Part shown: piece after piece, positions 1 through 64,000 of the stretch
Position numbering within the stretch: the first letter of the stretch is position 1
Layout of the letters: each line of letters opens with the position of its first letter
Assembly: GCA_034086705.1 (NCBI GenBank)
Contig: JAXDZV010000030.1
Span: forward strand, 82,933-146,932
Source of the DNA: Eubacteriales bacterium
GTDB lineage: Bacteria; Bacillota; Clostridia; Oscillospirales; CAG-272
DNA length: 64,000 bases
Direction of reading: 5' to 3'
Program-made: the position numbers and the translations under genes
The notes under the pieces: model-generated
Told to the model about the DNA's origin: nothing
Seen by the model: only the letters and a program-made list of their open reading frames with translations
Databases searched by the model: none

Positions 1-524
1 CGAATATGCCGTGCAGCATACTCGCAAAATGCACGCAACCTGATCTGTTCCGCTCCCTTTGCAGCACGGCCAAACATCCAAACAAGCTCTTTTTCGTATG
101 GCTCGAGCTCTCCCACAATCGGCTGTGCCGGCAGTACCAGCACTGCTTCATTTTGCTCGATGCGAATACGCATAACCCCACGACGATCTAAATCCAACAG
201 CATCGCACTGATTGCTCCTCGTCTGGCATTTCTTTCTCCGAGCAAACCCGCCCCCTCAAAAAGTCTGGCAACCTCCCCGCTGCTCAAATCCGACGGGCGA
301 ACCGGAATTCTCTCCTCCAAACGCGGCGGTCGCCCGCTATGCAAAACATACCGACACCGCTCTGCCAAAATTCTCTCCGTTCGAAGTGCAGGCCGCGCAA
401 ACAGAATACCCATACTAAGCAATATTCCAATAATGACTGCTGCGGGAACTGACCACAAAGCGGTCAGAACAACAACTGCACACGATGCAACTGTCTCGCC
501 GATCAGTATCAGCCAATACAGCAT
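1..524 (-). CDS. hypothetical membrane protein (3' end cut by window edge)
   Basis: My own minus-strand translation from the ATG at 524 (GGGGGGAAGGA just upstream) stays open to position 1: MLYWLILIGETVASCAVVVLTALWSVPAAVIIGILLSMGILFARP..., i.e. two hydrophobic helices then a soluble part. It is absent from the ORF track because there is no stop inside the window. Confidence 0.5.
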   Translation of the reverse strand, partial: MLYWLILIGETVASCAVVVLTALWSVPAAVIIGILLSMGILFARPALRTERILAERCRYVLHSGRPPRLEERIPVRPSDLSSGEVARLFEGAGLLGERNARRGAISAMLLDLDRRGVMRIRIEQNEAVLVLPAQPIVGELEPYEKELVWMFGRAAKGAEQIRLRAFCEYAARHI

Positions 525-820
525 ATCCTTCCCCCCGCAATATTGTTTTTTATTTGGTTCAGCCGGAGCGAACCTTTCTAAAACAGAAACACTTCACACA
601 ATTTCTACAAACATGTGTAGTATAGCATACATAAAACCATTTTGCAAGTGCAGCATATCTGTATAGCAGATACACGTTTTCTCTCCGTTCACAAATTCTT
701 TCTGATTTTCGGTTGATTTTTCCGAAAAATGATGTTAGCATGAGCGCAAGTGTACGCAGGATTACGCAGAATATTTAGAGGGTACTTCTCATACAAACCC
801 TTTCAGAAAGGAATAATTCT

Positions 821-2632
821 ATGAATGAAGTCAAAAAGCCAAAAAAACCTTTGATCTTTTACTATTGCATCGCTTTGGCGGTAATTCTTGCATTGAATCT
901 GCTCGTAGTACCCGCATTGCAGCAATTACGCATCAGAGAAGTTGATTACGGCACCTTTATGTCAATGACGGAAAACGGGGAAATCAGTGAAGTGCAAGTG
1001 GAAAGCAACCGCATTCTTTTTACGGACAAAGACGGAAAAATTATTTATAAAACTGGGCTGATGGACGATCCGAACCTCACGCAGCGTCTGTACGATTCCG
1101 GGGCAAAGTTCTCCAGCGAAATTGTGGAACAGATGTCTCCCATTCTCTCTTTTTTGCTTAGTTGGGTTGTGCCTATTCTGATCTTTTTTCTGCTGGGGCA
1201 GTTCCTTTCCAAAAAACTGATGCGGCGTGCCGGCGGCGACAACTCCATGATGTTTAATCTGGGTAAAAGCAATGCTAAAGTCTATGTGAAATCTTCCGAC
1301 GGAATCAAATTTGACGATGTGGCCGGAGAAGACGAAGCGAAAGAAAATCTGGCGGAAATTGTCAGCTATCTGCATAATCCGAAAAAATATGAAAGTATCG
1401 GTGCTTCCATGCCAAAAGGTGTTTTACTCGTCGGCCCTCCCGGCACCGGTAAAACCATGCTTGCAAAAGCAGTAGCAGGTGAAGCAGATGTTCCCTTCTT
1501 TTCCATGTCCGGTTCCGAATTCGTTGAAATGTTTGTCGGCATGGGCGCTTCTAAGGTTCGAGATTTATTCAAACAGGCAAAAGAAAAAGCCCCCTGTATC
1601 GTATTCATCGATGAAATTGACGCCATCGGGCAAAAGCGTGACGGACGTTTAGGCGGCAACGATGAACGCGAACAAACCCTGAATCAACTTTTAACAGAAA
1701 TGGACGGTTTCGGCGGTAATACCGGTGTTATCATTCTGGCTGCTACAAATCGCCCGGAATCTTTAGACCCTGCACTGACACGTCCCGGTCGCTTTGACCG
1801 ACGCGTCCCCGTGGATTTGCCCGATCTCAAAGGCAGAGAAGCCATTTTACGCGTGCACGCAAAAAAAATCAAGCTGGAAAAAAATATTGATTTTGAGCGA
1901 ATCGCGAGAATGGCATCCGGTGCATCCGGTGCAGAACTTGCCAACATTATCAACGAAGCAGCGCTGCGCGCTGTACGCGATGGCAGATCCGAAGCTACAC
2001 AAGCTGATCTTGAAGAAAGCATTGAGGTCGTCATCGCAGGATATCAAAAGAAAAATGCTATCCTGACAGATCGTGAAAAGATGATTGTCGCCTATCACGA
2101 AATCGGTCACGCGCTGGTCGCAGCGAAACAAACCAGCTCTGCACCGGTGCAAAAAATCACAATTATTCCACGCACTTCCGGGGCACTTGGATACACATTG
2201 CAGGTTGAGGAAGGAAACCACTATCTTATGAGCCATGAAGAGCTGGTCAATAAAATTGCAACGCTGACAGCGGGCCGAGCAGCGGAGGAACTTGCGTGCA
2301 AAACGGTAACAACCGGTGCCTCCAATGATATTGAGCAGGCGACCAAACTCGCTCGTGCAATGATCACCCGGTACGGTATGAGTGAAAGCTTTGGTATGGT
2401 TGCTTTGGAAACCGTAACCAATCAGTATCTCGGCGCAGATACTTCCCTTGCCTGCTCCGCTAAAACGCAGGATGAAATCGATACACAAGTCATTGCGCTC
2501 ATCAAACAGCAGCATGAAAAAGCAACTGAAATTCTAACACAGAATCGGCAAAAACTGGACCTCTTGGCACAACACTTGTATGAAAAAGAAACCATCACAG
2601 GAGAAGAATTCATGCAAATTCTCCTTTCGTAA
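821..2632 (+). CDS. ftsH: ATP-dependent zinc metalloprotease FtsH
   Basis: 603 aa with an N-terminal TM region, Walker A GPPGTGKT, an AAA module and the zinc motif [19 protein letters not shown] lies upstream of the ATG. Confidence 0.95.
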
Positions 2633-2710
2633 GTTCCAGATACTCTTTTCTGCGTTTGTTCTCCGCGCGAATCCGAAGAATCCGCAAACGACATACTCAA
2701 CAAATTCCCT

Positions 2711-2775
2711 AAGGCGGCTTGCTTACCGTCCAAGCGGTTGCATTTGCCCATAGCAGTGCAGCCGCCTTTTTGTTT
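2711..2775 (+). terminator. putative intrinsic terminator after ftsH
   Basis: AAGGCGGCT (2711-2719) pairs with AGCCGCCTT (2760-2768) and is followed by TTTTTGTTTTGTTT. The loop is large (about 40 nt), so this is tentative. Confidence 0.35.
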
Positions 2776-3261
2776 TGTTTCTTTCCTTTTCAGCAGCCGA
2801 TATTTTTCCCCTTTGTAAATTGATTTACATTGATTGCAGCCAAACTACTTACCCCCCTTCTTGTGCTTGCAGACTCAATTTGCGATACGTGGAAGAACAG
2901 CCCGCCCGTCTGCAAAACGTATCCGTTATAAAATCGTGCCTTGAAATTATTTATCTCCCCTGCGGTCAGACGGAGCACGTGGGAAACATGTTCTGTGTTA
3001 CAAATCAATGGTATCACATAGTCACAACCCAGATGTATACAACAGACATTTCCGATGCTGCTCCATACCGATACTTTATGATCTCGGATGCGGCATAATA
3101 TAGACCACAAAAAGCCGGAATATGATAAAGTGACAGGCACTATAAAACATTGTTCCCCAAGCAACGAAAACCGCATTTTGCATATTGCTACATCAATTCT
3201 TTGCTTGGGTCACATAGCCATGTGATACATGCAAAATTTTTACCGTTTTTTCAAAAAAATC

Positions 3262-3290
3262 TTGACAGGAGCAAGTCAGCGTGCTAAAAT
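3262..3290 (+). promoter_or_regulatory. sigma-70-type promoter of T-box unit 1
   Basis: TTGACA at 3262-3267, a 17-nt spacer, then TAAAAT at 3285-3290. Confidence 0.6.
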
Positions 3291-3297
3291 GTAGAAA

Positions 3298-3564
3298 ATC
3301 GAACAAATAATAACGGCAATGACGAAGACGGTCGAAGCGTTTTGTTTGCAGAGAGTCGGCGGTAGGTGCAAGCCGATAGCGATCCCTTCACAGACCCATC
3401 CCTTCCGAGCCGGGAGGCTGAAGTACATACAGTAGGCTCTCTCCGTGAGGCTGCGTTAAAGCACAGGGCTTGTTAGAGCTCGATGAGCGGCGTTTTTTTA
3501 CGCAATTTTGAGTGGTACCGCGGGTTACACCCGTCTCAAAGAATTTTGAGACGGGTGTTTTTTA
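3298..3564 (+). promoter_or_regulatory. T-box leader 1 (tentative specifier AUC, Ile) with terminator
   Basis: Stem I elements: GA/K-turn TGACGAAG...CTTCCGAGCC, AG bulge AGAGAG and distal loop GGTAGGTGCAA. The T-box sequence TTGAGTGGTACCGCGGG lies at about 3508-3524. The terminator ACACCCGTCTCAAA/TTTGAGACGGGTGT plus a T-run lies at 3527-3564. The triplet just 5' of the basal CUUC helix is AUC (3398-3400). Confidence 0.85.
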
Positions 3565-3598
3565 TTTGTCCGACACAAAAAGAAGGAGATTCAGCAAA

Positions 3599-5875
3599 AT
3601 GAAGCAAGATGCATGGCAGCAGCAGGAAATTGCAAAGCGGATCAAAGAGATGCGCGAGGTAGCCGGCCTCTCCGTAGAAGCAGCAGCACAGGCATGTGAT
3701 ATGGCACCACTCGAGTATCTTGCCTATGAAAGCGGACAGACAGATTTTCCGTTTTCTTTTCTGCACAAATGTGCACACATGTTTGACATTTCCATCACAG
3801 ACCTTTTGCAGGGAGACAGCCCGCGTTTGTCATCCTACACCGTCACACGGAAAAACTGTGGGCAGTTAACCGCGCATGAAGATGGCATCACGATCAGTAA
3901 TCTGGCACCAAAATTTCGTGACAAGCTTGCAGAACCATACTGGGTTCGTTACGAATACCGGGAAGAAATGCAACATCGTCCGATTGAACTGGATACACAC
4001 TCCGGGCAGGAATTTGATTTGGTTTTGCATGGTTCGCTGCGTGTTTGTGTCGGTGGGCATGAAGAAATTTTGCAAGAAGGTGACAGCATCTTCTACAATT
4101 CTTCCACGCCGCACGGCATGATCGCAATCGGTGGAGAAGACTGTCTTTTCCTTGCTGTGGTACTACCGGGCGAAAAAACAGAAGAACCCATCGTTCGCCA
4201 GAGCGTAGTGTCTGCTGCACGTACGGAGGAACTGACAATCGGCCGTTTTGTCAGCTGCACAGAAGACGAAAACGGTACCCTCACAAAACTTACTTTTCAA
4301 AATGAAAATCGCTTTAACTTTGCCTTTGACATTGTCGACGCTATCGCAGACAAAACACCAGATAAACTTGCGTTGCTGCATCTGGACCGTGAAAAGCGAG
4401 AACAACATTTTAGCTTTTCCGATATGAAAAAGCGCTCTGCGCAAGCGGCAAACTATTTTAAATCTTTGGGGATTCGACCAGGAGACCGGGTCATGCTTGT
4501 GCTGCGACGGCAAGCACAGTTTTGGCCGGTCATTCTCGGATTACATAAGCTTGGCGCAGTCGCTATCCCAGCAACAGACCAGCTATTGGAAAAAGATTAT
4601 GCCTACCGCTTTGCCGCCGGAGAAATCGGTGCAATTGTATGTACAGCATTCGGTCATGCAGCTGCAGAAGTTGACAAAGCGCAAGATGCAACAGGGCACT
4701 CCCTTCAGAAAATATTAGTTGGGGAAGGAACTGACAGCGCCGTGCGCGCCGGCTGGCACGATTTCAACACAGAATCCATTTTGTTCAGCACGCATTACGC
4801 ACGTACCGAACAAACCCCCTGTGGCGATGCCCCAATGCTGATGTTTTTCACATCCGGCACCACCGGTTATCCGAAAATTGCCCAACATTCTTACAAATAT
4901 GCGCTGGGACACTATGTAACTGCAAAATACTGGCACGGTATCCGTCCAGGCGGTTTACACCTGACGGTCTCCGATACCGGATGGGGAAAAGCACTTTGGG
5001 GCAAGCTGTATGGGCAATGGATGTGTGAAGCAGCGGTCTTCGCGTATGACTTTGACCGTTTTTCTGCCGAAGAACTACTTCCGATGTTTGCAAAATACCA
5101 CATCACTACCTTCTGTGCTCCCCCCACCATCCTGCGGATGATGATTCGCGACAATTTAAAAGATTACGATTTTTCTTCTGTGCAGCGTGCAACCGTTGCC
5201 GGGGAAGCGCTGAATCCGGAAGTATTTCGTATTTTTCTGGAACAAACCGGGCTTTCTCTGGCGGAGGGGTTCGGGCAAACGGAAACAACATTGACAGTAG
5301 CCAATCTGGTTGGGCAACCCTGCAAAATCGGCTCTATGGGACGCCCCGTTCCCGGCTGGAGCCTTGCATTATTGGACTCGGATGGCAAGCCGGTTGCTGT
5401 TGGTGAAACAGGAGAAATCGTTGTAGATGTTTCAAACAGCCGTCCCTGCGGCCTGTTTTTAGGGTATTACAACGATTCGGAAGCAACAGAACGTGTCTGT
5501 CACGACGGATTCTATCACACGGGGGATCTTGCATGGCAAGATGAAGACGGCAATTTGTTTTATGTTGGACGCGCTGACGATGTGATTAAATCTTCAGGGT
5601 ACCGCATCGGGCCATTTGAAATTGAGAGCGTAATCATGGAATTACCTTATGTTTTAGAATGCGGTGTAACTGCAGCCCCCGACCCGCTGCGTGGGCAAGT
5701 TGTTAAGGCATGTGTGGTGTTAACTGCAGGCAGACAGCCATCGGAAGAATTGAAAAAGGAAATTCAAAACTACGTCAAGGCACGCACCGCTCCCTATAAA
5801 TATCCCCGGATTGTGGAATTTCGTTCAGAACTGCCAAAAACGATCAGCGGAAAAATCAAGCGAAATGTGCTATAA
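3599..5875 (+). CDS. XRE-HTH + cupin domain fused to AMP-forming (medium/short-chain type) acyl-CoA synthetase, paralog 1
   Basis: Start moved to the ATG at 3599 (RBS AAGGAGA), because the ORF-track start at 3512 lies inside the T-box terminator. The N-terminus has an HTH (IAKRIKEMREVAGLSVEAAAQAC...) and a cupin (HSGQEFDLVLHGSL...GDSIFYNSSTPHGM). The C-terminal ANL enzyme has FTSGTTGYPK, GFGQTETT, YHTGD and a terminal SGKIKR. Confidence 0.9.
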   Translation: MKQDAWQQQEIAKRIKEMREVAGLSVEAAAQACDMAPLEYLAYESGQTDFPFSFLHKCAHMFDISITDLLQGDSPRLSSYTVTRKNCGQLTAHEDGITISNLAPKFRDKLAEPYWVRYEYREEMQHRPIELDTHSGQEFDLVLHGSLRVCVGGHEEILQEGDSIFYNSSTPHGMIAIGGEDCLFLAVVLPGEKTEEPIVRQSVVSAARTEELTIGRFVSCTEDENGTLTKLTFQNENRFNFAFDIVDAIADKTPDKLALLHLDREKREQHFSFSDMKKRSAQAANYFKSLGIRPGDRVMLVLRRQAQFWPVILGLHKLGAVAIPATDQLLEKDYAYRFAAGEIGAIVCTAFGHAAAEVDKAQDATGHSLQKILVGEGTDSAVRAGWHDFNTESILFSTHYARTEQTPCGDAPMLMFFTSGTTGYPKIAQHSYKYALGHYVTAKYWHGIRPGGLHLTVSDTGWGKALWGKLYGQWMCEAAVFAYDFDRFSAEELLPMFAKYHITTFCAPPTILRMMIRDNLKDYDFSSVQRATVAGEALNPEVFRIFLEQTGLSLAEGFGQTETTLTVANLVGQPCKIGSMGRPVPGWSLALLDSDGKPVAVGETGEIVVDVSNSRPCGLFLGYYNDSEATERVCHDGFYHTGDLAWQDEDGNLFYVGRADDVIKSSGYRIGPFEIESVIMELPYVLECGVTAAPDPLRGQVVKACVVLTAGRQPSEELKKEIQNYVKARTAPYKYPRIVEFRSELPKTISGKIKRNVL

Positions 5876-5931
5876 GATGACGCTGTTGCCTGCGAAGATT
5901 TCTCCATTTTCTCTAAAAAGTAATTTTCCAG

Positions 5932-5960
5932 TTGACAATTTAAAATCTATGTGATATACT
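5932..5960 (+). promoter_or_regulatory. sigma-70-type promoter of T-box unit 2
   Basis: TTGACA at 5932-5937, a 17-nt spacer, then TATACT at 5955-5960. Confidence 0.6.
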
Positions 5961-5966
5961 CTTTGA

Positions 5967-6258
5967 AAACTACCATAAAGGCGTTGAAGGAGAGGGCGTT
6001 TGTCTTTTCACCCCTAACAGAGAGATGGCGGTTGGTGCGAGTCATCACGGCGGTGGCGGTAAATGCTGTAGCTTCTGAGCCGGGAGAAAGAAAGCGTTTT
6101 GCGCCGTAGAATCTCCCCGTGCAGGCCACGTAAGTTGCCAAGGGCTTGTTTGAGCCCGCTAAGAGGCGTCCACAAGGCGCAATTTGAGTGGTACCGCGGG
6201 TAATCGGATGTTCGATGCTCGTCTCAAAGAGAAATCTTTGGGGCGGGCTTTGTTTTTT
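5967..6258 (+). promoter_or_regulatory. T-box leader 2 (tentative specifier GUA, Val) with terminator
   Basis: Alignable with leader 1: GAAG...AGAGAG...GGTTGGTGCGA...GUAG-CUUC-UGAGCCGGGAG. The T-box sequence TTGAGTGGTACCGCGGG lies at about 6184-6200. A 14-bp G-U-containing terminator stem (6217-6230 with 6235-6248) is followed by TTTGTTTTTT. Confidence 0.85.
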
Positions 6259-6281
6259 GCCCCGGATAGAATAAGGGAGAG

Positions 6282-8576
6282 ATGGATATGTCAACAAAAA
6301 AACTCGATCAGCAAATCATGGAAATGGCGCACCGTATTCGCGAACTGCGTCAAATTGTCGGTTTATCGACAGAGCAGATGGCAAAATTTGCAGATATTTC
6401 ACACACGGAATACCTTGCATGTGAATCCGGCACACACGATTTGACATTTGCGTTTTTGTATCGTTGTGCACAGGCACTTGGCGTTGATGTCACGGATTTA
6501 ATCGAAGGAGCTAGCCCTCGCCTGCGTTCTTATACGGTCACACGCAGCGGAAAAGGGCAAAAAATCGAACAGGCACACGGTATGACATACTACAATCTTG
6601 CCGCCGCATTTCAGAACCGTATTGCGGAGCCTTTATACGTTGTTACGCAGTACAGTGAACAAGCACTTACAAAGCCAATTGCCCTGACAACGCACGAAGG
6701 GCAGGAATGCGATATTGTTCTGCGCGGACAACTGAAAGTGCAAATCGGTTCTCATACCGAAATTCTCGGTGAGGGAGACAGCGTGTACTATGACAGCAGC
6801 ACACCACACGGTATGGTTGCTCTGGGAGGACAAGATTGTCTTTTCTATGCAATCGTGCTCAATCCGCAGCCTGATGAATCCCCTGCACAGGTGTCAACTT
6901 CGAGCACGACTGCCCCGGCAATGCAACCAACACCTTTGCCACAACAGCAACAGGTTTGGCAAAAACACATCTGTGTCACCGAAGATACACACGGTACATT
7001 GACCTCCATTTCTTTTCCAAATGCCGACACATTTAACTTTGCTTTCGATATTGTAGACCGTTTGGGCACAGAAAAGCCTGACAAACTGGCAATGTTGCAC
7101 ATTGGTAAAGATCTTACAGAACGCCGGTTTACCTTTGCCGATATCAAACGAGCATCTGCGCAAACTGCAAACTATTTCCGATCCCTTGGCATTCAGCGCG
7201 GGGATCGTGTACTGCTGATTTTGAAACGGCACTATCAGTTTTGGTTTTCTGTGCTCGCTTTGCATAAACTTGGCGCTATTGCAATTCCCGCAACCAATCA
7301 ACTCAAGGAGCATGACATCACATACCGCCTGGAAAAAGCCGGCATCAGCGCCGTCATTTGTACGGCTGATGACGAAATCCCACAGCAAATGGAGCGTGCT
7401 GCAGCAGCGTATCCGTCTCTTTGCAAAATTCTGGTCGGTGCAAGCCGCGCAGGATGGCACAATTTTGACGCCGAATATCCTTTGTTCAGCGGGCGTTTTC
7501 CGCGACCTGCAGATGCTCCGTGCGGTGAAGACCCGATGCTGATGTATTTCACCTCCGGTACCACCGGCAATCCGAAAGTTGCTATGCATTGTTATAAATA
7601 TCCTTTAGGACATTTTGTGACGGCGCGCTATTGGCACAATGTCAATCCTGAGGGGCTACATTTGAGTATTGCCGATACCGGCTGGGCAAAAGCTGCATGG
7701 GGAAAGCTATATGGGCAATGGCTATGTGAGGCAGCCGTGTTTGTTTATGACTTTGACCGCTTTGACGCCTCGGTCATTTTGCCAATGTTTGCAAAGTACC
7801 ACATTACCACTTTTTGTGCCCCGCCAACGATTCTGCGTATGATGGTAAAACAAGACCTTTCCCGCTACGATCTGTCCAGTGTGCAGCATATGAGTACAGC
7901 AGGAGAAGCATTAAACCCGGAAGTCTTCCGACAATTTGAAGCTGCTACAGGGCTGCAAATTATGGAAGGCTTCGGACAGTCTGAAACCACAGTTGCACTT
8001 GCCAATCTCCGCGGTACAAAAATCCGGCCGGGGTCAATGGGCAAGCCGGTTGCGCTGTACGATATCGACCTTGTAGATGATGCCGGGAATTCTGTTCCCT
8101 GTGGCGAAGTAGGAGAAATTGTCATCCGAGTTGCAAACGGCGCGCCTTGTGGTTTGTTTCGCGGATATTACCGTGACCCGGAAAAAACCGCAGAATGCTG
8201 GCATGACGGATTGTACCACACAGGCGATACCGCATGGCGCGATGAAGAAGGATATTTCTGGTACGTCGGCAGAACAGATGATGTTATTAAATCCTCCGGC
8301 TATCGCATCGGTCCCTTCGAAATTGAAAACATCATCATGGAGCTTCCATACGTACTGGAATGCGGCGTAACCGCTGTGCCTGATGCACTGCGCGGACAAA
8401 TTGTGAAAGCCTGCATCGTATTAACAGCGGACCGCTCTCCCAGTGAAGCACTGGCAAAGGAAATACAAAATTATGTCAAGGCGCACACTGCGCCGTATAA
8501 ATATCCACGGCTGGTAGAATTCCGTTCGGAACTGCCGAAAACCGCCAGCGGAAAGATTATGAGAAATAAATTATGA
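6282..8576 (+). CDS. XRE-HTH + cupin domain fused to AMP-forming acyl-CoA synthetase, paralog 2
   Basis: Same architecture as 3599..5875, with long identical runs such as LPMFAKYHITTFCAPPTILRMM, DDVIKSSGYRIGPFEIE and ELPYVLECGVTA. A P/Q/S/T-rich linker separates the cupin from the enzyme. The start could be the ATG at 6288 rather than 6282, since RBS GGGAGAG abuts 6282. Confidence 0.9.
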   Translation: MDMSTKKLDQQIMEMAHRIRELRQIVGLSTEQMAKFADISHTEYLACESGTHDLTFAFLYRCAQALGVDVTDLIEGASPRLRSYTVTRSGKGQKIEQAHGMTYYNLAAAFQNRIAEPLYVVTQYSEQALTKPIALTTHEGQECDIVLRGQLKVQIGSHTEILGEGDSVYYDSSTPHGMVALGGQDCLFYAIVLNPQPDESPAQVSTSSTTAPAMQPTPLPQQQQVWQKHICVTEDTHGTLTSISFPNADTFNFAFDIVDRLGTEKPDKLAMLHIGKDLTERRFTFADIKRASAQTANYFRSLGIQRGDRVLLILKRHYQFWFSVLALHKLGAIAIPATNQLKEHDITYRLEKAGISAVICTADDEIPQQMERAAAAYPSLCKILVGASRAGWHNFDAEYPLFSGRFPRPADAPCGEDPMLMYFTSGTTGNPKVAMHCYKYPLGHFVTARYWHNVNPEGLHLSIADTGWAKAAWGKLYGQWLCEAAVFVYDFDRFDASVILPMFAKYHITTFCAPPTILRMMVKQDLSRYDLSSVQHMSTAGEALNPEVFRQFEAATGLQIMEGFGQSETTVALANLRGTKIRPGSMGKPVALYDIDLVDDAGNSVPCGEVGEIVIRVANGAPCGLFRGYYRDPEKTAECWHDGLYHTGDTAWRDEEGYFWYVGRTDDVIKSSGYRIGPFEIENIIMELPYVLECGVTAVPDALRGQIVKACIVLTADRSPSEALAKEIQNYVKAHTAPYKYPRLVEFRSELPKTASGKIMRNKL

Positions 8577-9271
8577 TTTCAACACAAAAACGTATCAGTC
8601 TTTTTTGCGGACATTACGGAAGCGGCAAAACCAACATCGCCATCAACTATGCATGTATGTTACGTGCAGCAGGGCTTGCGGTCAGCGTAGCAGATATGGA
8701 TATTGTCAATCCCTACTTCCGCACGAGCGATAGCCGTGAAATGCTCCAACGCGCCGGAATTGGGCTAGTCTGCTCCCCATATGCAGGATCAAATGTTGAT
8801 CTTGCTGCGCTTCCAAAAGAGCTATATGATTTGGTGCGTTGCCGTGACGTATATGCCGTGATGGACGTGGGCGGAGACGAACGCGGTGCGCTGGCATTGG
8901 GTCGTTATGTTCCGGAAATATTGGAAGAAGATAATTATGCAATGTACTTTGTTGTCAATTTTGCGCGCCCTTTAACACGCACCGCAGACCAGGCCTTCGA
9001 TATTCTGCGTGAAATTGAGCAAGCTGCGGGTATGCGCTGTACCGCGATTGTGCATAATACCAATCTTGCCACGCAAACTACGCCACAGACCTTGCTGCAC
9101 TACATCGATGCACTGCAACAGCTGCGCCAAAAAAGCGGCCTTCCTGTTGCCTTTTGGTCAGCTGAGCACACATTAATACCGGCCTTGGCCGATGCACTTG
9201 CGGCACATACGGACAAAGCATTATACCACGAGCTTTTTCCCCTGCATTTGCAGGCAAAAATAACGGATTGA
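8573..9271 (+). CDS. P-loop NTPase of unknown role (MinD/ParA/CooC-like size, Walker A GHYGSGKT)
   Basis: 232 aa, with an ATGA overlap onto the stop of the upstream synthetase. The Walker A motif sits near the N-terminus, and DMDIVNPYF and VMDVGGDERG are Walker B/switch-like segments. Confidence 0.7.
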   Translation: MISTQKRISLFCGHYGSGKTNIAINYACMLRAAGLAVSVADMDIVNPYFRTSDSREMLQRAGIGLVCSPYAGSNVDLAALPKELYDLVRCRDVYAVMDVGGDERGALALGRYVPEILEEDNYAMYFVVNFARPLTRTADQAFDILREIEQAAGMRCTAIVHNTNLATQTTPQTLLHYIDALQQLRQKSGLPVAFWSAEHTLIPALADALAAHTDKALYHELFPLHLQAKITD

Positions 9272-9285
9272 AAGGACGAAAAACC

Positions 9286-9492
9286 ATGGCAAAACTAACA
9301 TTTGACACCGAGCGATGCAAGGGCTGCGGGCTATGCATTCACGCCTGTCCAAAACACCTACTCGCCTTGGAAAAGAAGCACATCAACAAAAAAGGACACA
9401 CTCCCGTCTGCATGACAGATGTAACACAGTGCATTGGCTGTGCTTTCTGTGCCATTATGTGTCCCGATTGCGTCATTACCGTGGAAAAATAA
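9286..9492 (+). CDS. 2x[4Fe-4S] ferredoxin-type delta subunit of 2-oxoacid:ferredoxin oxidoreductase
   Basis: Two CxxCxxCxxxCP motifs (CKGCGLCIHACP, CIGCAFCAIMCP). Start placed at the ATG at 9286, downstream of AAAGGA; the ORF track begins at a TTG at 9268. Confidence 0.85.
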   Translation: MAKLTFDTERCKGCGLCIHACPKHLLALEKKHINKKGHTPVCMTDVTQCIGCAFCAIMCPDCVITVEK

Positions 9493-9504
9493 GGAGGGTA
9501 GAAG

Positions 9505-10584
9505 ATGAGCGAAAAAGTATTGATGAAAGGAAACGAAGCCATTGCAGAAGCTGCTATTATGGCAGGCTGCCGCCATTACTTCGGGTATCCAATTACACCA
9601 CAAACTGAAATCGCCGCATATATGGCAAAACGTATGCCGCAGATCGGCGGGTGTTTTTTACAAGCAGAGAGCGAAATTGCAGCTATCAACATGGTATACG
9701 GCGTTTCCTCAGCGGGGTATCGCGTTATGACCTCTTCTTCCAGCCCTGGGATTGCATTGAAAAGCGAAGGCCTATCCTATCTGGCCGGTGCTGACCTGCC
9801 AGCACTGGTGGTCAATGTACAGCGCGGCGGACCGGGCCTTGGAGGAATTCAGCCCTCGCAATCAGATTATTTTCAGGCAACCAAAGCCGGCGGACACGGT
9901 GATTTTCGAATGATCGTACTTGCTCCTGCTTCCGTTCAGGAAATGGCGAATTTAACTTTGTGCGGCTTTGCACTGGCAGATCAATATCGTATGACAGCAA
10001 TGATTCTCGCCGATGGTACAATGGGCCAAATGATGGAGCCGGTGAGCTTCGAGCAACCCCCTCTGCAGGAAGTGGAAAAACCCTGGGCAGTCCGTGGTAC
10101 TGAAAATATGCGTCCGCATAATATCATCAATTCTCTGTATCTGGTGCCGGAAGAGCTGGAACGAAAAAATGTGGAACGCTTTGCGCGCTATGCGGAAATT
10201 GAAAAGAAGGAAGCTCGCTGTGAAGAATACCACGTAGAAGACGCAGACATCATCGTCGTTGGGTTCGGCATTGCCGCACGTGTTGCCAAAAGCGCCGTAG
10301 ACGCGGCGCGGGCTCAGGGAATCCGCGTTGGGTTGATTCGCCCGATCACGCTTTGGCCATTTCCCAAAGAGGCGCTGTACCGTGCCGCTACACACGCTAA
10401 ACGTTTCATTTCAGTTGAGCTTTCTATGGGACAAATGGTGGAAGATATTTCACTTGCTATTCACTGCAAGGCGCCCGTGGACCTTTGCTTCCGTACGGGG
10501 GGGATGATTCCGTCTCCTGAGCAAGTTCTCAACGCCATTACAGATGCAAAAACAAAAATTGACACAGAAAGGACGCCTTGCTGA
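9505..10584 (+). CDS. vorB: 2-oxoacid:ferredoxin oxidoreductase alpha subunit (VorB-like, 3-methyl-2-oxobutanoate type)
   Basis: 359 aa. The N-terminus MKGNEAIAEAAIMAGCRHYFGYPITPQTEI is typical of the short POR/VOR/KOR alpha subunits, and the gene sits in a four-subunit operon. Confidence 0.85.
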   Translation: MSEKVLMKGNEAIAEAAIMAGCRHYFGYPITPQTEIAAYMAKRMPQIGGCFLQAESEIAAINMVYGVSSAGYRVMTSSSSPGIALKSEGLSYLAGADLPALVVNVQRGGPGLGGIQPSQSDYFQATKAGGHGDFRMIVLAPASVQEMANLTLCGFALADQYRMTAMILADGTMGQMMEPVSFEQPPLQEVEKPWAVRGTENMRPHNIINSLYLVPEELERKNVERFARYAEIEKKEARCEEYHVEDADIIVVGFGIAARVAKSAVDAARAQGIRVGLIRPITLWPFPKEALYRAATHAKRFISVELSMGQMVEDISLAIHCKAPVDLCFRTGGMIPSPEQVLNAITDAKTKIDTERTPC

Positions 10585-10600
10585 AGGCCGGAACATATGT

Positions 10601-11350
10601 ATGATCGTATTTGAAAAACCGAAGGTGTTAACCGACAAGCCGCTGCATTATTGCCCCGGCTGTACACATGGAATTGTTCATCGTCTGGTTGCGCAGGCGA
10701 TTGAAGAGCTTTCCATCGAAGGAAAAACAATTGGCGTTGTGCCGGTTGGCTGTTCTGTTATGGCATATGACTATTTCAAAACCGATATGGTAGAGGCCTC
10801 GCATGGGCGGGCGCCTGCCGTTGCAACCGGTCTGCGCCGTGCGTTACCCGACCGTGTGATTTTTACATACCAAGGCGACGGCGATCTCGCCTCCATCGGC
10901 ACTGCAGAAACAGTACATGCCGCCGCACGCAATGAGAATATCACCGTTATTTTTATTAATAACGCCATCTACGGTATGACAGGCGGCCAAATGGCTCCGA
11001 CTTCCCTTCCCGGCCAGGTAACGCAAACTTCCCCCTATGGCAGAGATGTCAAACAATGTGGTTATCCTGTGAAAATCTGCGAAATGCTGGCGCAACTGGA
11101 GGGCCCGGCTTATCTGGAGCGTGTTGCCGTTAACAACGTCAAACACGTGTTGGCAGCAAAAAAAGCGATTCGCCGTGCATTTGAAAACCAACTTGCAGGT
11201 AAAGGCTTTTCGCTGATCGAAGTGCTTTCCTCCTGCCCCACGAACTGGGGAATGACACCGGAAAAAGCCTTGGACTGGATAGAAGAAAAAATGATTCCGT
11301 ATTATCCGCTCGGCGTGTTTAAGGACAGAGACAAGGAGGCAGTTCAATGA
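10601..11350 (+). CDS. 2-oxoacid:ferredoxin oxidoreductase beta subunit (TPP-binding)
   Basis: HYCPGCTHG cluster-ligand motif and TPP motif GDGDLASIG...NNAIYGMTGGQ. Start trimmed to the ATG at 10601, after the alpha-subunit stop at 10584. Confidence 0.85.
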   Translation: MIVFEKPKVLTDKPLHYCPGCTHGIVHRLVAQAIEELSIEGKTIGVVPVGCSVMAYDYFKTDMVEASHGRAPAVATGLRRALPDRVIFTYQGDGDLASIGTAETVHAAARNENITVIFINNAIYGMTGGQMAPTSLPGQVTQTSPYGRDVKQCGYPVKICEMLAQLEGPAYLERVAVNNVKHVLAAKKAIRRAFENQLAGKGFSLIEVLSSCPTNWGMTPEKALDWIEEKMIPYYPLGVFKDRDKEAVQ

Positions 11351-11886
11351 GCACTACCAAGATTCTGATTGCCGGATTCGGTGGGCAAGGCGTACTGTTT
11401 GCCGGCAAATATCTCGCATATCAGGGATTGCTGGAAGGCAGACAGCTTTCCTGGCTCCCTTCATACGGGCCCGAAATGCGCGGCGGAACTGCAAATTGCA
11501 GTGTCATTCTTTCTGACGAACCAGTCGGCTCACCGATTGTCACAGAACCGGACGTTCTGATCGTCATGAACCTCCCCTCCTATGATAAATATGAAAGCAG
11601 TGTAGTTTCCGGCGGCCTTATCCTGCTGGACAGCTCGTTGATTGACCGACCCACCGCGCGTTCTGATGTGCGCACCGTCCGTGTACCAGCCACAGCAATG
11701 GCCCGCGAACAGGGCATTCCAACACTTGCCAATATGATCTTGCTCGGCCAGTTTTTTGCTTGCAGCGGCGCCGCTGATTTTGCCAATACCGATGCGGTAT
11801 TGAAAAAAGTAATCTCACAAAAACATATGGATCTCTTTGCGCTGAATCGCAAAGCGCTGGAGCTCGGATATCATTATCAGGCGTAA
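11347..11886 (+). CDS. 2-oxoacid:ferredoxin oxidoreductase gamma subunit
   Basis: 179 aa with an ATGA overlap onto the beta subunit. [14 protein letters not shown] is the typical gamma-subunit N-terminus. Confidence 0.85.
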
Positions 11887-11899
11887 AGGAGAAAACGAC

Positions 11900-12976
11900 A
11901 TGGAAATTCGCTATATTGCCCCCACAGAGCTTCGTGCGCATCCGGATGAAAGTGCGCTTGGCTTCGGCAAATATTTTACCGACCATATGCTCACCGTAGA
12001 GTATGATCGAGAAAATGGTTGGCACGACGCCTGCATTGCGCCATTCGGTCCAATCGCACTGCATCCGGCCTCAACCGTTCTGCATTACGGCTCTGAAGTT
12101 TTTGAAGGGTTGAAAGCTTATCGCGCGGCAGACGGTTCTGTCCGCCTATTTCGCCCCATTGAAAATGTACGACGCATGAACCAATCAGCAGAGCGCTTGG
12201 GGCTGCCACAAATGGACGAACAGGAAATGCTCTCTCTCATCCTTGAGATTGTTCGCAAAGATGAAGATTGGGTACCGCATTTACCAGGTACCTCCCTGTA
12301 CATCCGCCCGTTTTTATTTGGGAATGATGCAAATCTTGGTGTCCATTCCATTCATCGTGCCACCTTTGTCATCATTCTCTCACCGGTCGGCGCCTACTAT
12401 GCAGAGGGGATCAATCCTGTGAAAATCCGCATTGAAACAGAAGATGTCCGTGCCGTGCGCGGCGGCACCGGCTATGCAAAGTGCGGAGGAAACTATGCTG
12501 CTTCCGTGCGCGCCGGAGAAAAAGCAGAAAAAGAGGGCTTTACCCAGGTATTATGGCTGGACGGCGTTCATCGCAAGTATATTGAAGAGGTGGGCGCAAT
12601 GAACGTTATGTTTAAAATCAACGGCACCATCATCACCCCGCAGCTCACCGGATCCGTTTTGCCCGGAATCACACGAAAATCCTGTATTACGCTGTTGCAC
12701 GATTGGGGGTATTCCGTCGAAGAACGACTGCTCAGCGCCGAAGAGTTGTTTGCTGCAGCGGAAAGCGGTGCTTTGGAAGAAGCATTCGGCACTGGGACGG
12801 CTGCCGTTGTCTCTCCCATCGGTCTTTTGCGCATGAATGAACGCTCATTCACCGTCAACCACGGCAAAATTGGGCCGCTAACGCAGCGTTTATATGACAC
12901 TCTGACAGGAATCCAATGGGGTACATGCCCCGATCCGCACAATTGGATCTGCCCGCTGCGGAATACACAAGCATAA
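11900..12976 (+). CDS. ilvE: branched-chain amino acid aminotransferase (fold type IV, long form)
   Basis: 358 aa with FGKYFTDHM, YGSEVFEGLKAY, LYIRPF and GGTGYAKCGGNYAAS, which are characteristic of BCAT. Confidence 0.9.
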   Translation: MEIRYIAPTELRAHPDESALGFGKYFTDHMLTVEYDRENGWHDACIAPFGPIALHPASTVLHYGSEVFEGLKAYRAADGSVRLFRPIENVRRMNQSAERLGLPQMDEQEMLSLILEIVRKDEDWVPHLPGTSLYIRPFLFGNDANLGVHSIHRATFVIILSPVGAYYAEGINPVKIRIETEDVRAVRGGTGYAKCGGNYAASVRAGEKAEKEGFTQVLWLDGVHRKYIEEVGAMNVMFKINGTIITPQLTGSVLPGITRKSCITLLHDWGYSVEERLLSAEELFAAAESGALEEAFGTGTAAVVSPIGLLRMNERSFTVNHGKIGPLTQRLYDTLTGIQWGTCPDPHNWICPLRNTQA

Positions 12977-13121
12977 TCATTCTTCGCAAAATGGGTGATA
13001 AATAAGCAAGGCGATCTTTTTGCTTTGCGTCTTTCCCTTCACACCTTGCCCATAGCATGCTCCAACACCACATGCCAAAATTTTCAATATGCATCCTGTA
13101 TTTTCCTTTATATTACAAAGG

Positions 13122-13160
13122 GCAGGCCGATCTGCTATTAAGCAGACCGGCCTGTCTTTT
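13122..13160 (+). terminator. intrinsic terminator at the end of the ilvE operon
   Basis: GCAGGCCGATCTGC ... GCAGACCGGCCTG hairpin (one A/C mismatch) followed by TCTTTTGCTG, between convergent gene ends. Confidence 0.55.
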
Positions 13161-13199
13161 GCTGCTACATTATTTTCCTTTTTCAAAGGAATGTTGCAC

Positions 13200-15503
13200 T
13201 CAGGAGTCACTCTGCGTTTCTGCACGGAGGTGCTCCAGCATTTCTTTTGCATCTACAAGCAGCTCCCTTGCCGCCTCCGCTGATGCCGCATCCGCAATTA
13301 AACGCAGCGCAGCCCGCCGCTCCGGTCGCAACAGAACCCAACCGCTGTCCCGACGAATCCGCAATACATCCGGTATATGCCATACTTCGTCTGGATGTGA
13401 GGGGGTGTGCAATTTTCCAAGTGCCCGCATCAAAGCAGCCTTTTCTGCCACAGGCATCAAAACAGTCATACGTCGTCTGACATGCTGCGGCTGTGCCGCA
13501 CATAGCGCAGACAGCGAAGTGCCTGTCTGTGAAAGGAGTGTCACCAGTGTCGCAGCCCCAAAAATCGGGTTGGAAATCGGTAAAACAGATGCATATAATT
13601 TGCGCGCTGCAATCGACGGATCATCCGGCCCCGGACAATGCGTAAATCGCTCAACAGTAAATCCCGCCTCTTCTCCCAACGACTCGAAAAAAGCAGGCGC
13701 TGCCGCAGGCAGCCCGACACGTGTTAGCTGCCATGTTCCAGCACAATAACGCAGCAGCGTACCGGCAATTGCCCATGTGTCAAACTCTTTTCCGTTTTCA
13801 AACGCGATCAACTCTCCCCATTCGTTCAAGCACAGTTGCAAAGCGGCTTCCCGATGCGGTAGCTTTCCGTATGCCGCAAAATAGGGGCCAAGTATGGCTT
13901 TGGCTGCAACACCGGCAAAGCAGAACGGATACGTTTGTGTGGTTGTACTGAAAAAAGGCAATAGAGCACGCCGCAGCAAATATCGCACATCTGTCGATGG
14001 CAAAACCGTACACGGCTCTGCAACACTGCCCCCTTGCGAGAGCCCTTGCTCTAAAAGGCGCTCCGTTGCGCGCACAGGGTACAATCCGTTTTCATCTAAG
14101 AGTACCGCTGTACAGCGTCTGCCGTCAAACCGGATAAACAAAGTCAACGCACAGCCGTAATGCAATGCAGCAAACGAGCTTTCCGGGCGTGAGAGCACAC
14201 CGAAATCAACCGTTTTACCGCCGGCAGCCGCACATGCGGCTGCTGCCAACGACACAGTCGCTGCGCTGACAGCATGCCCGTCACTGCTGAAGCCCACCGG
14301 CCCGGGCAATCCTGCCGCTGCAAACGCAAGCGCCGCTCCGAATCGCGCACAAAACACCGTATCCGGCTTTTCCTGCGCAAAGAGTTCTATCTCACTGTGG
14401 GAAAATCGATCCTGCACAACACGAAACCCGTCAAATACCGCGTCTGTTTCTTCCTGTGTTGCAGCCGGGGCAGACATTGTCTGCGCGGCACATGTTGTCC
14501 CCGCAGGTAAGTGCAGCCCTCGCTGCAGACAAATCCCGGGGGCAACCGTCACACCGCTGCCAAGCACGCATCCGGGCGTCACAAAGGCACGTGCACCGAT
14601 CCAAGCTCCCTGCGCAATCATAGCACCCTCAACATGCGCATGCGCACCAACTGTAACACTATCCAGCAAAATACTTTGCTGCAACTGTGCCGTTGGATCC
14701 AGGCGGCAACCGTCTGAAATAATACAACCATGTTGTAAGACACCCTCCCGCGGCTGAATCCCCTCAATCTCGCCACGTGCCAGCTGAAAATTGCAGGCAA
14801 AATACGCATCCAATGTTCCGATATCACACCAGTACCCGCGCATCTCTTCGCCACGTAGCAAAATACCGTCTCGCAATGCCGCAGGAAAAATATCTTTACC
14901 AAAATCACTCGGTCTGTCTTGCGGAATGCGCGCAATAAACCGTGGTGTGAGCAAATACATACCGGTGTTGACCGTATCCGGTGCTGCACTGAAGGCGCTC
15001 GGCTTTTCGGCAAAAGCACGTATACTGCCATCCGGTGCACACAGAACAACACCAAGCGAACTGACGTCTGCTGTGTGGCTTAGGAGCAAGGTTGCCTCTG
15101 CTCCCCCCGCGCGATGCCGCGCCAATGCCGCAGAAAGGTCAAAATTGCACAGCGCGTCTGCACTGATAACCAAAACTTCCCGCTGCGAAAAATCACCTAC
15201 CGACATTAACGCCGCACGCACACCGCCTGCTGTCCCCAGAGGTGTCTGCTCGACAGCATACCGTAGACGGATCCCCTCTGCCTGCTCCCCATAATACTGA
15301 CGAATTTGCTCCGCACGATAACATAAACTGACAATCGCCTCCGTGTATCCATGCCGGGCGAGCAACCTTAAAACATGCGTCATCGCCGGCTCTGCAGCAA
15401 TTGGCACCAAAGGCTTTGGAAGTGTATCTGTCAATGGGCGAAGCCGCCTGCCTTCTCCTCCCGCCATGATGATCGGAATCGGGCGATTTATTGTTTCGTT
15501 CAT
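13200..15503 (-). CDS. sugar-phosphate nucleotidyltransferase (NTP-transferase + left-handed beta-helix) with a long PGM/PMM-like C-terminal region
   Basis: IIMAGGEGRRLRPLTDTLPKPLVPI is the nucleotidyltransferase signature and is followed by hexapeptide-like repeats. The C-terminal ~400 aa resembles a phosphohexomutase scaffold, but I see no SHNP-type active-site loop. Start set at the ATG at 15503 (AAAGGAA about 11 nt upstream); the ORF track starts at 15542. Confidence 0.6.
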   Translation of the reverse strand: MNETINRPIPIIMAGGEGRRLRPLTDTLPKPLVPIAAEPAMTHVLRLLARHGYTEAIVSLCYRAEQIRQYYGEQAEGIRLRYAVEQTPLGTAGGVRAALMSVGDFSQREVLVISADALCNFDLSAALARHRAGGAEATLLLSHTADVSSLGVVLCAPDGSIRAFAEKPSAFSAAPDTVNTGMYLLTPRFIARIPQDRPSDFGKDIFPAALRDGILLRGEEMRGYWCDIGTLDAYFACNFQLARGEIEGIQPREGVLQHGCIISDGCRLDPTAQLQQSILLDSVTVGAHAHVEGAMIAQGAWIGARAFVTPGCVLGSGVTVAPGICLQRGLHLPAGTTCAAQTMSAPAATQEETDAVFDGFRVVQDRFSHSEIELFAQEKPDTVFCARFGAALAFAAAGLPGPVGFSSDGHAVSAATVSLAAAACAAAGGKTVDFGVLSRPESSFAALHYGCALTLFIRFDGRRCTAVLLDENGLYPVRATERLLEQGLSQGGSVAEPCTVLPSTDVRYLLRRALLPFFSTTTQTYPFCFAGVAAKAILGPYFAAYGKLPHREAALQLCLNEWGELIAFENGKEFDTWAIAGTLLRYCAGTWQLTRVGLPAAAPAFFESLGEEAGFTVERFTHCPGPDDPSIAARKLYASVLPISNPIFGAATLVTLLSQTGTSLSALCAAQPQHVRRRMTVLMPVAEKAALMRALGKLHTPSHPDEVWHIPDVLRIRRDSGWVLLRPERRAALRLIADAASAEAARELLVDAKEMLEHLRAETQSDS

Positions 15504-15806
15504 AAAAATCATATTCCTTTCTGCATGCGCGTATGGGGCCATGTTCGGCTGTTCGCACAGGTCCTATGCGCTTGCGTGCAGCATTCTGAACCTACTTGCC
15601 ATAAATGCAGCAGGTGGAGCTTTTTTCAAATATAAAAAATGCTCCGAAAACAGTTTTTGCCGCCGTATTTCAGAATATACGCTCCAAAATTCTCAAAAAA
15701 TTCACATCTATTTGTAAGAAACTATTCCATTTTTCAAGTATCCGTGGTAAAATAAAATGTTGTTGTATGAATTGATAATAATTTTGACAGGAGTTGCCCA
15801 AAAGCT

Positions 15807-17627
15807 ATGATCAGAAAAGATTTGCGGAATGTTGCAATTATCGCCCACGTCGACCATGGGAAAACCACTTTGGTAGATGAAATGCTCAAGCAGGGCGGTA
15901 TTTACCGAGAAAATCAAGCCACCGAAGAACGTGTTATGGACAGTAACGCACTGGAGCGTGAAAGAGGCATCACCATTTTGGCAAAAAATACTGCTGTCCA
16001 CTATAAAAACACAAAAATCAATATAGTTGATACACCCGGACATGCCGATTTCGGCGGCGAAGTTGAACGTATTTTAAAAATGGTCAACGGCGTTATTTTG
16101 CTGGTGGATGCAGCCGAAGGCCCCATGCCACAAACCCGCTTTGTGCTGCAAAAGGCCCTGGAACTGCAGCATCCCGTTATCGTTGTTGTCAATAAAATTG
16201 ACAGACCGGATGCCCGCTTGGATGAAGTAGGCGATGAAATTCTAGAATTGCTGTTGGAGCTCGATGCAACAGACGAGCAGTTGGACAGCCCTATGCTTTG
16301 GTGCTCCGGTAGAGCCGGCACTGCATCGTACTCTCCCTATGAAGCCGGAACAGACCTCACGCCGTTGTTTGACACCATTTTAAAACACATTCCCGCCCCT
16401 TGCGGTGATGAAACAGCCCCGTTACAAATGCTTGTTTCCTCCATTGACTATAACGACTATGTTGGGCGCATCGGCATCGGCAGAATCGACCGTGGTGTAC
16501 TACAGCAAAATGCCGATGTCGTCATTACAAACTACCACAACCCGCAAACCGTTCGGCGCACAAAGGTCGTCAGTCTGTATCAAATCGACGGGCTTAAGCG
16601 CGTTCCTGTGGAAAACGCTATGGTGGGAGATATTGTTTGCTTTTCCGGCTGTGAGGACATTACGATCGGAGATACTCTTTGCGCTCCGGAAAAACCGGAT
16701 CCACTGGAATTTGTCAAAGTGAGCGAACCAACATTAGAGATGACATTCTCTGTCAATGATAGCCCTTTTGCAGGTCGAGAAGGAAAGTTTGTCACGTCTC
16801 GGCAACTGCGTGATCGCCTGTACCGCGAGCTGTTGAAAGATGTCTCTCTGCGCGTCAGCGATGGAGACACTACAGACAGCTTCAAGGTATGCGGCAGAGG
16901 CGAAATGCACTTGTCAATTTTGATAGAAACGATGCGCCGCGAAGGCTATGAAATGGCGGTCAGCACACCACGCGTGATAATGAAACAAATCGACGGCGCT
17001 ACCTGCGAGCCGATGGAGCATGTATACATCGATGTACCGGAAGAATCTGTGGGCGCCGTGATGGAAAAAATGGGGGCACGCAAAGGAGAACTGCTCGAAA
17101 TGGGCCTACACGGTTCTCGCATGCGTATCGAATATTCCATACCGGCTCGTTGCTTGTTCGGATATCGCAGCGAATTTTTAACGGATACAAAAGGCGAGGG
17201 AATTCTGAATTCCGTATTCGATGGCTATCAGCCCTTTAAAGGTGAGATCGCGCGCCGCTATACCGGTTCTTTGATTGCCTCCGAAACCGGTGAATCTACC
17301 TCCTACGGTGTTTTCAACGCGCAGGACCGCGGCAGCATGTTTATCTCAAACCAATGCCCTGTATATGAGGGAATGATCGTTGGGGAATGCCCTAAGATGG
17401 TGGACATTGCCGTGAATGTGTGCAAACAAAAGCATTTAACCGCCATTCGGTCCTCCGGTGCTGATGAAGCACTTCGTTTGGTTACACCGAAAACCCTATC
17501 CTTGGAAGAAGCCATTGAATTCATTGCAGACGACGAGCTGATTGAAGTTACGCCGAAAAATATCCGCTTACGTAAGCGCATTCTCAATACCGCATTACGT
17601 CTCAAAGCACAAAATAAAAAAGCGTAA
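15807..17627 (+). CDS. typA: translational GTPase TypA/BipA
   Basis: 606 aa with AIIAHVDHGKTTLVD, DTPGHADFGGEVER and NKIDR G-motifs, and EF-G-like domains. Confidence 0.95.
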   Translation: MIRKDLRNVAIIAHVDHGKTTLVDEMLKQGGIYRENQATEERVMDSNALERERGITILAKNTAVHYKNTKINIVDTPGHADFGGEVERILKMVNGVILLVDAAEGPMPQTRFVLQKALELQHPVIVVVNKIDRPDARLDEVGDEILELLLELDATDEQLDSPMLWCSGRAGTASYSPYEAGTDLTPLFDTILKHIPAPCGDETAPLQMLVSSIDYNDYVGRIGIGRIDRGVLQQNADVVITNYHNPQTVRRTKVVSLYQIDGLKRVPVENAMVGDIVCFSGCEDITIGDTLCAPEKPDPLEFVKVSEPTLEMTFSVNDSPFAGREGKFVTSRQLRDRLYRELLKDVSLRVSDGDTTDSFKVCGRGEMHLSILIETMRREGYEMAVSTPRVIMKQIDGATCEPMEHVYIDVPEESVGAVMEKMGARKGELLEMGLHGSRMRIEYSIPARCLFGYRSEFLTDTKGEGILNSVFDGYQPFKGEIARRYTGSLIASETGESTSYGVFNAQDRGSMFISNQCPVYEGMIVGECPKMVDIAVNVCKQKHLTAIRSSGADEALRLVTPKTLSLEEAIEFIADDELIEVTPKNIRLRKRILNTALRLKAQNKKA

Positions 17628-17683
17628 GAGAATCATATTTGTCAGTTGCGTGACGGTATGCCTGTTTTTTCACAGCAAAAGGC

Positions 17684-17712
17684 TTGACAAAAAAAGCGTG
17701 CTCTGCTACAAT
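17684..17712 (+). promoter_or_regulatory. sigma-70-type promoter of T-box unit 3
   Basis: TTGACA at 17684-17689, a 17-nt spacer, then TACAAT at 17707-17712. Confidence 0.6.
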
Positions 17713-17718
17713 GTATGC

Positions 17719-18007
17719 ATAAAATCAATAAACAAATGCGCAGATGGAATTACGTGTTTCCACAAACATGCTCCAGAGAGGCAGCGGTAGGTGCGAGCTG
17801 CAGCATGGGGGAGAAACGGTCTCATTCCGGAGCAGGATCTCGGAAGGGCGCTACGGTAAGTGTTGCCATAGTATGAGATCCCGGAGGCCCCGTTACCATG
17901 GCTGTAGGATTGAAAGATCCTGAATAAGTGACCGTCTATGGACGGTAAGCAGGGTGGTACCGCGAATTTGTTTCGTCCCTGAGGTCTTTGACCTCAGGGA
18001 CTTTTTT
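17719..18007 (+). promoter_or_regulatory. T-box leader 3 (specifier CUC, Leu) with terminator
   Basis: AGAGAG bulge, distal loop GGTAGGTGCGA, and specifier context GAAACGGU-CUC-A-UUCC-GGAGCA pairing with a 5' GGAA. The T-box sequence AGGGTGGTACCGCG lies at 17951-17964. The terminator GTCCCTGAGGT/ACCTCAGGGAC plus TTTTTT lies at 17975-18007. Confidence 0.85.
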
Positions 18008-18037
18008 GATTACAAAAGAAAAATAAGGAGTAAAGAA

Positions 18038-19444
18038 ATGAAAAACATGCAGATATGCCAGATACAGGATGAAACGCTGTGTTGCCAGCAGCAGACACAA
18101 AAGGCCCTTTCTTTCCGTGCCCGTATGGAAATTATCGGAAAACTGATTGCTGCCGGCGTGAATCTTATTGCATTGCCGATACCTGAAAATGAAAAAGCAG
18201 ATGCCCTTTTGTTAGATACGGTGGCACCGCTTGGCGAAAATGTTTGTTATGTCATTTCCGTTTCCTCCGTAGCACAAGCCCAACGCGCAGCTGCCGTGCT
18301 TATGCACGCAGCCCACGCCCGGCTATGTGTAGAACTTCCTCTTTCTGCCATCGGTATGGAGTATTCTTTACACAAAAAAGAAAAAGACATGATCGGTTTT
18401 GTCACAGATTTAATCTCTTCCTGCCGTACTCTGTGCAATCAAGTCAGCTTTTGCGCCGCAGACGCCTTTCGGGCAGATGTTACTTTTCTGAAAAGTGCTG
18501 TACAGGCTGCCGTATCTGCAGGTGCTGATACTGTAATTCTCAAAGACAATGCCGGGATCGCTCTGCCGTGGACAACGCAAACGCTCTTCCAATCTGTTGC
18601 TCAGCAGTTGCCCGCATCTGTCTGTCTCGGCGCCGCTTTTTCAAATACTGCTTTCATGGCTTGCGCCAACAGCGCGTGTGCTGTCCGCAGCGGCGCTGTG
18701 ATACTGCTCAGCGCCATTGGCAGCAATACCTTACCGGATACTGCAGCGCTTGGGTACACTATGCAGAGTCTTTCGCATACAGAAAAATATACAACTGCTC
18801 TCGTTACAACAGAGCTTTCTCGCCTGTGCGATGCGGTGCGCGCACAGCTTTGCGGGGTAGAACGTACCACGCAGCAACAACGTACCCCCGAACAGTTTCG
18901 TTTGACCAAAGATGCCAGCGCCACAGAAGTCGCACAGGCAGCTCGCACGCTCGGATATGATCTTTGCGCAGAAGACGCCGATCGCCTGTATGAAGCATTT
19001 CGCCGCGTTTCGGAGAAAAAAACGGTTGACAGCCGCGAACTGGACGCATTGATCGCATCGGAAACAATGCAGGTGCGTCCCACCTATACATTGGAGAAAT
19101 ATCTTGTAAACGCAGGCAACGTGATGACTCCGGCCGCGCAAATCACATTGCGTCGCGGCGAAGACCGGTTACAGGGAATTTCGATGGGAGACGGCCCGAT
19201 TGATGCAGCATTTCTAACCATTGAACAAATAATTGGATGCCATTTCGAATTAGATGCATTCGAAATTCAAGCGGTAACGGAGGGCCGCGGCGCAATGGGG
19301 TCCGCCGTTGTCAGACTCCGGGCAGATGGAAAACTATATAGCGGTATGGGCAGTTCAACGGACATCATCGGCGCATCTATCCGCGCTTACTTAAACGCCA
19401 TCAACAAAATCGTGTATGATGAAATGCAGTCACAAACACTCTAA
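18038..19444 (+). CDS. 2-isopropylmalate synthase (LeuA)-like protein with degenerate active site and intact LeuA-dimer/regulatory C-terminal domain
   Basis: Start at the ATG at 18038 (RBS AAGGAG), because the ORF-track start lies in the T-box terminator. The N-terminal motif reads DETLCCQQQ where LeuA/CimA have DTTLRDGEQ. The HxH metal site is replaced by AAFSNTAF. The C-terminus GDGPIDAAF...AVTEGRGAMGSAVVRLRADGKLYSGMGSSTDIIGASIRAYLNAINK matches the LeuA allosteric domain. Confidence 0.75.
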   Translation: MKNMQICQIQDETLCCQQQTQKALSFRARMEIIGKLIAAGVNLIALPIPENEKADALLLDTVAPLGENVCYVISVSSVAQAQRAAAVLMHAAHARLCVELPLSAIGMEYSLHKKEKDMIGFVTDLISSCRTLCNQVSFCAADAFRADVTFLKSAVQAAVSAGADTVILKDNAGIALPWTTQTLFQSVAQQLPASVCLGAAFSNTAFMACANSACAVRSGAVILLSAIGSNTLPDTAALGYTMQSLSHTEKYTTALVTTELSRLCDAVRAQLCGVERTTQQQRTPEQFRLTKDASATEVAQAARTLGYDLCAEDADRLYEAFRRVSEKKTVDSRELDALIASETMQVRPTYTLEKYLVNAGNVMTPAAQITLRRGEDRLQGISMGDGPIDAAFLTIEQIIGCHFELDAFEIQAVTEGRGAMGSAVVRLRADGKLYSGMGSSTDIIGASIRAYLNAINKIVYDEMQSQTL

Positions 19445-19467
19445 AGATACAGAAAGGAGCACTCACC

Positions 19468-21969
19468 ATGAAATTATGCTTTTCTACCAAAGGGTGGCAC
19501 GGCGTGCTTTGGCAAGATTTTGTGAAAACGGCACACGCACTTGGCTTTTCCGGTATTGAGTTGCACAATTTGCACGACCCGGTATTCGCACGTACCGGTT
19601 CGCCGCGAGATCCGTATGCTGCAGGACAAATCAAACACGATTTGTTTTGTAAAGGCTTGGAAATTCCCTGTATCGATTCCATTACAGATTTGTTAGACGA
19701 TACATCTGCCGAAGAAAAATGTGAAGAAATCAGTGTTTGTTTGCGCACTGCCGCAGATCTTTCTGTTCCGTATGTACGTGTGCGTGCATACGATCATCCC
19801 GGCGCCCCACAGGCACAAGATGATACAGTGCTTTATCTGTTGCAACGGTTGCTGCCCGTAGCACAAGCAGCAAATTGCGAGCTATTGCTTGAAACAGCGG
19901 GGCCGTATGCAGACACGGCACGCCTGCGTCGTTTACTCGATCGACTCGCTTGCGACGGCATCGGTGTGCTATGGGACCTATATGCACCATGCATGGAAAA
20001 AGCAGAACCCCCGCAGCAAACTGTCACCAACCTCGGCGCATTTGTACGCCATGTGCACATCCGCGATTTTGCTCCGGAAAGCGGTACTTTTTGCCTCATG
20101 GGAGAAGGCGCCGTGCCCACACAGACACTGATCGGAGCATTGGAAAGCATCAACTACGCCGGCCATATTTGCTTTGAGTGGGACCCCACCTGGCTGCCGG
20201 AAGCAGCAGACATGCATTTGGTCTTTGCTCACTTTCGCAGTTATATGAGCCGTTACGAAAAAAAAGCTGTACAAGAAATTTACTATAACAAGTTGCACAC
20301 CGGCCGTAGAATTTGGCCCAAAGAGGTTTTAATCCGCGAAACATTTCCACAGGTTTTGGATCGCGTAGCAGAAGAGTTCCCAGACCAAATTGCTTTTAAA
20401 TATACAACTTTGGATTATACGCGCACCTATGCACAATTTCGGCGAGATGTGGATACGTTTGCGCGCGCGCTGGTTGCGTTGGGTGTTAAAAGCGGCACAA
20501 AAGTCGCCGTTTGGGCAACCAATGTTCCGGCATGGTACATTGCATTTTGGGCAACTGTCAAAATCGGTGCAGTGTTGGTTACTGTAAACACTGCATATAA
20601 AATCCACGAAGCAGAATACTTGTTGCGCCAATCTGATACACACACACTGATTTTGGTTGAACGCTGCCAAGACTCTGATTATGCGGAAATTATCCGTACC
20701 CTTTGTCCTGAACTTATCGGCAAACCAGCGCGTGATGTTTTGCATGCCGAGCGTCTTCCTTTTTTACGCCGCATCATCACCGTTGGATTTCAGATGGAAG
20801 GCTGCCTGCGCTTTGAGGATGCGATGGCATTGGCAGATTCTGTTTCCGAAGAACGGATTCGCCGCCTTGCAGCTGCTGTTCAACCGGAGGACGTATGCAA
20901 TATGCAATATACCTCCGGCACAACCGGATTTCCAAAAGGTGTCATGCTCACCCATCACGGTGTCGTAAACAACGGAAAATGTATCGGAGACCGCATGGAT
21001 CTTTCCACCGCTGATCGGATGCTGATTCAGGTACCTATGTTCCACTGTTTTGGTATGGTACTGGCAATGACTGCCGCTATGACACACGGCGCAACGCTAT
21101 GTCCTCTACCTTATTTCTCTGCTAAAAATTCACTTGCTTGCATCAACGCAGAGCATATCACAGTCTTTCACGGCGTTCCGACGATGTTCATCGCTATGTT
21201 CAATCACCCAGATTACAAAAAAACAGATTTTTCGTATATGCGCACCGGAATTATGGCCGGATCGGGCTGTCCTGCAGATTTGATGCGTCGCGCAGCACAG
21301 CCGGATGAAATGAATATGCGGGGCATTGTTTCCGTATACGGTCAGACCGAGGCTGCACCGGGTTGTACCATGAGTGAGCTGGACGACCCATTGGATGAGC
21401 GCTGCGAAACAGTCGGGCATGCTTTGCCGCACGTTGAATGTCGCATCATCGATCCCCAAACGGGCGCAGAATGCGCCGTCGGGGAAAACGGCGAATTTGT
21501 TGCACGCGGATATAATGTGATGAAAGGATATTACAAAATGCCGGATGCTACTGCCGCTGCGATTGATGCAGATGGCTGGTTGCATACGGGAGACCTTGCT
21601 TGTAAAACCCCACAGGGGAACTATAAAATCACCGGCAGGCTGAAAGACATGATTATCCGCGGCGGCGAAAACATTTATCCCAAAGAGATCGAAGAATTTA
21701 TATATACCTGTCCTAAAGTACGTGATGTGCAGGTGGTTGGCGTAAGCGATCGGCAATACGGAGAAGAGATCTGTGCTTGTGTGATTCTCAAAAAAGGAGA
21801 ACAAATGACACAAGAAGAATTGCAAAGTTTTGTGCGCAGCCATATGGCACGGCATAAGGTGCCACGGTATGTCGATTTCATGGACACCTTCCCCATGAAT
21901 GCAGCGGGGAAAATTCTAAAATATAAATTGCGCGAACAGGCAGAACAGCGTCATTGCCAAAATGACTAA
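19468..21969 (+). CDS. xylose-isomerase-like TIM-barrel domain fused to AMP-dependent acyl-CoA synthetase
   Basis: 833 aa. The first ~265 aa look like a sugar-phosphate isomerase/epimerase (AP-endonuclease-2 type) barrel (GFSGIELH..., LLLETAG, FEWDP). The remainder is an ANL enzyme with YTSGTTGFPKGVMLTH, YGQTEA, LHTGDL and GGENIYPKEIE. Confidence 0.85.
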   Translation: MKLCFSTKGWHGVLWQDFVKTAHALGFSGIELHNLHDPVFARTGSPRDPYAAGQIKHDLFCKGLEIPCIDSITDLLDDTSAEEKCEEISVCLRTAADLSVPYVRVRAYDHPGAPQAQDDTVLYLLQRLLPVAQAANCELLLETAGPYADTARLRRLLDRLACDGIGVLWDLYAPCMEKAEPPQQTVTNLGAFVRHVHIRDFAPESGTFCLMGEGAVPTQTLIGALESINYAGHICFEWDPTWLPEAADMHLVFAHFRSYMSRYEKKAVQEIYYNKLHTGRRIWPKEVLIRETFPQVLDRVAEEFPDQIAFKYTTLDYTRTYAQFRRDVDTFARALVALGVKSGTKVAVWATNVPAWYIAFWATVKIGAVLVTVNTAYKIHEAEYLLRQSDTHTLILVERCQDSDYAEIIRTLCPELIGKPARDVLHAERLPFLRRIITVGFQMEGCLRFEDAMALADSVSEERIRRLAAAVQPEDVCNMQYTSGTTGFPKGVMLTHHGVVNNGKCIGDRMDLSTADRMLIQVPMFHCFGMVLAMTAAMTHGATLCPLPYFSAKNSLACINAEHITVFHGVPTMFIAMFNHPDYKKTDFSYMRTGIMAGSGCPADLMRRAAQPDEMNMRGIVSVYGQTEAAPGCTMSELDDPLDERCETVGHALPHVECRIIDPQTGAECAVGENGEFVARGYNVMKGYYKMPDATAAAIDADGWLHTGDLACKTPQGNYKITGRLKDMIIRGGENIYPKEIEEFIYTCPKVRDVQVVGVSDRQYGEEICACVILKKGEQMTQEELQSFVRSHMARHKVPRYVDFMDTFPMNAAGKILKYKLREQAEQRHCQND

Positions 21970-22044
21970 TTGGTAAACTTTCCGCTCCTTTGTTGCATCC
22001 TGTCGAATTATGTGATATGATGATGGTAACAGGGCATAGGGAGC

Positions 22045-22929
22045 GTGCGCATGACAAGATATAACATTTTAAATCTTGCCGCCGGTCAAGGACTTGCCGG
22101 TAAGGAAAAAACCCCCCAAGGCATTGATTATTATACAAAATGCATCGGAGATGCACGGCTGTATGTAAAAGACCGCTGTTTGGCACATGCGGATGATCTT
22201 TGCTTTTGTGTGTATGGCGGAGACGGCACTATCAATGAAGTTGTCAGCGGGATTTTAGACGCAAATGCAGCAGATCGTGCCAGCGTTGGTGTCGTCCCGT
22301 ACGGTACGGGGAATGATTTTGCAAGAATTTTACAGCATATGCAGCAAGGGGATTCCTTGTGGTCCGATGTGATCCACTGGAATGATGCTTATGCCGTCAA
22401 TATGTTGAACATCGGCTTTGACTGTAGTGTAGTTGAAAAAACTGCACACATGAAAACGCTGCCGCTGATCAGCGGAAGTTTTGCATATATTTTAGGGGTC
22501 GCCGATGTACTGTTTCACAAAATCTCCCGCTCTCTGTACATCCGCTATACAGATGCAAATGGGAAGCAAGGCAGTTATGACGGGCAGGTGCTACTATGTG
22601 CCGTAGCCAATGCACCGTATTGCGGCGGCGGCTTTTGTGCTGCGCCGGTCGCGCAATATGATGATGGTCTTTTAGATCTCATGATTATCCGAAAGGTTTC
22701 GCGCGCACGGTTTTTGTCGTTGGTTTCCGCATATCGCAGCGGTACCCACGTCAATTCCGATGGCGATGTAACTCGACGCTTTGCAGACATTATTTCCTAT
22801 CACCGTTGTAAGTCCATCCGCATAGAAGGCATGGAACATGTCTGCGCAGACGGTGAAATATTTCCATGTACTGCAGCCGACATTGGCGTTTTTCCGCATG
22901 CCATACGCTTCTTGCGTGTGCATGCATAG
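22045..22929 (+). CDS. diacylglycerol/lipid kinase family protein (YegS/BmrU-like)
   Basis: 294 aa with the GGDGTINEV motif and GTGNDFAR. Confidence 0.75.
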   Translation: MRMTRYNILNLAAGQGLAGKEKTPQGIDYYTKCIGDARLYVKDRCLAHADDLCFCVYGGDGTINEVVSGILDANAADRASVGVVPYGTGNDFARILQHMQQGDSLWSDVIHWNDAYAVNMLNIGFDCSVVEKTAHMKTLPLISGSFAYILGVADVLFHKISRSLYIRYTDANGKQGSYDGQVLLCAVANAPYCGGGFCAAPVAQYDDGLLDLMIIRKVSRARFLSLVSAYRSGTHVNSDGDVTRRFADIISYHRCKSIRIEGMEHVCADGEIFPCTAADIGVFPHAIRFLRVHA

Positions 22930-22957
22930 ATTTGCAACAAATATAGGAGGAAATAGA

Positions 22958-23830
22958 ATGAATCGATTTAAAATTGGTGTAATGGCAGACTGGTTAGGCG
23001 GCACGTTCCGTCAAAACATCGAGACAACCGCAGCCATGGGCGCACAAGGCGTGCAACTATATGCAACAGGAGAATTCAGCGATTTCACACCGGACACCGT
23101 AAAAGGAGAGCGTCTGCGAGAAACAAAACGAATTCTTGCCGCAAACGGGATCGAAGTTAGCGCCTTGTGCGGCGACCTCGGCGGGCACGGATTTCAAATC
23201 CCGAAGGACAATGTTTGGAAAATTGAAAAATCCAAGCGCATCATCGATCTGGCGCTGGAGCTTGGTGCAAACGTTGTAACCACGCATATCGGTGTTGTCC
23301 CTGACACGGTTAATGACACTTATCAAATTATGCAACAGGCTTGTAATGAGCTGGCTGAATATGCCCAAAGCGTCGGTGCATATTTTGCCGTAGAAACCGG
23401 GCCGGAGAAAGCCGCCATGCTCAAGGAGTTTTTAGACAGCCTTTCTGCCCGCGGCGTGCGTGTAAACTTTGACCCCGCCAATTTGGTAATGGTAACGCAA
23501 GACGATCCGGTTGCTGCTGTACCGCTCCTGGGGGATTACATTGTCCATACCCATGCCAAAGACGGTGTAAACCTCAAGCCCTGCGATCGACATGCGATTT
23601 ACAATAGCTTTGCTGAGGGCGGCGTAGACGGTTTTTCCGCAGGTGATTATATGAAAGAGCTCCCCCTCGGACAAGGCAATGTAGACTTTCCCGCCTATAT
23701 TGCAGCACTTGCTGCAATCGATTACCGTGGGTATCTCACCGTTGAGCGTGAGGTACGCGAAGACCCTCGGGCTGACATCGAAATGGCAGTCGGCTTTCTG
23801 AAAGAACTAACCGCATCTTATCAAATCTGA
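22958..23830 (+). CDS. sugar phosphate isomerase/epimerase (xylose-isomerase-like TIM barrel)
   Basis: Start at the ATG at 22958 after RBS AGGAGG. VVTTHIG, FAVETG, NFDPANL, HAKD and TVERE are typical barrel metal-site segments. Confidence 0.75.
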   Translation: MNRFKIGVMADWLGGTFRQNIETTAAMGAQGVQLYATGEFSDFTPDTVKGERLRETKRILAANGIEVSALCGDLGGHGFQIPKDNVWKIEKSKRIIDLALELGANVVTTHIGVVPDTVNDTYQIMQQACNELAEYAQSVGAYFAVETGPEKAAMLKEFLDSLSARGVRVNFDPANLVMVTQDDPVAAVPLLGDYIVHTHAKDGVNLKPCDRHAIYNSFAEGGVDGFSAGDYMKELPLGQGNVDFPAYIAALAAIDYRGYLTVEREVREDPRADIEMAVGFLKELTASYQI

Positions 23831-23879
23831 CAATAGCAAACAATCCGACAAATCCTCGCCGGTCAGACAATCTCTACGT

Positions 23880-23920
23880 AAAAAACAAATGCGCGGACAA
23901 CTGTCCGCGCATTTGTTTTC
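23880..23920. terminator. bidirectional intrinsic terminator
   Basis: Perfect hairpin ACAAATGCGCGGAC-aact-GTCCGCGCATTTGT, flanked by an A-run on the 5' side and a T-run on the 3' side, between convergent genes. Confidence 0.8.
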
Positions 23921-23921
23921 T

Positions 23922-26168
23922 TCAGGATGCTTGATAGGGAATTGTTACTGTATCCTGCACTGTGTATGTCATTCCGTTGCAAAGGAAGCGAATTTCTCCG
24001 TCCCCGGCGAGTCGTTTCACCGTCAGCGTTTCGTGATCGACAAAGAGCTCCATTTTTTGTCCGCCAAAGATAATCTTCGTGCGGGCAGAACGCCATGCAT
24101 CCGGCAAATTCGGTTGGATGCGCAAAGAGGTGCCATACAACCGTACCCCCATGAAGCCAAGCACGGCACATTGCCATAAACCACCTGCCGCCGCAGTATG
24201 AATACCGTCATCACAGTTTCTGCCGGATCCAAGATCTTCCTGCGATGCTTCACGGAATAACCGATATGCACATTCCTTTTCTCCGACATCCGCCGAAAGG
24301 ACACTGTAGGAAGAACGACTTAGAGAGGAACCATGCACGCACAGCGGCTCATAAAAATGGTAGTTCTTTACCTTTACCTCTTTGGAAAACAAATCCTCAA
24401 AGAGCAAAAACAAAACCATCACATCCGCCTGCTTGGACATGCCTAAATGCGGTTCGGTCTTTCGGCGCTCAAGTACCTTTTCCGCATCAGCAAGATAAGT
24501 ATCATCCTGCGGAACAATTCCATCTGCGTTTTCACGCGGCAAATACAGCTTGTCACGTACCTGAGCAAACCGCTCACGCATGCCCTGGGCATCGCTGCGC
24601 GCTAAAACCTGCTGCAGCTTCTCCGGATCACTTGCAGCAAGCTCATCGTAATACCGGACAGCATAATCCAAGTTCAAATGCGCAATATAGTTGGTAAACG
24701 CATTGTTATCAATATGCTCGCGCATTTCGTCAGGTCCGATGGTGTCAAGAATTTCATAGCGGTCCTTCTCTGCATGATAACTCACACGCGTTGTCCAATA
24801 TTTTGCTGTAGAGAAAATGATTTCATAGCCATACTGGTCTAAATAACTATGATCTCCCGTTACAGCGGTATAATAGAAAATTGCCTGCACCACATCCCCT
24901 GTGATATGATGTTCAAAACGACCGGTCTGTGCAAAAGACGGGCAACATTCTACATCCGTCATCCACGCAGCTTCCCAAGGATACATCGCGCCTTCATAGC
25001 CGCATTCTTTCGCCTTTGCTCTTGCACCTTCTAATCCGTAATACCGGTATTCCAGCAACTTACGCGCTGTTTGCGGTTCGGTGAATATGAAATACGGCAG
25101 CATATACACCTCTGTGTCCCAAAAAACATGGTTGTTATAGCCATGTCCCTGCAAACCGCGCGCCCCGATGTTCATACGTGAATCATGGCGCGGCGCAGTA
25201 ATGGTCAGATTGTAAATAGCATATCGCAGCGCCTGCTGCTCATACTCCCAATCTGCATCGATTTGCACATCTTTCTCTTGCCAAACCTTTTCCCAAGCGG
25301 CAGCGCTCTCACGATACAATGTTTCAAAACTTGGTGCGTTTTCAACTTCCTGCGTCGTCTTAGCTACGATCTGTGCAGTGGAAAGAGACTGATTCTCCAA
25401 ATCACGTGAAGTATGAATTGAACACAGTTTCTCAAAGACAAGTGTCTCACCTGCAGGCAAAGTGAAGGAAAAGTCCTCAAAAATACCGTTTTTCTCTTCT
25501 GCAACACCAATGCGCCGCAACTCCCGGCTCCCCAGGCTGACACGCGCATCCGTTGCCAGAGAGAAGGTTATACCACTTTCATCCGTTACACAAGTATATC
25601 CCACAGAACTTTCCGCACTGCGTGCCGTCATCTCCATGTAGCATTCCGGCTCTGTGTTAATGATACCGGAACGTATCTTCAGCTGAACATCCCGATCCGC
25701 GCTGACTGTGCAACGTACCGCCATCATATGCAACCGCTCCAGCGGCACGATGCGCTCAAATCGGAAAGAAATTTGTTTTCCACTCTCGGTATGCCATAAA
25801 AATGAACGCGTCAGCTTGGCATCCCGCAAATCAAAGCACTTGCAGAAATTTTCATACTTATCTGTGTGCTCTCCCTGTGCCACGGGCATCGGGCGCACTT
25901 CTTCGCCGTCTGCGGTAAAAACGGTGTTAGTAAAGTCCGGTGCGTTTTGAATCCATGTGACCTCTCTGTCGTGCAAATTGAACATACCGGCAACCAGCAT
26001 TAGCCGGTCAGACAGCCCCGGGATATACTCGTCCTCACAAGAACGAACACACATGTACCCATTTCCTAAGGTCATATTGACCTCGTTTTTACGCAGCTCT
26101 TCCTTCGTGAAATAATCATTTCCGAACATCCAAGTCCGCTGCGCACCTTCTCCGAATTCCCAAATCAT
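23922..26168 (-). CDS. glycoside hydrolase family 65 protein (kojibiose/maltose/trehalose phosphorylase-like)
   Basis: About 748 aa, with a three-domain GH65-like layout, e.g. GARGLQGHGYNNHVFWDTEVYMLPYF and a C-terminal beta-sandwich. Start at the ATG at 26168 after GAAGGGAG. Confidence 0.8.
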   Translation of the reverse strand: MIWEFGEGAQRTWMFGNDYFTKEELRKNEVNMTLGNGYMCVRSCEDEYIPGLSDRLMLVAGMFNLHDREVTWIQNAPDFTNTVFTADGEEVRPMPVAQGEHTDKYENFCKCFDLRDAKLTRSFLWHTESGKQISFRFERIVPLERLHMMAVRCTVSADRDVQLKIRSGIINTEPECYMEMTARSAESSVGYTCVTDESGITFSLATDARVSLGSRELRRIGVAEEKNGIFEDFSFTLPAGETLVFEKLCSIHTSRDLENQSLSTAQIVAKTTQEVENAPSFETLYRESAAAWEKVWQEKDVQIDADWEYEQQALRYAIYNLTITAPRHDSRMNIGARGLQGHGYNNHVFWDTEVYMLPYFIFTEPQTARKLLEYRYYGLEGARAKAKECGYEGAMYPWEAAWMTDVECCPSFAQTGRFEHHITGDVVQAIFYYTAVTGDHSYLDQYGYEIIFSTAKYWTTRVSYHAEKDRYEILDTIGPDEMREHIDNNAFTNYIAHLNLDYAVRYYDELAASDPEKLQQVLARSDAQGMRERFAQVRDKLYLPRENADGIVPQDDTYLADAEKVLERRKTEPHLGMSKQADVMVLFLLFEDLFSKEVKVKNYHFYEPLCVHGSSLSRSSYSVLSADVGEKECAYRLFREASQEDLGSGRNCDDGIHTAAAGGLWQCAVLGFMGVRLYGTSLRIQPNLPDAWRSARTKIIFGGQKMELFVDHETLTVKRLAGDGEIRFLCNGMTYTVQDTVTIPYQAS

Positions 26169-26286
26169 TTTGCGATCTCCCTTCAGGAATATATTCAGCA
26201 AAATTAACCTTACATATTATACTGTATCCTTTGCCATTCGTCAACCCCATTTTCTCCTTCAGTGGGGAGAGTACTGCAAAAAATCC

Positions 26287-26315
26287 TTGCAAAAGCGGCT
26301 TTAGTGTGATAGAAT
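26287..26315 (+). promoter_or_regulatory. putative extended -10 promoter for the radical SAM operon
   Basis: TTGCAA at 26287-26292, a 17-nt spacer ending in TGa, then TAGAAT at 26310-26315. Confidence 0.45.
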
Positions 26316-26368
26316 GATGCCATAATCACGATGCTGAAAGGCTGCTCCATTTGTGAGCAAAATCATAC

Positions 26369-28225
26369 ATGATGAAAAAAGAACAGCTATTGCGCCTGGT
26401 GCAAAAGCCAGGCAGATATACCGGTGGGGAATTTGGACAAACCGTCAAAAACAAAGCTGATGTGGCATGCCGCATTGCGTTCTGCTTTCCGGATACTTAT
26501 GAGATTGGTATGTCCAATCTGGGCGTGCGTATTCTGTACAGTGCGCTCAATACACAACCGGATGTTTGGTGTGAACGTGCATACGCCCCTTGGACGGATA
26601 TGGAATCGCTGATGCGGCAGCACCATGTGCCCTTATGGGCACATGAAAGCGGAGATCCGCTGCGCCAATTTGACTTTGTTGCGTTTACTCTACAATATGA
26701 GCTATGCTATACAAATGTACTGAACATGTTGGAGCTGGCAGGTATTCCGTTGCGTGCCGAAGATCGAGATGAAAATGACCCCATTATCCTCGGCGGCGGG
26801 CCATGTGCGTATAACCCGGAACCCGTTGCAGACTTTTTTGACATCTTCTCCATTGGAGAGGGTGAACAGGCCCTGGTGGAATTGGCGCGGCTTTATATCT
26901 CTATGCGGCAAACGGGCACATATTCCAAGAGAAACTTTTTGCGCCGCGCCGCGCAGTTGGATGGCTTTTATGTTCCCAGCTTATATACCGTCAGCTATCA
27001 TCCAGACGGAACCATTGCCGCCTTTACGCCAAAATACGACGATGTGCCGCATACCATCCGCAAACGGATCGTTACAAATATGGACCAAGCACATTTTCCG
27101 CAAAGTTATGTCATGCCGTATATTGAGACGGTACATGACCGTATCATGCTGGAAGTTGCCCGCGGGTGTCCGCGCGGGTGCCGCTTTTGCCAGGCTGGTA
27201 TGATTTTTCGTCCCGTTCGCGAAAAATCGCCTCAAGTTCTCTGCGATCAAGCAATCTGTCAATTTCAACATACCGGCTTTGATGAAATATCTCTTTCTTC
27301 TCTATCGATCAGCGATTACTCACAGCTAACTGTATTAACCGACGCTCTACTCGATTGGACGAATGACCGAAAAGTCAGTCTTTCATTACCCTCTTTGCGC
27401 GCAGATAGCTTTACGGATGAACTGATGCACAAGGTCAGCAGTGTGCGAACCTCCACACTGACCTTTGCACCGGAAGCCGGTACACAGCGGCTACGTGACG
27501 TTATCAACAAAAATGTAACCGAACAGGAAATATTAGATGCCTGTGCCATTGCCTTCCGTGGCGGTAAAACACAGGTGAAACTGTATTTTATGATTGGACA
27601 CCCGACAGAACGTGATGAGGATCTTGCCGGTATCGCCTCGTTGTGTCAGGCAGTAATTTCTTCCTTTTACCGTTTACCTGATCGGCCGAAAGGACGTGGG
27701 CCGAGCGTGACCATGAGTGTTGCTTCATTTATTCCCAAGCCCTTTACCCCCTTTCAATGGGAACCGCAGGATACGCTGCAAACGACCTTGGAAAAGCAAC
27801 AACAAATCGGTACAATGCTCACTGACCGCCGTATTCGCTATCATTATCACGATGCAAAAGTCAGTCGTTTGGAGGCTGTTTTCGCTCGTGGCGATAGGCA
27901 GCTGGCAAAGGCGCTCTTAGAAGCACGACGACGCGGTGTCTGTTTTGACAGTTGGACGGAACATTTTGACTACGACCGTTGGTGCGATATTTTCGACACA
28001 GTTGGATTGTCGATGGATTTTTATACAACACGCGGCTTTGCGGAGGATGAAATTTTGCCTTGGGATATGATTGATATTGGGGTCAGCAAATCGTTTTTAC
28101 TACGCGAAAAACACCGTGCATATGCGGGAAAAACCACGCCCAACTGCATGGAGCAATGCAGCGGCTGCGGGGCGGATTGTCTGGGAGGTGAGAAAACATG
28201 GTGCAAGGGCAAACTGAAACGGTAA
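26369..28225 (+). CDS. B12-binding-domain radical SAM protein (TIGR03960-like)
   Basis: 618 aa with the radical SAM cluster motif CPRGCRFCQAG. The N-terminal region FCFPDTYEIGMSNLG is typical of this conserved family. Confidence 0.8.
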   Translation: MMKKEQLLRLVQKPGRYTGGEFGQTVKNKADVACRIAFCFPDTYEIGMSNLGVRILYSALNTQPDVWCERAYAPWTDMESLMRQHHVPLWAHESGDPLRQFDFVAFTLQYELCYTNVLNMLELAGIPLRAEDRDENDPIILGGGPCAYNPEPVADFFDIFSIGEGEQALVELARLYISMRQTGTYSKRNFLRRAAQLDGFYVPSLYTVSYHPDGTIAAFTPKYDDVPHTIRKRIVTNMDQAHFPQSYVMPYIETVHDRIMLEVARGCPRGCRFCQAGMIFRPVREKSPQVLCDQAICQFQHTGFDEISLSSLSISDYSQLTVLTDALLDWTNDRKVSLSLPSLRADSFTDELMHKVSSVRTSTLTFAPEAGTQRLRDVINKNVTEQEILDACAIAFRGGKTQVKLYFMIGHPTERDEDLAGIASLCQAVISSFYRLPDRPKGRGPSVTMSVASFIPKPFTPFQWEPQDTLQTTLEKQQQIGTMLTDRRIRYHYHDAKVSRLEAVFARGDRQLAKALLEARRRGVCFDSWTEHFDYDRWCDIFDTVGLSMDFYTTRGFAEDEILPWDMIDIGVSKSFLLREKHRAYAGKTTPNCMEQCSGCGADCLGGEKTWCKGKLKR

Positions 28226-28905
28226 ACGGCACTGCTGCAACACTGCGTTTCCGCCTGCGCAAGACAGGCATGCTGCGTTTTATTTCCCATTTAGATTTTT
28301 TGCGCACCATGGAACACGCAGTTGTGCGAGCCGGACTGCCCGTGCGATATTCTGAGGGGTTCAATCCGCATGTAAAGCTCTCCTTCGGTATGCCGCTCTC
28401 TGTCGGTGCAGAAAGCGTTGCTGAGTACATGGATGTTCAGCTTCTACGCCCAATGGACACTGCACAGGCTATGGCATGTATGAATGCACAATTGCCGGAC
28501 GGGCTGCAAATTCTTGCAGCCGCACCGCCGGTGCACCGTTTTTCAGAAATATCCTGTGCAGAATACCTACTCCGGCTTTCTTATCCGGGGGCCAATGCGG
28601 CAGATGCAGCACGCATACAAACTCTGTGGAGCGGCCCGCTAACCGTGCTAAAACGCACAAAAAAAGGAGAAATGCAAGTTGACATTTCTCCTCTGATCCG
28701 TAAGGTACATCTTGTTGCAAGGCAAGAAGCGTTGGAAGCCACTGTGCTCCTGAGCGCAGCAAGTGACTCTTATCTCAATCCGGAATATTTGCTGCGTGCA
28801 GCTACGCAGGCACTTTCTATCCCAATGGAGGATCCGACACAAACGGACATATACGTGCTGCGACGTGCTGTGTTTTTGGCAGACGGTGTCACACCGTTTT
28901 CTTGA
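28198..28905 (+). CDS. radical-SAM-associated protein (DUF2344/TIGR03936-like)
   Basis: 235 aa, overlapping the end of the upstream radical SAM gene. FISHLDFLRTMEHAVVRAGLPVRYSEGFNPH is the family hallmark. Confidence 0.75.
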   Translation: MVQGQTETVNGTAATLRFRLRKTGMLRFISHLDFLRTMEHAVVRAGLPVRYSEGFNPHVKLSFGMPLSVGAESVAEYMDVQLLRPMDTAQAMACMNAQLPDGLQILAAAPPVHRFSEISCAEYLLRLSYPGANAADAARIQTLWSGPLTVLKRTKKGEMQVDISPLIRKVHLVARQEALEATVLLSAASDSYLNPEYLLRAATQALSIPMEDPTQTDIYVLRRAVFLADGVTPFS

Positions 28906-29001
28906 TTTTTGTGAGTGCCCTTTTTCGTTGCCCGCCTGTAGTTGTTTACATATGCCGCAGCGCATAATCGCTGCAAGCATAGCGGCATATAGAATGATTT
29001 C

Positions 29002-29050
29002 AAAAGCCCGGCTTTCCCATGTACCGTATCGTTGGGAAAGCCGGGTTTTC
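29002..29050. terminator. bidirectional intrinsic terminator
   Basis: AAAAGCCCGGCTTTCCCA ... TGGGAAAGCCGGGTTTT hairpin between convergent genes. Confidence 0.75.
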
Positions 29051-29118
29051 CATTGCGGCTATACAAACAAAGCACGAAAATTCATCATGCAAGTGCATCC
29101 GCCTCTTACTGGGGCTTT

Positions 29119-30810
29119 TTATTCACCGATAGCCTGCGCATAATATGCAGGCGTTGGATTACCGTGATAATTCGGCGCATATTCATCAAGATACTCGCGG
29201 AACTGATAAACATGCACATAGTCAATTACAAAAGTACTCTTGCCTTCTTCATCAAAATCCTCCCGGATACATTCCCCGTTATACTGCTTTTCGTTGGTTG
29301 TGTTCCAATAATACAAATTCAGCCGCAGCACTGCCTCCATATCGCTCAAAACAGCCCGCTCAAAATTCCCCATATAATTGCCGTCATAGTACACGGCGTA
29401 TCCATCTTTGTCCCATAAAAACCCAATTGTATGATAAGCACCGTCAAACAGGCTCCAATCTGGCAGATAGGTGCCTGCATTCGTCTTCACGCCTTCATTT
29501 TCCCGCTCTACCAATGCATATTGATGCGCAAATCTTCCCTGGTCTCCATCAGTATTCCAATGGTTCCAGTGCAATGTTGTAGTCAGCTTATCCGTCTTTG
29601 CTCCGATTCCCTGTGGGCTGCGGGTAGTTTCAAAAATATCCATTTCCACAAAGTTTTCATAGGGATCGCTTGTAGGTGGATTATTATAATCCACACCGGG
29701 GCCTTCCCAGGTGGGATACGGCTGTGCGCCGCCATTGGTGGTCAGCCACCATGCGGAACAAATAGCACGCGCCTGCGCAGGCTTAAAGCGAATTTCATAA
29801 TATCCAAACGCTTGTGAAAATTGCGTTGGCAAATCATGGCCGGAAATCAGGCCGCAAATACCGTTATCATCCGTATTATGATCTGCGGGATAGTATGCCG
29901 TCATATACAGCGCTCCGTCTTCGGTATACATTCTTTCGCTGGAATAATTGATATCTACATCCTGCCCCTTCGCCGGATTGTATACCGTTACAGATGCATC
30001 TTTGGCCGGCAAAAATGGTGCATCTGAACTGTCGGCTGGCAGCCAAAAGTTGTGATTCCACCCATCTTTCCCCGCTCCGTCAAAATCCTCCAACATCGTC
30101 GGCACTAAATCTATGTCCCCCAAAAAACATTGGTAGGTTCTGCCGTAATATCTGTAAAAACGTTGAATTAGGGCAGCTGCTTCCGCGCGGGTGGAAGCAC
30201 CTGCAGGATCAAATTTGCCACCGCTCTTGCCGTACAACAGTTCTGCGCCGACAACTGCCGCTACAGCCTCTTTTGCCCACGGTGCAATGCTGTCTCGGTC
30301 AACAAATTGGTCCAAAATAGATAAATCCACCGGCAACTCTATACCAAAGTAGTTCTCTATCAGACTGCGGTACAGCACAGCCATCTGCTGCCGTGTGATA
30401 TTCTCCATCGGGGCAAAACGACCGCCTCCCATTCCGCTGACAATGCCGTTTTCATAGGCAAAGGAAACAGCATCACAGAACCAGCTGCTTTGCTTTACAT
30501 CCGTAAAAGGCGCAATAGCGTCGTATGCAACATTTCTGCCGAGCCCTTTAGAAAGAAAATTGTAGCAAATTTGTGTAAACATAGCACGGTTCAATGTTGT
30601 CTGCGGTTCAAACTTGGTAGGGTCTCCGTTGTTCTTCATTATACCGCTGCGCACCGCCCATTCCACATCATCATAATACCATGCTTTTTTGGGTATGTCC
30701 GTAAAACGATCCATCGCCACCGTATTCGGCGCGGAAGACCAAGCTGCACATGGTAAAATTACGGCTGCCAGCAGCGCAAACAAAAGTGCAGTTGCAATAC
30801 TTTTTTTCAT
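29119..30810 (-). CDS. secreted SLH-domain glycoside hydrolase family 16 protein
   Basis: Start at the ATG at 30810 (RBS AAGGGAGA), giving the signal peptide MKKSIATALLFALLAAVILPCAAWS. SLH-like repeats follow (F.D....WYYDDVEWAVRSGIM; FTDV..SSWFCDAVSFAYENGIVSG; F.D.DSIAPWAKEAVAAVVGAELLYG). The C-terminal GH16 domain carries the catalytic ExDxxE as EMDIFE. Confidence 0.8.
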   Translation of the reverse strand: MKKSIATALLFALLAAVILPCAAWSSAPNTVAMDRFTDIPKKAWYYDDVEWAVRSGIMKNNGDPTKFEPQTTLNRAMFTQICYNFLSKGLGRNVAYDAIAPFTDVKQSSWFCDAVSFAYENGIVSGMGGGRFAPMENITRQQMAVLYRSLIENYFGIELPVDLSILDQFVDRDSIAPWAKEAVAAVVGAELLYGKSGGKFDPAGASTRAEAAALIQRFYRYYGRTYQCFLGDIDLVPTMLEDFDGAGKDGWNHNFWLPADSSDAPFLPAKDASVTVYNPAKGQDVDINYSSERMYTEDGALYMTAYYPADHNTDDNGICGLISGHDLPTQFSQAFGYYEIRFKPAQARAICSAWWLTTNGGAQPYPTWEGPGVDYNNPPTSDPYENFVEMDIFETTRSPQGIGAKTDKLTTTLHWNHWNTDGDQGRFAHQYALVERENEGVKTNAGTYLPDWSLFDGAYHTIGFLWDKDGYAVYYDGNYMGNFERAVLSDMEAVLRLNLYYWNTTNEKQYNGECIREDFDEEGKSTFVIDYVHVYQFREYLDEYAPNYHGNPTPAYYAQAIGE

Positions 30811-31220
30811 GTTAATCTCCCTTCCGGTCGCTGAAGCGTCCACACAAATAGAAATGAAAGAGTGGCGAACAACCGCAATTTTGGTTGTATCATGGTTTTG
30901 CGGAGAAAGACACCCTACAGGAGAAGTCATAGATGTACTCTTTCTGAAAACAGCACATGAATCCGTCTTCATACTCTTAGCTTCTTGCAGGGTGCTTTCA
31001 GATATCGATCGAACGGTCCGGCTCATCGTATTTTTCACGCCATTCTCCTTGCATGACAGAAGCACTCTTCCATCAGCAGCACTACATCCGCCGCCAAAAA
31101 CCACTTGCTCCGGTCACATTATAACATGCAGGATTTGGTTTGTCAACAATGCGCCCTTTTTTCTTGCATTTCCCAAGAAAATGTGTTAAAATGCCCAAAA
31201 CAAACAGTGTGAGGCTCTAT

Positions 31221-31964
31221 ATGCAAAACAAACTACCACAACCAAACGACACTTTTTATGATTTTCCCATGTATGCCTTCCCCTTTGAACAAACCACCGC
31301 GCAACTCATTTTACCGCAGACTGCGGCAAACGGAAGATGGTTGTTTAAAACAGAATATCTCGGTGCATTCCCGGCAGCGGAGCTTGCTCTGTTGCAAGAG
31401 GGCTTTTGTGTAGCTCATGTAGACAATGAAAGCCGCTGGGGACGTCGGCAAGATACAGAACGGCAAATTCGATTTGCGTCCTATATAACGAACGCCTTTG
31501 GGCTTGCCCCGCAGTGTGGGCTTGTCGGAATGTCTTGCGGAGGTATGCAGGCCATTCTACTCGCGGCGGCCGCACCGCAAGCGGTTAGCGCCATATATCT
31601 GGATGCACCTGTTGTAGACCTGTGCAGTTGTCCGATGGACTTTGCGCAGACACATCAGCGTGATCCGGAAATGATAGCGCAATGCCTGCAAGACCATGGA
31701 AAAACAGCAGCGCAAATGTTGAAATACCGCTCGCATCCATATGACTATTTGAAACAGCTTGCCGCATACGCAATCCCCACCTTGCTGGTTGCAGCTGACA
31801 GCGACAGTGTCGTTCCTTTTTCGGAAAACGGCGTCTATCTGCAACAGGCATACCATGCCGCAGGTACCCCGCTCCAGATCATTCTGAAGCCGGGCGCGGA
31901 TCATCATCCGCACGGCCTGCCGGATCCTACACCGATTATTTCTTTTTTGCGAGAATATGCATAA
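31221..31964 (+). CDS. alpha/beta hydrolase
   Basis: GxSxG nucleophile elbow GMSCGG, plus a later D and H (ADSDSVVP, GADHHPHG). Start at the ATG at 31221 after GAGG; the alternative ATG at 31191 is possible. Confidence 0.6.
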   Translation: MQNKLPQPNDTFYDFPMYAFPFEQTTAQLILPQTAANGRWLFKTEYLGAFPAAELALLQEGFCVAHVDNESRWGRRQDTERQIRFASYITNAFGLAPQCGLVGMSCGGMQAILLAAAAPQAVSAIYLDAPVVDLCSCPMDFAQTHQRDPEMIAQCLQDHGKTAAQMLKYRSHPYDYLKQLAAYAIPTLLVAADSDSVVPFSENGVYLQQAYHAAGTPLQIILKPGADHHPHGLPDPTPIISFLREYA

Positions 31965-32024
31965 AAAAACAAGTAGCGCGGAAATAACCCCGCGCCGCTT
32001 GCTTTTGCGCACAATGCGTGCAGT

Positions 32025-33239
32025 CTACTGCAACACAACTTTCTTGAAATTCTTCTTACCACGACGCAAAACAACACCCTCTTGCAGCGCCACGGATGAA
32101 AAAGACGCATGGATATCCGCAATTTTTTCTCCGTCCGCACTGACACCCCCCTGTTCCACCGCACGCCGTGCCTCCGAACGCGATGCACAAAGGCCCGCGG
32201 CACAAAGCAACGTCAAAATATCTGCCTGATTATTTGTAAGAATGTCCGTGCCAATAAAAATTTGGGGAGCATCTGCACCGCCACTGAAAACGGAACGTGC
32301 TGCCGCACGTGCCTGCTCTGCCTGTGCCGTTCCATGTACCAAAGCAGTAAGCTCATATGCCAGAATTTCTTTTTTCTCATTGATACGGGTGTCCGGCCAA
32401 TTTTCCATTTGTGCAATGTCCGAAAGCGGCAAAAACGTCAGCATGCGCAAGCATTTCATCACATCTGTATCTGCAACATTGCGCCAATACTGATAAAACT
32501 CAAACGGTGTGGTTTTTTTCGGGTCAAGCCATACCGCCCCCTTTTGCGTTTTGCCCATTTTTTTACCCTCTGAATTCAGCAGAAGCGTGATCGTCATCGC
32601 GTGTGCATCTTTGCCAAGCTTACGGCGTATGAGCTCCGTGCCGCCAAGCATATTGCTCCATTGATCGTCACCGCCAAATTGCAGATTACAGCCGTATTTT
32701 TCATACAGTTCCAGAAAATCATAGCTCTGCATCAGCATATAATTAAATTCCAAGAAAGACAGCCCTTTTTCCAAACGCTGTTTATAGCATTCCGCACGTA
32801 GCATCTGATTCACAGAGAAACATGCTCCCACTTCGCGTAAAAAGGCAACATAATTCAGCTGCATCAGCCAGTCTGCGTTGTTCACAAGCAACGCTTTTCC
32901 TTCGGAAAAATCAATAAATCTGCTCATCTGTTCCCTAAAGCAGGCAACGTTATGTGCAATGTTCTCAACCGTCAGCATAGAACGCATATCGGTCCGTCCG
33001 GAAGGATCTCCCACCATAGCGGTACCGCCGCCGAGCAAAGCAATCGGGCGGTTGCCCGCCATTTGTAGCCGCTTCATCAGGCAAAGTGCCATAAAATGTC
33101 CAACATGCAGACTGTCTGCCGTCGGGTCAAATCCGATATAAAACACCGCACGCCCCGTATTGATCAATTCTGCAACTTTTTCTTCATTGGTAACTTGCGC
33201 AATCAAGCCGCGCGCTTTCAGCTCTTCGTATACTGTCAT
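32025..33239 (-). CDS. tyrS: tyrosine--tRNA ligase
   Basis: 404 aa from the ATG at 33239 (RBS AGGAAGGAA). It has a HIGH-type motif (DSLHVGH), KMGKT (KMSKS variant) and a C-terminal S4-like domain. The upstream part of the track ORF is the T-box leader. Confidence 0.95.
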   Translation of the reverse strand: MTVYEELKARGLIAQVTNEEKVAELINTGRAVFYIGFDPTADSLHVGHFMALCLMKRLQMAGNRPIALLGGGTAMVGDPSGRTDMRSMLTVENIAHNVACFREQMSRFIDFSEGKALLVNNADWLMQLNYVAFLREVGACFSVNQMLRAECYKQRLEKGLSFLEFNYMLMQSYDFLELYEKYGCNLQFGGDDQWSNMLGGTELIRRKLGKDAHAMTITLLLNSEGKKMGKTQKGAVWLDPKKTTPFEFYQYWRNVADTDVMKCLRMLTFLPLSDIAQMENWPDTRINEKKEILAYELTALVHGTAQAEQARAAARSVFSGGADAPQIFIGTDILTNNQADILTLLCAAGLCASRSEARRAVEQGGVSADGEKIADIHASFSSVALQEGVVLRRGKKNFKKVVLQ

Positions 33240-33290
33240 TGTTCCGTTCCTTCCTAACAAAACTTTTATTGAAGAATTTTTTCTCCCGAT

Positions 33291-33535
33291 AAAAAACGCC
33301 CTCTGCCACACGCAGAGGGCGTTACAAACGCGGTACCACCTCAGTTCGTGTTCGCCAACACGAACACCTCTTCTCCCGATATAACGGTCGAACCGGCGCA
33401 GCCTACACAAAAAACTTTTTCTCTTCGGTGCGCAGCTCCCACGGTGTATTTCCAAAGTGCTCTGCCTCCGCCTTGCATCTTCCGGCGTCTTTCTGCACAC
33501 ATAACAGCTTTGTACTTCTCCGCGATCTTTGCTTT
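33291..33535 (-). promoter_or_regulatory. T-box leader 4 (specifier UAC, Tyr) with terminator
   Basis: Read on the minus strand: GGTGGTACCGCG (33329-33340), the terminator AACGCCCTCTGCGTGTGGCAGAGGGCGTTTTTT (33291-33323), and the specifier context GGAAA-UAC-A (UAC = 33446-33448). Confidence 0.9.
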
Positions 33536-33540
33536 TTTAC

Positions 33541-33569
33541 AGTATAACAAATTTCGCCATGCTTGTCAA
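33541..33569 (-). promoter_or_regulatory. sigma-70-type promoter of the tyrS leader
   Basis: On the minus strand: TTGACA (33569-33564), a 17-nt spacer, then TATACT (33546-33541). Confidence 0.6.
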
Positions 33570-33746
33570 GAGGCGGATATATTCCAAAGCCCTCTAAATG
33601 CAGGGCAACAACAGATTGTTGTACTTGCGGCAAAAAAACAGGGGCAACAATCAAAACGATAGTTGACATTTGTTCACTTTTATGATATACTGTCTACACA
33701 CATTGGAAACATGTGTGTAATCATCAATTTTTGGAGGATTTGTTTT

Positions 33747-34103
33747 ATGGAACAAAACAATGGAAAAGGCATGTCCATTGCCGCACTCATTCTCGGTATT
33801 GCCGCCTGCGTTCTGGCATGGGTTTACATGTGGAACATCGCTGCAATCGTCTGCGGTATTGTTGGCTTAGTTCTTGCTGTTCTTGGCAGAAAGAATGCAG
33901 CTGCTGCGAACGCATCAAAGGGCCTGGGAACAGCGGGTCTGGTTCTCTCCATCATCGGCTTAGTTCTTGCTGTTATCGGTTTCTTTACCTGCACCCTGTG
34001 CATTGCCTGCGCAAGCTCCGCTGTGAATGATTTGTCAGGATCCGATTTAGAGGGCTTAGAGGGCGCGCTGCAGGGCGCACTCGATAGTGCCTTCGGTAAT
34101 TAA
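33747..34103 (+). CDS. small integral membrane protein (DUF4190-like)
   Basis: 118 aa from the ATG at 33747 (RBS GGAGG). It has three or four hydrophobic helices, and the G/A/I/L-rich repeats IIGLVLAVIG and IVGLVLAVLG. Confidence 0.6.
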   Translation: MEQNNGKGMSIAALILGIAACVLAWVYMWNIAAIVCGIVGLVLAVLGRKNAAAANASKGLGTAGLVLSIIGLVLAVIGFFTCTLCIACASSAVNDLSGSDLEGLEGALQGALDSAFGN

Positions 34104-34141
34104 GCACGTATTTTTGCGACAAAACAATTCCTAATGATACA

Positions 34142-34178
34142 AAAAGCGGTATTTGCATAGGTCAAGTACCGCTTTTTT
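34142..34178 (+). terminator. intrinsic terminator
   Basis: AAAAGCGGTA ... TACCGCTTTTTT hairpin followed by a T-run. Confidence 0.7.
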
Positions 34179-34190
34179 CATGGAGGTCAT

Positions 34191-34991
34191 ATGCTGCCCG
34201 ATTTTGAGCTATTCGGTAAAACAATCGGTACCTACGGTCTATGCAGTATCATTGGTATCGTACTGTGCGTATGCGTTGCCACATACGCCGGCAAACGATA
34301 TCGTCTCAGCTTTGACGATATTCTGCTCCTTACTCTTTCTATCTGCGGCGGCCTTTTGCTCGGCGGGCACCTGCTGTATGCACTAACACAGCAGGAACAG
34401 CTGCGCACTGTTGTGCAAGCCATTGGAAAAGCCCCATTTCAGGCGATTCTGCGCACCCTGGCAAGCTGCTTTGGCGGTATGGTATTTTACGGTGGTTTTC
34501 TCGGCGGCATTGCGGGTGCGTGGCTTTTCGGCAAATACTATCGCCCGCTCACATCTGCCATCGCCCTCGATCTGTATGCGCTTGTCATACCGCTTTTTCA
34601 TGCATTCGGACGTATCGGCTGTTTTTTGGGAGGATGCTGCTACGGCAAACCCTGGCAAAGCGGTGTACAATTTCCATACAACCCCCTGGTGCCACAACTT
34701 TCTGAGGTGCCGCGTTTTCCCGTACAGCTGGTGGAAGCGGGTTGTAACCTTGTCATTTTCGGTGTTTTATTGCTGCTGTGGTCTCGCCGCAAAACGCAAG
34801 AGAAACTGCTGTTTGTGTATATGCTTATTTATCCACCTGTGCGTTTCACGCTGGAATTCTTTCGCGGCGACTCCGTGCGCGGTTTCCTTTGGGGCCTTTC
34901 AACCTCCCAATGGATTAGCATTATCCTATTTTGCATTGCTTTACTGTATTATATGTTGCGCAACATCCGGCGCAAACAGCGTACTTCCTAA
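34191..34991 (+). CDS. lgt: prolipoprotein diacylglyceryl transferase
   Basis: 266 aa polytopic membrane protein with GRIGCFLGGCCYG and the FPVQLVEA motif. Confidence 0.9.
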   Translation: MLPDFELFGKTIGTYGLCSIIGIVLCVCVATYAGKRYRLSFDDILLLTLSICGGLLLGGHLLYALTQQEQLRTVVQAIGKAPFQAILRTLASCFGGMVFYGGFLGGIAGAWLFGKYYRPLTSAIALDLYALVIPLFHAFGRIGCFLGGCCYGKPWQSGVQFPYNPLVPQLSEVPRFPVQLVEAGCNLVIFGVLLLLWSRRKTQEKLLFVYMLIYPPVRFTLEFFRGDSVRGFLWGLSTSQWISIILFCIALLYYMLRNIRRKQRTS

Positions 34992-34999
34992 AAAAGTCG

Positions 35000-35035
35000 G
35001 ACCGTACAGCTCTTTGAGACTGTACGGTCTTTTTG
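35000..35035. terminator. bidirectional intrinsic terminator
   Basis: GACCGTACAG-ctctttgaga-CTGTACGGTC with AAAAAG on the 5' side and TTTTTG on the 3' side, between convergent genes. Confidence 0.75.
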
Positions 35036-35043
35036 CACAATAG

Positions 35044-36162
35044 CTAAGTGCGAAAGAAAGCAATGTTCGCTTGCTCCAGATTGAAAGAATCCAACACAGA
35101 ACGGTTTTCCCGAATTTGCGAGATGATCTGTGCTGTATATGCAGCAAAATCGTCGCTCTGCAAATACTCGATAAATCGATTTAGCATGGTGCAGTAAATA
35201 GAATCTTGCCAGGGCTTGTCAACCAGTTGACACTTTTGCAAGAAATGAACACCTGCGTCTGTCTCTACACGCACCGTATCACCAATCTCCGCCAATCCAA
35301 GTGCAGCGGATGTAAACGTTTTATCAAACCCAGAGAAGGAAGCTACCAGGTAGCCACTTTGATATGTCTTTGCCGTACTATCCTCGTTGTATTGCTCCAT
35401 CAATGCATCAAAATCCGCACCTTCTGCCAGCGCCTTTTCCACAACAGCTACCTTCTCTTCTTTTGCAGTCTGTTCTGCTTCGCTCAATGGCTCTGTCAGG
35501 GGTTTGCCCTGCTCATCAGTCAGTGCATATCCGTCAGAATCAATTATATTCTTGTAGTGGGTTCGAATTAAAAGATGTTTAACACACACATAATTGTTTT
35601 CATAAAACGTCTGATATGCTTCTTGCGAGATTTCACGCGCTCCGGAAATCCCCTGCGATGCGTCTCCGTACAGATACGTATATAACTGTGCGATTTTCTC
35701 TTCTGCAAGCAAGACCTTTTCGTATCGTTCTGTATTCAGCCCCATGATTGCCAGTTTCTCATTCAACGCCGCACGACCACCTGCCTGTGCCATTTCTGAG
35801 GATATTTTTTGTGAGACGGCCGTTGTTGCAGAAGAGGCAAGCTGCAAGTTGAACTGGTCATACAGATACAATGAAGCGACATTGTTTTTAATCATCGCAT
35901 CAATTCTTTCACGATACATATCACCAATTGTTTCTCCCTGCTTTGTGCCCGCCAGAGCAAAATACGCAACGCTGTCTTCCCCATCCAAACTGTTCAGCAA
36001 ATAGTTTTTATAGCTGGAATACCAATACGCATACATACTTTTTGTTACCTTTGCTCCGCCGAAAGACATTGCAATCGGATCCCCTGCGCCGCACCCCGTC
36101 GTCCCCCACAAAGCAAGCGCCGCCAAAAGCATGCAACAAACATATCGTACTCCTAATTTCAT
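35044..36162 (-). CDS. lipoprotein, PrsA/SurA-like foldase (parvulin-type PPIase family, tentative)
   Basis: Signal peptide plus lipobox (LALWGTTGC). The overall layout resembles PrsA-like chaperones and contains a VKHLLI segment. The family assignment is made by eye only. Confidence 0.5.
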   Translation of the reverse strand: MKLGVRYVCCMLLAALALWGTTGCGAGDPIAMSFGGAKVTKSMYAYWYSSYKNYLLNSLDGEDSVAYFALAGTKQGETIGDMYRERIDAMIKNNVASLYLYDQFNLQLASSATTAVSQKISSEMAQAGGRAALNEKLAIMGLNTERYEKVLLAEEKIAQLYTYLYGDASQGISGAREISQEAYQTFYENNYVCVKHLLIRTHYKNIIDSDGYALTDEQGKPLTEPLSEAEQTAKEEKVAVVEKALAEGADFDALMEQYNEDSTAKTYQSGYLVASFSGFDKTFTSAALGLAEIGDTVRVETDAGVHFLQKCQLVDKPWQDSIYCTMLNRFIEYLQSDDFAAYTAQIISQIRENRSVLDSFNLEQANIAFFRT

Positions 36163-36405
36163 ATATCTTCATTCTCCTTCGTTTTCTCTGTATTTTTAAG
36201 GGTTTTGGAATTTGGGGCTTTCGGTGTCTACTCCATTTTTACGCCATTGGCATATGGATCCGCAGTGAAAACCGGTGGGTTTTATTCTGCCCGGTCTTTT
36301 ATAAAAGTCAATGTTTTCAAGCGTCAGCGGCTTTCATCACAGAGGCGGAGATCCTTATGAAACCGGCTCGGATACGCCGATACCTCGTTTCATCATTCTC
36401 TTCTC

Positions 36406-39400
36406 CTATTCTGATTTTGCCGATATCGCCTGCAGCTCATTCGCATACGTCTGCAAAACAGACAGCACCTGTGAAATCAAATGCGCCTGCCGCTGTGGGC
36501 GAAAGGTAATGTGCGGCTCCTTTCCCATTGTCAAGAAAAGCTTTCCCATCGCATTCTTATCATGATTGATCTGTGCTGTAAATGCGCTCCAAAAAGCTTC
36601 GTCTACCGTGTGCGGCACAAAAATCACAGCATTTTCGCGTTGTTCAATACGTGAAAAGCCAAGAGCTGTTCCAAGTGCACGTAACGCGGAAAGCTGTACC
36701 AGCGAACGTGTCTGCACAGGCAACTTTCCAAATCGGTCGCGCAACTCCTGCTCAATATCATGTGCATCCTCCACCGTTTCGATGCTTGCGATCTTGCGGT
36801 ACAAATCAATACGGTCTGCCGCCTGCGAAACATAAGAAGAAGGTAGGTTTGCATCACACCGGAAAGTGACCGTACATTTTTCGATGGGGCGTACCTGTTC
36901 ACCCTTTTCCGTTAAAATCGCTTCATTGAGCAACTTAATATACAAATCATACCCAACTGCCTCCATGTGCCCGTGTTGCTGCGCACCGAGCACATTGCCG
37001 GCTCCCCGTATTTCAAGATCCCGCATAGCAATTTTGAAACCTGCACCGAATTGCGTATATTCCCGAATTGCCTGCAAACGCTTTGTTGCAACTTCGGAAA
37101 GCACCTTTCCTTTGGGAAAAGTAAAGTACGCGTAGGCACGCCGTCCGGAGCGGCCGATTCTACCGCGAAGCTGATGTAACTGAGAAAGACCCATACAGTC
37201 TGCGTTCTCAATGATAAGCGTATTCGCGTTTGGAATATCTACACCTGTCTCTATGATTGTGGTGCATACAAGAATGTCAATTTCGCCATCAATCATTTGC
37301 TGCCAGATGCGCTCCATCGCATCGCGATCTGTTTTTCCGTGCGCCACAGCTATCCGTGCCTGCGGAATAGCAGCATGAATGCGCGCCGCACACCGATCAA
37401 TATCCTCCACGCGATTATGCAGCCAAAACACTTGCCCGGCGCGGCGCATTTCTTTTTTGAGCGCCTCCGCAAGAATTTGCGCGTCATATTCCAGCACATA
37501 CGTCTGCACCGGCACGCGATCCTGCGGCGCCTCCTCCAAAATACTCATATCGCGAATTCCTGTCATAGACATATGCAAGGTGCGCGGAATAGGTGTTGCA
37601 GTCAACGTGAGAACATCTACGCCCCGCACCAGCTGTTTCAGTTTCTCTTTCTGTGCCACACCAAAGCGTTGTTCCTCATCCACAATAACAAGCCCAAGAT
37701 CATGAAATTGTACGTCTGCACTAAGCAGCCGATGCGTCCCCACAGAGATATCCACTTCTCCCCGGCGAATTCTCCGCAGTGCCTGCTGCATCTGCTTTTG
37801 TGTGCGAAAACGGGAGAGCACCTCCACATTCACCGGGAATCCGCGCATACGCGCCTGCACCGTTTGGAAATGCTGCATTGCAAGAATCGTAGTCGGGCAA
37901 AGCAGGGCAACCTGCTTGCCGTTTTCTACTGCTTTAAAGGCGGCGCGCAGCGCAACCTCTGTTTTGCCATAGCCAACATCGCCGCAAAGCAATCGCTCCA
38001 TAGGAACATTCAGTTCCATGTCTTCCTTGATCTCCTGTGCTGCCTGTAGCTGCCCTGCCGTTTCTTCATATGGAAAGGTCTGCTCAAAATCGCGCTGCAT
38101 CGCATCATCCGGACCAAAAGCAAAGCCAGGTAAACGGCGACGCGCTGCATATAATGCAATTAGTTCTTTTGCCATTTCTCTTGTAGCAGTGCGTACACGA
38201 TTTTTTGTTTTCGTCCACTCACTGCCACCCATCTTGGACAAACGTACCGTGCCATCCTCTGTTCGTGCTCCAATATACTTTGAAACCATGTCCAGCTGAT
38301 CACACGGCACAAAGAGACTATCTCCCCCTGCATACTGCAGCGTTATAAAATCCCTGGTGCACCCGTCGATATCCGTGATGGAACGTAGTCCTTCATAGCG
38401 AGCAATTCCGTGCGTTTCATGCACAACATAATCGCCGACTTGCAAATCCGCGTAGGATGCAATGCGTTCTGCTGCCGTCTTTTTTGAACGGCGTTTGCAC
38501 TGCTGTGCTCCGGCATGCTTTGTTACATACCCGTTGCGTCCTCGGTACAACGAAAGCAATGCAAAACGATCGCGTATCAATAAAAATCCGGCACTATCCA
38601 GCCCTGCAATTAAATACGGAGTTCCTGACTGCAATGTGGAAGGGTCAACCTCAGCAACGGTATCCGGTGCGATTAGATCGTGTTGTTGCAACAGCTCCCG
38701 CACAGTGCGCCTTTGTGTTTCATTTTCGCATAGCAACACAACTCGGTAGCCAGTCGCAGTATATTGCTGTACATCCTCCGCCAAAAGCTCCGGCGACGAA
38801 AGATATCGCACGGACTGTTGCACATCAAAATGAAAGCTGCCGCCCAGGCGCATGCCCGTACTCGTTGTTGCAAAGGCATCCGCAATTACGGCAACCGTCT
38901 TCTCTAAAAACTTCGTGAGTGTGACACGGTTCTTTGCATATACAGCATACTTTCCGCAGAGTACCCCTTGCTCGCACAGAGATGTTGCCGTTTCATTCAT
39001 CTGCCATTCAAAAGCATCCAAACGTGCGCGGCATGCAGCACTATCCAGCAGCAGCACCGCCGCCGTGTTGGAAAAATAGTCCAAAAGAGAGCTACTGTTT
39101 GGATATATCAAAGCACTGTATTTGTCATAAAAAAAATCTTCGGTTCCCGTTTGTAAAGCTGTCAACTCCCTCGAAAGTAGCTGGCGCTGCTCCGTCTGTG
39201 ACGGTTCCAACCGTTTTTCCGCAGACACAATGGCATCTGCAATCCGCTTTTTCGCAGCGGCATCCGGCAACAATTCCCTAGCGGGAAAAACCGAAAAAAC
39301 CGGGATGGCTTCCCCCCGGCGTTGAGATAAAAGGTCAAACGGCGCAATTGTCTCGATTTCGTCTCCAAAAAACTCAATGCGCACCGGCAATTGGCTTTGC

Positions 39401-39981
39401 GGTGAAAAAACATCCACAATGCCGCCACGTCGTGCAAATTGCCCCACACCGTCTACCTGGGTGCACGGCGTATATCCACAGGCCAACAACTGCTGCGTAA
39501 AGGCCTGCGGCTCTATGCTGTCTTTCGGATGCAATGTACAACAAAGCTGTGTGAAATTTTCCCGCGGCATGGTAAACTGCAGGGCTGCATCCGGCGTACT
39601 CAGCACAACATCCGCCTCTGCGTTGCACAACGCAGCAAGTGTGCGCAACCTTTCCTGCTCAAATTCCAAAGAAGCCGTTACCTGCCCGAAATGCAAATCC
39701 CGCAGCGGATATTGAAACACACGCAATCCGCGTGCTGCAAATGCCCGCGCAAAAACTGCTGCATCGCGTTCCTCAGGCAACAACACCAGCATCGGCATCT
39801 CTGCTCCGACTCGCTCAAGCCCCGCTCGCAACGCCACCGCAAATGCCTCGCGTGCCCCTTCGCATAATCCTGTCACAAGCAAAGGATGGGAAATGCTCTT
39901 GCGGCGCTGTGCAGTATAGCATGTCAGCAATTCGGAAAACTCTCCAAGCTGCGCAAAGATATGCTCAGGTAGCAACATCAT
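36406..39981 (-). CDS. mfd: transcription-repair coupling factor
   Basis: 1191 aa with a UvrB-like N-terminus, the CarD-like segment [16 protein letters not shown], superfamily-2 helicase motifs ([18 protein letters not shown]) and a TRCF C-terminal domain. Confidence 0.95.
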
Positions 39982-40619
39982 GCTCTATCCCCCGCATTAA
40001 CTATAGCAACTGCCGCATCAAATGATCCGCTTACTACCAACTCACACCCGCGAATTAAGTCCTGATACCGGGCAGCTGTTGCGTCCAGTTCCTGCTGCGT
40101 CATTTTCCCAAGCACATACTCTGCCATGGGATACGCCTGGTCCGGCTTTTGCCCAACACCGATCCGTAGCCGCAAATAGGACTGGGTGCCAAGCCTTTCT
40201 GCCACAGAGCGTAACCCTTTTTGGCCGCCATCTGAACCGCCGTGCCGCAAACGCATCCGGCCAATGTCCAAATGCACATCATCGCTGAGAATCAAAATCT
40301 GCTCCGCAGACAGCGTATAATACCGTGCCGCCTGCGCAACAGCATCACCGGAACAGTTCATATATGTTTGCGGTTTCATCAGCAGTACACCCTTTCCCCC
40401 TATCTCTGCACGGCCGACCAATGCACTGAATTTGGCGCGATTGATCTGACAATTCAGAGAAGCTGCCAGCGCATCCAACGCGCGAAAGCCCGCATTATGC
40501 CGTGTTTTTTCATACTGGACACCGGGGTTTCCAAGCCCTGCAATTAAAAAAGAAACACCCAAAGAGGCAGGTGCAGCGTGCTGCCCCTGCAACTTAGCAA
40601 AACAATCCCAAATTGACAC
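39978..40619 (-). CDS. pth: peptidyl-tRNA hydrolase
   Basis: LIAGLGNPGVQYEKTRHNAGF is the signature. There is no in-frame ATG near it, so I place the start at the GTG at 40619, which is 6 nt after GGGGGA. The stop overlaps the mfd start (ATGA). Confidence 0.85.
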   Translation of the reverse strand: MSIWDCFAKLQGQHAAPASLGVSFLIAGLGNPGVQYEKTRHNAGFRALDALAASLNCQINRAKFSALVGRAEIGGKGVLLMKPQTYMNCSGDAVAQAARYYTLSAEQILILSDDVHLDIGRMRLRHGGSDGGQKGLRSVAERLGTQSYLRLRIGVGQKPDQAYPMAEYVLGKMTQQELDATAARYQDLIRGCELVVSGSFDAAVAIVNAGDRA

Positions 40620-40633
40620 TGCGTTTCCCCCGT

Positions 40634-41638
40634 TTATAGTAAAGCAATTCCCGCAGCCGCACAGACAGCACGATCCGCATCGCTCCAAAGAGAAGCCTGG
40701 ACCTCGCCCACGTGTGCTTTTCGAAGGAAAAACATACACATGCGCGATTGACCGATGCCTCCTCCCACAGTCAGCGGCAACTCCCCGCGCAACAACGCAG
40801 CATGAAAGGGTAGCTGTGCACGCTCCGGACATCCTGCTGCCGCTAGTTGTTGTTGCAAAGCAGCCTGGTCAACGCGAATCCCCATAGAAGACAATTCCAA
40901 TGCCGTGTCCAAAATAGGATAATATACTAAAATGTCCCCGTTCAGCGTCCAATCATCATAATCCGGCGCCCGGCCGTCGTGCGGCTTGCCGTCAGAAAGC
41001 ACACCGCCGATTCCTTGCAAGAAGACTGCCCCATATTCGCGACATACTCTGTATTCCCGTTCTTTTGGCGTAAGATCGGGATACATCCGGCATAGTTGTT
41101 CCGCATGTATAAACGTTATATCCTCCGGCAAAAGCGATGCGCCGAAATCATAGTCTTCGTCCACATATCGTCCGGTATGCCGCAAAGCCCGATACACACG
41201 GCGCACCATATGATGCAGCCCTTCCTCGTTTCGTTCTTGCGGGGTGATGATGCGTTCCCAATCCCACTGGTCGACAAAAAGCGAATGAAGATTGTCTCGC
41301 TGCTCGTCACGACGGATTGCGTTCATATCCGCATACAGCCCTTGCCCCGGAGCAAATCCGTATTGCCGTAATGCATACCGCTTCCATTTTGCCAGCGAAT
41401 GCACAACCTCACACCGCTCTGTTTCTCCAGGCACGTCAAAACTGACAGGACGCTCCGTGCCATTCAAATCATCATTTAAGCCGGAGTCATGTGTTACAAA
41501 CAGTGGCGCGGAAACACGCGTCAGATTCAGCTGAATCGCAAGATCCCGTTCAAAAAAATCTTTCACTTTTTTAATTGCCAGTTCCGTATGACGCAAATCC
41601 AGCTTGGAGATATACTCTGAAGGAATTATTACACTCAT
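40634..41638 (-). CDS. asnA: aspartate--ammonia ligase
   Basis: 334 aa. The N-terminus ...LDLRHTELAIKKVKDFFERDLAIQLNLTRVSAPLFV and the class-II aaRS-like core are typical of AsnA. Confidence 0.9.
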   Translation of the reverse strand: MSVIIPSEYISKLDLRHTELAIKKVKDFFERDLAIQLNLTRVSAPLFVTHDSGLNDDLNGTERPVSFDVPGETERCEVVHSLAKWKRYALRQYGFAPGQGLYADMNAIRRDEQRDNLHSLFVDQWDWERIITPQERNEEGLHHMVRRVYRALRHTGRYVDEDYDFGASLLPEDITFIHAEQLCRMYPDLTPKEREYRVCREYGAVFLQGIGGVLSDGKPHDGRAPDYDDWTLNGDILVYYPILDTALELSSMGIRVDQAALQQQLAAAGCPERAQLPFHAALLRGELPLTVGGGIGQSRMCMFFLRKAHVGEVQASLWSDADRAVCAAAGIALL

Positions 41639-41710
41639 TGTTTCTTCTCTTTTCGTTTCTTAAATTTTTGTGCAGACTAGTGCCCCAGTTGTCATTGAAT
41701 ATTCGCATGT

Positions 41711-42433
41711 TTATTTATATTCCGCCCCGGCATCTCGGTGTAAATCGCCGCGCAGCACACGAACAGCACGCTCCGGTGCATCCTTGGCGTCATACCAAGG
41801 CTCCTCTTGATAACGATAATCAAATTTCTTGCAATACCAATCAACATCCTTTTGCAGCTTATCCAAATATGCAATTTCTTGCACGGAAATCGCATCATAA
41901 AACTCCGCCATGCGTTTTTTGGAAAGCCCACGACGTGCTGCTGTCAAAAAAGCCTCATAGTGCGGCAGACAAAAATATGGCTGTTTTTCCGTTTTTTTGC
42001 GAAATTCTGCATCTGTATCCCACAAATATACAGCTGTATCAAGCATATGCTCCATCCAGTTGGTAAGACGATCACACACATAACAGCTCTGCAGCACGGT
42101 TTGCAGTTTTTCCTGCTGCACCGTACCGGGTGCACGTAAAGGACTACGCTGCTTTTGCCCCTGAATGAGCCGCTCAAGGTGTGTTTGTAGCGTCAGCATC
42201 ATCGGTAGCCGCTTACGCCGATGCAACATCATATCGTAATGTGTACGGCAAAAACCCTTTGCGTTGGTAATCATACGGATATCCTCTTCCATCATAGAAG
42301 CCCCTAAAATCGTATCGACTTCGGTATCCTCCAAGCGATTAAACAGCGCGCAAAATGGACAGCCGCAGCCCGCATCCGCCGCAGATGCATCAAACACCTC
42401 GTTAATTGGTATGGTATACAGTTTTTCTGCCAT
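41711..42433 (-). CDS. conserved Cys-rich hypothetical protein
   Basis: 240 aa with GCGCPFC near the N-terminus, a later CYVCD, and FCRTH/FCLPH pairs. No enzymatic motif recognised. Confidence 0.55.
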   Translation of the reverse strand: MAEKLYTIPINEVFDASAADAGCGCPFCALFNRLEDTEVDTILGASMMEEDIRMITNAKGFCRTHYDMMLHRRKRLPMMLTLQTHLERLIQGQKQRSPLRAPGTVQQEKLQTVLQSCYVCDRLTNWMEHMLDTAVYLWDTDAEFRKKTEKQPYFCLPHYEAFLTAARRGLSKKRMAEFYDAISVQEIAYLDKLQKDVDWYCKKFDYRYQEEPWYDAKDAPERAVRVLRGDLHRDAGAEYK

Positions 42434-42531
42434 TTTTCGTGGGTCCTTTCTTGCATTTTTTTATGCTGCACGGTATAATAATAGAAGGCGCCTATGCGCA
42501 ATTTTCGGTAAAATGGAATCGAGGGTCTCAC

Positions 42532-43230
42532 ATGGTATTGGATCATACACAAACCACCGTCGGATACCGCTGTCCCGCATGCGGAACCGGTGTCATCAGC
42601 ATTGTCGGTATCTTCAAGCTCAGCGGAGATCTGATCCGGCTGAAATGTCCCTGCGGCGGCAGCGAACTGCAGCTTTGCTATACAAAGGACAGAAAGATTC
42701 GGCTGACGGTGCCGTGCCTTGTCTGCCCGCGTCCGCACGTCGCGGTGCTGTCACAGAATACCTTTTTCGAAAATAAACTCTTCACATTGCCGTGCTCACT
42801 TTCCGGCCTGGATATCTGCTTTATCGGGGACAAAGATCAGGTGTGTGCAGCAATGGACCGTGCGGAAGAAGAATTGCTGAATGTTCTGCGACAAGCCGGC
42901 CTTGAGCCGGGAGATTCCCTGCAAAACGTCGCCGCACAGCAGACAGACGCGGAGCAAAACCTCAATCAGGAGCAAACAGACTTCTCACCAGAATTGAATT
43001 TTCCGGATAATCACATTCATGATCTTGTGCATTTTGTAGTGCGAGATTTGGAAGCAGAAGGAAAAATCTATTGCGGCTGTGCAGCAGGGCAAGGATCTTA
43101 TTTGCTGATACCGCAAGGCGATCATGTCACCGTTCACTGTGAAAAGTGCGGCAGAGAACGGCAAATTCCCTGCAACAATTCTTTATTTGCCAACGCGTTT
43201 TTGGAATATGATTCCTTAACGCTGGAATAA
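42532..43230 (+). CDS. zinc-ribbon-containing hypothetical protein
   Basis: 232 aa from the ATG at 42532 (RBS GAGGG). CPACG...CPCGG at the N-terminus and CGC...CEKCG at the C-terminus suggest two zinc-ribbon modules. Confidence 0.5.
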   Translation: MVLDHTQTTVGYRCPACGTGVISIVGIFKLSGDLIRLKCPCGGSELQLCYTKDRKIRLTVPCLVCPRPHVAVLSQNTFFENKLFTLPCSLSGLDICFIGDKDQVCAAMDRAEEELLNVLRQAGLEPGDSLQNVAAQQTDAEQNLNQEQTDFSPELNFPDNHIHDLVHFVVRDLEAEGKIYCGCAAGQGSYLLIPQGDHVTVHCEKCGRERQIPCNNSLFANAFLEYDSLTLE

Positions 43231-43245
43231 CTCTTTGCCCGGTTT

Positions 43246-43278
43246 CAAGCCGAGATAAGCGTTGCTTATCTCGGCTTG
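43246..43278. terminator. strong hairpin at convergent gene ends (possible terminator)
   Basis: Perfect 15-bp stem CAAGCCGAGATAAGC-gtt-GCTTATCTCGGCTTG. There is no clear T-run on either side, and the 3' arm contains the stop codon of the minus-strand gene. Confidence 0.4.
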
Positions 43279-44312
43279 GTCTGTTGATAGCCAATTAAAA
43301 GCAAGATCAAGCTGGCAAGCAGCGCGATACCAAGTAACACTAAAACAATCGTACGCTGTGAGATTTCATACCGTTCAAAAAAGCTTTGCTGCGTCTGGTA
43401 GACAGGCTCTTCACTTTCCGCATCGGCAGCGCTTTGCATAGCATCCTGCTTCGCAGCTCCCAAATTAGCGGTACTTTCCGGAACATTCTCCGTAACTTCT
43501 TCCGGCGCTGCAAGTGACAGCGCCCACTGCAAGAGAGCATCGTCAGCGAAGACTTTGGTATACAGCATCTGCTCCGATGCAATAACCTCCGTCACCGACG
43601 CAGTCTTGCTGTCTGTTAGCGCCGTCTGTAGCATGCGAAGCGCCGCTACCTTTACAGTGTCGGTATCCTCCGAAGCATAATATGCCCGCAAATTCTGCGC
43701 GGCATATTGCTTTGCCAAAGATGCATCTGCCGCACCGCCAACAGATATGCCTGCCATAAAAGTATCTGCATATCTGCCAAGCAAGTCAAAAACCATTGTG
43801 CCCCCTTCGCCAACACCAAGCAAAGAAATATGTGTGCTGTCAATGCTGTATTTTTGCAGAATTTGTTGCTGCAAAAGCTCCATGAAAATTTCCTGTGCCG
43901 GCGTCTGCCCATCTGTATAAAAGGTATATTTCCCACTGGAGGGATCTGGTCTGACCCAGCTTTCCTCCGATGGACACTGCGGAATCAGAACAAAAACGTC
44001 CGAATAAGCTTTAGATTGCGTCAGCTGTTGTAAAAGACGCAGTTTTTCAGAATACGCAACGGACGCAGTATTATCGCTGCCACGTCCCTCTGTATCGTGA
44101 AAATATACAAGCAAATTGTAGCTACGGCTTTTGTCATAATTCTCCGGTACAAGCAGCCGATAACTCATTTGGCGTAAAGAAGTCGTCGTGCTTTCATAGA
44201 CCTCAGCTTGCGTGCATGTGGTCAAATCTACACCGTTGACATGCAGCGGCACGTAGCAAACCAGCAGTAGTGCTATAAAGAAAACAACAATATACGTATT
44301 ACATTTTCTCAT
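43266..44312 (-). CDS. membrane-anchored esterase/peptidase-like alpha/beta hydrolase
   Basis: Start at the ATG at 44312 (RBS AAAGGAA), giving an N-terminal TM/signal helix. A hydrolase-like core follows (LLVYFHD..., LLGVGEGG), then a C-terminal TM helix (VLVLLGIALLASLILLLIG). Confidence 0.5.
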   Translation of the reverse strand: MRKCNTYIVVFFIALLLVCYVPLHVNGVDLTTCTQAEVYESTTTSLRQMSYRLLVPENYDKSRSYNLLVYFHDTEGRGSDNTASVAYSEKLRLLQQLTQSKAYSDVFVLIPQCPSEESWVRPDPSSGKYTFYTDGQTPAQEIFMELLQQQILQKYSIDSTHISLLGVGEGGTMVFDLLGRYADTFMAGISVGGAADASLAKQYAAQNLRAYYASEDTDTVKVAALRMLQTALTDSKTASVTEVIASEQMLYTKVFADDALLQWALSLAAPEEVTENVPESTANLGAAKQDAMQSAADAESEEPVYQTQQSFFERYEISQRTIVLVLLGIALLASLILLLIGYQQTKPR

Positions 44313-45486
44313 GTTGACTGTTCCTTTCGCGTGAATTAGGATTCGCCTTGCTCCCATCGGGCTCGTTTTTGAAATACTGATACAGTGTACAGCGCAGCAT
44401 ACCGTTATATAGTCGTCTGCGTTTATCAGCCTTTCTGCCATAAATTCGCTCAAATTCCGCATCTGCTGTCAAAATATAGATCTGCCAGCGATCCAACGTG
44501 CGAAAATGCGCCCCCATCTTCCGATACAGTATCTGCGCCTGGACAGAATCCAGCATTCGCTCACCGTAGGGTGGATTGCAAACAACGGTGCCACGCCGCC
44601 CCTGTGTTTGAATTGTCAGCGCATCCTGACAAAAGCAGTGAAGTTGTCCGGCAACGCCCGCACGTGCTGCGTTTGCACCAGCAAGTGCCACCATATCCGG
44701 GTCAATATCGCTCGCATATACGGTAAAATCACTGGAACACCGCGCTGCGCGCGCCTCTTCCCGCGCACGGGGAAACAACGTATGCGGCAGCGCATCAAAC
44801 GACTCCGCCGCAAAACTGCGGCCAAGCCCCGGCGCTGTATTGGTCATCAAAAGTGCAGCTTCGATTGCAATTGTACCACTCCCGCAAAAAGGATCCCAAA
44901 ACAACACCTCCGCACGTGGCCTTGCCAGGCGGGCAATGGCTGCTGCCAGCGTTTCCCGCAGCGGTGCCTCCCCCGCGTGTTGACGCCAACCACGTTTGTG
45001 CAACGGCGTACCGGATAGATCAATCATCAAATCTGCCTGATCACGCAAAATAAAAAACACTATCTGATATTTTGCATGCTCTTCAGGAAACCATTGTATC
45101 CCATAATGCGCACCTAATCGATCCACAACCGCTTTTTTGACTATCTTTTGACAGTCCGGCAAACTGAACAAGCGGCTCTTGAGAGCATGTCCGCTGACCG
45201 GAAATGCGTCCTCAGGCCCGATCCAATCTTCCCAGGGCAGCGCGCGACAGCCATCATATAGCTGTGTAAAACTTTCCGCTGTAAAAGTACCAAGCAGCAA
45301 ATACAGCCGTTCCGCATACCGTAACCAAATATTGCACCTTGCTATTGCTTCCAAAGAACCGCGAAAGGTAACCCTGCCGTCAATCGTGGAAAGCCGCTCA
45401 TATCCCAGCGCATCGATTTCCGCGCCAAGCAGGCTTTCCAGTCCAAACAGACAAGTTGCTACCAAAGTAACCATTGTCTGTGCCAT
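44299..45486 (-). CDS. THUMP-domain class I SAM-dependent RNA methyltransferase (RlmL/YpsC-like)
   Basis: 395 aa with an N-terminal THUMP-like region, DPFCGSGT (SAM motif I) and NPPYGERM (motif IV). Confidence 0.8.
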   Translation of the reverse strand: MAQTMVTLVATCLFGLESLLGAEIDALGYERLSTIDGRVTFRGSLEAIARCNIWLRYAERLYLLLGTFTAESFTQLYDGCRALPWEDWIGPEDAFPVSGHALKSRLFSLPDCQKIVKKAVVDRLGAHYGIQWFPEEHAKYQIVFFILRDQADLMIDLSGTPLHKRGWRQHAGEAPLRETLAAAIARLARPRAEVLFWDPFCGSGTIAIEAALLMTNTAPGLGRSFAAESFDALPHTLFPRAREEARAARCSSDFTVYASDIDPDMVALAGANAARAGVAGQLHCFCQDALTIQTQGRRGTVVCNPPYGERMLDSVQAQILYRKMGAHFRTLDRWQIYILTADAEFERIYGRKADKRRRLYNGMLRCTLYQYFKNEPDGSKANPNSRERNSQHEKM

Positions 45487-45489
45487 TTT

Positions 45490-46584
45490 TTATCCCTGCT
45501 CCAAAATATCTGCAATTCTGCGGCACGCATATCCGTCTCCATAAGGATTGGACGCCGTTGCCATCGCATGGTACGCCTGTGAGTCCTCCAAAAGCGTTTT
45601 AAAGTTCCGATATATAGTTTGCTCATCGGTTCCGACCAGCTTTAGTGTCCCTGCCTGTATCCCTTCCGGTCGTTCCGTGGTGTCCCGCATAACGAGTACC
45701 GGTTTCCCAAGCGAAGGCGCCTCCTCCTGAATTCCACCGGAATCCGTCAGAATCAGATAGCTTCGCGCCATAATATTATGGCAATCTAAAACCTCCAGCG
45801 GATCAATTATATGAATCCGGTCACAATTTCCAAGCTCTTCTGCAGCTGCGGCCCGTACAACGGGATTCATATGAATTGGATAAAGCGCTTTCACATCCGG
45901 ATGTTCTTCCATCACGCGACGGATCGCACGAAACATATGATGCATCGGTTCTCCTAAATTTTCCCGCCGGTGTGCGGTAATCAAAATCAGCCGCGCCCCT
46001 TCTGCCCAGCGCAATTCCGGATGTGTATAATCGTCGCGCACGGTTGTACGCAACGCGTCAATTGCCGTATTTCCCGTTACATAAATACTGTCTGCTTTTT
46101 TCCCTTCTTTGAGCAAATGTTCACGTGCCAGCGCCGTCGGTGCAAAATGATATTTCGCCACAATGGAAACAGCCTGCCGGTTAAACTCCTCCGGATACGG
46201 AGAATAGATATCGTAAGTACGCAAACCGGCCTCCACGTGTCCTACTGGAATTTGCAGATAAAAACATGCAAGCGCCGTCGCAAACGTGGTAGAAGTGTCT
46301 CCATGCACAAGCACTACATCCGGTTTTTCCTTTTCCAATACAGCACGGATGCTGTTTAATATTCCAACGGTAATATCAAACAGCGTCTGCTTTTCCTTCA
46401 TAATCGACAAATCATAATCCGGTTCAACCGCAAACGCATGCAAAACCTGATCCAGCATTTGCCGATGCTGACCGGTTACACAGACAAGCGTTCGCAGCGA
46501 AGCACGGCTTTTCAGCTCTTGTACCAACGGGCACATTTTTATGGCCTCCGGGCGGGTGCCAAATACAAGCATAATAGTTTTCAT
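45490..46584 (-). CDS. wecB: UDP-N-acetylglucosamine 2-epimerase (non-hydrolysing)
   Basis: Start at the ATG at 46584 (RBS GAGAGGGAAAA). VFGTRPEAIKM, HGDTSTT, HVEAGLRT and TDSGGIQEE are the family motifs. Confidence 0.9.
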   Translation of the reverse strand: MKTIMLVFGTRPEAIKMCPLVQELKSRASLRTLVCVTGQHRQMLDQVLHAFAVEPDYDLSIMKEKQTLFDITVGILNSIRAVLEKEKPDVVLVHGDTSTTFATALACFYLQIPVGHVEAGLRTYDIYSPYPEEFNRQAVSIVAKYHFAPTALAREHLLKEGKKADSIYVTGNTAIDALRTTVRDDYTHPELRWAEGARLILITAHRRENLGEPMHHMFRAIRRVMEEHPDVKALYPIHMNPVVRAAAAEELGNCDRIHIIDPLEVLDCHNIMARSYLILTDSGGIQEEAPSLGKPVLVMRDTTERPEGIQAGTLKLVGTDEQTIYRNFKTLLEDSQAYHAMATASNPYGDGYACRRIADILEQG

Positions 46585-46606
46585 CCAATTTTCCCTCTCT
46601 TTTTTC

Positions 46607-47698
46607 TTAAGTTGTAGCACCGTTGCCCGGTGCAATCGCACACAGTATCCGCTCCAGCAACAACTGTTTTGGAAGCATAGTATATTTCATTTGATAATCG
46701 ATTTTTGCAGCATACGAAACCAGCTCCTGCAGTTCCTCTATACGATAATTGACAAGCCCGCGCTGCAAAATGGCAACCCTGCCCGGTTTCATATGAAACA
46801 TTTTCGCAATCTGTGCAGGTGCATATCCGTCTGCCACAGCACAAGCAACGCGATGCAAATCCAGCAGCACGCCAAGCACCTGTGCAAATATCTGAATTTC
46901 ATCTGCTCGGTCGCGTCTTGCCAAACGATACTCCATAAACGCTTGGTCTACACGTCGGCGCAAAATTGCATCTGAAAGACCAAATGCCTGCCCTTGCAGA
47001 TTATACGGGCAAATAAACTGTACCGACTGCGGCGTTGCTTCCTTGTTTCCCGTCGCCTTGACATAGGCGCAAACCTTGCCGATTTCGCCGTCTAATGCAT
47101 CCATATGCCGCCCAACTCTGTCAAGCAACATTGTCACAGTCTGCACATCGGCTTCTATTCCCTGCTTTTGAAAGTGTCTTCGACACCACGGAATCAGTTT
47201 TTCCCGCGGCTGTAAAGAAAACACATACGGTGTACAAACAGCGCAAAGTGCTTTCCATAATGGCGACTGTAAAGCACGATAATCCTGTGTGGGAAGCTCT
47301 TCTTCGCTCAAAAGCATGACAAACGCTGTATCTTGCTGCTGCATAATATCGGAAAGCAGCGTGCAAAAAGCATCCAACTCTGTACGACGCATCTCACGCA
47401 ACATAGGCTCCGAGAGCTCTACCAACTTCACCGGGCCACATACCGGTAAACTTGCAAAGGCGCGCTCCAGCCGCCTAAGCAGCGGTTCTTCCGTTTTATC
47501 ACTTCCACGCAAACGAATATGGTCAAACATTCGTGCGCTTTCATCCGGCACCAGGCGATCTCGCAACCGTTCCAAATAATATCGCTTGAGATACTCCTCC
47601 TCGCCACACAGGAAAAAGCAGCCGCATGGCATCTGCTCTGCCCGCAGTTGCCTTTGAAGACGTGCAGAAGCGTCTTCTTCTTTCTTGTAAGCAGCCAA
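46607..47698 (-). CDS. holA: DNA polymerase III delta subunit
   Basis: 363 aa. Size, the N-terminal FFLCGEEEYL motif and the helical C-terminal region are typical of HolA. The assignment is by eye. Confidence 0.7.
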   Translation of the reverse strand: MAAYKKEEDASARLQRQLRAEQMPCGCFFLCGEEEYLKRYYLERLRDRLVPDESARMFDHIRLRGSDKTEEPLLRRLERAFASLPVCGPVKLVELSEPMLREMRRTELDAFCTLLSDIMQQQDTAFVMLLSEEELPTQDYRALQSPLWKALCAVCTPYVFSLQPREKLIPWCRRHFQKQGIEADVQTVTMLLDRVGRHMDALDGEIGKVCAYVKATGNKEATPQSVQFICPYNLQGQAFGLSDAILRRRVDQAFMEYRLARRDRADEIQIFAQVLGVLLDLHRVACAVADGYAPAQIAKMFHMKPGRVAILQRGLVNYRIEELQELVSYAAKIDYQMKYTMLPKQLLLERILCAIAPGNGATT

Positions 47699-47704
47699 GC
47701 ACCC

Positions 47705-48859
47705 TCACCTCCTGATACGAAGCCGTCGCTGTTTGCCTGCGCGGCACTGTCGCATCACATTCCACACAGCCCCCATCATCCAAAGCAGCGAGAGCATAGA
47801 AGAACCACCATAACTGAGAAATGGCAGTGTTATCCCAACCACAGGTAAAAGACCTACACACATACCGATATTTTCAACCGCTTGAAAAACCAGCACCGCA
47901 CCAATGCCAACCAGCAACAGCATCTGCCTGTTTTCCTCAGCACGCCGTGCCGCTCTGAAAATCAACACCAGCAACAGACAAAGCAAAACTAAATACACCA
48001 TCACTGCAACAAATCCGCCTTCTTCTCCTACAACGGCAAATATCATATCTGTATGGCGTGCCGGCAATGCACTGTCCCGCGTGCTTTGTGATACTGCTCC
48101 GTGCAAATATCCCTGGCCTAACAATCCACCGGATGCAATTGCACTTTTTGAACAAAGAACCTGATATCCATACCCGCGTGCATCGGATTCCGGATGAAAT
48201 CCGACCAAGATCCTCTGCCGCTGATATGTGGAAAGCATATTCCAAAGGAACGGGGAAATTGCCCCTACTGTGACAGCAGCCGCCAGAAAATACCACAGAG
48301 AAATGCCGCCCGCCAGTAACATACAGGCGAAAACAAACAAGAAAACCAATGCAGACCCCAAATCTCCCTGTAACACAACCAGAGCAATTATCACACCGCC
48401 ATGCCCAAGCAGCGTCAAAACCGATAGCGGATGGTTTCGTTTATTCGATATAAAAGACAAATGGGCTGCCAAAGAACAAATGAATCCAAGCTTTACAAAC
48501 TCCGAGGGCTGTACACTGATCCCGATCACGGGCAAATCAATCCAGTTTCGGTTGCCCTCGCCTCGACCGAGTATAAGCGTTGCCAGTAACAGCACAATCG
48601 ATAAAGCAAACAATCCCACAGAAAGTTTTTTTCGGTATTTTTGAAAATCAAGCAGCGCTATGCAAAACATACCCATCAGACCAAGCAGCACTGCAACACC
48701 TTGTACAAGCATTGGCTTGTTCGTTTCCAAATACCGCGTTGCGGAATAGACCCAGAGCAGCCCATACAGGCAAAGTGCAAGCACGACTGCAAAAAAGAAC
48801 CATGGCAGCGCTTCAAAGCGCGCCGATACAGACGGCTCCCCGTAGCTTCTTTTCCGCAC
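47705..48859 (-). CDS. rodA: SEDS-family peptidoglycan polymerase (FtsW/RodA/SpoVE)
   Basis: 384 aa polytopic membrane protein. DLGSALV, HTDMIFAVVGEEGGF, PVVGITLPFLSYGGSS are SEDS signatures. Confidence 0.85.
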   Translation of the reverse strand: MRKRSYGEPSVSARFEALPWFFFAVVLALCLYGLLWVYSATRYLETNKPMLVQGVAVLLGLMGMFCIALLDFQKYRKKLSVGLFALSIVLLLATLILGRGEGNRNWIDLPVIGISVQPSEFVKLGFICSLAAHLSFISNKRNHPLSVLTLLGHGGVIIALVVLQGDLGSALVFLFVFACMLLAGGISLWYFLAAAVTVGAISPFLWNMLSTYQRQRILVGFHPESDARGYGYQVLCSKSAIASGGLLGQGYLHGAVSQSTRDSALPARHTDMIFAVVGEEGGFVAVMVYLVLLCLLLVLIFRAARRAEENRQMLLLVGIGAVLVFQAVENIGMCVGLLPVVGITLPFLSYGGSSMLSLLWMMGAVWNVMRQCRAGKQRRLRIRR

Positions 48860-48889
48860 GCATTTCCCTCCCCTCGGTATGCCCTGGCT

Positions 48890-50071
48890 TTATGGGTTCT
48901 CCGTTTTGACTGTTACGGTATACAGCGTTGCAAACGCCTCATCACACAATGCCTGAACATCTACCTTTGCTTCTTCGCGTTCCACCTTCAAAAGCTCTGG
49001 CTTTGTACGCGGATGCCGAGGTGTAAACACGGTACAACAATCCTCGTAGGGTAAAATGGAAAGTTCAAAAGTGTCGATTTTTCTTGCCAGTGTGATAATT
49101 TCTTCTTTATCCATTCCAATCAACGGACGAAAAACAGGCATATCTGCCAATACTTCCGTCACACCGATTGCCTCCATGGTTTGACTTGCAACCTGTCCAA
49201 GGCTTTCTCCGGTAATAAGGCATTTAGCACCGTTTTTGTGCGCAGTTCGCAACGCGAGACGCATCATAAATCGCCGCAGCAACAGCGTAAAATAATCCTC
49301 TTCGCAACATGCACGTAGTTGCTCTTGAATGTGCGTCAGAGAAATAATATGTATGCGTAACGTCCCGCAATAAGCCGAAAGTTTCTCTGCTAACTCCAAT
49401 ACCTTTTCTCTGGCACGTTCTGAAGTATACGGGAAGCTCTCAAAATGCACCGCATCCAAACGAACGCCACGCTTTGCCATCATGTACCCGGCGACAGGAC
49501 TGTCGATACCGCCGGAAAGAAGTAAAAGCCCTTGCCCGGAAGACCCAATGGGGATGCCTCCTGCTCCGCGCTGCTCCCCGGCATGGATAAACGCCTCTTC
49601 GTCCCGTATTTCTACACGTACCGTAATCTGCGGCGCGTGCACATTCACACAAATCTGGGGGCAAACAGATAAGATTACTTCTCCGCACATGGCACAAAGC
49701 TGCGGAGATGTCATGGGAAATGCCTTGTCACTGCGCTTTGCTTCTACCTTAAAAGTTCGATACCCCTGCAAAAGCGTGGGTGCCAACTCGCGCAACGCAT
49801 CAGAAATCGCCTGTGGATCCTTTGCGACACTGTAAGCCACAGAAACTGCAGTAATCCCAAATACGCGGCGCACCGCTGCAAACGCTCCTTGCACCTCGCA
49901 ATCGGGTGAAAGCGGACGCAGCATGGCAGTGCTTTGCGCGTGCGTAATATGAAACACACCGTATGGCTTACTGACGCGTGTCAGTTCACGCACCAGCTGT
50001 GTCTCAAAGAAACCGCGGTTGGCCCCTTTGAGTGCAATTTCTCCGTATTTGCATAAGATGATTTGTTCCAT
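48890..50071 (-). CDS. thiI: tRNA uracil 4-sulfurtransferase ThiI
   Basis: 393 aa with an N-terminal ferredoxin-like/THUMP region (KYGEIALKG) and the PP-loop SGGIDSPVA. Confidence 0.9.
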   Translation of the reverse strand: MEQIILCKYGEIALKGANRGFFETQLVRELTRVSKPYGVFHITHAQSTAMLRPLSPDCEVQGAFAAVRRVFGITAVSVAYSVAKDPQAISDALRELAPTLLQGYRTFKVEAKRSDKAFPMTSPQLCAMCGEVILSVCPQICVNVHAPQITVRVEIRDEEAFIHAGEQRGAGGIPIGSSGQGLLLLSGGIDSPVAGYMMAKRGVRLDAVHFESFPYTSERAREKVLELAEKLSAYCGTLRIHIISLTHIQEQLRACCEEDYFTLLLRRFMMRLALRTAHKNGAKCLITGESLGQVASQTMEAIGVTEVLADMPVFRPLIGMDKEEIITLARKIDTFELSILPYEDCCTVFTPRHPRTKPELLKVEREEAKVDVQALCDEAFATLYTVTVKTENP

Positions 50072-50096
50072 TTTGTGATCCTTTCACTTGGATATT

Positions 50097-50996
50097 CTAT
50101 GGGGTTTGCGCTGTACCGTCTTCTGCCGGCGCAGTAACAGAGGTGCTTGTATACGAGGTCAGCACCATAACACGATAAATGTCATTCACCGCCTGCCCAA
50201 GTTCAATAACTGCATAAACCTGCAGCGTTTGTGCGTCGGCGCACAGCTCACGTACGGTTCCGATATACAGGCCCGCAGGATAAATGCTGCTTCCGCCCGC
50301 AGTTTGAACAATCTCTCCCGGCTGTAGCTGTGTCTCCGTTAACAACCGGTTCATACGACACAGCCCTTGTGCATTTAGAGTCATGTCTCCCTCCAAAAGA
50401 CCTGTCTGACCGCTTTGTGGTGCAGAAACAGCAACCACAGTACGACTGTCTGTCAGGGCACGAACCCGACAATAATCCGGTGCAACATCAAATACGTATC
50501 CAACCAAGCCAAGATCCGTCAAAACCGGCATGTTGATATCAATACCGGCGTTTGTTCCGCGATCCAACGTATAAACCACGCTGTAATTTTCATTCTCTAC
50601 CGAAGCAACCGTGGCAACCGTAAAACTCCAATCCTGGTGTGCCTGTTTCAGCTCCAACAGCTTGGATAGTGCTTCGTTTTCTTGCTGCAATCCCCGCGCT
50701 CGCGCTAATTCAGCGTCACTTCGTATTTTCTCCGCCTGTAACATACGAATTTGTGCAAGCAAATTTTCGCGATCTGTAAACAAATCCCCCACTTGCAGTA
50801 ACTTTTGCTTACAAAAGGAAAGCCCCTTTTGCGCTCCCAATAGCGCGCTTTGCAGGCCCTGCCGTATATATCCGCCGCTGCCCGTTAGATAAAACACAGA
50901 GGGCACAGCACACACAAGTGAAGCAATGATCAAAAGACTCAAAAAAGTTTTTGTGGCGGTCCTTTTTCTACCGGCAAATTTATGCCTACGCCGCAT
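50097..50996 (-). CDS. mreC: rod shape-determining protein MreC
   Basis: N-terminal TM helix, a coiled coil (LAQIRMLQAEKIRSDAELARARGLQQENEAL) and beta-barrel domains. Start at the ATG at 50996 after GAGGAGGCGGAG; the alternative ATG at 51023 overlaps the mreB stop (ATGA). Confidence 0.8.
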   Translation of the reverse strand: MRRRHKFAGRKRTATKTFLSLLIIASLVCAVPSVFYLTGSGGYIRQGLQSALLGAQKGLSFCKQKLLQVGDLFTDRENLLAQIRMLQAEKIRSDAELARARGLQQENEALSKLLELKQAHQDWSFTVATVASVENENYSVVYTLDRGTNAGIDINMPVLTDLGLVGYVFDVAPDYCRVRALTDSRTVVAVSAPQSGQTGLLEGDMTLNAQGLCRMNRLLTETQLQPGEIVQTAGGSSIYPAGLYIGTVRELCADAQTLQVYAVIELGQAVNDIYRVMVLTSYTSTSVTAPAEDGTAQTP

Positions 50997-51019
50997 TCGT
51001 TCTCCGCCTCCTCGGTTCT

Positions 51020-52024
51020 TCATTTGGCCTGCAGGTGAAACAAGCGCTGCAAATCTCCCTTGTAAGAGAGCATTTTGGCAAGCCCCGCTGCCGTGCAGTC
51101 CGCTGCCGCCGATGCAATCTGTACCGGCGTATGACAGCGTGTTGCCAAGTAGCTGTCGATGCCGCGCAGTAATGCGCCACCGCCACTGAGACAAATGCCA
51201 TCCTGCAAGATGTCTGCCACCATTTCAGGCGGTGTATCTTCCAGTACTCTGCATGCTCCTTCTGCAATCGTCGAGGCAACTTCCTGCAGCGGCGTAACCA
51301 GCTCCGCGGTGCGGAGCAGCTGCATCATCGGCAAGCCACTAACCGCATTTCTGCCATACAATTCTGTTTGTATATCTTCCGCCGCCATGTCAACTGCGCC
51401 GATCTTCTCCTTAAGTTGTCTTGCCATTCCGGCATCCACAACCATTCCGTAAGTGCGCCGCAAATATCCTTCCAACTCCGCGTCAAACGCGTCTCCCGCC
51501 GTACGCAAAGATTCTGAAGCAACTACACAGCCCATACTGATAACAGCAATTTCTGTCGTGCCTGCACCGATATCGATAATCATATTTCCGCGCGCCTGCG
51601 TCACCTTCATGCCTGCCCCGGCGGCAGCCAACAGTGCTTGCTCAACAAAAAGAACATCTTTTGCGCCTGCGTCGCAGATGATCTCTTCCAAAGCAAGCCG
51701 CTCAATTTCTGTCGTACGACCAGCAACACCGCAAAGAACGCTCTTTTTACCTGGCAAAGTGCCGGCCGCACGATTGAGATATTCATACAGCATTGCACAC
51801 GCTTCATCGCAGTGCACAACAGAACCGTACCGAACAGGATAACATATACTCAGTTCTTCCGGCGTTTTACCAATCATCTGCGCCGCCTTTTCACCCACGG
51901 CAACCATTTCCTCTTCCTCTTCATTCAGCAATACAACCGTCGGCTCGCATAGCACAGTTCCCCTGCCACGCAACACAATCGCGGTTCTGCTTGAGCCAAG
52001 ATCCAGTCCGATATTTCTTGCCAT
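51020..52024 (-). CDS. mreB: rod shape-determining protein MreB (actin homologue)
   Basis: 334 aa from the ATG at 52024 (RBS GAGG). IGLDLGSSRT, IIDIGAGTTE and LSGGGALLRG are actin-fold phosphate/adenosine motifs. Confidence 0.9.
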   Translation of the reverse strand: MARNIGLDLGSSRTAIVLRGRGTVLCEPTVVLLNEEEEEMVAVGEKAAQMIGKTPEELSICYPVRYGSVVHCDEACAMLYEYLNRAAGTLPGKKSVLCGVAGRTTEIERLALEEIICDAGAKDVLFVEQALLAAAGAGMKVTQARGNMIIDIGAGTTEIAVISMGCVVASESLRTAGDAFDAELEGYLRRTYGMVVDAGMARQLKEKIGAVDMAAEDIQTELYGRNAVSGLPMMQLLRTAELVTPLQEVASTIAEGACRVLEDTPPEMVADILQDGICLSGGGALLRGIDSYLATRCHTPVQIASAAADCTAAGLAKMLSYKGDLQRLFHLQAK

Positions 52025-52028
52025 TGCT

Positions 52029-52664
52029 CTACCTCGCTCCGTTTTCTGCCGGTACCCGGCTCTGCCACGCCGACAAACGCACACCAAACTGCTGCTGCAG
52101 CATCTGCTGCAGCAGTGTGATCGGCAAGCCAATCACATTGTAAAAGTCACCCTCGATCCTGTCTACAAAAAGACTCCCCCGGCCCTGAATTGCATAAGCG
52201 CCTGCTTTGTCTATCGGTTCTCCCGCGGCAACATAAAATTTTCTTTCCTGCTCAGTGATCGCACGCATGTGTACAACCGTACAGGCAGCCTCGCTGATAG
52301 AACGATCTGCATGTAATACAGTCAGCCCGGTATACACTTGGTGTGCACGCCCGCTCAAAACCCGCAGCATATCAGACGCTTCTGCAAGATCTCGCGGTTT
52401 GCCAAGGATTCGGTCATCCACACTAACCACCGTGTCAGCGCCCAATACATACGCATCATCCGGCCACACTACTCCGTGATACAGTTTCTGCGCAACCGCT
52501 TGCGCCTTTTGGGCAGAAAGCAAGCAAACCGTCTCACGGGGTGGTGTTCCCTGCGGAACAAATTCAGGAGTATCCTGCGTCACAATCTCAAAAGGAACGC
52601 CAAGCATCGTCAAAATCTCACGACGGCGCGGAGATTTGGAAGCAAGTATCAGACGCATGCGCAT
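52029..52664 (-). CDS. maf: Maf-like nucleoside triphosphate pyrophosphatase
   Basis: LILASKSPRRREIL, GADTVV and DKAGAYAIQG motifs. Confidence 0.9.
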   Translation of the reverse strand: MRMRLILASKSPRRREILTMLGVPFEIVTQDTPEFVPQGTPPRETVCLLSAQKAQAVAQKLYHGVVWPDDAYVLGADTVVSVDDRILGKPRDLAEASDMLRVLSGRAHQVYTGLTVLHADRSISEAACTVVHMRAITEQERKFYVAAGEPIDKAGAYAIQGRGSLFVDRIEGDFYNVIGLPITLLQQMLQQQFGVRLSAWQSRVPAENGAR

Positions 52665-53110
52665 CCCCCCGTTCCAGTCGAGCCAAATCCACCACCACCG
52701 CGCTCCGTTGACGGCAAACTGTCACATTCTTTAAAAGCAACTGTATAATACGGGAAGAAACCAATCTGCGCAAATCGCTCGCCTGGTATCAAAGTCAAAG
52801 GTGCCTTTCCCAGGTTAACAACTGCAACAAGCACCTCTCCCCGATAATCGCTATCGATAACACCCACACCGTTAGATAACGCCAACCCCTCTCGATGCGC
52901 CAAACCGCTGCGGGCAAACACCAAACACACCATCCCCTGCGGCATAGCAAGTGCAAAACCGGTGGGGACCCGTACACGTTCCCCAGGCTGTATGGTCAAC
53001 GGTGCATCTATACATGCACATACATCCATGCCACATGCGCCTGGGGTCGCATATGCCGGAAGATTCACTGCTGGATGCAGTCGCTGAATTTTGACTTCAC
53101 TTTCCCTCAT
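52649..53110 (-). CDS. dut: dUTP diphosphatase
   Basis: AYATPGACGMD, ARSGLA, GVIDSDYRGE and a C-terminal RGGGGFGSTG. The start is uncertain: ATG at 53110 or 53128. Confidence 0.85.
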   Translation of the reverse strand: MRESEVKIQRLHPAVNLPAYATPGACGMDVCACIDAPLTIQPGERVRVPTGFALAMPQGMVCLVFARSGLAHREGLALSNGVGVIDSDYRGEVLVAVVNLGKAPLTLIPGERFAQIGFFPYYTVAFKECDSLPSTERGGGGFGSTGTGGCACV

Positions 53111-55292
53111 TTTTTTCTCTTTCCGCATTCGCCTTGCCTGCATTTATAGCGGGCACGCGGTGCACTTTGTTGATATTTTTAACTGGTTGAGCACTCTTTC
53201 GAATCCCCATCCGCCGAAAGTTGCCTACAGGAGGTGCCTGTGTTTGCAATGCGAGCAAAATTTGTTCGCAAACATCGCGATTTTCTGTTGTAAACAAAAG
53301 AGAAAATACGCTGGCACCGGCTCGCCGCAGCGCCTGCTGCTGATCCAGCAAATACGTAGGCACACTGTTACACAACAAATTTCGGTGCGGTGCAACACGA
53401 AATATAGGAAATGCAGCACCGTGCCGGTCACGCAAGATACCATACGGCTGTTTGTCGCACCGGGTACAATGCGCAGCCTTCGAACGCATAATGCAACGCT
53501 CCAGCAACATCAATGGCAAAGCTCCATACAGGGTAACACCTTTGGGAATCGAAAAGTCCACCGCAGCAAAGGCCTGTTCGGAAAGCTCCGGGCTCAGTAT
53601 GCAATCACAAAGCCCCAATGCACCGTATGCAGCAAGTGCACCGCTGTTTGTTACGCCGAGGATAGAAGCTCCGTGCGGAATCAGTCCCGCTTCGCGGCAT
53701 ACGGAGAGCGCAGAAAGACTGGTAACCAATCCATGAACCGCCCCCATTTCCTTGGCGCGACGCAAACGACGCAAAAGCGGCTCTGCTTGTGCATCAAACA
53801 GCACCGGCGGTAATATAACACCGTTTCCGCCGACGGCTGCGGCCTCATCCGTTTCAAAAGCCTCCACCGGTAAAAAACGGATGGCAAGTAATCGGCATGC
53901 CGATGGTGGAACTTGTGATACCCTATAAAAAACACCATAGTAGAGAGGCGTGGCAGTGCCTGCTGCATTATCCGCCGTGCTCTTTGCCTGCGGAAACGTA
54001 AAGGGCACCAACGGTGCAACTTGTGCAGGCCGTGAAAAAGCCAACAACTTTGCCTGCAGATTTTCCAGCGCGCCACGCCGCAAAGAACTCAACGCCGCAG
54101 GCGGCACTGACAAATCCGAGGCAAGCTGAATTTGCACCTTTTCAGCACGATACCACGTGCCCCCAAAAGCGCACAACTTTTCTTGCACAAATGCCGGCTG
54201 CAAAGGTGCTGTTCGCGCTTTTTGTGGCACTTGACCGATACTGCTTCCCTGTATGCCGTCCGACTGCAGTGTCAGTGTCATCGCTTCGTCAGACACAATT
54301 CGTGCCTGTACCGTCAAAGGGATCCGCGGCGGATTCCAACCGGCAGCCGGCTGCGACTGTGCCATTCTTGAAGCTGCTTTATCTGCCTCAGTGCGAACAC
54401 CGCCCATATCTGCGTATGACTTGCCGGTATAATATGCATCGGTAAAACCACTACGGGAAAACAGTTTTGCAAGAGATGCAACCTCCTCGGGCGTTGCGTC
54501 TCTGCGTTCATCCAAAAGAGTGCGATACAAACGTGTGACACCGTATACATACGCCGGGCTCTTCATCCGACCCTCAATCTTCAACGCAGCTGCCCCGCTC
54601 TTTGAAAGTGCCCGCATATGCCCCGCAAGACAAAGGTCTTTCAAAGAAAGCGCATATGCGTCACTGCACCCCACCACACGGCAAGGCAGTCGGCAAGGCT
54701 GTGCACATTGCCCACGATTGCCGCTTCTGCCGCCAACCATGGCACTGAACAAGCAACTGCCGGATCGTGCAACGCAAAGCGCACCGTGCACAAAGATCTC
54801 CGTCTCTATCGGACTTTCTTGACAAAGCCGTGCAAGCGACGTCCACGGCAACTCACGTGCTGCAACCATACGGGAGAAACCAAGACTCGCTAAAAGCGAA
54901 GCACAGCGCACAGAATGGCCACCGCATTGTGTGCTTGCATGTAGTACGGCATGGGGAAAAGCCCGATGCACAGCCGCAGCTACACCAAGGTCAGCAATAA
55001 TCAGTGCATCCGCGCCGGCCAAAAGCAATCGCTCCGCGCAACGCAACTGCTCCGAAAGGTCCCTCTCTTCGGCAAGCGTGTTCAGCGTTATGTTGCTTTG
55101 CACGCCAAACGCACGACATTTTGCAATGGCATCCGTCAGTTCCGCATCTGCAAAATTTCCGGCAAACATGCGGGCATTAAATGTTTGTGCACCGAAATAT
55201 ACCGCGTCTGCTCCCCCCGCAATCGCCGCATCCAGTGCTGCCGGCGAACCTGCAGGCGCCAACAGCGCCGGTAAATGTCTGCCTCCGTTCAT
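53097..55292 (-). CDS. U32-family peptidase-like protein (long form)
   Basis: 731 aa. The N-terminal LLAPAGS...AGADAVYFG, E.FVHGALC and the CxxxC-rich segment (GQCAQPCRLPC) are typical of the U32 family. Confidence 0.8.
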   Translation of the reverse strand: MNGGRHLPALLAPAGSPAALDAAIAGGADAVYFGAQTFNARMFAGNFADAELTDAIAKCRAFGVQSNITLNTLAEERDLSEQLRCAERLLLAGADALIIADLGVAAAVHRAFPHAVLHASTQCGGHSVRCASLLASLGFSRMVAARELPWTSLARLCQESPIETEIFVHGALCVARSGSCLFSAMVGGRSGNRGQCAQPCRLPCRVVGCSDAYALSLKDLCLAGHMRALSKSGAAALKIEGRMKSPAYVYGVTRLYRTLLDERRDATPEEVASLAKLFSRSGFTDAYYTGKSYADMGGVRTEADKAASRMAQSQPAAGWNPPRIPLTVQARIVSDEAMTLTLQSDGIQGSSIGQVPQKARTAPLQPAFVQEKLCAFGGTWYRAEKVQIQLASDLSVPPAALSSLRRGALENLQAKLLAFSRPAQVAPLVPFTFPQAKSTADNAAGTATPLYYGVFYRVSQVPPSACRLLAIRFLPVEAFETDEAAAVGGNGVILPPVLFDAQAEPLLRRLRRAKEMGAVHGLVTSLSALSVCREAGLIPHGASILGVTNSGALAAYGALGLCDCILSPELSEQAFAAVDFSIPKGVTLYGALPLMLLERCIMRSKAAHCTRCDKQPYGILRDRHGAAFPIFRVAPHRNLLCNSVPTYLLDQQQALRRAGASVFSLLFTTENRDVCEQILLALQTQAPPVGNFRRMGIRKSAQPVKNINKVHRVPAINAGKANAEREKNEGK

Positions 55293-55594
55293 TGCCTGCT
55301 TTTTTTGCCGGCAAGCTTTTCGTTTTCTATGCGCAGAATCTCCAAATCCAGCCTGTCCGTTTCTATCTGCTTATGCAACGCCGCAAGTTCCATGGTTGCC
55401 TTCTCACGCTGGTCAAACTGATCCAGCAAACACAGCAGCGCCGCCTGTAATTTGCTGCAAGCGGGTGCCTGACTGAGCATTTGCGCCAATGTATTGTTGA
55501 TACGCTGTGCCAAAGCCTCCACGTATGCGGGCTCGTAATCTGTGCCGAAGCGCAGCGTAACACCGGCAATACTAACCTGACAGGTATTTTTCAT
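55289..55594 (-). CDS. zapA: cell division protein ZapA
   Basis: 101 aa. The N-terminus V.I.G..L.F and a C-terminal coiled coil are as in ZapA. The stop overlaps the U32 start. Confidence 0.75.
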   Translation of the reverse strand: MKNTCQVSIAGVTLRFGTDYEPAYVEALAQRINNTLAQMLSQAPACSKLQAALLCLLDQFDQREKATMELAALHKQIETDRLDLEILRIENEKLAGKKSRQ

Positions 55595-55766
55595 ATGGTA
55601 TTCAGTCCTTTCCCAAAAGGCTCTGCTTTTTGCGCAAAGAGGCGCATGAACCCATTTACGCTATATTATACAACATTCTTCTTGGATTGAAAAGCCCTTT
55701 TGACAAAAAAACGCCCCTGTGCGGCGGTTTTGTGCCGCATCAGGGGCAATTTCGAGCATACCGTAC

Positions 55767-56462
55767 TTATACAAGCTTGATCTGCAGAGATCCGAGATTG
55801 TTTTCACCTACAATTGTTAAAGCAGGTGCGTCTTGGGCAGGCGGCGTCTGCGGCTTTGCTTGCTGTACACTGCCCATGGAGTTTTCCACGGAGGTTGTGA
55901 TCTGCCATTGCGCAGGAACATATAAAACCATGGAACCCATATTGTTATCCACATGTAATATACCGCCGCCCGCATACTCTTGCGTATTTGTAAAATAGAC
56001 CGCACACATCCCCATATTATTTTCTGCAAAAAATTCTCCACCGTTGAAGGAACGGCAATCGATATACTTTTTTGTATTTCCGAAATGTCCACCGTCCAAC
56101 ACATGCCCTGAGCCACTACGGTGCTTGCCGCGTCTGCGAAGCATACCAACTCCCCAAGTCAACAATAGCGCACAAAGCAACAACAACCACGGAGAAATCA
56201 ACTGCTCTGTCGGCGCATGGCAAGCTCGGGCAATTGGCACTTCAAACAGCCAAAAAAGAATTGCCAGCGGGAAAAAAATTCCTTCGGGATGCCGTTTGCA
56301 TAAAGCGCTCACTGCAAAAAACAGACAAGCTGCGCCCAGAATCATCTGCCATGCACCAATTCCGGCAAAATCCAACAACCCATAGCTTCCGGCAACAGCA
56401 CACCCAAAAATCAAAATCGCCAAAAAAATCAGCAAAATAGCGTTTACAATTCTCTTTTTCAT
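55767..56462 (-). CDS. membrane protein with LiaF-like (DUF2154-type) C-terminal domain
   Basis: Start at the ATG at 56462 (RBS AAAGGAG). Four N-terminal TM helices are followed by a repetitive NNMG/ENSMG/ENNLG beta-rich C-terminus resembling the LiaF cell-envelope stress domain. Confidence 0.6.
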   Translation of the reverse strand: MKKRIVNAILLIFLAILIFGCAVAGSYGLLDFAGIGAWQMILGAACLFFAVSALCKRHPEGIFFPLAILFWLFEVPIARACHAPTEQLISPWLLLLCALLLTWGVGMLRRRGKHRSGSGHVLDGGHFGNTKKYIDCRSFNGGEFFAENNMGMCAVYFTNTQEYAGGGILHVDNNMGSMVLYVPAQWQITTSVENSMGSVQQAKPQTPPAQDAPALTIVGENNLGSLQIKLV

Positions 56463-56479
56463 GTTTGTTTTCTCCTTTC

Positions 56480-56932
56480 TCAAAAGCGCACCGCGTCAAT
56501 GCGCTCCATCATCGCTTTATAATACATACGGGATGCAAATGCCTTCTTCTCACTGTTGCAAAAAGAAATCTCTGCTCCTCCACTGAGAGATCTTGTCACG
56601 GCACTGATTGCGCTGACATTTAAAATGCATGCCTTGGCACAACGTACAAAAGTGTGTGGCAATAGCTGTTCCAGTTCATACAGGCGTAGCTCCGTTGTGT
56701 ATATCTGCATCGCCGTATGCACCGCTGTGCGGTGCTCGCCGCTTTCAAAAAAAAGAATCGTCTCAAACGGCACGTAATACTCCGTATCCCCTCTGTACAG
56801 CTTCATCTCTGCCTTTTCCACAAGCAAATCCGATGCCCATTTTTGCAGCCGGAGCGCTTGCGCATTCAACTCCCGCACGCGCAGCACCAATTCCTCCTCT
56901 GCCCCAGGATCAACCTCAAGACGAAACTTCAT
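56480..56932 (-). CDS. stand-alone LytTR-family DNA-binding protein
   Basis: 150 aa from the ATG at 56932. The C-terminal part (YVPFETILFFES..HRTAVHT...YTTELRLYELEQLLP..FVRCAKACILNVSAI) matches the LytTR fold pattern. There is no receiver domain. Confidence 0.7.
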   Translation of the reverse strand: MKFRLEVDPGAEEELVLRVRELNAQALRLQKWASDLLVEKAEMKLYRGDTEYYVPFETILFFESGEHRTAVHTAMQIYTTELRLYELEQLLPHTFVRCAKACILNVSAISAVTRSLSGGAEISFCNSEKKAFASRMYYKAMMERIDAVRF

Positions 56933-57472
56933 CGCCGTGCTGTCTCCTTTCCTCTGCGTTATGTTGATTGTAACAAAGTGTGTGCAAAATTGCAATATAA
57001 TTTTCCAAGTGGTCGTTTTTTGGCGCTGAGCGGTCAAAAAAACGCCTACAATGTACGAAGGAAACAAGAACGTAATCGTCTGCTTGATACTCGCCGGATG
57101 AATATTACAAAACCGCTTACTTTTCAAGCGGCGTTTCCCTCCGCTTTGGGTCGTCTGTGCAAATTGTATAAATCTTGAATCTGACCGGATCGGATGCTTC
57201 GTTTATTCCAGTCATTGCCGAACGCAAACAGCCATATTGACATTTTGGCGATACCGAGTGATCATTTCCGGGATCAAGCTACTGATACTCCCCGCTTTTT
57301 TATCCGGTAGAGTTGATCTCTTTTGGGCCCCAGCTTTATAATCTGCATCCGCCCGTTTGCTTAAAACTCTGTCTGTTCAGGGCTGTTTGTTCGATCCTTC
57401 GTAATGCAGAACGGCTCGAATTTTTCTGCAATTTGCATTGTTCTACCTGCTTTGAAAAGAAGTATAAAAAAC

Positions 57473-57518
57473 AGAAAAAAATAACGGGTGCTCGGCTTTG
57501 TCTCCGAATACCCGTTAT
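57473..57518 (-). terminator. intrinsic terminator downstream of the MORN-repeat gene
   Basis: Minus strand: ATAACGGGT-(20-nt loop with inner TCGG/CCGA)-ACCCGTTAT followed by TTTTTTT. Confidence 0.7.
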
Positions 57519-57621
57519 CTTGCGTATTAACCACGCTTGATAGATGTAAAGTCTGCGTTTTCGAAATCTTTCCGGTAGGCACCTTGGTAAAAGGCCTGCT
57601 CTTTCCTTGTAATAAACAAAC

Positions 57622-58479
57622 TCAAGCCGCAGTGTCCGCAGTTGATGCATCTTTTACAATTTCATTATTTTCGAACTGTCCGGTATAGGTTCTGCCGCTG
57701 GCAAAACGATAGGTTCCCTGCCCGCTGATCGCGTTGTCACGGAATTCCCCTTCGTATTCGTCCCCTGCAGCCCAGGTGTATTTTCCCTGACCGGTTCGAG
57801 CATCATCTACAAAAGTGCCGACATAGATATCGCCGTTGGCATACCGAAACGTTCCTTGACCGTTTTTCAGATCATCAACAAAAGTACCAACGTACGAGGA
57901 ACCATCTGCCCAATGATATTCTCCTTGGCCGTTTTTCTTATCATTTGAAAATTCTCCCTCATAATAAGAACCGTCCGCCCAGGTAATTTTTCCGGTACCC
58001 TGTTTCTTTCCTTCAGAAAACGTTCCTTCGTATCTGTCTCCGTTGGCATAGGTGTATACCCCCATTCCGGAGAACAATCCGTCTTTAAAACCGCCAACAT
58101 AGGTGTCCCCATTCGCACAGCACAGCGTGCCATCTCCCTCCATGCGCAAAGAAGAAGATAAAGCACCCGTGTATACGGCACCGTCCGAAAACGTCACTTC
58201 GTTCTTTTCACGGTCCACTTTTGCAGTTGTTCCGTCAGAGTAGAACAAGTCCCCTTTAGTCGGTGTTTTGTTATCGTCCACATAGCCAAAAAACTTCACA
58301 TATCCGCCGATCTGTGTATTGATCTTTACATAGGTCAAACCAAGACCGTAATGAAAAAAAGCAAACACCAGCACAACGCAAAGCGCCGCAGCACCAACCG
58401 TTATCAAAACGATATTACTCGTGCTCATTCGCTTTTTCCGCCTGGCAGGCTTTCGGTTGGGATCATATTCGTAGGTCAT
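57622..58479 (-). CDS. membrane-anchored MORN-repeat protein
   Basis: Start at the ATG at 58479 (RBS GGAAAGGAG). A basic N-terminus and one TM helix are followed by at least 8 tandem YxGxFxxGxxxGxG MORN repeats. Confidence 0.75.
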   Translation of the reverse strand: MTYEYDPNRKPARRKKRMSTSNIVLITVGAAALCVVLVFAFFHYGLGLTYVKINTQIGGYVKFFGYVDDNKTPTKGDLFYSDGTTAKVDREKNEVTFSDGAVYTGALSSSLRMEGDGTLCCANGDTYVGGFKDGLFSGMGVYTYANGDRYEGTFSEGKKQGTGKITWADGSYYEGEFSNDKKNGQGEYHWADGSSYVGTFVDDLKNGQGTFRYANGDIYVGTFVDDARTGQGKYTWAAGDEYEGEFRDNAISGQGTYRFASGRTYTGQFENNEIVKDASTADTAA

Positions 58480-58509
58480 CCTGCTTCTCCTTTCCCTCTG
58501 CCGCACGCC

Positions 58510-59019
58510 TCAGCGGCTCTGCAGCGCCTCGAAAACATCTTTACCATATTGCACAAGATACGGCTCTATAAACAGCAACAATGCTACGAAAAGCAATACC
58601 AGCACAATCGTTAAAAGTACCGCGCCAAGCCCGCTGCCCTTTCCCCGGTACGCATGCTGTGCGCGCTGCACATGCTCAGGCGGGATATATAGTTGCCTAT
58701 CGGCAAGACAATTTCCTTCCCCAGTGCAAGCCACCGACGACACCACATACCAAAGCGGACTGCGGCGCCGTAACGCAAAACGGCAAAGGGGACTGCCCGC
58801 AAGCCCCGCACTTTTTAATGTTTGTGCACTGTCCGGATCCGTTGCACCGCTTTGCAAAAGATAACGCACCAGTCTGCCTACGCCGTTTTTCTCTGCAAAA
58901 GCGGCAAACGCAGCTGCAATCGCACCAATGCCAAAGCATACGATGACAAAGCACATCGTATCGTTGCGTGTTTCAAAAAATACACGTAATGCATCTTTCC
59001 ACATTTCCCATTCGGCCAC
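58510..59019 (-). CDS. hypothetical membrane protein
   Basis: Two hydrophobic helices (FVIVCFGIGAIAAAFAAF; LGAVLLTIVLVLLFVALLLFI). The start is uncertain: GTG at 59019 is 8 nt after GGAAGGAG, and the ATG at 59004 is also possible. Confidence 0.45.
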   Translation of the reverse strand: MAEWEMWKDALRVFFETRNDTMCFVIVCFGIGAIAAAFAAFAEKNGVGRLVRYLLQSGATDPDSAQTLKSAGLAGSPLCRFALRRRSPLWYVVSSVACTGEGNCLADRQLYIPPEHVQRAQHAYRGKGSGLGAVLLTIVLVLLFVALLLFIEPYLVQYGKDVFEALQSR

Positions 59020-59059
59020 AAGCAATACTCCTTCCAAGATCTGTATTTATCCTAAGAAG

Positions 59060-60340
59060 TTATTTCCGAATGACGTCACACCCGATATATCGACGCAGCA
59101 CTTCCGGTACAGTTACACTGCCGTCACAGTTTTGATTTTGTTCGACCAATGCAGGCAGTATCCGCGAAGTTGCAAGGCCGGAACCATTGAGCGTATGCAC
59201 ATACTCAATTTGTCCACCCGCTCGCTTAACTCGCATCATGCCGCGGCGCGCTTGATAATCGCGGGCGTTGGAGACGGAAGAAACCTCTTTATAGCCATTC
59301 ATAGAGGGAATTTGAATTTCTATATCATATGTGCGAGCCATGGATGCAGAGCAATCTTCTGCTGCCAGCTTAACAGTACGAAAATGGAAACCCAGACCTT
59401 TGACAAGATTTTCCGCATTCTCTACCAACTGCTCAAAAGCTTCATCGGATTGCTCCGGCAAAGTATACTGCACCATCTCCACCTTGTTAAACTGATGCCC
59501 ACGCACCATACCTCGCTCATCTGCCCGGTAAGAACCTGCCTCACGGCGGAAGCAAGGAGTGTAAGATATATACTTCTTCGGCAGGTCTGCTTCGTTCAGA
59601 ATTTCATCACGGTGCAAGGAAACCAACGCCGTTTCTGCAGTCGGCAGCATAAAGCGCCGACGGTCATCTTCCGCCGTTTCCAACCAATACACCTCGTCTT
59701 GAAACTTCGGAAACTGCCCCGCCGTCAGGCCGCATTCGTATCCCAACATATGCGGTACCAGAACAAGCTCATAGCCGTTGGAGATGTGCGTGTCAATAAA
59801 GTAATTCAAAAGAGCCCATTCCAGACGCGCTCCCATGCCGCGATAAATCCAAAAACCGGAACCCGACAGCTTTGTTCCGCGCTTATAGTCAATTAACCCA
59901 AGCTCTGTGCAAAGTTCTACATGATTTTTCGGTACAAAATCGAACTGATGCGGCGTACCGAAATACCGCAGGGGCTGGTTGTTTTCCTTACCACCCGGCA
60001 AAAGATCATCATCCGGCAGGTTCGGCAACCCTAACATATACCCATCCAACTGCACCTGTACGGTCCGCAGCTCTTCATCTATTGCCTTGGTGCGCTCTCC
60101 AAGCTGCTTGAGCTGCGCAAATATCGGAGAAAGATCTCGTCCATCTTTTTTATACTGCGGAATTAATTTGTTCGTAGCATTCTGTTCTGTTTTCAGTGCC
60201 TGTCCCTGTGCAATCAGTGCACGGCGCTGCTCGTCCAGTTGCAAGATCGCAGCAATATCTTCCCGAGCGTCTTTCCCCTTTTTGGCAAGACGGGAGATGA
60301 CCTGCTCCGGATTGTCTTTAATATATTTTATGTCCAGCAT
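59060..60340 (-). CDS. serS: serine--tRNA ligase
   Basis: 426 aa from the ATG at 60340 (RBS AAGAGGTG). It has an N-terminal coiled-coil arm and class II motifs (FRREAGS, HQFNKVE, TLNGSGLA.SR). Confidence 0.95.
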   Translation of the reverse strand: MLDIKYIKDNPEQVISRLAKKGKDAREDIAAILQLDEQRRALIAQGQALKTEQNATNKLIPQYKKDGRDLSPIFAQLKQLGERTKAIDEELRTVQVQLDGYMLGLPNLPDDDLLPGGKENNQPLRYFGTPHQFDFVPKNHVELCTELGLIDYKRGTKLSGSGFWIYRGMGARLEWALLNYFIDTHISNGYELVLVPHMLGYECGLTAGQFPKFQDEVYWLETAEDDRRRFMLPTAETALVSLHRDEILNEADLPKKYISYTPCFRREAGSYRADERGMVRGHQFNKVEMVQYTLPEQSDEAFEQLVENAENLVKGLGFHFRTVKLAAEDCSASMARTYDIEIQIPSMNGYKEVSSVSNARDYQARRGMMRVKRAGGQIEYVHTLNGSGLATSRILPALVEQNQNCDGSVTVPEVLRRYIGCDVIRK

Positions 60341-60372
60341 ATTTGCACCTCTTATCCGTATTCGGCCTGTCA

Positions 60373-61290
60373 TTATCGGTTTTCACCGGCAAAAAAATCC
60401 GCGCCGCAAAGCTGCCGCAGCAGCGCTTCCAAATCATCCGTATTCTCATATGAAAGTGTCATAAAGCGACGCTTTCCCTGTTGCACAATGTGCACTTGTC
60501 TCTCCATGCGCTGTGACGCCCGCTGTGCGATTTCTCGCAAATAGGTCTGTGTCATACGCTGCTGTAAATCAACGGTTTTTGGCTGCTGGGCAGCCTCTTG
60601 TGCAGCACGATTACGCTTTTGAGCCAACGCCTTCGCAGCACTTTCCGCTGCACGCACTGAAAGCGAACGTGCCACAATAAGATCGGCAAGCGTTTGCCTG
60701 TCTTGCTCACATGCACAGGAAAGAATGGCACGTGCATGCCCCGGCGTGATAACACCTGTTTCCACAAGCGGCAGAAGCGTCGGCGGCAGTTCCAACAGCC
60801 GTAACGCATTAGCAACCGCGCTGCGGCTCTTTCCCACACGCTGTGCAATCTGTTGCTGCGTCATAGAAAACCGTTGCCCCAGCTCTGCATATGCCTGTGC
60901 CTCTTCCAACGGGTTTAAATCCTCTCGCTGTAAATTTTCGACCAATGCTGCCTGTGCTGCATGCGCATCATCCAGCTCCAAAATGACAACCGGAACTTCC
61001 GTCAGCCCCGCAAGGCGCGCAGCACGCCACCGCCTTTCGCCGGCCACAATTTGGTACCTTTCATCTCCCGGACGCAGAGAACGCACCGCTATCGGCTGAA
61101 TTACACCATTTTCACGAATTGAATCTGCCAACGCTTGCAGCGCGTCTTCGTCAAACACCCGCCGAGGCTGCGACGGATTCGGTTCAATACGTGCAATCGG
61201 CAAAAGAGTACTGCCGCTCGAAGCCTCTGTTTCATTCTCCAAGAAAACCGCATCCAGGCCCCTGCCAAGCGTCGACTTCTTTCCAGCCAT
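60373..61290 (-). CDS. parB: chromosome partitioning protein ParB/Spo0J
   Basis: 305 aa with NPSQPR, GVIQPI.VR, IVAGERRWRAA and the HTH segment QQQIAQRVGKSRSAVANALRLL. Confidence 0.9.
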   Translation of the reverse strand: MAGKKSTLGRGLDAVFLENETEASSGSTLLPIARIEPNPSQPRRVFDEDALQALADSIRENGVIQPIAVRSLRPGDERYQIVAGERRWRAARLAGLTEVPVVILELDDAHAAQAALVENLQREDLNPLEEAQAYAELGQRFSMTQQQIAQRVGKSRSAVANALRLLELPPTLLPLVETGVITPGHARAILSCACEQDRQTLADLIVARSLSVRAAESAAKALAQKRNRAAQEAAQQPKTVDLQQRMTQTYLREIAQRASQRMERQVHIVQQGKRRFMTLSYENTDDLEALLRQLCGADFFAGENR

Positions 61291-61303
61291 ACTTTCCCTC
61301 CAA

Positions 61304-62065
61304 TCAAATCCGTTCCATCAGCTCCTGCGCTACCTTCAAATACAGTTCCGCTCCTTTAGAATGGCGGTCATAATAATACACAGGCATCCCGAAACTCGGC
61401 GCCTCGCTGAGCTTTACGTTACGTGCAATCGGCGTTGCAAAAAGCTTATCCTTGTAGTATCGTTTTAATTCGTCTAAAACGGACTGTGAGTGGTTCAGCC
61501 TGCCATTGTACATAGTAATCAAAATACCAACCAGATACAGCTGCGGATTATACAACGTACGAATCCGCTTCACCGTCATCATCAGCTGCCCAAGCCCCTC
61601 CAACGAATAGTATTCGCATTGCAAGGGCACCAGCACCCCGTCTGCAGCACAAAGCGCATTCATCGTCAAAATGCCAAGCGAAGGCGGACAATCCACAAAA
61701 ATGTAATCAAACTGATCCCGCACCCCCGCAAGCGCTTCCCGCAGCCGCGCTTCCCGGCCTTCCGCACTTACCAGTTCAAACTCGGCACCGGCAAGAGAAA
61801 TATTTGCCGGTGCAATCCAGAGATTGTCAAACTTTGTTTTATAAATCGCATTTTCCAAAGGACAGCGGTGAATGAGCACATCGTATACGGTACTGCCAAG
61901 CTCCTTTTTGAGTATGCCGAACCCCGTTGTGGTATTGCCCTGCGGGTCGACATCTACCATGAGCACCTTCTTGCCCAAAATTCCGACAGAGGCAGCAATA
62001 TTGACAGCAGAGGTCGTTTTACCGACACCGCCCTTTTGATTGGTAAATGCCACAATCTTCCCCAC
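61304..62065 (-). CDS. parA: ParA/Soj chromosome partitioning ATPase
   Basis: 253 aa with the deviant Walker A NQKGGVGKTT, plus DCPPSLG. Confidence 0.9.
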   Translation of the reverse strand: MGKIVAFTNQKGGVGKTTSAVNIAASVGILGKKVLMVDVDPQGNTTTGFGILKKELGSTVYDVLIHRCPLENAIYKTKFDNLWIAPANISLAGAEFELVSAEGREARLREALAGVRDQFDYIFVDCPPSLGILTMNALCAADGVLVPLQCEYYSLEGLGQLMMTVKRIRTLYNPQLYLVGILITMYNGRLNHSQSVLDELKRYYKDKLFATPIARNVKLSEAPSFGMPVYYYDRHSKGAELYLKVAQELMERI

Positions 62066-62143
62066 AAAGCCGCCCCCCTTTCCGTGTGGCTATGACAACA
62101 CACAGGCTGTCCCTTTCGGTTATGTTACAGTATGGTTACTTAT

Positions 62144-63007
62144 TTATGCTCTGTCTGCACTGCCAAACAGCGTAATCTTCTCGCACACCGTCTGCTCAAT
62201 CGCTTCTACACCGGGCGCTAGCAACTTTCTGGGATCAAATCCTTTGCCAACCAAATCTTTTCCTTGCTCAATATAGGCACGCGTTGCCGCGGCAAACGCA
62301 AGCTGACACTCCGTGTTCACATTGATTTTGGAAACACCCAAATCCACTGCTTTGCGAATCATATCGTCCGGAATACCTGTACCGCCGTGCAAAACAAGCG
62401 GCATACTGCCCACTTTCTCGGAAACGGCAGCAAGCGTTTCAAACGAAAGACCTTTCCAGTTTTCGGGATACTTACCGTGGATATTGCCAATACCGGCCGC
62501 TAGCATCGTTACACCCAGATCAGCAATCATTTTGCATTCATCCGGATCTGCGCATTCACCTGTGCCAATCACACCGTCTTCTTCGCCGCCGATAGCCCCG
62601 ACTTCCGCTTCCAAAGAAAGGCCTTTTTCCCGCGTGATGCGAACCAACTCCCGTGTTTTTTCAATATTTTCCGCAATCGGATAATGGGAACCATCAAACA
62701 TAACAGAAGAAAAACCGGCCTCAATGCAAGCCAGGCACCCCTCATAGGTCCCATGGTCTAAATGCAGCGCCACAGGAACGGTAATATGCAAAGACTCTAC
62801 CATTGCCTTTACCATATCCGCCACCGTTTTAAATCCGCACATATACTTGCCCGCCCCCTCGGATACACCGAGAATGACCGGAGAGCGCATTTGCTGCGCT
62901 GTCAGCAGAATGGCCTTGGTCCATTCCAGATTATTGATGTTAAACTGCCCAACGGCATAATGTCCCTGTTTTGCCCGGGTCAGCATTTCCTTCGCAGATA
63001 CCAACAT
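62144..63007 (-). CDS. fba: class II fructose-1,6-bisphosphate aldolase
   Basis: KEMLTRAKQGHYAVGQFNINNLEW, HLDHG, HGGTG and GVSKINV motifs. The start is either the ATG at 63007 or at 63019; the SD GAAGGA is 11 nt and 3 nt upstream respectively. Confidence 0.9.
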   Translation of the reverse strand: MLVSAKEMLTRAKQGHYAVGQFNINNLEWTKAILLTAQQMRSPVILGVSEGAGKYMCGFKTVADMVKAMVESLHITVPVALHLDHGTYEGCLACIEAGFSSVMFDGSHYPIAENIEKTRELVRITREKGLSLEAEVGAIGGEEDGVIGTGECADPDECKMIADLGVTMLAAGIGNIHGKYPENWKGLSFETLAAVSEKVGSMPLVLHGGTGIPDDMIRKAVDLGVSKINVNTECQLAFAAATRAYIEQGKDLVGKGFDPRKLLAPGVEAIEQTVCEKITLFGSADRA

Positions 63008-63272
63008 TGTTTCATCCATCCTTCTTTGTAATATAAAATCCGCTCTGCGGTTTTATTGTACCGCTTTTTTGCTGCATTGTGTGGCTTTGAAAAGAACGTT
63101 TTGCAAATTTTTCAAAAATGCCCCTTTGCAGCCGATACACAATATAGAATTATAGCATTTTTACAGGTGGATTGCAATACTTTTTTGCAATCTCCTCTCA
63201 CCGCTTCCAACCAAAAGCGTCCGCAACCCGCTGCATGCTCTGCAATCGGGCGCGGACACTCTGTCTTGTACC

Positions 63273-64000
63273 TTACGGCTTGATCATTTCAAGCGCATTC
63301 TCCCACAAAGGATACGGTGAAACAGGCACGTCGAAAACAGAAAGCCCAATATGGGCCGTTGTCTGTGCCGCAAAACCGGTTTTGCCGGCGCCGCCCAGCA
63401 CATCTCCCTTGCAAACCGTATCGCCAACTTGAACGCCGGTCGTAGAAAGATGACAATACCAACTCTTCAGGCCGAGCCCGTGATCGATCACAACAGTGTT
63501 TCCGGAAAGATCCGTAGCTCCAACAAACACCACAACGCCATCGTTCACAGCGCTCACAGGAGCCCCTTGGGAAAGCAAATAATCAACCCCTTGATGCCGG
63601 TAGGAAGCCCCGTTGTTAATCACTTTGGTCAACCCAAAACCTACATACAGCTGTGCATCCGCACCAACACCCTGTCCGAATAGCCCATAAAACATCGCCC
63701 CCTGCTTGACGGTGACATCCTTTGCGACGGGACGCATATCCGCCTCAAAGCGAGCCAATGTATTTTCCGTACGAGTGGCGCTGACAATGGAGGCATCCAT
63801 CGTCAAATTGACCGTTCGGAAAGTTTTGTCCTTTACGAGCACGTCAAAGCTTTGCGATACGCCGTCTGACTCCAGCGTCATAGTATATTTTCCTGCTGAT
63901 AACTCATAACTGATCGGTATCAGGGCACGGTAATACTCGCCATCCGGCAAAAACACGGGCGTATAATTGATTGCGGGCTCCGAGCGGAAAAAGATTTCGG
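63273..64000 (-). CDS. M23-family metallopeptidase (5' end beyond window)
   Basis: HQGVDY...GNTVVIDHGLGLKSWYCHLS is the HxxxD/HxH M23 signature. My translation shows the frame stays open upstream of 63956 to the window edge (EIFFRSEPAINYTPV...). Confidence 0.8.
   Translation of the reverse strand, partial: EIFFRSEPAINYTPVFLPDGEYYRALIPISYELSAGKYTMTLESDGVSQSFDVLVKDKTFRTVNLTMDASIVSATRTENTLARFEADMRPVAKDVTVKQGAMFYGLFGQGVGADAQLYVGFGLTKVINNGASYRHQGVDYLLSQGAPVSAVNDGVVVFVGATDLSGNTVVIDHGLGLKSWYCHLSTTGVQVGDTVCKGDVLGGAGKTGFAAQTTAHIGLSVFDVPVSPYPLWENALEMIKP

Follow-up and report, generated by a model that had tools for sequence, protein, structure and literature searches.

T-box leaders respond to uncharged cognate tRNA, a sign of amino acid scarcity, by switching genes on. 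In the T-box-controlled ilv-leu and aaRS operons of B. subtilis and other Firmicutes, the leader acts by transcription attenuation and combines a Stem I specifier, a UGGN antiterminator bulge and a competing terminator. It uses canonical specifiers (Ile AUC, Val GUA, Leu CUC) and answers an uncharged tRNA by making more of its amino acid available. The locus analysed here shares this architecture, these specifiers and this logic. It differs in what the leaders control. The known operons carry the de novo acetolactate/isopropylmalate pathway, synthetases and transporters, whereas here we find a salvage route made of acid-CoA ligases, a ferredoxin oxidoreductase and a P-loop NTPase, and genes of such kind are absent from two T-box regulon surveys and their supplements. 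The Ile and Val leaders of this cluster also differ in scoring below the Rfam cutoff.

Another closely related system is metabolic. Labelling of rumen bacteria, ruminococci among them, revealed that isobutyrate, 2-methylbutyrate and isovalerate are reductively carboxylated on the way to Val, Ile and Leu (references gathered in PMC7356843). This pathway (Allison, Bryant, Robinson, Peel, 1962-1971) has the same activation, ferredoxin-dependent carboxylation and transamination that we propose for the cluster; the habitat is shared, and the carrier taxa overlap partly (ruminococci and relatives). The searchable literature yielded neither a gene assignment for the rumen pathway nor a prior description of such a cluster, in agreement with the initial annotation, which had called it not an established described system. 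From our in silico analysis, we consider it probable that the locus encodes a tRNA-gated salvage system, by which Ile, Val and probably Leu would be made from exogenous branched short-chain fatty acids. If true, it offers candidate genes for a pathway that labelling alone has documented since the 1960s.

We compared the window (the whole 64,000-nucleotide stretch of DNA analysed) with 80 related loci from other genomes, which are MAGs of Oscillospirales and Christensenellales from gut and rumen; together they hold 123 homologous ligase genes. Coding sequences were searched for Pfam, NCBIfam and PDB matches, promoter-like sites were scored out of 12, and terminator-like sites were scanned and folded with z-scores. 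The features are collected in Table 1.

Table 1. Features of the T-box-controlled cluster and of the Leu-specific module downstream (window positions)
Feature	Position	Strand	Details and evidence
sigma-70-type promoter, leader 1	3262..3290	+	TTGACA-17-TAAAAT, extended TG; promoter scan 11/12
T-box leader 1, Ile-specific	3310..3541	+	specifier AUC 3398-3400; T-box bulge GGUACCGCG 3514-3522; RF00230
intrinsic terminator, leader 1	3527..3565	+	14-bp stem (3527-3558), then T run
acsA, 758 aa	3599..5875	+	HTH_XRE + Cupin_2 + AMP-binding + AMP-binding_C; Gly463; Pfam, NCBIfam
sigma-70-type promoter, leader 2	5932..5960	+	TTGACA-17-TATACT, extended TG; promoter scan 11/12
T-box leader 2, Val-specific	5975..6229	+	specifier GUA 6068-6070; T-box bulge 6190-6198; RF00230
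intrinsic terminator, leader 2	6217..6258	+	14-bp stem (6217-6248), then TTTGTTTTTT
acsB, 764 aa	6282..8576	+	HTH_XRE + Cupin_2 + AMP-binding + AMP-binding_C; Ala469; domain/family matches
SIMIBI-class P-loop NTPase	8573..9271	+	GHYGSGKT Walker A, DxGGDxRG; weak CbiA/ParA matches only
VOR delta, 68-aa 2x[4Fe-4S] ferredoxin	9286..9492	+	CKGCGLCIHACP and CIGCAFCAIMCP in translation; OFOR delta families
VOR alpha (VorB family)	9505..10584	+	NF005507 534.8 bits vs cutoff 399; POR_N, PFOR_II (Pfam)
VOR beta, TPP-binding	10601..11350	+	TPP_enzyme_C; OFOR beta families
VOR gamma	11347..11886	+	PF01558 POR
IlvE, type II branched-chain aminotransferase	11900..12976	+	NF009897 462 bits vs 307; TIGR01123 389 vs 250
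strong hairpin terminator, between convergent ilvE and 13200-15542(-) gene	13116..13161	.	folding -34.9 kcal/mol, z = -5.2
third T-box leader, Leu-specific	17732..17983	+	CUC 17821-17823; RF00230 109.2 bits, above gathering score
LeuA-like pseudo-enzyme	18038..19444	+	HMGL-like + LeuA_dimer; domain + family scores
833-aa fusion	19468..21969	+	xylose-isomerase-like TIM barrel + AMP-forming acyl-CoA ligase; Pfam; NCBIfam NF009233 648 bits

The initial annotation had read two T-box leaders, each with promoter, box and terminator, ahead of the ligase genes, and our scans recover all of these elements. Both leaders match RF00230 over the whole model (positions 1-219), leader 1 with 90.3 bits (E 1.2e-19) and leader 2 with 70.2 bits (E 1.9e-14). 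These E-values uphold the covariance-model assignment; the scores fall short of the Rfam gathering score of 93 bits, and a default Rfam scan missed both leaders. Most orthologues of the Ile and Val leaders likewise score under this threshold. The sequence GGTACCGCG is present in both T-box bulges (3514-3522 and 6190-6198). The two promoters are the best promoter-like sites of the region, and the two 14-bp stems its best terminator-like sites. A TTGACW-N16-18-TANNNT site stands at equal distance in 88/94 orthologous leaders. The leader 1 terminator folds at -25.3 kcal/mol (z = -4.6), and its 5′ arm shares nucleotides with the antiterminator's 3′ arm. Upstream of the homologous ligase genes, the T-box core motif occurs in 117 of 123 cases (window and 80 loci), and in alignment A3 (31 Ile-type leaders) compensatory changes are seen at 31 of 51 predicted pairs. 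Given this motif conservation and covariation, the T-box leaders are not a chance match.

We read the specifiers by a rule that agrees with the TBDB rule and returns UAC for the window's tyrS leader. AUC (Ile) is found in 44/44 parsed first-ligase leaders, and ATC is invariant in alignment A3. The leaders of the ligase that heads VOR and IlvE carry a Val specifier in 34 of about 37 parsed cases (GTA 31, GTC 3), the GTA/GTC change being synonymous. Adding to the initial annotation, each leader has its own amino acid, Ile for leader 1 and Val for leader 2.

The ligase genes behind these leaders are paralogues, as had been noted before; AcsA and AcsB are 58% identical with equal domain order. For acsB, gene callers in other assemblies chose the start at 6288 (762 aa). 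Clustering 113 ligases, we obtained two groups, one with 44 ATC and 1 GTA leaders and the other with 43 GTN and no ATC leaders; AcsA falls in the ATC-leader clade. This coupling of ligase clade to specifier is a direct observation. Eleven residues discriminate the clades, and the only one in the catalytic domain is Gly463 (Ile-type) versus Ala469 (Val-type), each 100% conserved within its clade. The position aligns with Acs Val310, reportedly an acyl-pocket residue (Gulick et al. 2003; Ingram-Smith et al. 2006). The Acs Trp414 position is Gly in both paralogues. MacsMa (3ETC), the best PDB match of AcsB (622 bits, E 1.5e-185), has Gly at the Gly463-equivalent site, and 4-hydroxybutyrate-CoA ligase, a C4-acid enzyme, has Ala there. 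MacsMa prefers 2-methylbutyrate. AcsA is predicted to be a 2-methylbutyrate-CoA ligase and AcsB an isobutyrate-CoA ligase.

The remaining 10 of the 11 discriminating residues lie in the HTH-cupin module. Each ligase carries a full XRE-cupin regulator module as a fusion, and both facts would suit proteins that are chiefly transcription factors, the adenylating domain serving as a sensor, with a metabolic output other than branched-chain amino acids. We regard this as very unlikely, given that all core catalytic motifs are conserved across the ligase family, pocket residue and specifier covary, VOR and IlvE are what plainly lies downstream, and no conserved operator was found. One guess is that the HTH-cupin module may provide a second, ligand-binding regulatory input to the salvage system.

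Family searches recovered the AMP-binding, VOR and IlvE families proposed in the initial annotation, with VorB and IlvE above their curated cutoffs. The ATGA overlaps of acsB with the P-loop NTPase gene (8573) and of VOR beta with gamma (11347) were verified in the sequence, and the terminator expected near 13122 corresponds to the final hairpin of the cluster. The 249-aa start of VOR beta is also called in four other assemblies. A delta ferredoxin placed in the 9315 ORF was rejected; its reading frame is that of the 9268 ORF. The P-loop NTPase has more than 6000 homologues, none with a name, and no conserved Cys within its family. Its AF2 model (pLDDT 88.6) finds SRP/FtsY GTPases and ATPase-type HypB as nearest folds (TM about 0.5-0.58). 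The gene lies upstream of vorD in all related loci where vorD was found, and, as a guess, its product may help to assemble or activate VOR.

This gene order recurs among the related loci. Of the 42 Val-type ligases whose downstream sequence is long enough, 32 (76%) are followed by the P-loop-vorDABG set, and ilvE is included in 25 of the 29 such clusters that could be judged; the other 10/42 Val-type ligases lack an adjacent VOR. In Bacteroidales homologues, the cupin and the ligase are separate neighbouring genes, beside proline/arginine genes and without adjacent VOR. These two absences count against salvage. They fit the proposal that the ligases chiefly serve the synthesis of branched-chain membrane fatty acids by providing branched acyl-CoA primers, as MbcS does in S. 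aureus. Such primers normally come from branched-chain amino acids, and the ligases would be switched on as these become scarce, with VOR and IlvE minor or oxidative. MbcS is also the best NCBIfam family of both ligases (404 and 427 against an equivalog cutoff of 850), and it is documented to supply primers made from 2-methylbutyrate and isobutyrate, two substrates that also speak for the salvage reading. T-boxes, however, read tRNA charging, which is protein-synthesis demand; VOR and IlvE are co-transcribed with the Val-type ligase in most informative loci; domain and neighbourhood searches found no fatty-acid synthesis genes within the cluster; and one ligase per amino acid with a matching specifier tracks amino acids rather than lipid classes. 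Primer supply as the main role thus appears unlikely, and the two roles are not mutually exclusive.

In the proposed salvage system, a separate sigma-70 promoter would drive each leader. As long as the matching tRNA carries its amino acid, the 14-bp terminator would form and halt transcription. Uncharged tRNA-Ile(GAU) would pair with AUC in leader 1 and uncharged tRNA-Val(UAC) with GUA in leader 2, and the free CCA end would pair with the UGGU bulge, stabilising the antiterminator and allowing the genes to be read. AcsA (Gly pocket) would then convert 2-methylbutyrate, and AcsB (Ala pocket) isobutyrate, to the CoA thioester, ATP yielding AMP and PPi. The four-subunit VorB-type oxidoreductase would turn acyl-CoA, CO2 and reduced ferredoxin into the 2-oxoacid by reductive carboxylation, and IlvE would transaminate it to the amino acid. 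A third ligase behind the nearby Leu (CUC) T-box would feed isovaleryl-CoA to the shared VOR and IlvE.

VOR and IlvE are reversible, the direction of VOR is not readable from sequence, and VOR-type enzymes run oxidatively in amino-acid fermenters. The cluster could accordingly be imagined as a Stickland-type catabolic route, from amino acid by IlvE to 2-oxoacid, by VOR to acyl-CoA and on to the acid. We find this most improbable. T-boxes act at amino acid scarcity, AMP-forming ligases spend two ATP equivalents and do not serve energy conservation from acyl-CoA, and domain and neighbourhood searches found no phosphotransacylase, kinase or ADP-forming synthetase in the cluster. Because AMP-forming activation sits under a starvation-induced switch, an anabolic rather than an ATP-yielding catabolic role is suggested.

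We infer substrates, VOR flux direction and induction from the RNA elements, gene families and synteny that are observed. Salvage is favoured because both leaders are significant, conserved T-box matches with promoter and terminator, because the specifiers are conserved and canonical, because ligase clades and pocket residue follow the specifier, because the closest solved homologue, MacsMa, prefers 2-methylbutyrate, because VorB and IlvE pass curated cutoffs and neighbour Val-type ligases across loci, and because the carriers live in gut and rumen and labelling showed reductive carboxylation in rumen bacteria. The anabolic branched-acid-to-amino-acid reading of the initial annotation therefore gains in silico support from specifiers, clades, pocket residue and AMP-forming activation; specifier conservation, clades that track it, the pocket residue and the Leu T-box module are new here. 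Against salvage count the sub-threshold Ile and Val leaders, ligase scores far below the MbcS cutoff, and the control of VOR and IlvE by the Val leader only, which leaves induction under Ile-only or Leu-only starvation unaccounted for.

The Leu T-box, which controls the LeuA-like gene and the ligase fusion, lies 4.7 kb downstream, beyond the stretch covered by the initial annotation. Its orthologues exceed the gathering score at four other loci, and CTC is the specifier in 11/12 parsed orthologous leaders. Aligning the LeuA-like protein with solved LeuA structures, we see RDGEQ replaced by CCQQQ and HxH by FxN, with equal motif loss in an orthologue (locus L023). Judged by these lost catalytic and metal-binding motifs, the LeuA homologue is catalytically dead. 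In about 30 of the 80 loci the 833-aa fusion adjoins the genes for Ile and Val; it is a candidate isovalerate-CoA ligase. The module is probably a third, Leu-specific arm of the Ile/Val salvage system.

Among known systems, MacsMa of Methanosarcina acetivorans is the homologue of solved structure nearest to the catalytic part and, like AcsA, has Gly at both pocket positions. Unlike AcsA and AcsB, it is archaeal and has neither HTH-cupin nor T-box, and it has no settled physiological role. The MbcS enzyme of Staphylococcus aureus is AMP-forming like the cluster ligases. It differs in supplying lipid primers and in having no fused regulator and no VOR/IlvE partners, and the cluster ligases score at half its equivalog cutoff. 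BirA, an example of enzymes that double as regulators, resembles AcsA and AcsB as an adenylate-forming enzyme with an N-terminal helix-turn-helix, a likeness of possible working and not of membership; the folds and families differ (here XRE-cupin and ANL ligase), and DNA binding here is putative. The four-subunit VOR of archaea and anaerobic bacteria has the same alpha, beta, gamma and delta subunits, whereas the VOR of this cluster shares one Val T-box transcript with a ligase, an aminotransferase and a dedicated SIMIBI NTPase, and would run in the anabolic direction. Finally, the rumen work consists of labelling and cell extracts, and here we propose a specific, regulated gene cluster.

Searching the window with the Rfam T-box model (RF00230) under permissive filters, we obtained full-length and significant matches (model positions 1-219) to both leaders that the initial annotation had read as T-boxes, namely leader 1 in front of acsA (90.3 bits, E 1.2e-19) and leader 2 in front of acsB (70.2 bits, E 1.9e-14). 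Both scores lie beneath the Rfam gathering score (93 bits), a cutoff for operational use and not a structural feature. There are four T-box leaders in the window, and two of them reach the gathering score. The scan at this threshold returned the T-boxes of the Leu arm and of tyrS alone, while leaders 1 and 2 emerged in the E-value mode. In six related loci from other genomes (L006, L020, L023, L058, L062 and L069), the gathering threshold recovered four Leu-arm leaders and one Ile/Val-type leader (L006). The Ile/Val subclass therefore falls mostly below the threshold, and standard annotation will overlook it systematically.

The architecture of the two leaders was followed in the Rfam alignment and with our own parser. 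The Stem I K-turn base, the specifier loop, the AG bulge and the distal loop are present in both, and CAGAGAG and GGUNGGUG were found in leader 1 and leader 2 alike. The AGUA/GAA S-turn is reduced in these two leaders, and its usual form is missing from the specifier loop of the Ile/Val subclass. The T-box bulge UGGUACCGCG (UGGN) lies at 3513-3522 and 6189-6198, and each 14-bp terminator has its 5′ arm in common with the antiterminator. The promoter and the terminator that had been proposed for each leader are both there, as top-ranking sites of the region (table). An alignment of 31 Ile-type leaders showed compensatory changes at 31 of the 51 predicted base pairs, Stem I pairs included. Across the related loci, a sigma-70-like promoter stands at a constant distance in 88 of 94 leaders, and the T-box core motif is located 70-120 nt 5′ of 117 of 123 ligase genes of the window and these loci; the motif count comes from a relaxed pattern, the core pattern GGNGGNACC being too strict for these leaders. 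No tRNA genes were found in the window.

Coordinates of the features in the window and of the Bacteroidales gene pairs
Feature	Position	Strand	Remarks
Promoter-like site, leader 1	3262-3290		11/12, extended TG; among the region's best
Leader 1, RF00230 match	3310-3541		Specifier AUC (Ile) at 3398-3400
Terminator-like site, leader 1	3527-3558		14-bp stem + T run; among the region's best
acsA	3599-5875	+	Ile-type ligase
Promoter-like site, leader 2	5932-5960		11/12, extended TG; among the region's best
Leader 2, RF00230 match	5975-6229		Specifier GUA (Val) at 6068-6070
Terminator-like site, leader 2	6217-6248		14-bp stem + T run; among the region's best
acsB	6282/6288-8576	+	Val-type ligase
P-loop protein gene	8573-9271	+	ATGA overlap with acsB
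VOR delta subunit gene (vorD)	9286-9492	+	68 aa, 2x[4Fe-4S], two CxxCxxCxxxCP motifs
VOR alpha subunit gene (vorA)	9505-10584	+	VorB family, NF005507 534.8 bits (cutoff 399)
VOR beta subunit gene (vorB)	10601-11350	+	TPP-binding; TPP_enzyme_C
VOR gamma subunit gene (vorG)	11347-11886	+	ATGA overlap with beta; POR domain
ilvE	11900-12976	+	Type II; NF009897 461.9 bits (cutoff 307), TIGR01123 389 (cutoff 250)
Strong hairpin closing the operon	13116-13161
Fusion gene, 780 aa	13200-15542	-	Convergent with ilvE
Third T-box (Leu arm)	17732-17983	+	Specifier CUC (Leu) at 17821-17823
LeuA-like gene	18038-19444	+	LeuA_dimer regulatory domain kept
TIM barrel (AP_endonuc_2) + AMP-binding ligase fusion gene	19468-21969	+	833 aa
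Ordinary Tyr (UAC) T-box	33538-33312	-	5′ of tyrS (32025-33500, -)
Bacteroidales pair, L087	7956-10178		P. distasonis NZ_OY725757.1
Bacteroidales pair, L088	7361-9578		B. finegoldii NZ_OY725909.1

The specifier was taken as the three bases that come before the final unpaired one in the specifier loop, the same rule as in TBDB; in both leaders the codon thus occupies positions 2-4 counted from the 3′ end of the loop. As a positive control, the rule returned UAC for the tyrS leader of the window, the lower stem of which has 5 pairs. Each parse was checked against its context, and conservation was relied on. Among the related loci, the leader of the tandem's first ligase carries ATC in 44 of 44 parses. 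The parsed leaders of the second ligase carry GTA (n = 31) or GTC (n = 3); the Val specifier shows only synonymous variation, and the neighbouring loop bases vary freely. The AUC and GUA specifiers make the two leaders non-redundant, AcsA being predicted to answer to tRNA-Ile and the long operon to tRNA-Val.

HMM searches confirmed the gene order of the initial annotation, in which two ligases are followed by the P-loop protein, the delta, alpha, beta and gamma subunits of the 2-oxoacid:ferredoxin oxidoreductase (VOR) and the aminotransferase IlvE. Both ATGA overlaps, acsB/P-loop at 8573 and beta/gamma at 11347, are present as described, and the end terminator corresponds to a strong hairpin. 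The alpha subunit passes the VorB cutoff, and beta, gamma and delta score below their NCBIfam equivalog cutoffs. IlvE exceeds the curated equivalog cutoffs for the type II enzyme. Judging by its family name, its operon partners and the T-box control, the VOR would act on branched 2-oxoacids/acyl-CoAs and in the reductive direction. We found no terminator in the stretch from the end of acsA to promoter 2 (5875-6248 of the window), so Ile-induced transcripts should reach the Val leader and be stopped at the Val terminator. VOR and IlvE are placed solely behind the Val leader. The gene on the opposite strand after the operon encodes a sugar-1-phosphate nucleotidyltransferase (hexapeptide-repeat region) fused to a phosphoglucomutase/phosphomannomutase-like part, and the remainder of the window holds housekeeping genes only.

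AcsA and AcsB are 58% identical. In both, the AMP-binding domains (PF00501, 199 and 221 bits; PF13193, 76 and 73 bits) follow a complete N-terminal regulator module of XRE-HTH + cupin. The ANL core motifs are invariant among 12 homologues, which marks the proteins as AMP-forming acyl-CoA synthetases. The idea that these HTH-cupin-ligases are mainly regulatory proteins is contradicted by the same conserved catalytic motifs. Their best NCBIfam family is MbcS (NF047394), with 403.6 and 426.7 bits against an equivalog cutoff of 850; at half of the cutoff, they are therefore not filed as MbcS. MbcS uses 2-methylbutyrate and isobutyrate, and AcsA and AcsB are probably MbcS-related ligases for the same acids.

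Clustering 113 full-length ligases by identity, we find two groups that match the specifier (44 ATC and 1 GTA in one, versus 43 GTN and 0 ATC in the other). The groups differ at no more than eleven alignment positions (>=85%), ten of them in the HTH-cupin module. The only separator in the catalytic domain is Gly463 of AcsA versus Ala469 of AcsB, 100% conserved within each group. It aligns with Val310 of E. coli Acs. The position of Acs Trp414 is Gly in both paralogues, a replacement that would enlarge the acyl pocket. The acetate pocket of Acs is reportedly lined by Val310, Thr311, Val386 and Trp414. This pattern suggests that Gly pairs with the C5 acid 2-methylbutyrate (Ile) and Ala with the C4 acid isobutyrate (Val). 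The closest solved homologue of the ligases is MacsMa (PDB 3ETC, 622 bits), which performs the complete reaction with 2-methylbutyrate only. MacsMa has Gly at the Val310-equivalent site, where Ala is found in a ligase for the C4 acid 4-hydroxybutyrate; this independent check agrees with the predicted C5-Gly/C4-Ala rule. The HTH-cupin separators fall within residues 8-114 of AcsA and 12-118 of AcsB (3620-3940 and 6315-6635 of the window), with E/A98, I/M101, I/Y103 and Y/L118 as examples of Ile-/Val-type residues. As most of the paralogue-specific residues are in this module, they suggest that its ligand or its operator may differ between the paralogues. Exact half-site matching over 94 promoter regions gave no conserved palindromic operator for the HTH.

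Homologues of the fused ligases number >8000, nearly all named merely 'AMP-binding protein'. Scanning species-representative genomes, we obtained at least 600 matches and kept 80 loci for comparison, all from gut/rumen MAGs of Oscillospiraceae, Acutalibacteraceae, Christensenellaceae, Faecousia, Saccharofermentans and relatives. The synteny of ligase, ligase, P-loop gene, vorD-A-B-G and ilvE is conserved. Among the Val-type ligases with enough flanking sequence, 32 of 42 are followed by P-loop-vorDABG and 34 of 53 are preceded by an Ile-type ligase; ilvE is within 25 of the 29 P-loop-vorDABG clusters with sufficient sequence. A variant order, in which ilvE follows the Val-type ligase and precedes the P-loop gene and so does not close the operon, occurs in L001, L002, L031, L064 and L078. 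In Bacteroidales, two adjacent genes encode the cupin protein and, separately, a ligase with 46-53% identity to AcsB, which indicates that the partnership predates the fusion. The two Bacteroidales pairs (L087 and L088) adjoin proC, proBA and arg genes and have no VOR in their neighbourhood. T-boxes are presumably absent from these loci, as would be expected for this phylum.

The Leu arm consists of the third T-box, a LeuA-like gene and a TIM-barrel/ligase fusion gene. Of 12 parsed orthologous Leu-arm leaders, 11 carry CTC; several orthologous leaders score above the Rfam cutoff. The LeuA-like protein reaches 211 bits against a family cutoff of 532; its RDGEQ motif has become CCQQQ and the HCH metal ligands AFS. 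Given the low family score and the lost catalytic and metal motifs, the gene was not filed as 2-isopropylmalate synthase. Loss of RDGEQ and of the HxH ligands recurs in a LeuA-like orthologue of only 38% identity. By these motif losses, the protein is a predicted catalytically dead LeuA homologue that keeps the leucine-binding regulatory domain. About 30 of the 80 loci have the Leu module beside the Ile/Val cluster, where it is placed either upstream in divergent orientation or downstream. The simplest reading is that this arm would activate isovalerate for leucine and share the common VOR and IlvE. In the window, the Leu-arm ligase is directly followed by genes for a YegS/DAGK-like lipid kinase and for a second, stand-alone AP_endonuc_2 TIM barrel (22045-23830, +); in L023, an Amidohydro_2 gene takes their place.

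The P-loop protein belongs to an unnamed family of >6000 homologues with the invariant motifs GHYGSGKTN, DxDxVNPYFR, DxGGDxRGA and NNTN. The family alignment has no conserved cysteine, and we rejected both a NifH-like ATP-driven electron donor and a Mrp/NBP35 Fe-S carrier on this ground. A PDB sequence search with the protein returned nothing significant. Performing a fold search with a confident structure model, we could place it in the SIMIBI class only, with moderate resemblance to SRP/FtsY GTPases and the ATPase-type HypB. The gene lies 5′ of vorD in every related locus in which vorD was found. Our guess is that this NTPase may serve in the assembly or activation of VOR.

A T-box lets transcription pass its terminator when the cognate tRNA carries no amino acid. 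The polarity of the switch therefore implies expression of the cluster under a shortage of Ile, Val or Leu. AMP-forming ligases spend two ATP equivalents per free acid taken up. In the proposed route, a free branched acid would be converted to its acyl-CoA by an AMP-forming ligase, the acyl-CoA to the 2-oxoacid by ferredoxin-dependent reductive carboxylation on VOR, and the 2-oxoacid to the branched-chain amino acid by IlvE transamination. T-box polarity, the AMP-forming ligases, the presence of IlvE in the operon and the match of a separate ligase to each amino acid support this acid-to-amino-acid route as the putative function. Labelling experiments have demonstrated the same chemistry in rumen bacteria, ruminococci among them (references in PMC7356843). 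A supply of primers for branched lipids by the ligases is possible as a parallel use, but it leaves the VOR-IlvE operon and the tRNA logic unaccounted for. Catabolism that yields energy would finish with a phosphotransacylase and a kinase or with an ADP-forming synthetase, none of which was found in the cluster. We rejected a catabolic role of the Stickland type, which is contradicted by the switch polarity as well as by the AMP-forming type of the ligases.

The acid-to-amino-acid route may be embedded in a wider scheme, which we put forward tentatively and with more doubt than confidence. The cluster and the Leu arm might form a three-armed regulon with an arm for each branched-chain amino acid, its ligases doubly gated by a T-box for tRNA charging and by an attached ligand-sensing module. 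For the Ile and Val ligases this module would be the HTH-cupin part, and for the Leu ligase the TIM barrel and the dead LeuA with its leucine-binding domain. The modules would report the availability of precursor or product, and the SIMIBI NTPase family would be required for VOR assembly or reductive drive. Such a system could be a dedicated, widespread machine of gut and rumen Clostridia for turning branched acids into amino acids, and not a catabolic enzyme that is opportunistically run in reverse.

Branched short-chain fatty acids serve fibre-degrading rumen bacteria as growth factors and are used in dairy cattle feed; in the human gut, they are markers of protein fermentation. Labelling work of the 1960s showed branched acids being carboxylated to Val, Ile and Leu, and in the literature searched we found no gene assignment for this route. 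The cluster supplies candidate genes, namely three amino-acid-specific ligases, VOR, an aminotransferase and an accessory NTPase, and the T-box specifiers are a built-in regulatory readout of each ligase's amino acid. A 60-year-old physiological observation is thereby turned into testable genes, which gives the locus high practical interest. Standard annotation overlooks the leaders, which score below the Rfam cutoff, and labels the ligases only 'AMP-binding protein'. If confirmed, the route would alter what is predicted about auxotrophy and cross-feeding in a large share of the Clostridia of gut and rumen, add a salvage route that is ferredoxin-dependent and fixes CO2 to the known T-box regulon, and provide a single-residue rule (pocket Gly or Ala) for ligase specificity.

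The initial annotation knew of no established description of the complete route under T-box control. Consistent with this, the literature searched and two T-box regulon surveys with their supplements gave no earlier description of the conserved cluster assembly, the pairing of leader and ligase by amino acid, the fused regulator modules, the dead LeuA or the accessory NTPase. Taken singly, control by T-boxes, AMP-forming ligases for branched acids, VOR and the route of reductive carboxylation are already known.

Follow-up and report, generated by a model that had tools for sequence, protein, structure and literature searches.

Two consecutive genes for paralogous AMP-forming acyl-CoA synthetases in a Eubacteriales bacterium are each preceded by a T-box riboswitch, the first carrying the Ile specifier AUC and the second the Val specifier GUA. 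Both units lie in the 64,000-nucleotide stretch of DNA analysed here (the window; GCA_034086705.1 JAXDZV010000030.1:82933-146932), upstream of genes for a 2-oxoacid:ferredoxin oxidoreductase (VOR) and the aminotransferase IlvE. The reading that we favour, with a probability of roughly 0.8, is a T-box-gated salvage route in which a branched-chain acid would be converted to its acyl-CoA, reductively carboxylated and then transaminated to Ile or Val.

Neither leader was found in the Rfam search at the gathering threshold, which is 93 bits for RF00230, and both were recovered by a permissive search, with full-length coverage of the model. Because both score under this cut-off, they are invisible to standard annotation. 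Orthologous leaders exceed it (103 and 100.6 bits in locus L002, 99.8 in L024 and 98.2 in L030), the Ile-class ones scoring 98–101 bits and the 103 bits of L002 belonging to a Val-class leader. The following elements were located in the two leaders:

3310–3564, + strand: leader 1, Ile-class T-box riboswitch (RF00230, 90.3 bits, E 1.2e-19, model positions 1-219).
3324–3327, + strand: GAAG, 5′ strand of the basal Stem I helix above the K-turn in leader 1, pairing with 3402–3405 (compensatory changes in 4/4 pairs across loci).
3398–3401, + strand: specifier AUC (Ile) at 3398–3400, then C at 3401 (covariance-model codon columns 92–94).
3513–3522, + strand: T-box core UGGUACCGCG of leader 1, with the UGGU bulge (covariance-model alignment).
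3527–3564, + strand: intrinsic terminator 1, a 14-bp stem (3527–3558) and U tract (z −4.63 against shuffles).
5975–6258, + strand: leader 2, Val-class T-box riboswitch (RF00230, 70.2 bits, E 1.8e-14, model positions 1-219).
6068–6071, + strand: specifier GUA (Val) at 6068–6070, then G at 6071 (covariance-model codon columns 92–94).
6072–6075, + strand: CUUC of the basal helix in leader 2, pairing with 5989–5992.
6189–6198, + strand: T-box core UGGUACCGCG of leader 2 (covariance-model alignment).
6217–6258, + strand: intrinsic terminator 2, a 14-bp stem (6217–6248) and U-rich tract (z −2.96 against shuffles).

The two leaders can be aligned as the original prediction had claimed, with 162 identical positions over about 255 aligned nucleotides (~64%), and share the blocks AGAGAG, GGTNGGTGC, CTTCYGAGCCGGGAG and TTTGAGTGGTACCGCGGGT. 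Stem I with its basal K-turn (GA motif) and flanking helices is present in the covariance-model alignment, and both leaders contain the distal AG bulge and distal loop (AGAGA ... GGUNGGUG), with AGAGAG and GGTAGGTGC / GGTTGGTGC seen in each. In T-boxes, the AGAGA bulge and the distal loop dock on the tRNA elbow. The UGGU bulge occurs in 150/150 leaders. The core search pattern missed L063, which has the core TGGTTCC. The 5′ arm of each 14-bp terminator overlaps the antiterminator, so that the two structures share an arm. Both leaders are thus T-box riboswitches.

The specifier had been predicted as the triplet directly 5′ of one nucleotide abutting the basal CUUC helix, and the coordinates are correct: CUUC occupies 3402–3405 in leader 1, followed by CGAGC, and 6072–6075 in leader 2, followed by UGAGC. 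In the covariance-model placement, set beforehand as the refuting test, AUC+C and GUA+G fall in the specifier columns 92–94, as do the corresponding bases of 10 further Ile/Val leaders whose alignments are shown; the exception is the second leader of L001, which reads GCA+U. For 44 Stem I sequences in an unfitted MAFFT alignment, RNAalifold recovered the helices flanking the K-turn with compensatory changes in 11/14 pairs (for example GAAG:CUUC, GGAG:CUCC, GGGG:CCCC, GAAA:UUUC and AGGG:CCCU), which anchors the triplet a single base 5′ of the basal helix. The helices at model columns 1-3:103-105 and 10-13:96-99 both show compensatory changes, only the first being independent of the extraction rule; the 100% pairing of the basal helix is partly by construction, since pairing was a criterion for extracting leaders. 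Single-sequence minimum-free-energy folds of the Stem I regions showed no excess stability over shuffled sequences (z +1.05 and +0.15) and are uninformative on Stem I, and covariation was therefore relied on instead.

The base after a T-box specifier is normally a purine, highly conserved but not defining, which is present in leader 2 (G 6071) and absent in leader 1 (C 3401). The C that the original prediction had reported after AUC is real: among the 73 Ile-class leaders this position holds A 38 times, C 33 times, and G and U once each, and a C carried by about 45% of orthologous leaders is evidently tolerated. The covariance-model alignment also shows a shortened 5′ side of the specifier loop in leader 1. 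The rule-based specifier caller was wrong for L013_12482, L028_2614 and L053_12549, which read by eye GUA-A, AUC-C and GUC-G, respectively.

The comparison set comprised 80 related loci, in which the tandem unit is conserved among Oscillospirales metagenome-assembled genomes from gut and rumen. The proposed covariation of specifier and synthetase is found across these loci. Counted by leader class, AUC occurs in 73/73 Ile-class leaders and the Val class has GUA (37) or GUC (7), with variable flanking bases, a count that is circular since the classes are defined by codon. Recounted by ligase clade, all resolved leaders of clade A (ligase 1) genes carry AUC (n = 68) and all those of clade B (ligase 2) genes carry GUA (26) or the synonymous GUC (6); LeuA-like genes have CUC (18) or CUG (12) in 30/30 leaders. 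Across about 120 leaders, the specifier changes are solely synonymous.

In neighbour-joining trees, which carry no support values, the Ile and Val leaders form one clade without Leu leaders (mean identity 0.59–0.62, vs 0.50–0.52 to Leu leaders), and the Val and Ile ligases cleanly separate. Since the Ile and Val leaders are mutual closest relatives and the ligases likewise, leader and gene were duplicated as one unit, in agreement with the tandem duplication originally proposed; the arrangement is ancient and widely conserved, and not an event local to this genome. We infer that this ancient duplication of leader plus gene was followed by re-coding of the specifier. The gene order across loci is Ile T-box, ligase 1, Val T-box, ligase 2, P-loop gene, vor, ilvE, Leu T-box, leuA-like gene and ligase 3. 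Some relatives have a single ligase under an Ile T-box, ligase 2 in L043, L046, L057 and L063 has a promoter without a T-box, and L065 has no T-box at all.

The two ligase genes are paralogs, as originally proposed, with 58% identity over the full length and the same domain architecture:

3599–5875, + strand: ligase 1, HTH_XRE, cupin and AMP-forming acyl-CoA synthetase domains, 758 aa, predicted 2-methylbutyrate-CoA ligase (Pfam, 3ETC, MbcS NCBIfam).
6282–8576, + strand: ligase 2, architecture as ligase 1, 764 aa (762 aa from the alternative start at 6288), predicted isobutyrate-CoA ligase (Pfam, NCBIfam).

Both contain AMP-binding and AMP-binding_C domains (Pfam). The best PDB match of ligase 1 is 3ETC (MacsMa; E 9e-178), and the best NCBIfam model for the two proteins is MbcS, with 404 and 427 bits against an equivalog cut-off of 850; they are relatives of MbcS and not equivalogs. 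The preferred substrate of MacsMa is 2-methylbutyrate (PMC10455477), while MbcS shows selectivity for 2-methylbutyrate and isobutyrate, isovalerate being a poor substrate (PMC10026030). These relatives, together with the T-box specifiers, suggest that the window ligases act on 2-methylbutyrate and isobutyrate and may divide the two acids between them. Of the 29 clade-discriminating positions (overlap ≤0.1), three lie in the catalytic domain and 26 in the N-terminal module. The sole catalytic residue that discriminates the clades perfectly is Gly463 in the Ile clade (Gly in MacsMa too), which corresponds to Val-clade Ala469; the pocket tryptophan (MacsMa Trp259, W467 in ligase 1) follows four residues later.

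Ligase 2 is followed by the shared enzymes and, further downstream, by a Leu module that is syntenic with the operon in most loci:

8573–9271, + strand: P-loop protein, weakly CbiA/ParA-like (no family at threshold), conserved and always between ligase and VOR.
9268–9492, + strand: small 2x[4Fe-4S] ferredoxin-like ORF with two CxxCxxCxxxCP motifs, probable VOR delta subunit.
9505–11886, + strand: 2-oxoacid:ferredoxin oxidoreductase, VOR (NF005507 VorB, Pfam).
9505–10584, + strand: VorB-type alpha subunit.
10544–11350, + strand: TPP-binding beta subunit.
11347–11886, + strand: gamma subunit.
11900–12976, + strand: IlvE, branched-chain amino acid aminotransferase (PRK13357, 461.9 bits vs a cut-off of 307).
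17732–17983, + strand: third T-box, Leu specifier CUC (RF00230, 109.2 bits).
18011–21969, + strand: Leu module, with the LeuA-like gene at 18011–19444 and ligase 3 (TIM-barrel and AMP-binding fusion) at 19468–21969.

The VorB assignment is well above its cut-off (NF005507, 534.8 bits vs 399); the beta and gamma subunits are under their equivalog cut-offs and have the correct Pfam domains.

T-boxes activate gene expression in response to the uncharged form of their cognate tRNA. In the proposed route, where we infer how the leaders respond to tRNA, which acids the ligases use and in which direction VOR runs, the AUC of leader 1 would be read by uncharged tRNA-Ile and the GUA of leader 2 by uncharged tRNA-Val. 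The tRNA NCCA end, here ACCA with A73, would pair with the UGGU bulge and stabilise the antiterminator, allowing RNA polymerase to pass the terminator. Ligase 1 would activate 2-methylbutyrate and ligase 2 isobutyrate, VOR would reductively carboxylate the acyl-CoAs to 2-keto acids, and IlvE would transaminate these to Ile and Val, while the nearby unit with its Leu T-box, LeuA-like gene and different ligase would cover Leu. No tRNA genes were found within the window. Rumen organisms convert 2-methylbutyrate to Ile and isovalerate to Leu by reductive carboxylation (PMC2812497, PMC7356843).

Each of the two units has its own promoter:

3262–3290, + strand: promoter P1, TTGACA-17-TAAAAT with TG extension (sigma-70 match 11/12, extended −10).
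5932–5960, + strand: promoter P2, TTGACA-17-TATACT with TG extension (sigma-70 match 11/12, extended −10).

A promoter matching at least 10/12 positions lies within 75 nt in 65/73 orthologous Ile-class leaders, and one of at least 10/12 is found in 38/44 Val-class loci; the conserved-looking bases in the P2 spacer are mostly the extended −10. As had been predicted, there is no terminator-like site between the stop of gene 1 (5875) and P2, a gap that holds a terminator-like hairpin in only 1/44 loci, and promoter 2 often starts at most 15 nt from the ligase 1 stop. Transcripts from P1 therefore enter leader 2, and the shared enzymes sit behind the Val switch. No internal + strand promoter of at least 10/12 was found before VOR or ilvE. 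Ligase 1 would thus need the Ile switch only, and ligase 2, the P-loop gene, VOR and IlvE would need read-through at the Val switch from either promoter. With this wiring, VOR and IlvE would stay uninduced under starvation for Ile only, an awkward property for Ile salvage.

That one or both leaders are decaying relics which no longer switch is very unlikely. The sub-threshold scores would fit such decay, as would the loss of the Val T-box altogether in some relatives, but all structural elements are present, and the covarying helices, the synonymous specifier changes, the invariant UGGU and the intact terminators together form a signature of purifying selection. A mis-assigned specifier in leader 1, with another tRNA recognised through a shifted triplet, either UCN (Ser) abutting the helix or CAU (His), seems less probable still. 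The non-purine after AUC and the moderate posterior probabilities in this part of the covariance-model alignment speak for it, and as UCN encodes Ser whatever N is, conservation alone does not decide against that register. However, the Val-class leaders have the same geometry, and there the shifted register would read UAG, UAA or UCG, which is senseless, while GUA and GUC both encode Val. Similarly, NAU is not a conserved codon, as AUC is preceded by C, U or G. On these grounds and on the gene context, which is branched-chain amino acid metabolism, both alternative registers were rejected.

At the level of the enzymes, the ligases might instead feed branched acyl-CoA primers to membrane fatty acid synthesis, with VOR and IlvE working oxidatively. 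This primer role is documented for MbcS of S. aureus, the nearest named family (PMC10026030, PMC11167679), and scarce Ile would also mean scarce Ile-derived anteiso primers. In combination with oxidative VOR and IlvE, however, it makes no sense, because the T-boxes would induce breakdown of the limiting amino acid, and a shared transcript with IlvE and a VorB-type enzyme agrees with the known route of reductive carboxylation; we consider this explanation improbable. Primer and amino-acid roles could coexist. A purely regulatory subfunctionalisation, in which both ligases are broad like MbcS and limitation for either Ile or Val induces a ligase, is unlikely, though a more serious prospect. MbcS uses both 2-methylbutyrate and isobutyrate with Km <10 uM (PMC10026030), so a split in specificity is not required; few of the discriminating positions fall in the catalytic domain, and many relatives manage with one ligase under an Ile T-box. 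Against this, each clade is invariant (100%) for its Gly or Ala adjacent to the pocket tryptophan, with the Gly matching the 2-methylbutyrate-preferring MacsMa, and the clades are kept apart across many genomes, the sole sign of homogenisation between them being in L076.

Within the salvage reading, we tentatively consider two layers of sensing, although the odds are against it: besides one T-box per ligase, the fused PuuR-like HTH-cupin module may serve as a second, paralog-specific sensor. Possible ligands of this module are the acid, the amino acid or the acyl-adenylate, with an effect exerted either on DNA or through allostery, as in a BirA-type trigger enzyme. This would explain why 26/29 clade-discriminating residues lie in the N-terminal 215 aa and not in the catalytic domain, and, if true, would together with the serial Ile-then-Val T-boxes make a multi-input logic circuit for isoacid salvage. 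A search for operators of the HTH domain gave nothing consistent: TCCGGA-N4-TCCGGA occurred in only 2 loci, and a AATTGAAT-like motif near the transcription start in only 18–34% of Ile-class leaders.

Tandem T-boxes of single specificity are known, for example in trp operons and thrZ, and likewise place two attenuators in series on one transcript; here, the two switches would answer to different tRNAs, and a gene and a second promoter lie between them, giving gene-specific rather than sharpened logic. Compared with known RF00230 T-boxes, such as the Bacillota ones controlling ileS, valS and the ilv-leu operon, the window leaders share the Stem I K-turn, specifier loop, AGAGA bulge and distal loop, Stems II and III, the T-box with its UGGN bulge and the competition between antiterminator and terminator, and in both the specifier is a codon for the amino acid whose pathway is regulated. 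They differ in their sub-threshold scores, in the post-codon C and shortened specifier loop of leader 1, and in that the regulated genes encode acyl-CoA synthetases for carboxylic acids, which were not found in the T-box regulons surveyed in PMC2494555 and PMC3766115. Duplication of T-boxes with a change of specificity is already known (Vitreschak et al. 2008, as cited in PMC3766115), including a Tyr-to-Phe example (PMC2494555). In these cases, as here, the leader was duplicated and the specifier re-coded to a new amino acid. In contrast, leader and enzyme gene were here co-duplicated in tandem, enzyme clade and specifier class vary together in dozens of genomes, and the two switches still lie one after the other within a single transcription unit. 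Among solved and named proteins, the catalytic domains are closest to MacsMa (M. acetivorans, 3ETC) and MbcS (S. aureus); the window ligases differ in carrying an extra N-terminal domain of ~215 aa (HTH_XRE and cupin) and in belonging to a probable amino acid salvage operon and not to a lipid context. The present regulon was not found in the literature searched, which yielded no paper connecting T-boxes with operons for acyl-CoA ligases or VOR.

Reductive carboxylation of isoacids to amino acids has been known in rumen microbiology since the 1960s; to our knowledge, how Oscillospirales and Ruminococcus-like bacteria activate these acids, and how they regulate the enzymes responsible, is poorly defined. 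A T-box specifier is in effect an inbuilt label for amino acid specificity, and those found here mark three genes, annotated generically as "AMP-binding protein", as encoding the probable points of entry for 2-methylbutyrate (Ile), isobutyrate (Val) and perhaps isovalerate (Leu). The locus makes the question of isoacid activation directly testable. It is a clean natural case of co-duplication of riboswitch and enzyme, in which a changed triplet re-coded the switch and the ligase pocket differs by essentially one methyl group (Gly vs Ala), with relevance to isoacid feed supplements and to gut cross-feeding of branched-chain fatty acids and amino acids.

The leader layout in the original prediction, including its motifs and coordinates, was recovered in the window sequence, and the two leaders could be aligned as described, at ~64% identity with long blocks in common. 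Their specifier stretches read as follows.

Leader 1, 3310–3564, + strand: CCC-AUC(3398–3400)-C(3401)-CUUC(3402–3405)-CGAGCC
Leader 2, 5975–6258, + strand: GCU-GUA(6068–6070)-G(6071)-CUUC(6072–6075)-UGAGCC

In a permissive search of positions 3200–6400, the Rfam covariance model RF00230 matched leader 1 (90.3 bits, E 1.2e-19) and leader 2 (70.2 bits, E 1.8e-14), both over model positions 1–219 and with scores slightly below the 93-bit cut-off. At the gathering threshold, the only T-boxes reported for the whole window are two others, at 17732–17983 (+) and 33312–33538 (−). In both leaders, the model aligns the K-turn, the specifier loop, the AGAGA bulge and the GGUNGGUG distal loop, as well as Stems II and III and the T-box sequence with its UGGU bulge. 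The 5′ arm of each terminator is the 3′ half of the antiterminator, and the terminator itself, a 14-bp stem followed by a U tract, is clearly more stable than shuffled sequences (z −4.6 for leader 1 and −3.0 for leader 2). Orthologues in each of the two classes score above that threshold (103 and 100.6 bits at related locus L002, 99.8 at L024 and 98.2 at L030), so assignment to the T-box family is safe.

The covariance-model alignment, set beforehand as the test of the specifier, places AUC and GUA in codon columns 92–94 and the following C and G in post-codon column 95. The same columns hold the specifier in 10 further Ile/Val leaders whose model alignments were inspected, with the second leader of L001 as the exception; calls beyond the inspected alignments are rule-based. 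RNAalifold independently predicted the helices flanking the K-turn from 44 Stem I sequences of the three classes (Ile, Val and Leu) in an unfitted MAFFT alignment, with compensatory changes in 11 of 14 pairs. Stem I positions are paired in 96.8% of cases versus 25–44% after a shift of the 3′ partner by 1–3 columns, and the covariation score is 0.64 versus 0.25 in shuffles. The 100% pairing of the 4-bp basal helix is partly by construction, as it was an extraction requirement, while the outer helix (columns 1–3:103–105) is free of this rule and shows GC 23, UA 11 and AU 5. The specifier varies only synonymously (GUA/GUC and CUC/CUG, with AUC invariant), and the adjoining positions are variable. 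Conservation alone is insufficient to dismiss a shifted UCN (Ser) register in leader 1, but homology with the Val class rules it out, because the shifted Val-class triplet would read UAG, UAA or UCG.

L001, the closest relative, lacks ligase 2, yet the T-box of that gene is kept directly before the P-loop, vor and ilvE genes. In this leader (12325–12573), the model puts GCA+U, an Ala codon, at the specifier position, adjoining a 6-nt tandem repeat, GCAUCU GCAUCU; decay, re-coding or an assembly error could account for it.

The genes downstream of the leaders are paralogs, as had been claimed, with proteins 58% identical end to end, and are followed by a set of shared genes.

3599–5875: ligase 1, with a PuuR-like N-terminal HTH_XRE + cupin module at 3599–4243
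6282–8576: ligase 2, with the same module at 6282–6950 (215–223 aa in the two ligases)
8573–9271: conserved P-loop protein, 232 aa, weakly CbiA/ParA-like
9268–9492: 2×[4Fe-4S] ORF
VOR genes: 2-oxoacid:ferredoxin oxidoreductase with VorB-type (534.8 bits against a cut-off of 399), TPP-binding and gamma subunits
ilvE: IlvE (461.9 bits against a cut-off of 307)

Both ligases share the domain order HTH_XRE, Cupin_2, AMP-binding and AMP-binding_C. By far the nearest structure to their catalytic part is PDB 3ETC (E 9e-178), MacsMa of M. acetivorans, whose preferred substrate is 2-methylbutyrate (PMC10455477). MbcS is the top NCBIfam model for both, yet they score under its equivalog cut-off; the S. 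aureus enzyme shows selectivity for 2-methylbutyrate and isobutyrate and uses isovalerate poorly (PMC10026030). The genes 3′ of ligase 2 are translationally coupled or tightly spaced. The P-loop gene overlaps the ligase 2 stop codon and always separates the last ligase from the VOR genes; a family search with its protein gave none above threshold, and it may be a VOR maturation or accessory factor.

The locus was compared with the best 80 matches of a genome-collection scan, on MAG contigs of Oscillospirales, Acutalibacteraceae and Ruminococcus-like organisms of gut and rumen, with ligases 60–67% identical to ligase 1. Most loci have the order T-box, ligase 1, T-box, ligase 2, P-loop, vor, ilvE; another T-box, with a LeuA-like gene and a third ligase built as a TIM-barrel + AMP-binding fusion, lies 3′ of ilvE or divergently upstream. 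Counted by the downstream gene, the specifier follows the ligase clade, a covariation proposed as a check of the original prediction. Leaders of ligase clade A carry AUC in 68 cases and GUA in one (L076), with one caller error; those of clade B carry GUA (26) or GUC (6), also with one caller error; and those of LeuA-like genes carry CUC (18) or CUG (12). In neighbour-joining trees without support values, a 40-leaf ligase clade contains 32 of the 33 Val-associated ligases and zero Ile-associated ones, and a 77-leaf group contains 65 Ile-associated and zero Val-associated ligases. The exception is L076 (about 9971–14900), where the two ligase genes pair together and are identical over stretches of 130 nt or longer, which points to gene conversion between the paralogs; their leaders still read AUC and GUA. 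The Ile and Val leaders form one clade without Leu leaders, with a mean identity of 0.59 (0.62 within a genome) versus 0.50–0.52 to Leu leaders. These comparisons support the proposed tandem duplication, in which leader and gene were duplicated as one unit and the specifier re-coded before these lineages split.

Both units start with a sigma-70 promoter that matches at 11/12 positions and has a TG extension. In support of the nested two-tRNA logic proposed originally, nothing terminator-like was found in the window between the gene 1 stop and promoter 2, and from the ligase 2 start to the ilvE end there is no + strand promoter of at least 10/12. Among 44 Val-class leaders, 38 have a promoter of at least 10/12 and one has a terminator-like hairpin upstream; in several of these loci the −35 box starts at most 15 nt from the ligase 1 stop. 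UGGU is present in every leader and agrees with A73 as the discriminator base of tRNA-Ile, tRNA-Val and tRNA-Leu, which leaves the specifier as the only contact that discriminates. Because there is neither a terminator between the units nor an internal promoter, ligase 1 would be under the Ile switch, and the Val switch would gate ligase 2, the P-loop gene, VOR and IlvE, whichever promoter starts the transcript. This arrangement would mean that starvation for Ile only does not induce the shared enzymes, a puzzle that might be answered by read-through at a basal level, by second copies of the genes elsewhere or by co-limitation as the normal state.

Other loci are wired differently. Single-ligase operons wholly under an Ile T-box occur in L018, L022, L031, L033, L047 and others. 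In L043, L046, L057 and L063, a subclade that lost the Val T-box, ligase 2 retains a promoter of its own, with a short 5′ UTR; among 81 loci, this UTR contains TCCGGA-N4-TCCGGA in L046 and L057 only. L065 is without any T-box, and ilvE precedes vor in L012 and L073.

Nine ligase positions strictly discriminate between the clades, and only one is catalytic: DTGW-Gly463 in the Ile clade versus DTGW-Ala469 in the Val clade (100% each). MacsMa also has Gly at this position. The second-best catalytic discriminator is L466 in the Ile clade versus M or A in the Val clade. With a 3ETC numbering offset of +23, fixed with six published residues (Y460, K461, R490, K519, Y525 and Y527), Trp259 of MacsMa, which is reported to be critical for binding the acyl substrate (PMC10455477), corresponds to W467 of ligase 1, one residue past 466 and four past 463. 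A Gly-to-Ala change by the pocket tryptophan would fit a pocket one methyl smaller, for C4 isobutyrate rather than C5 2-methylbutyrate, and is suggestive only.

At an overlap of ≤0.1, 26 discriminating positions fall in residues 1–215 versus 3 in 216–758; examples are H56, K57, E94, I97, I99 and Y114 of ligase 1 versus Y, R, A, M, Y and L in ligase 2. Since 26 of these 29 sharp discriminators lie in the N-terminal module, a paralog-specific sensor or DNA-binding role is suggested, and the module probably functions in ligand or DNA recognition. It resembles PuuR-like regulators (1Y9Q, E 1e-4; PuuR matches weak), and no consistent operator was found in the promoter/leader regions compared across loci.

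The two further T-boxes of the window are a third member of the system and an ordinary one.

17732–17983, + strand: Leu T-box, CUC, 109 bits
33312–33538, − strand: Tyr T-box, UAC, 103 bits, upstream of tyrS (32025–33500, − strand)

The Leu module (17732–21969) comprises the T-box, a divergent LeuA-like gene (211 bits versus an NCBIfam cut-off of 532) and an 833-aa fusion protein in which a xylose-isomerase-like TIM barrel is joined to an AMP-forming ligase. Most related loci carry this module in synteny with the Ile/Val operon, its specifier always being CUC or CUG, and it may be the isovalerate/Leu arm. In the window, a perfect palindrome, TCACAT-AGCC-ATGTGA, lies at 3210–3225, ~40 nt 5′ of the −35 box of promoter P1. 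A (C)AATTGAAT motif is found near the predicted transcription start, about 5–25 nt upstream of Stem I, in 13–25 of 73 Ile-class leaders (e.g., L026, L027, L035, L068 and L073) and is nearly missing from Val- and Leu-class leaders.

T-box genes are turned on by uncharged cognate tRNA, a logic which fits Ile and Val synthesis rather than degradation. Rumen organisms are known to make Ile from 2-methylbutyrate and Leu from isovalerate by reductive carboxylation (PMC2812497, PMC7356843), and we infer that VOR would run reductively here. Evolution of T-boxes by duplication with a change in specificity is a recognised process (PMC3766115, citing Vitreschak 2008; PMC2494555). Full-text searches of a literature with few subscription journals found neither operons of acyl-CoA ligase, VOR and IlvE genes under T-boxes nor HTH-cupin-ligase fusions. 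The leaders are classed as new members of the T-box family, with a gene set unlisted before, arranged in series and with two specificities.

Follow-up and report, generated by a model that had tools for sequence, protein, structure and literature searches.

In a 64,000-nucleotide stretch of a Clostridia contig (hereafter, the window), a promoter and a T-box leader precede two genes on the + strand, one for a LeuA-like pseudoenzyme (pLeuA) and one for a TIM barrel fused to an acyl-CoA synthetase (TIM::ACS). The promoter (17684–17712) is of the sigma-70 type, TTGACA-17-(TG)TACAAT, with 11 of 12 consensus matches and an extended −10 TG, and is the top match within 17600–22300. The leader RNA (17732–17983), comprising Stem I, the Stem II/IIA-B region, Stem III and the antiterminator, matches RF00230 over model positions 1–219 of 219 with 109.2 bits (E = 3.2e-23; gathering score, 93). 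By the RF00230 alignment and the sequence itself, the specifier is CUC (Leu, 17821–17823) followed by the purine A (17824); on its 3′ side, the specifier loop has the sequence GGU-CUC-A-UUCC, the purine abutting the closing helix UUCC/GGAA. The antiterminator helix (17951–17980, model positions 187–216) carries the conserved T-box sequence GGGUGGUACCGCG (17952–17964), whose UGGU would base-pair with ACCA at the 3′ terminus of the tRNA. An intrinsic terminator (17975–18007) consists of a 12-bp stem (17975–18001; 8 G-C), a 3-nt loop and T6 (MFE −36.4 kcal/mol, z = −4.45); its 5′ arm is the 3′ arm of the antiterminator, i.e. the segment is common to both, and the two structures are mutually exclusive.

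In the same register, the 61 T-boxes upstream of related loci have CUC (58) or CUG (3), all Leu codons, and no single amino acid is kept in the other frames of these leaders because the two bases 5′ of the codon vary (GU, GC, UU, AU). Thus, the leader has a Leu specifier. It resembles the RF00230 Leu T-boxes of leuS and ilv-leu in Firmicutes in its full Stem I with a specifier loop, CUC followed by a purine, the T-box sequence in the antiterminator bulge and the competing intrinsic terminator. However, the specifier loop deviates from the consensus S-turn (ACGU and GGU instead of AGUA and GAA), and the genes under control are not those for an aminoacyl-tRNA synthetase, the canonical leu pathway or a transporter but those for a pseudo-LeuA and a TIM::CoA-ligase fusion.

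The first gene (18038–19444; ATG at 18038, ribosome-binding site AAGGAG at 18025–18030) encodes pLeuA, a protein of 468 aa whose HMGL-like TIM barrel is degenerate and whose LeuA_dimer regulatory domain (100 bits) is intact. In structure comparison, the fold matches full-length, leucine-bound LeuA of M. tuberculosis, full-length M. tuberculosis LeuA being the top Foldseek hits, and pLeuA shares the TIM barrel, the linker and the C-terminal regulatory domain with LeuA and CimA, the DRE-TIM metallolyases with LeuA_dimer. It is, however, ~50 aa shorter than these enzymes, scores 211 bits against the 532-bit equivalog cut-off, and shares an operon with an intact synthase in some loci. Neither the window protein nor the family as a whole has the RDGEQ motif, the HxH metal ligands or the subdomain containing HADGD: in place of RDGEQ there is C/S-x or a deletion, HxH has become C/S-x-N, and the ~35-aa segment with the catalytic HADGD motif is deleted. 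Judged by the loss of these residues, pLeuA is a catalytically dead LeuA paralog. The regulatory domain is its most conserved part (51% of positions at least 90% conserved, compared to 24% in the barrel) and keeps the GDGP[IV]DAAF motif, and pLeuA is probably a leucine-sensing subunit.

The second gene starts with ATG at 19468, 23 nt after pLeuA (the gap contains AAAGGAG), and ends at 21969. Its 833-aa product matches AP_endonuc_2 (residues 20–240), AMP-binding (298–689) and AMP-binding_C. The N-terminal portion, about aa 1–260 (19468–20250; AP_endonuc_2, 70.9 bits), is a xylose-isomerase-like TIM barrel, the model of which (pLDDT 93) has Foldseek TM scores of ~0.7 to ketose 3-epimerases, UlaE, AsbF and Art22. 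The likeness to these barrels lies in the fold and the HxHxxD and GEG motifs; identity is only 14–20%, and the barrel described here is fused to a CoA ligase, has no sugar-metabolism context and does not keep the metal tetrad family-wide. The remainder (20251–21969) is a PRK12583-like synthetase domain of the ANL superfamily, a putative isovalerate-CoA ligase, assigned by domain and family matches; it contains motifs A3, A5, A8 and A10 and the previously quoted motif YTSGTTGFPKGVMLTH. PRK12583 (NF009233, 'fatty acid CoA ligase family') is the best-scoring family, matched at full length and with all ANL core motifs, albeit at 648 bits, below the 832-bit cut-off, and its ordinary members lack the N-terminal TIM barrel. 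Among unfused proteins, the nearest relative shares 57% identity, and no close characterised relative that would fix the substrate was found. Thus, the elements listed in a preliminary description made from the letters alone, namely, the promoter, the T-box with its CUC-A specifier, the strong terminator, the 23-nt spacing, the pseudoenzyme and the full acyl-CoA synthetase domain, are all in place, and the Leu specifier and the loss of catalytic motifs extend to the relatives.

The module occurs in at least 572 species-level genomes, and its relatives are all gut or rumen MAGs. TIM::ACS lies downstream of pLeuA in 69 of 69 loci, its start codon a median of 2 nt after the stop codon of pLeuA; the two genes form an obligate pair and a conserved module. 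In Clostridia, the pair occurs with VOR, IlvE and HTH-cupin ligases in several gene orders: among 28 fully flanked loci, VOR was found within 10 kb in 20, IlvE in 19 and HTH-cupin ligases in 20. The module usually has a 2-oxoacid:ferredoxin oxidoreductase (OFOR) and IlvE as neighbours; in Clostridia, the partner OFOR is of the VOR type, has four subunits and occurs together with IlvE. In two loci (L080 and L066), the whole VOR-IlvE-pLeuA operon is headed by a CUC T-box, and in another (L090), a single Leu (CUG) T-box lies upstream of pLeuA, TIM::ACS, IlvE and a PFOR-type OFOR. In Bacteroidales, a group not known to have T-boxes, pLeuA and TIM::ACS occur with an OFOR and, sometimes, with IlvE and leuBCD; in one such locus (L088), all three lie between leuC-leuD-cimA-like and leuB-ilvE. 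The intact synthase next to pLeuA is CimA-like, so that the operon context points to synthesis of branched-chain amino acids generally rather than of Leu alone.

The window itself contains two further T-boxes for branched-chain amino acids, one with AUC (Ile, 3310–3541) and one with GUA (Val, 5975–6229), each preceding an HTH-cupin-CoA-ligase gene. They are followed by a partner block on the + strand (9268–12976) that consists of a ferredoxin-like delta subunit (9268–9492), the alpha, beta and gamma subunits of the VOR-type OFOR (9505–11886) and IlvE (11900–12976); in relatives, this block directly adjoins the pLeuA/TIM::ACS pair. The two other conjectures of the preliminary description also held up: three T-boxes with three different specifiers each precede CoA-ligase genes, and the Leu-arm synthetase belongs to a different ANL subgroup from the HTH-cupin paralogs, which are closest to MbcS and only 27% identical to the fusion ligase. 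The methylbutyryl-CoA synthetase MbcS from Staphylococcus aureus likewise scavenges branched short-chain acids at the expense of ATP, taking isobutyrate and 2-methylbutyrate but isovalerate only poorly (KM > 500 µM), and feeds lipid synthesis (PMC10026030), whereas the context of the Leu-arm ligase is amino-acid synthesis. Given that the ligases of the Val and Ile arms are MbcS-like, a separate ligase for the Leu arm makes sense.

We consider it rather probable that the unit is an attenuation operon, switched on with uncharged tRNA-Leu, that converts isovalerate to leucine by way of isovaleryl-CoA and ketoisocaproate. Uncharged tRNA-Leu (anticodon GAG) would pair with the CUC specifier in Stem I, and its free 3′ end with the UGGU bulge, stabilising the antiterminator and allowing RNA polymerase to pass the terminator (17975–18001) into the two co-transcribed genes. 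The ligase domain would then form isovaleryl-CoA from isovalerate and ATP, an OFOR would carboxylate it reductively to 4-methyl-2-oxopentanoate (ketoisocaproate), and IlvE would transaminate the latter to leucine. Since carboxylation by an OFOR lengthens the acid by one carbon, leucine can be reached in this way only from isovalerate, a C5 acid. The carboxylating enzyme in the window would be the VOR at 9505–11886 and, in other lineages, a dedicated single-chain PFOR-type enzyme encoded beside the pair. Just as genuine LeuA, which opens the de novo leucine route, is feedback-inhibited, pLeuA may bind the fusion protein as its leucine-sensing subunit and bring the initial, ATP-consuming reaction under feedback control. 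For the TIM barrel, the most likely role is that of an adaptor or scaffold, not of a conserved catalyst. Which acid the ligase takes, which way the flux runs and what pLeuA and the TIM barrel do are inferred from sequence and gene context. The synteny with VOR, IlvE and HTH-cupin ligases in Clostridia and with OFOR in Bacteroidales supports the previously suggested third arm of a branched-chain amino acid salvage system. However, the window pair is 4.7 kb from VOR-IlvE, which lie behind the Ile and Val T-boxes, so that pure Leu limitation might not induce carboxylation and transamination, which counts against the salvage reading.

Conversion of isovalerate, isobutyrate and 2-methylbutyrate to branched-chain amino acids by reductive carboxylation was reportedly observed in rumen and gut anaerobes by Allison and co-workers between the 1960s and 1984. 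The proposed pathway shares with this route, which involves VOR/PorA-type OFORs, the succession of acid, acyl-CoA, 2-oxoacid and amino acid as well as the habitat; that earlier work was physiological. One paper states that synthesis of branched-chain amino acids from branched SCFAs, the reverse route, is not proven (PMC7709123). In the literature searched, no genes are assigned to the acid-activation step, and no description of pLeuA or TIM::ACS proteins was found; these components and their T-box control appear to be undescribed. The gene contexts across hundreds of rumen and gut bacteria suggest that the two genes serve to recover leucine from isovalerate, a fermentation acid.

Of the alternatives, an undescribed reaction catalysed by pLeuA and/or the TIM barrel, together with Amidohydro_2 where present, with the ligase acting on a different leucine precursor acid, is unlikely but has several features in its favour. 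The TIM domain in the window retains the full EDHE tetrad (E142/D170/H195/E237) and could be catalytic, the pLeuA barrel has many invariant residues (e.g. MEY, K114 and D142-A-x-R), and a plain ligase would need no extra domains. Furthermore, in 43 of 63 loci, the pair is followed by a third gene, Amidohydro_2; the simple pathway has no role for this frequent partner, which counts against the salvage reading. However, depending on the subgroup, the canonical metal tetrad is EDHE, ENHV or KDHE, and it is disrupted (ENHV or KDHE) in more than half of the TIM::ACS family; pLeuA is devoid of all DRE-TIM substrate and metal ligands; and Amidohydro_2 is dispensable, being absent from the window locus and every Bacteroidales-type locus. 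Of the catalytic machinery, only the ligase is uniformly conserved, with 70–75% identity across the family.

It is improbable, too, that isovaleryl-CoA, the product under both models, serves chiefly to prime the synthesis of iso-odd branched-chain fatty acids of membrane lipids rather than to make leucine. T-boxes characteristically govern aminoacyl-tRNA supply, and the genes to which the module is tied, OFOR and IlvE plus, in L088, leuCD and leuB, belong to amino-acid rather than lipid synthesis; no fab genes were seen in 94 loci. Nevertheless, scarcity of Leu would deprive lipid synthesis of the primer normally derived from leucine, which would account for the Leu T-box, and scavenging of branched acids for lipid primers by the MbcS type of ligase, as in S. 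aureus, is established (PMC10026030).

Activation of acetate or another small acid, with an adjacent PFOR feeding acetyl-CoA and pyruvate to a LeuA/CimA condensation, appears very improbable. The OFOR beside the module in Bacteroidales and L090 does score 1625 bits against the 911-bit cut-off of the NCBIfam pyruvate:ferredoxin oxidoreductase equivalog, which counts against the salvage reading, and the intact neighbouring synthase uses acetyl-CoA. Acetyl-CoA synthetases, however, carry a pocket-closing Trp before QTE, where the A5 motif of the fusion ligase (YGQTE) has Gly; judged by this pocket rule and its core motifs, the ligase is intact and not acetate-restricted. Its best family match, moreover, is to fatty-acid CoA ligases, not Acs, the Clostridia partner is of the VOR type, and acetyl-CoA supply is an unlikely target of a Leu-specific T-box. 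PFOR-superfamily enzymes of gut Clostridia act on branched 2-oxoacids (10.1101/401489).

Finally, the catabolic direction, from leucine through ketoisocaproate and isovaleryl-CoA to isovalerate, is hardly credible even though OFOR and IlvE are reversible: T-box induction on leucine starvation is the opposite of catabolic logic, and AMP-forming ligases, which are effectively irreversible, are not employed to release acids. PorA-type enzymes do make branched SCFAs in C. sporogenes (10.1101/401489). Apart from the Ile, Val and Leu T-boxes, the window contains a fourth one, which precedes tyrS on the − strand (33312–33538).

The promoter, T-box with a CUC-A specifier context, terminator and pair of genes only 23 nt apart, which the preliminary description had read by eye, were all recovered. 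A near-consensus promoter (17684-17712; TTGACA, 17 nt, TG-TACAAT) precedes a leader (17732-17983) that, when scored with RF00230 as that description had proposed, reaches 109.2 bits against a gathering score of 93 (E = 3e-23) and aligns over the entire model (positions 1-219/219); the leader is a T-box of the ordinary, known kind. In T-box leaders, the specifier codon is followed by a purine immediately before the closing helix. Along its 3′ side, the specifier loop reads GGU-CUC-A in the Rfam alignment, with the closing helix UUCC, paired with GGAA, coming next; by this register and the codon-purine-helix rule, the specifier is CUC (17821-17823, followed by the purine A). The specifier-loop S-turn positions depart from the T-box consensus (AGUA and GAA), reading ACGU and GGU in the window (17746-17824), and in many relatives they read UUAU with AAGU. 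The antiterminator, which runs AGGGUGGUACCGCG...CCCU in the model alignment, holds the conserved T-box sequence GGGUGGUACCGCG with the UGGN bulge, and its 3′ arm has GUCCCUG in common with the intrinsic terminator (17975-18001, followed by T6; a 12-bp stem with 8 G-C pairs), so that the two helices compete. Folding of the terminator region yields −36.4 kcal/mol (z = −4.45). No tRNA genes were found within the 64-kb window.

To place the specifier in an evolutionary context, a Stem I covariance model was built and run against 84 related loci, identifying 61 leaders directly upstream of pLeuA, the LeuA-like first gene of the pair. The codon in the canonical register is CUC in 58 of these leaders and CUG in the other 3, such that the leucine specifier proposed for the window extends to 61/61 relatives, and none of the other registers holds to one amino acid. 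A purine follows the specifier in 58/61 related leaders. The two bases 5′ of the codon vary (GU, GC, UU, AU) and, because they are not constant among relatives, GUC and UCU were rejected as specifiers. When applied to the paralogous ligases fused to HTH and cupin modules, the same model gave AUC for one (15 leaders) and GUA or GUC for the other (25 leaders). These sets include the window leaders at 3310-3541 (Ile, AUC; plus strand), which precedes an HTH_3 + cupin + MbcS-like CoA ligase gene (3512/3602-5875), and at 5975-6229 (Val, GUA; plus strand), which precedes a second gene of this architecture (6282-8576). The association of three ligases with three branched-chain amino acid (BCAA) specifiers, first pointed out for the window, is accordingly kept in relatives (Leu, 61; Ile, 15; Val, 25 leaders), and the specifiers are built-in labels of the ligase-to-amino-acid assignment: CUC for leucine, GUA for valine and AUC for isoleucine. 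A T-box directly upstream of pLeuA is missing in 23 of the 84 Clostridia loci. A T-box-less subgroup is made up of loci L030, L040, L053, L056, L058, L060-L065, L070, L072-L074 and L079; in L056, the leader is only AT-rich and promoter-like, and several T-box-less loci are ordered pLeuA, TIM::ACS (the second gene of the pair), IlvE, CbiA-like, VOR, HTH-cupin ligase.

The first gene (18038-19444, plus strand; RBS AAGGAG at 18025-18030) encodes pLeuA, a protein of 468 aa. Like LeuA, it contains an HMGL-like barrel (72.8 bits) and a LeuA_dimer domain (100.2 bits; both Pfam), but it lacks the catalytic residues and subdomain I of LeuA, and its best score against the LeuA NCBIfam equivalog, 211.5 bits, is below the cut-off of 532. 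The protein was aligned to solved LeuA structures and to the catalytically intact LeuA/CimA-family enzymes that are encoded beside its homologs. It has DETLCCQQQ where LeuA has DTTLRDGEQ, so that the Arg, Asp and Glu of RDGEQ are gone; AFSNTAF (within AAFSNTAF) replaces HxHNDxG, with loss of the HxH metal ligands; KDNAG stands at the PDTLG position of LeuA; and a segment of ~35 residues with the catalytic HADGD motif (FTQSAGVHADGD) is deleted, leaving no catalytic His of subdomain I. The HCS_D2 Pfam match present in the intact neighbouring synthases is absent as well. With RDGEQ, HxH and the HADGD segment all lost, the classification of the window protein as a pseudoenzyme stands, and the DRE-TIM catalytic residues are lost throughout the pLeuA family. 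Judging by these substitutions, pLeuA cannot be a DRE-TIM synthase, nor is it a LeuA replacement, given that an intact synthase is present in the same operon. In its AlphaFold model (pLDDT 90.8), pLeuA keeps a likeness to full-length M. tuberculosis LeuA, also in its leucine-bound form. Constraint within the pLeuA family is strongest in the C-terminal regulatory domain, where 51% of positions are conserved at ≥90% (vs. 24% in the barrel) and GDGP[IV]DAAF is invariant. A sequence comparison of the regulatory domain with the PDB gave no match and a profile search with it gave truncated catalytic domains only, so that leucine-contact residues could not be mapped.

The second gene (19468-21969, plus strand), starting 23 nt after the first, encodes a fusion protein of 833 aa, in which residues 1 to ~260 form a xylose-isomerase-like TIM barrel and the remainder is a complete ANL CoA ligase. 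The full acyl-CoA synthetase domain originally noticed in this gene is borne out by both AMP-binding domains (AMP-binding, 298 bits; AMP-binding_C, 65 bits) and by a search for the ANL core motifs (A3 TSGTTGxPKG, A5 YGxTE, A8 GRxKDxIxxGGxN and the A10 Lys), all of which are present, among them YTSGTTGFPKG, YGQTE and the A10 lysine. Acetate is disfavoured as the substrate on account of the Gly that precedes QTE, a pocket feature that we take to be a sign against acetate. The closest family is PRK12583 (NF009233), fatty-acid CoA ligases, yet the fusion ligase scores 647.8 bits, under the curated cut-off of 832, so that this is the nearest family rather than an established membership. MbcS (NF047394) does not rank among the top families of the fusion, and no close solved structure was found for its ligase. 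Against the MbcS equivalog, the HTH-cupin paralog reaches 403.6 bits, under the cut-off of 850, and the fusion ligase is 27% identical to the HTH-cupin ligases; the earlier assignment of the two types to different ANL subgroups is upheld, the fusion ligase being PRK12583-like and the HTH-cupin ligases MbcS-like. The closest unfused ligase, P0121 (57% identity), is a singleton whose 3.3-kb contig offers no informative context.

The TIM domain matches PF01261 (70.9 bits vs. a gathering score of 31.1), and its model (pLDDT 93) resembles ketose 3-epimerases, UlaE, AsbF and Art22 (TM ~0.7, identity 14-20%). The Glu-Asp-His-Glu tetrad is intact (EDHE) in the window protein. Across the family, the tetrad is EDHE in 32/70 and ENHV in 26/70 proteins, and KDHE in a subgroup of 826-837 aa. 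Given this variation among relatives, a conserved metal-dependent reaction catalyzed by the barrel appears unlikely; the barrel more plausibly serves as an adaptor.

When one genome was scanned for each species, at least 572 species-level genomes from two phyla proved to encode a pLeuA relative. The best 80 of these at least 572 relatives all come from gut or rumen Clostridia MAGs (Acutalibacteraceae, Oscillospiraceae, Ruminococcaceae, Christensenellaceae and Monoglobales), and the window pLeuA is divergent, with at most 44% identity to any of the 80. In all loci with enough downstream sequence (69/69), TIM::ACS is located directly 3′ of pLeuA, the pLeuA stop and the TIM::ACS start in related loci being separated by 2 nt at the median and by −5 to +5 nt in most cases. 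This tight spacing suggests translational coupling and a stoichiometric complex of the two proteins. Across the family, identity is 70-75% in the ligase domain, 36-45% in the TIM domain and 38-44% in pLeuA. In most Clostridia loci (43/63), an Amidohydro_2 gene (~269 aa) comes after the pair, for example, at 10888-11697 in the related locus L001, but it is absent from the window; the closest structure to its product is the uncharacterised BB4693 (3irs), with a distant likeness to ACMSD/LigW, and no NCBIfam match was obtained for it.

In Clostridia, the pair usually adjoins one or more HTH-cupin ligases, a CbiA-like gene, a ferredoxin gene, the alpha, beta and gamma subunits of a VOR-type 2-oxoacid:ferredoxin oxidoreductase (OFOR) and IlvE, in a cluster that is seen in several orders and orientations, and VOR is found within 10 kb of the pair in 20/28 fully flanked loci. 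In the window, the pair is 4.7 kb from VOR-IlvE (9505-11886 and 11900-12976), which are situated behind the Ile and Val T-boxes; two unrelated genes intervene, one nucleotidyltransferase/mutase-like and the other encoding a 606-aa BipA/TypA-like GTPase (by-eye ORF reading). Two related loci show that the common OFOR can come under Leu control: in L080, a CUC T-box (5317-5424) is located ahead of the whole CbiA-VOR-IlvE-pLeuA operon, and in L066, a CUC T-box (2571-2685) is ahead of the HTH-cupin ligase that heads a VOR-IlvE-pLeuA operon. The pathway is at its most compact in two further loci, L090 and L091, where a single Leu (CUG) T-box is followed by pLeuA, TIM::ACS, IlvE and a single-chain PFOR-type OFOR (in L090, T-box at 5997-6270, genes at 6300-14784, OFOR of 1164 aa), placing ligase, carboxylating enzyme and transaminase under one Leu switch. 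The PFOR-type OFOR scores above the pyruvate:ferredoxin oxidoreductase equivalog cut-off.

The module is also present, without T-boxes, in Bacteroidales MAGs (loci L086-L088 and L092-L093). The gene order is pLeuA, TIM::ACS, OFOR in L086 and L087; L092 has a CimA-like synthase ahead of these three genes, and L088 reads leuC, leuD, CimA-like synthase, hydrolase, pLeuA, TIM::ACS, OFOR, leuB, ilvE. The adjoining Bacteroidales PFOR-type OFOR is 70-75% identical to the OFOR of the T-box-bearing L090, which suggests that the entire module has passed horizontally between Firmicutes and Bacteroidales.

The formation of BCAAs by isoacid carboxylation in rumen and gut anaerobes has been known since the 1960s, and isoacids serve as ruminant feed additives. 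In classical physiological work, Allison and co-workers reportedly described how rumen bacteria carboxylate isovalerate to form leucine; cultured hosts of the module were sought as a link to Allison's strains, and all named matches are MAGs. In the window and its relatives, a CoA ligase, an OFOR and a branched-chain aminotransferase are co-located under cognate amino-acid control. A T-box induces its operon when the charged cognate tRNA is low, so the products would be expected to raise the leucine supply. Because an OFOR extends an acyl-CoA by one carbon, formation of ketoisocaproate would call for isovaleryl-CoA, and the acid activated by the fusion ligase would then be isovalerate. The valine and isoleucine arms employ MbcS-like ligases, and MbcS acts selectively on isobutyrate and 2-methylbutyrate and poorly on isovalerate, with a KM above 500 uM (PMC10026030); this preference explains why a ligase from another subfamily was recruited for leucine. 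Branched 2-oxoacids in gut Clostridia are handled by PFOR-family enzymes (10.1101/401489), and one paper regards the way back from branched SCFAs to BCAAs as unproven (PMC7709123). Collectively, the initial interpretation of the locus as an isovalerate-to-leucine arm of a salvage system is supported.

The role of pLeuA is plausibly that of a leucine-sensing subunit of the ligase, which would provide feedback control at the ATP-consuming first step. Three features point to such a sensor: the conserved putative leucine-binding domain, an association with the fusion that is obligate and tightly coupled, and the fact that the other two ligases carry HTH-cupin modules. Tentatively, and with confidence that falls somewhat short of even, we propose a joint scenario in which a dead LeuA paralog has been reused as a detachable leucine sensor that sits on the TIM barrel of the fusion and feedback-inhibits the isovalerate-CoA ligase, and in which the module of pLeuA and TIM::ACS, together with OFOR, represents the long-missing genes with which gut and rumen anaerobes carboxylate isovalerate to make leucine, and has moved horizontally between Firmicutes and Bacteroidales. 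If this is the case, the salvage route is subject to RNA attenuation and allosteric inhibition, the same two layers as in the de novo route, and pLeuA may offer a clear example of how an allosteric domain outlives its own enzyme to regulate another.

No genes for the leucine arm of isoacid carboxylation are named in the literature searched, and searches on isovalerate carboxylation genes, a T-box with an acyl-CoA synthetase, an isopropylmalate synthase pseudoenzyme and YngI gave no description of the system. New here are the components of a regulated module, namely, the pseudo-LeuA and the TIM::CoA-ligase fusion, coupled to OFOR and IlvE; the locus and its relatives provide a concrete gene set for the leucine arm (pLeuA, TIM::ACS, OFOR and IlvE). 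In public records, the proteins of the module are named 'hypothetical protein', 'AMP-binding protein' or '2-isopropylmalate synthase', and due to this misnaming, leucine auxotrophy may have been misjudged in metabolic reconstructions of gut MAGs.

A CbiA/ParA-like P-loop protein (8573-9271; no NCBIfam match) and a 74-aa ORF resembling a 2x[4Fe-4S] ferredoxin (9268-9492) are always encoded 5′ of the VOR subunits, in the window and in relatives, and the P-loop protein could serve OFOR in Fe-S maturation or as an Fe-S carrier. No terminator was detected after the second gene, and read-through into the downstream genes is possible. Directly downstream is a DagK/YegS-like lipid kinase gene (22045-22929, plus strand), followed by a standalone xylose-isomerase-like TIM-barrel gene (22838-23830, plus strand) with the canonical E-D-H-E tetrad; this gene was considered as kin of the TIM domain of the fusion and, at 23% identity and with the canonical tetrad, is probably unrelated. 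A fourth T-box (33312-33538, minus strand; 103.3 bits) is located upstream of a tyrosyl-tRNA synthetase gene (32025-33500, minus strand).
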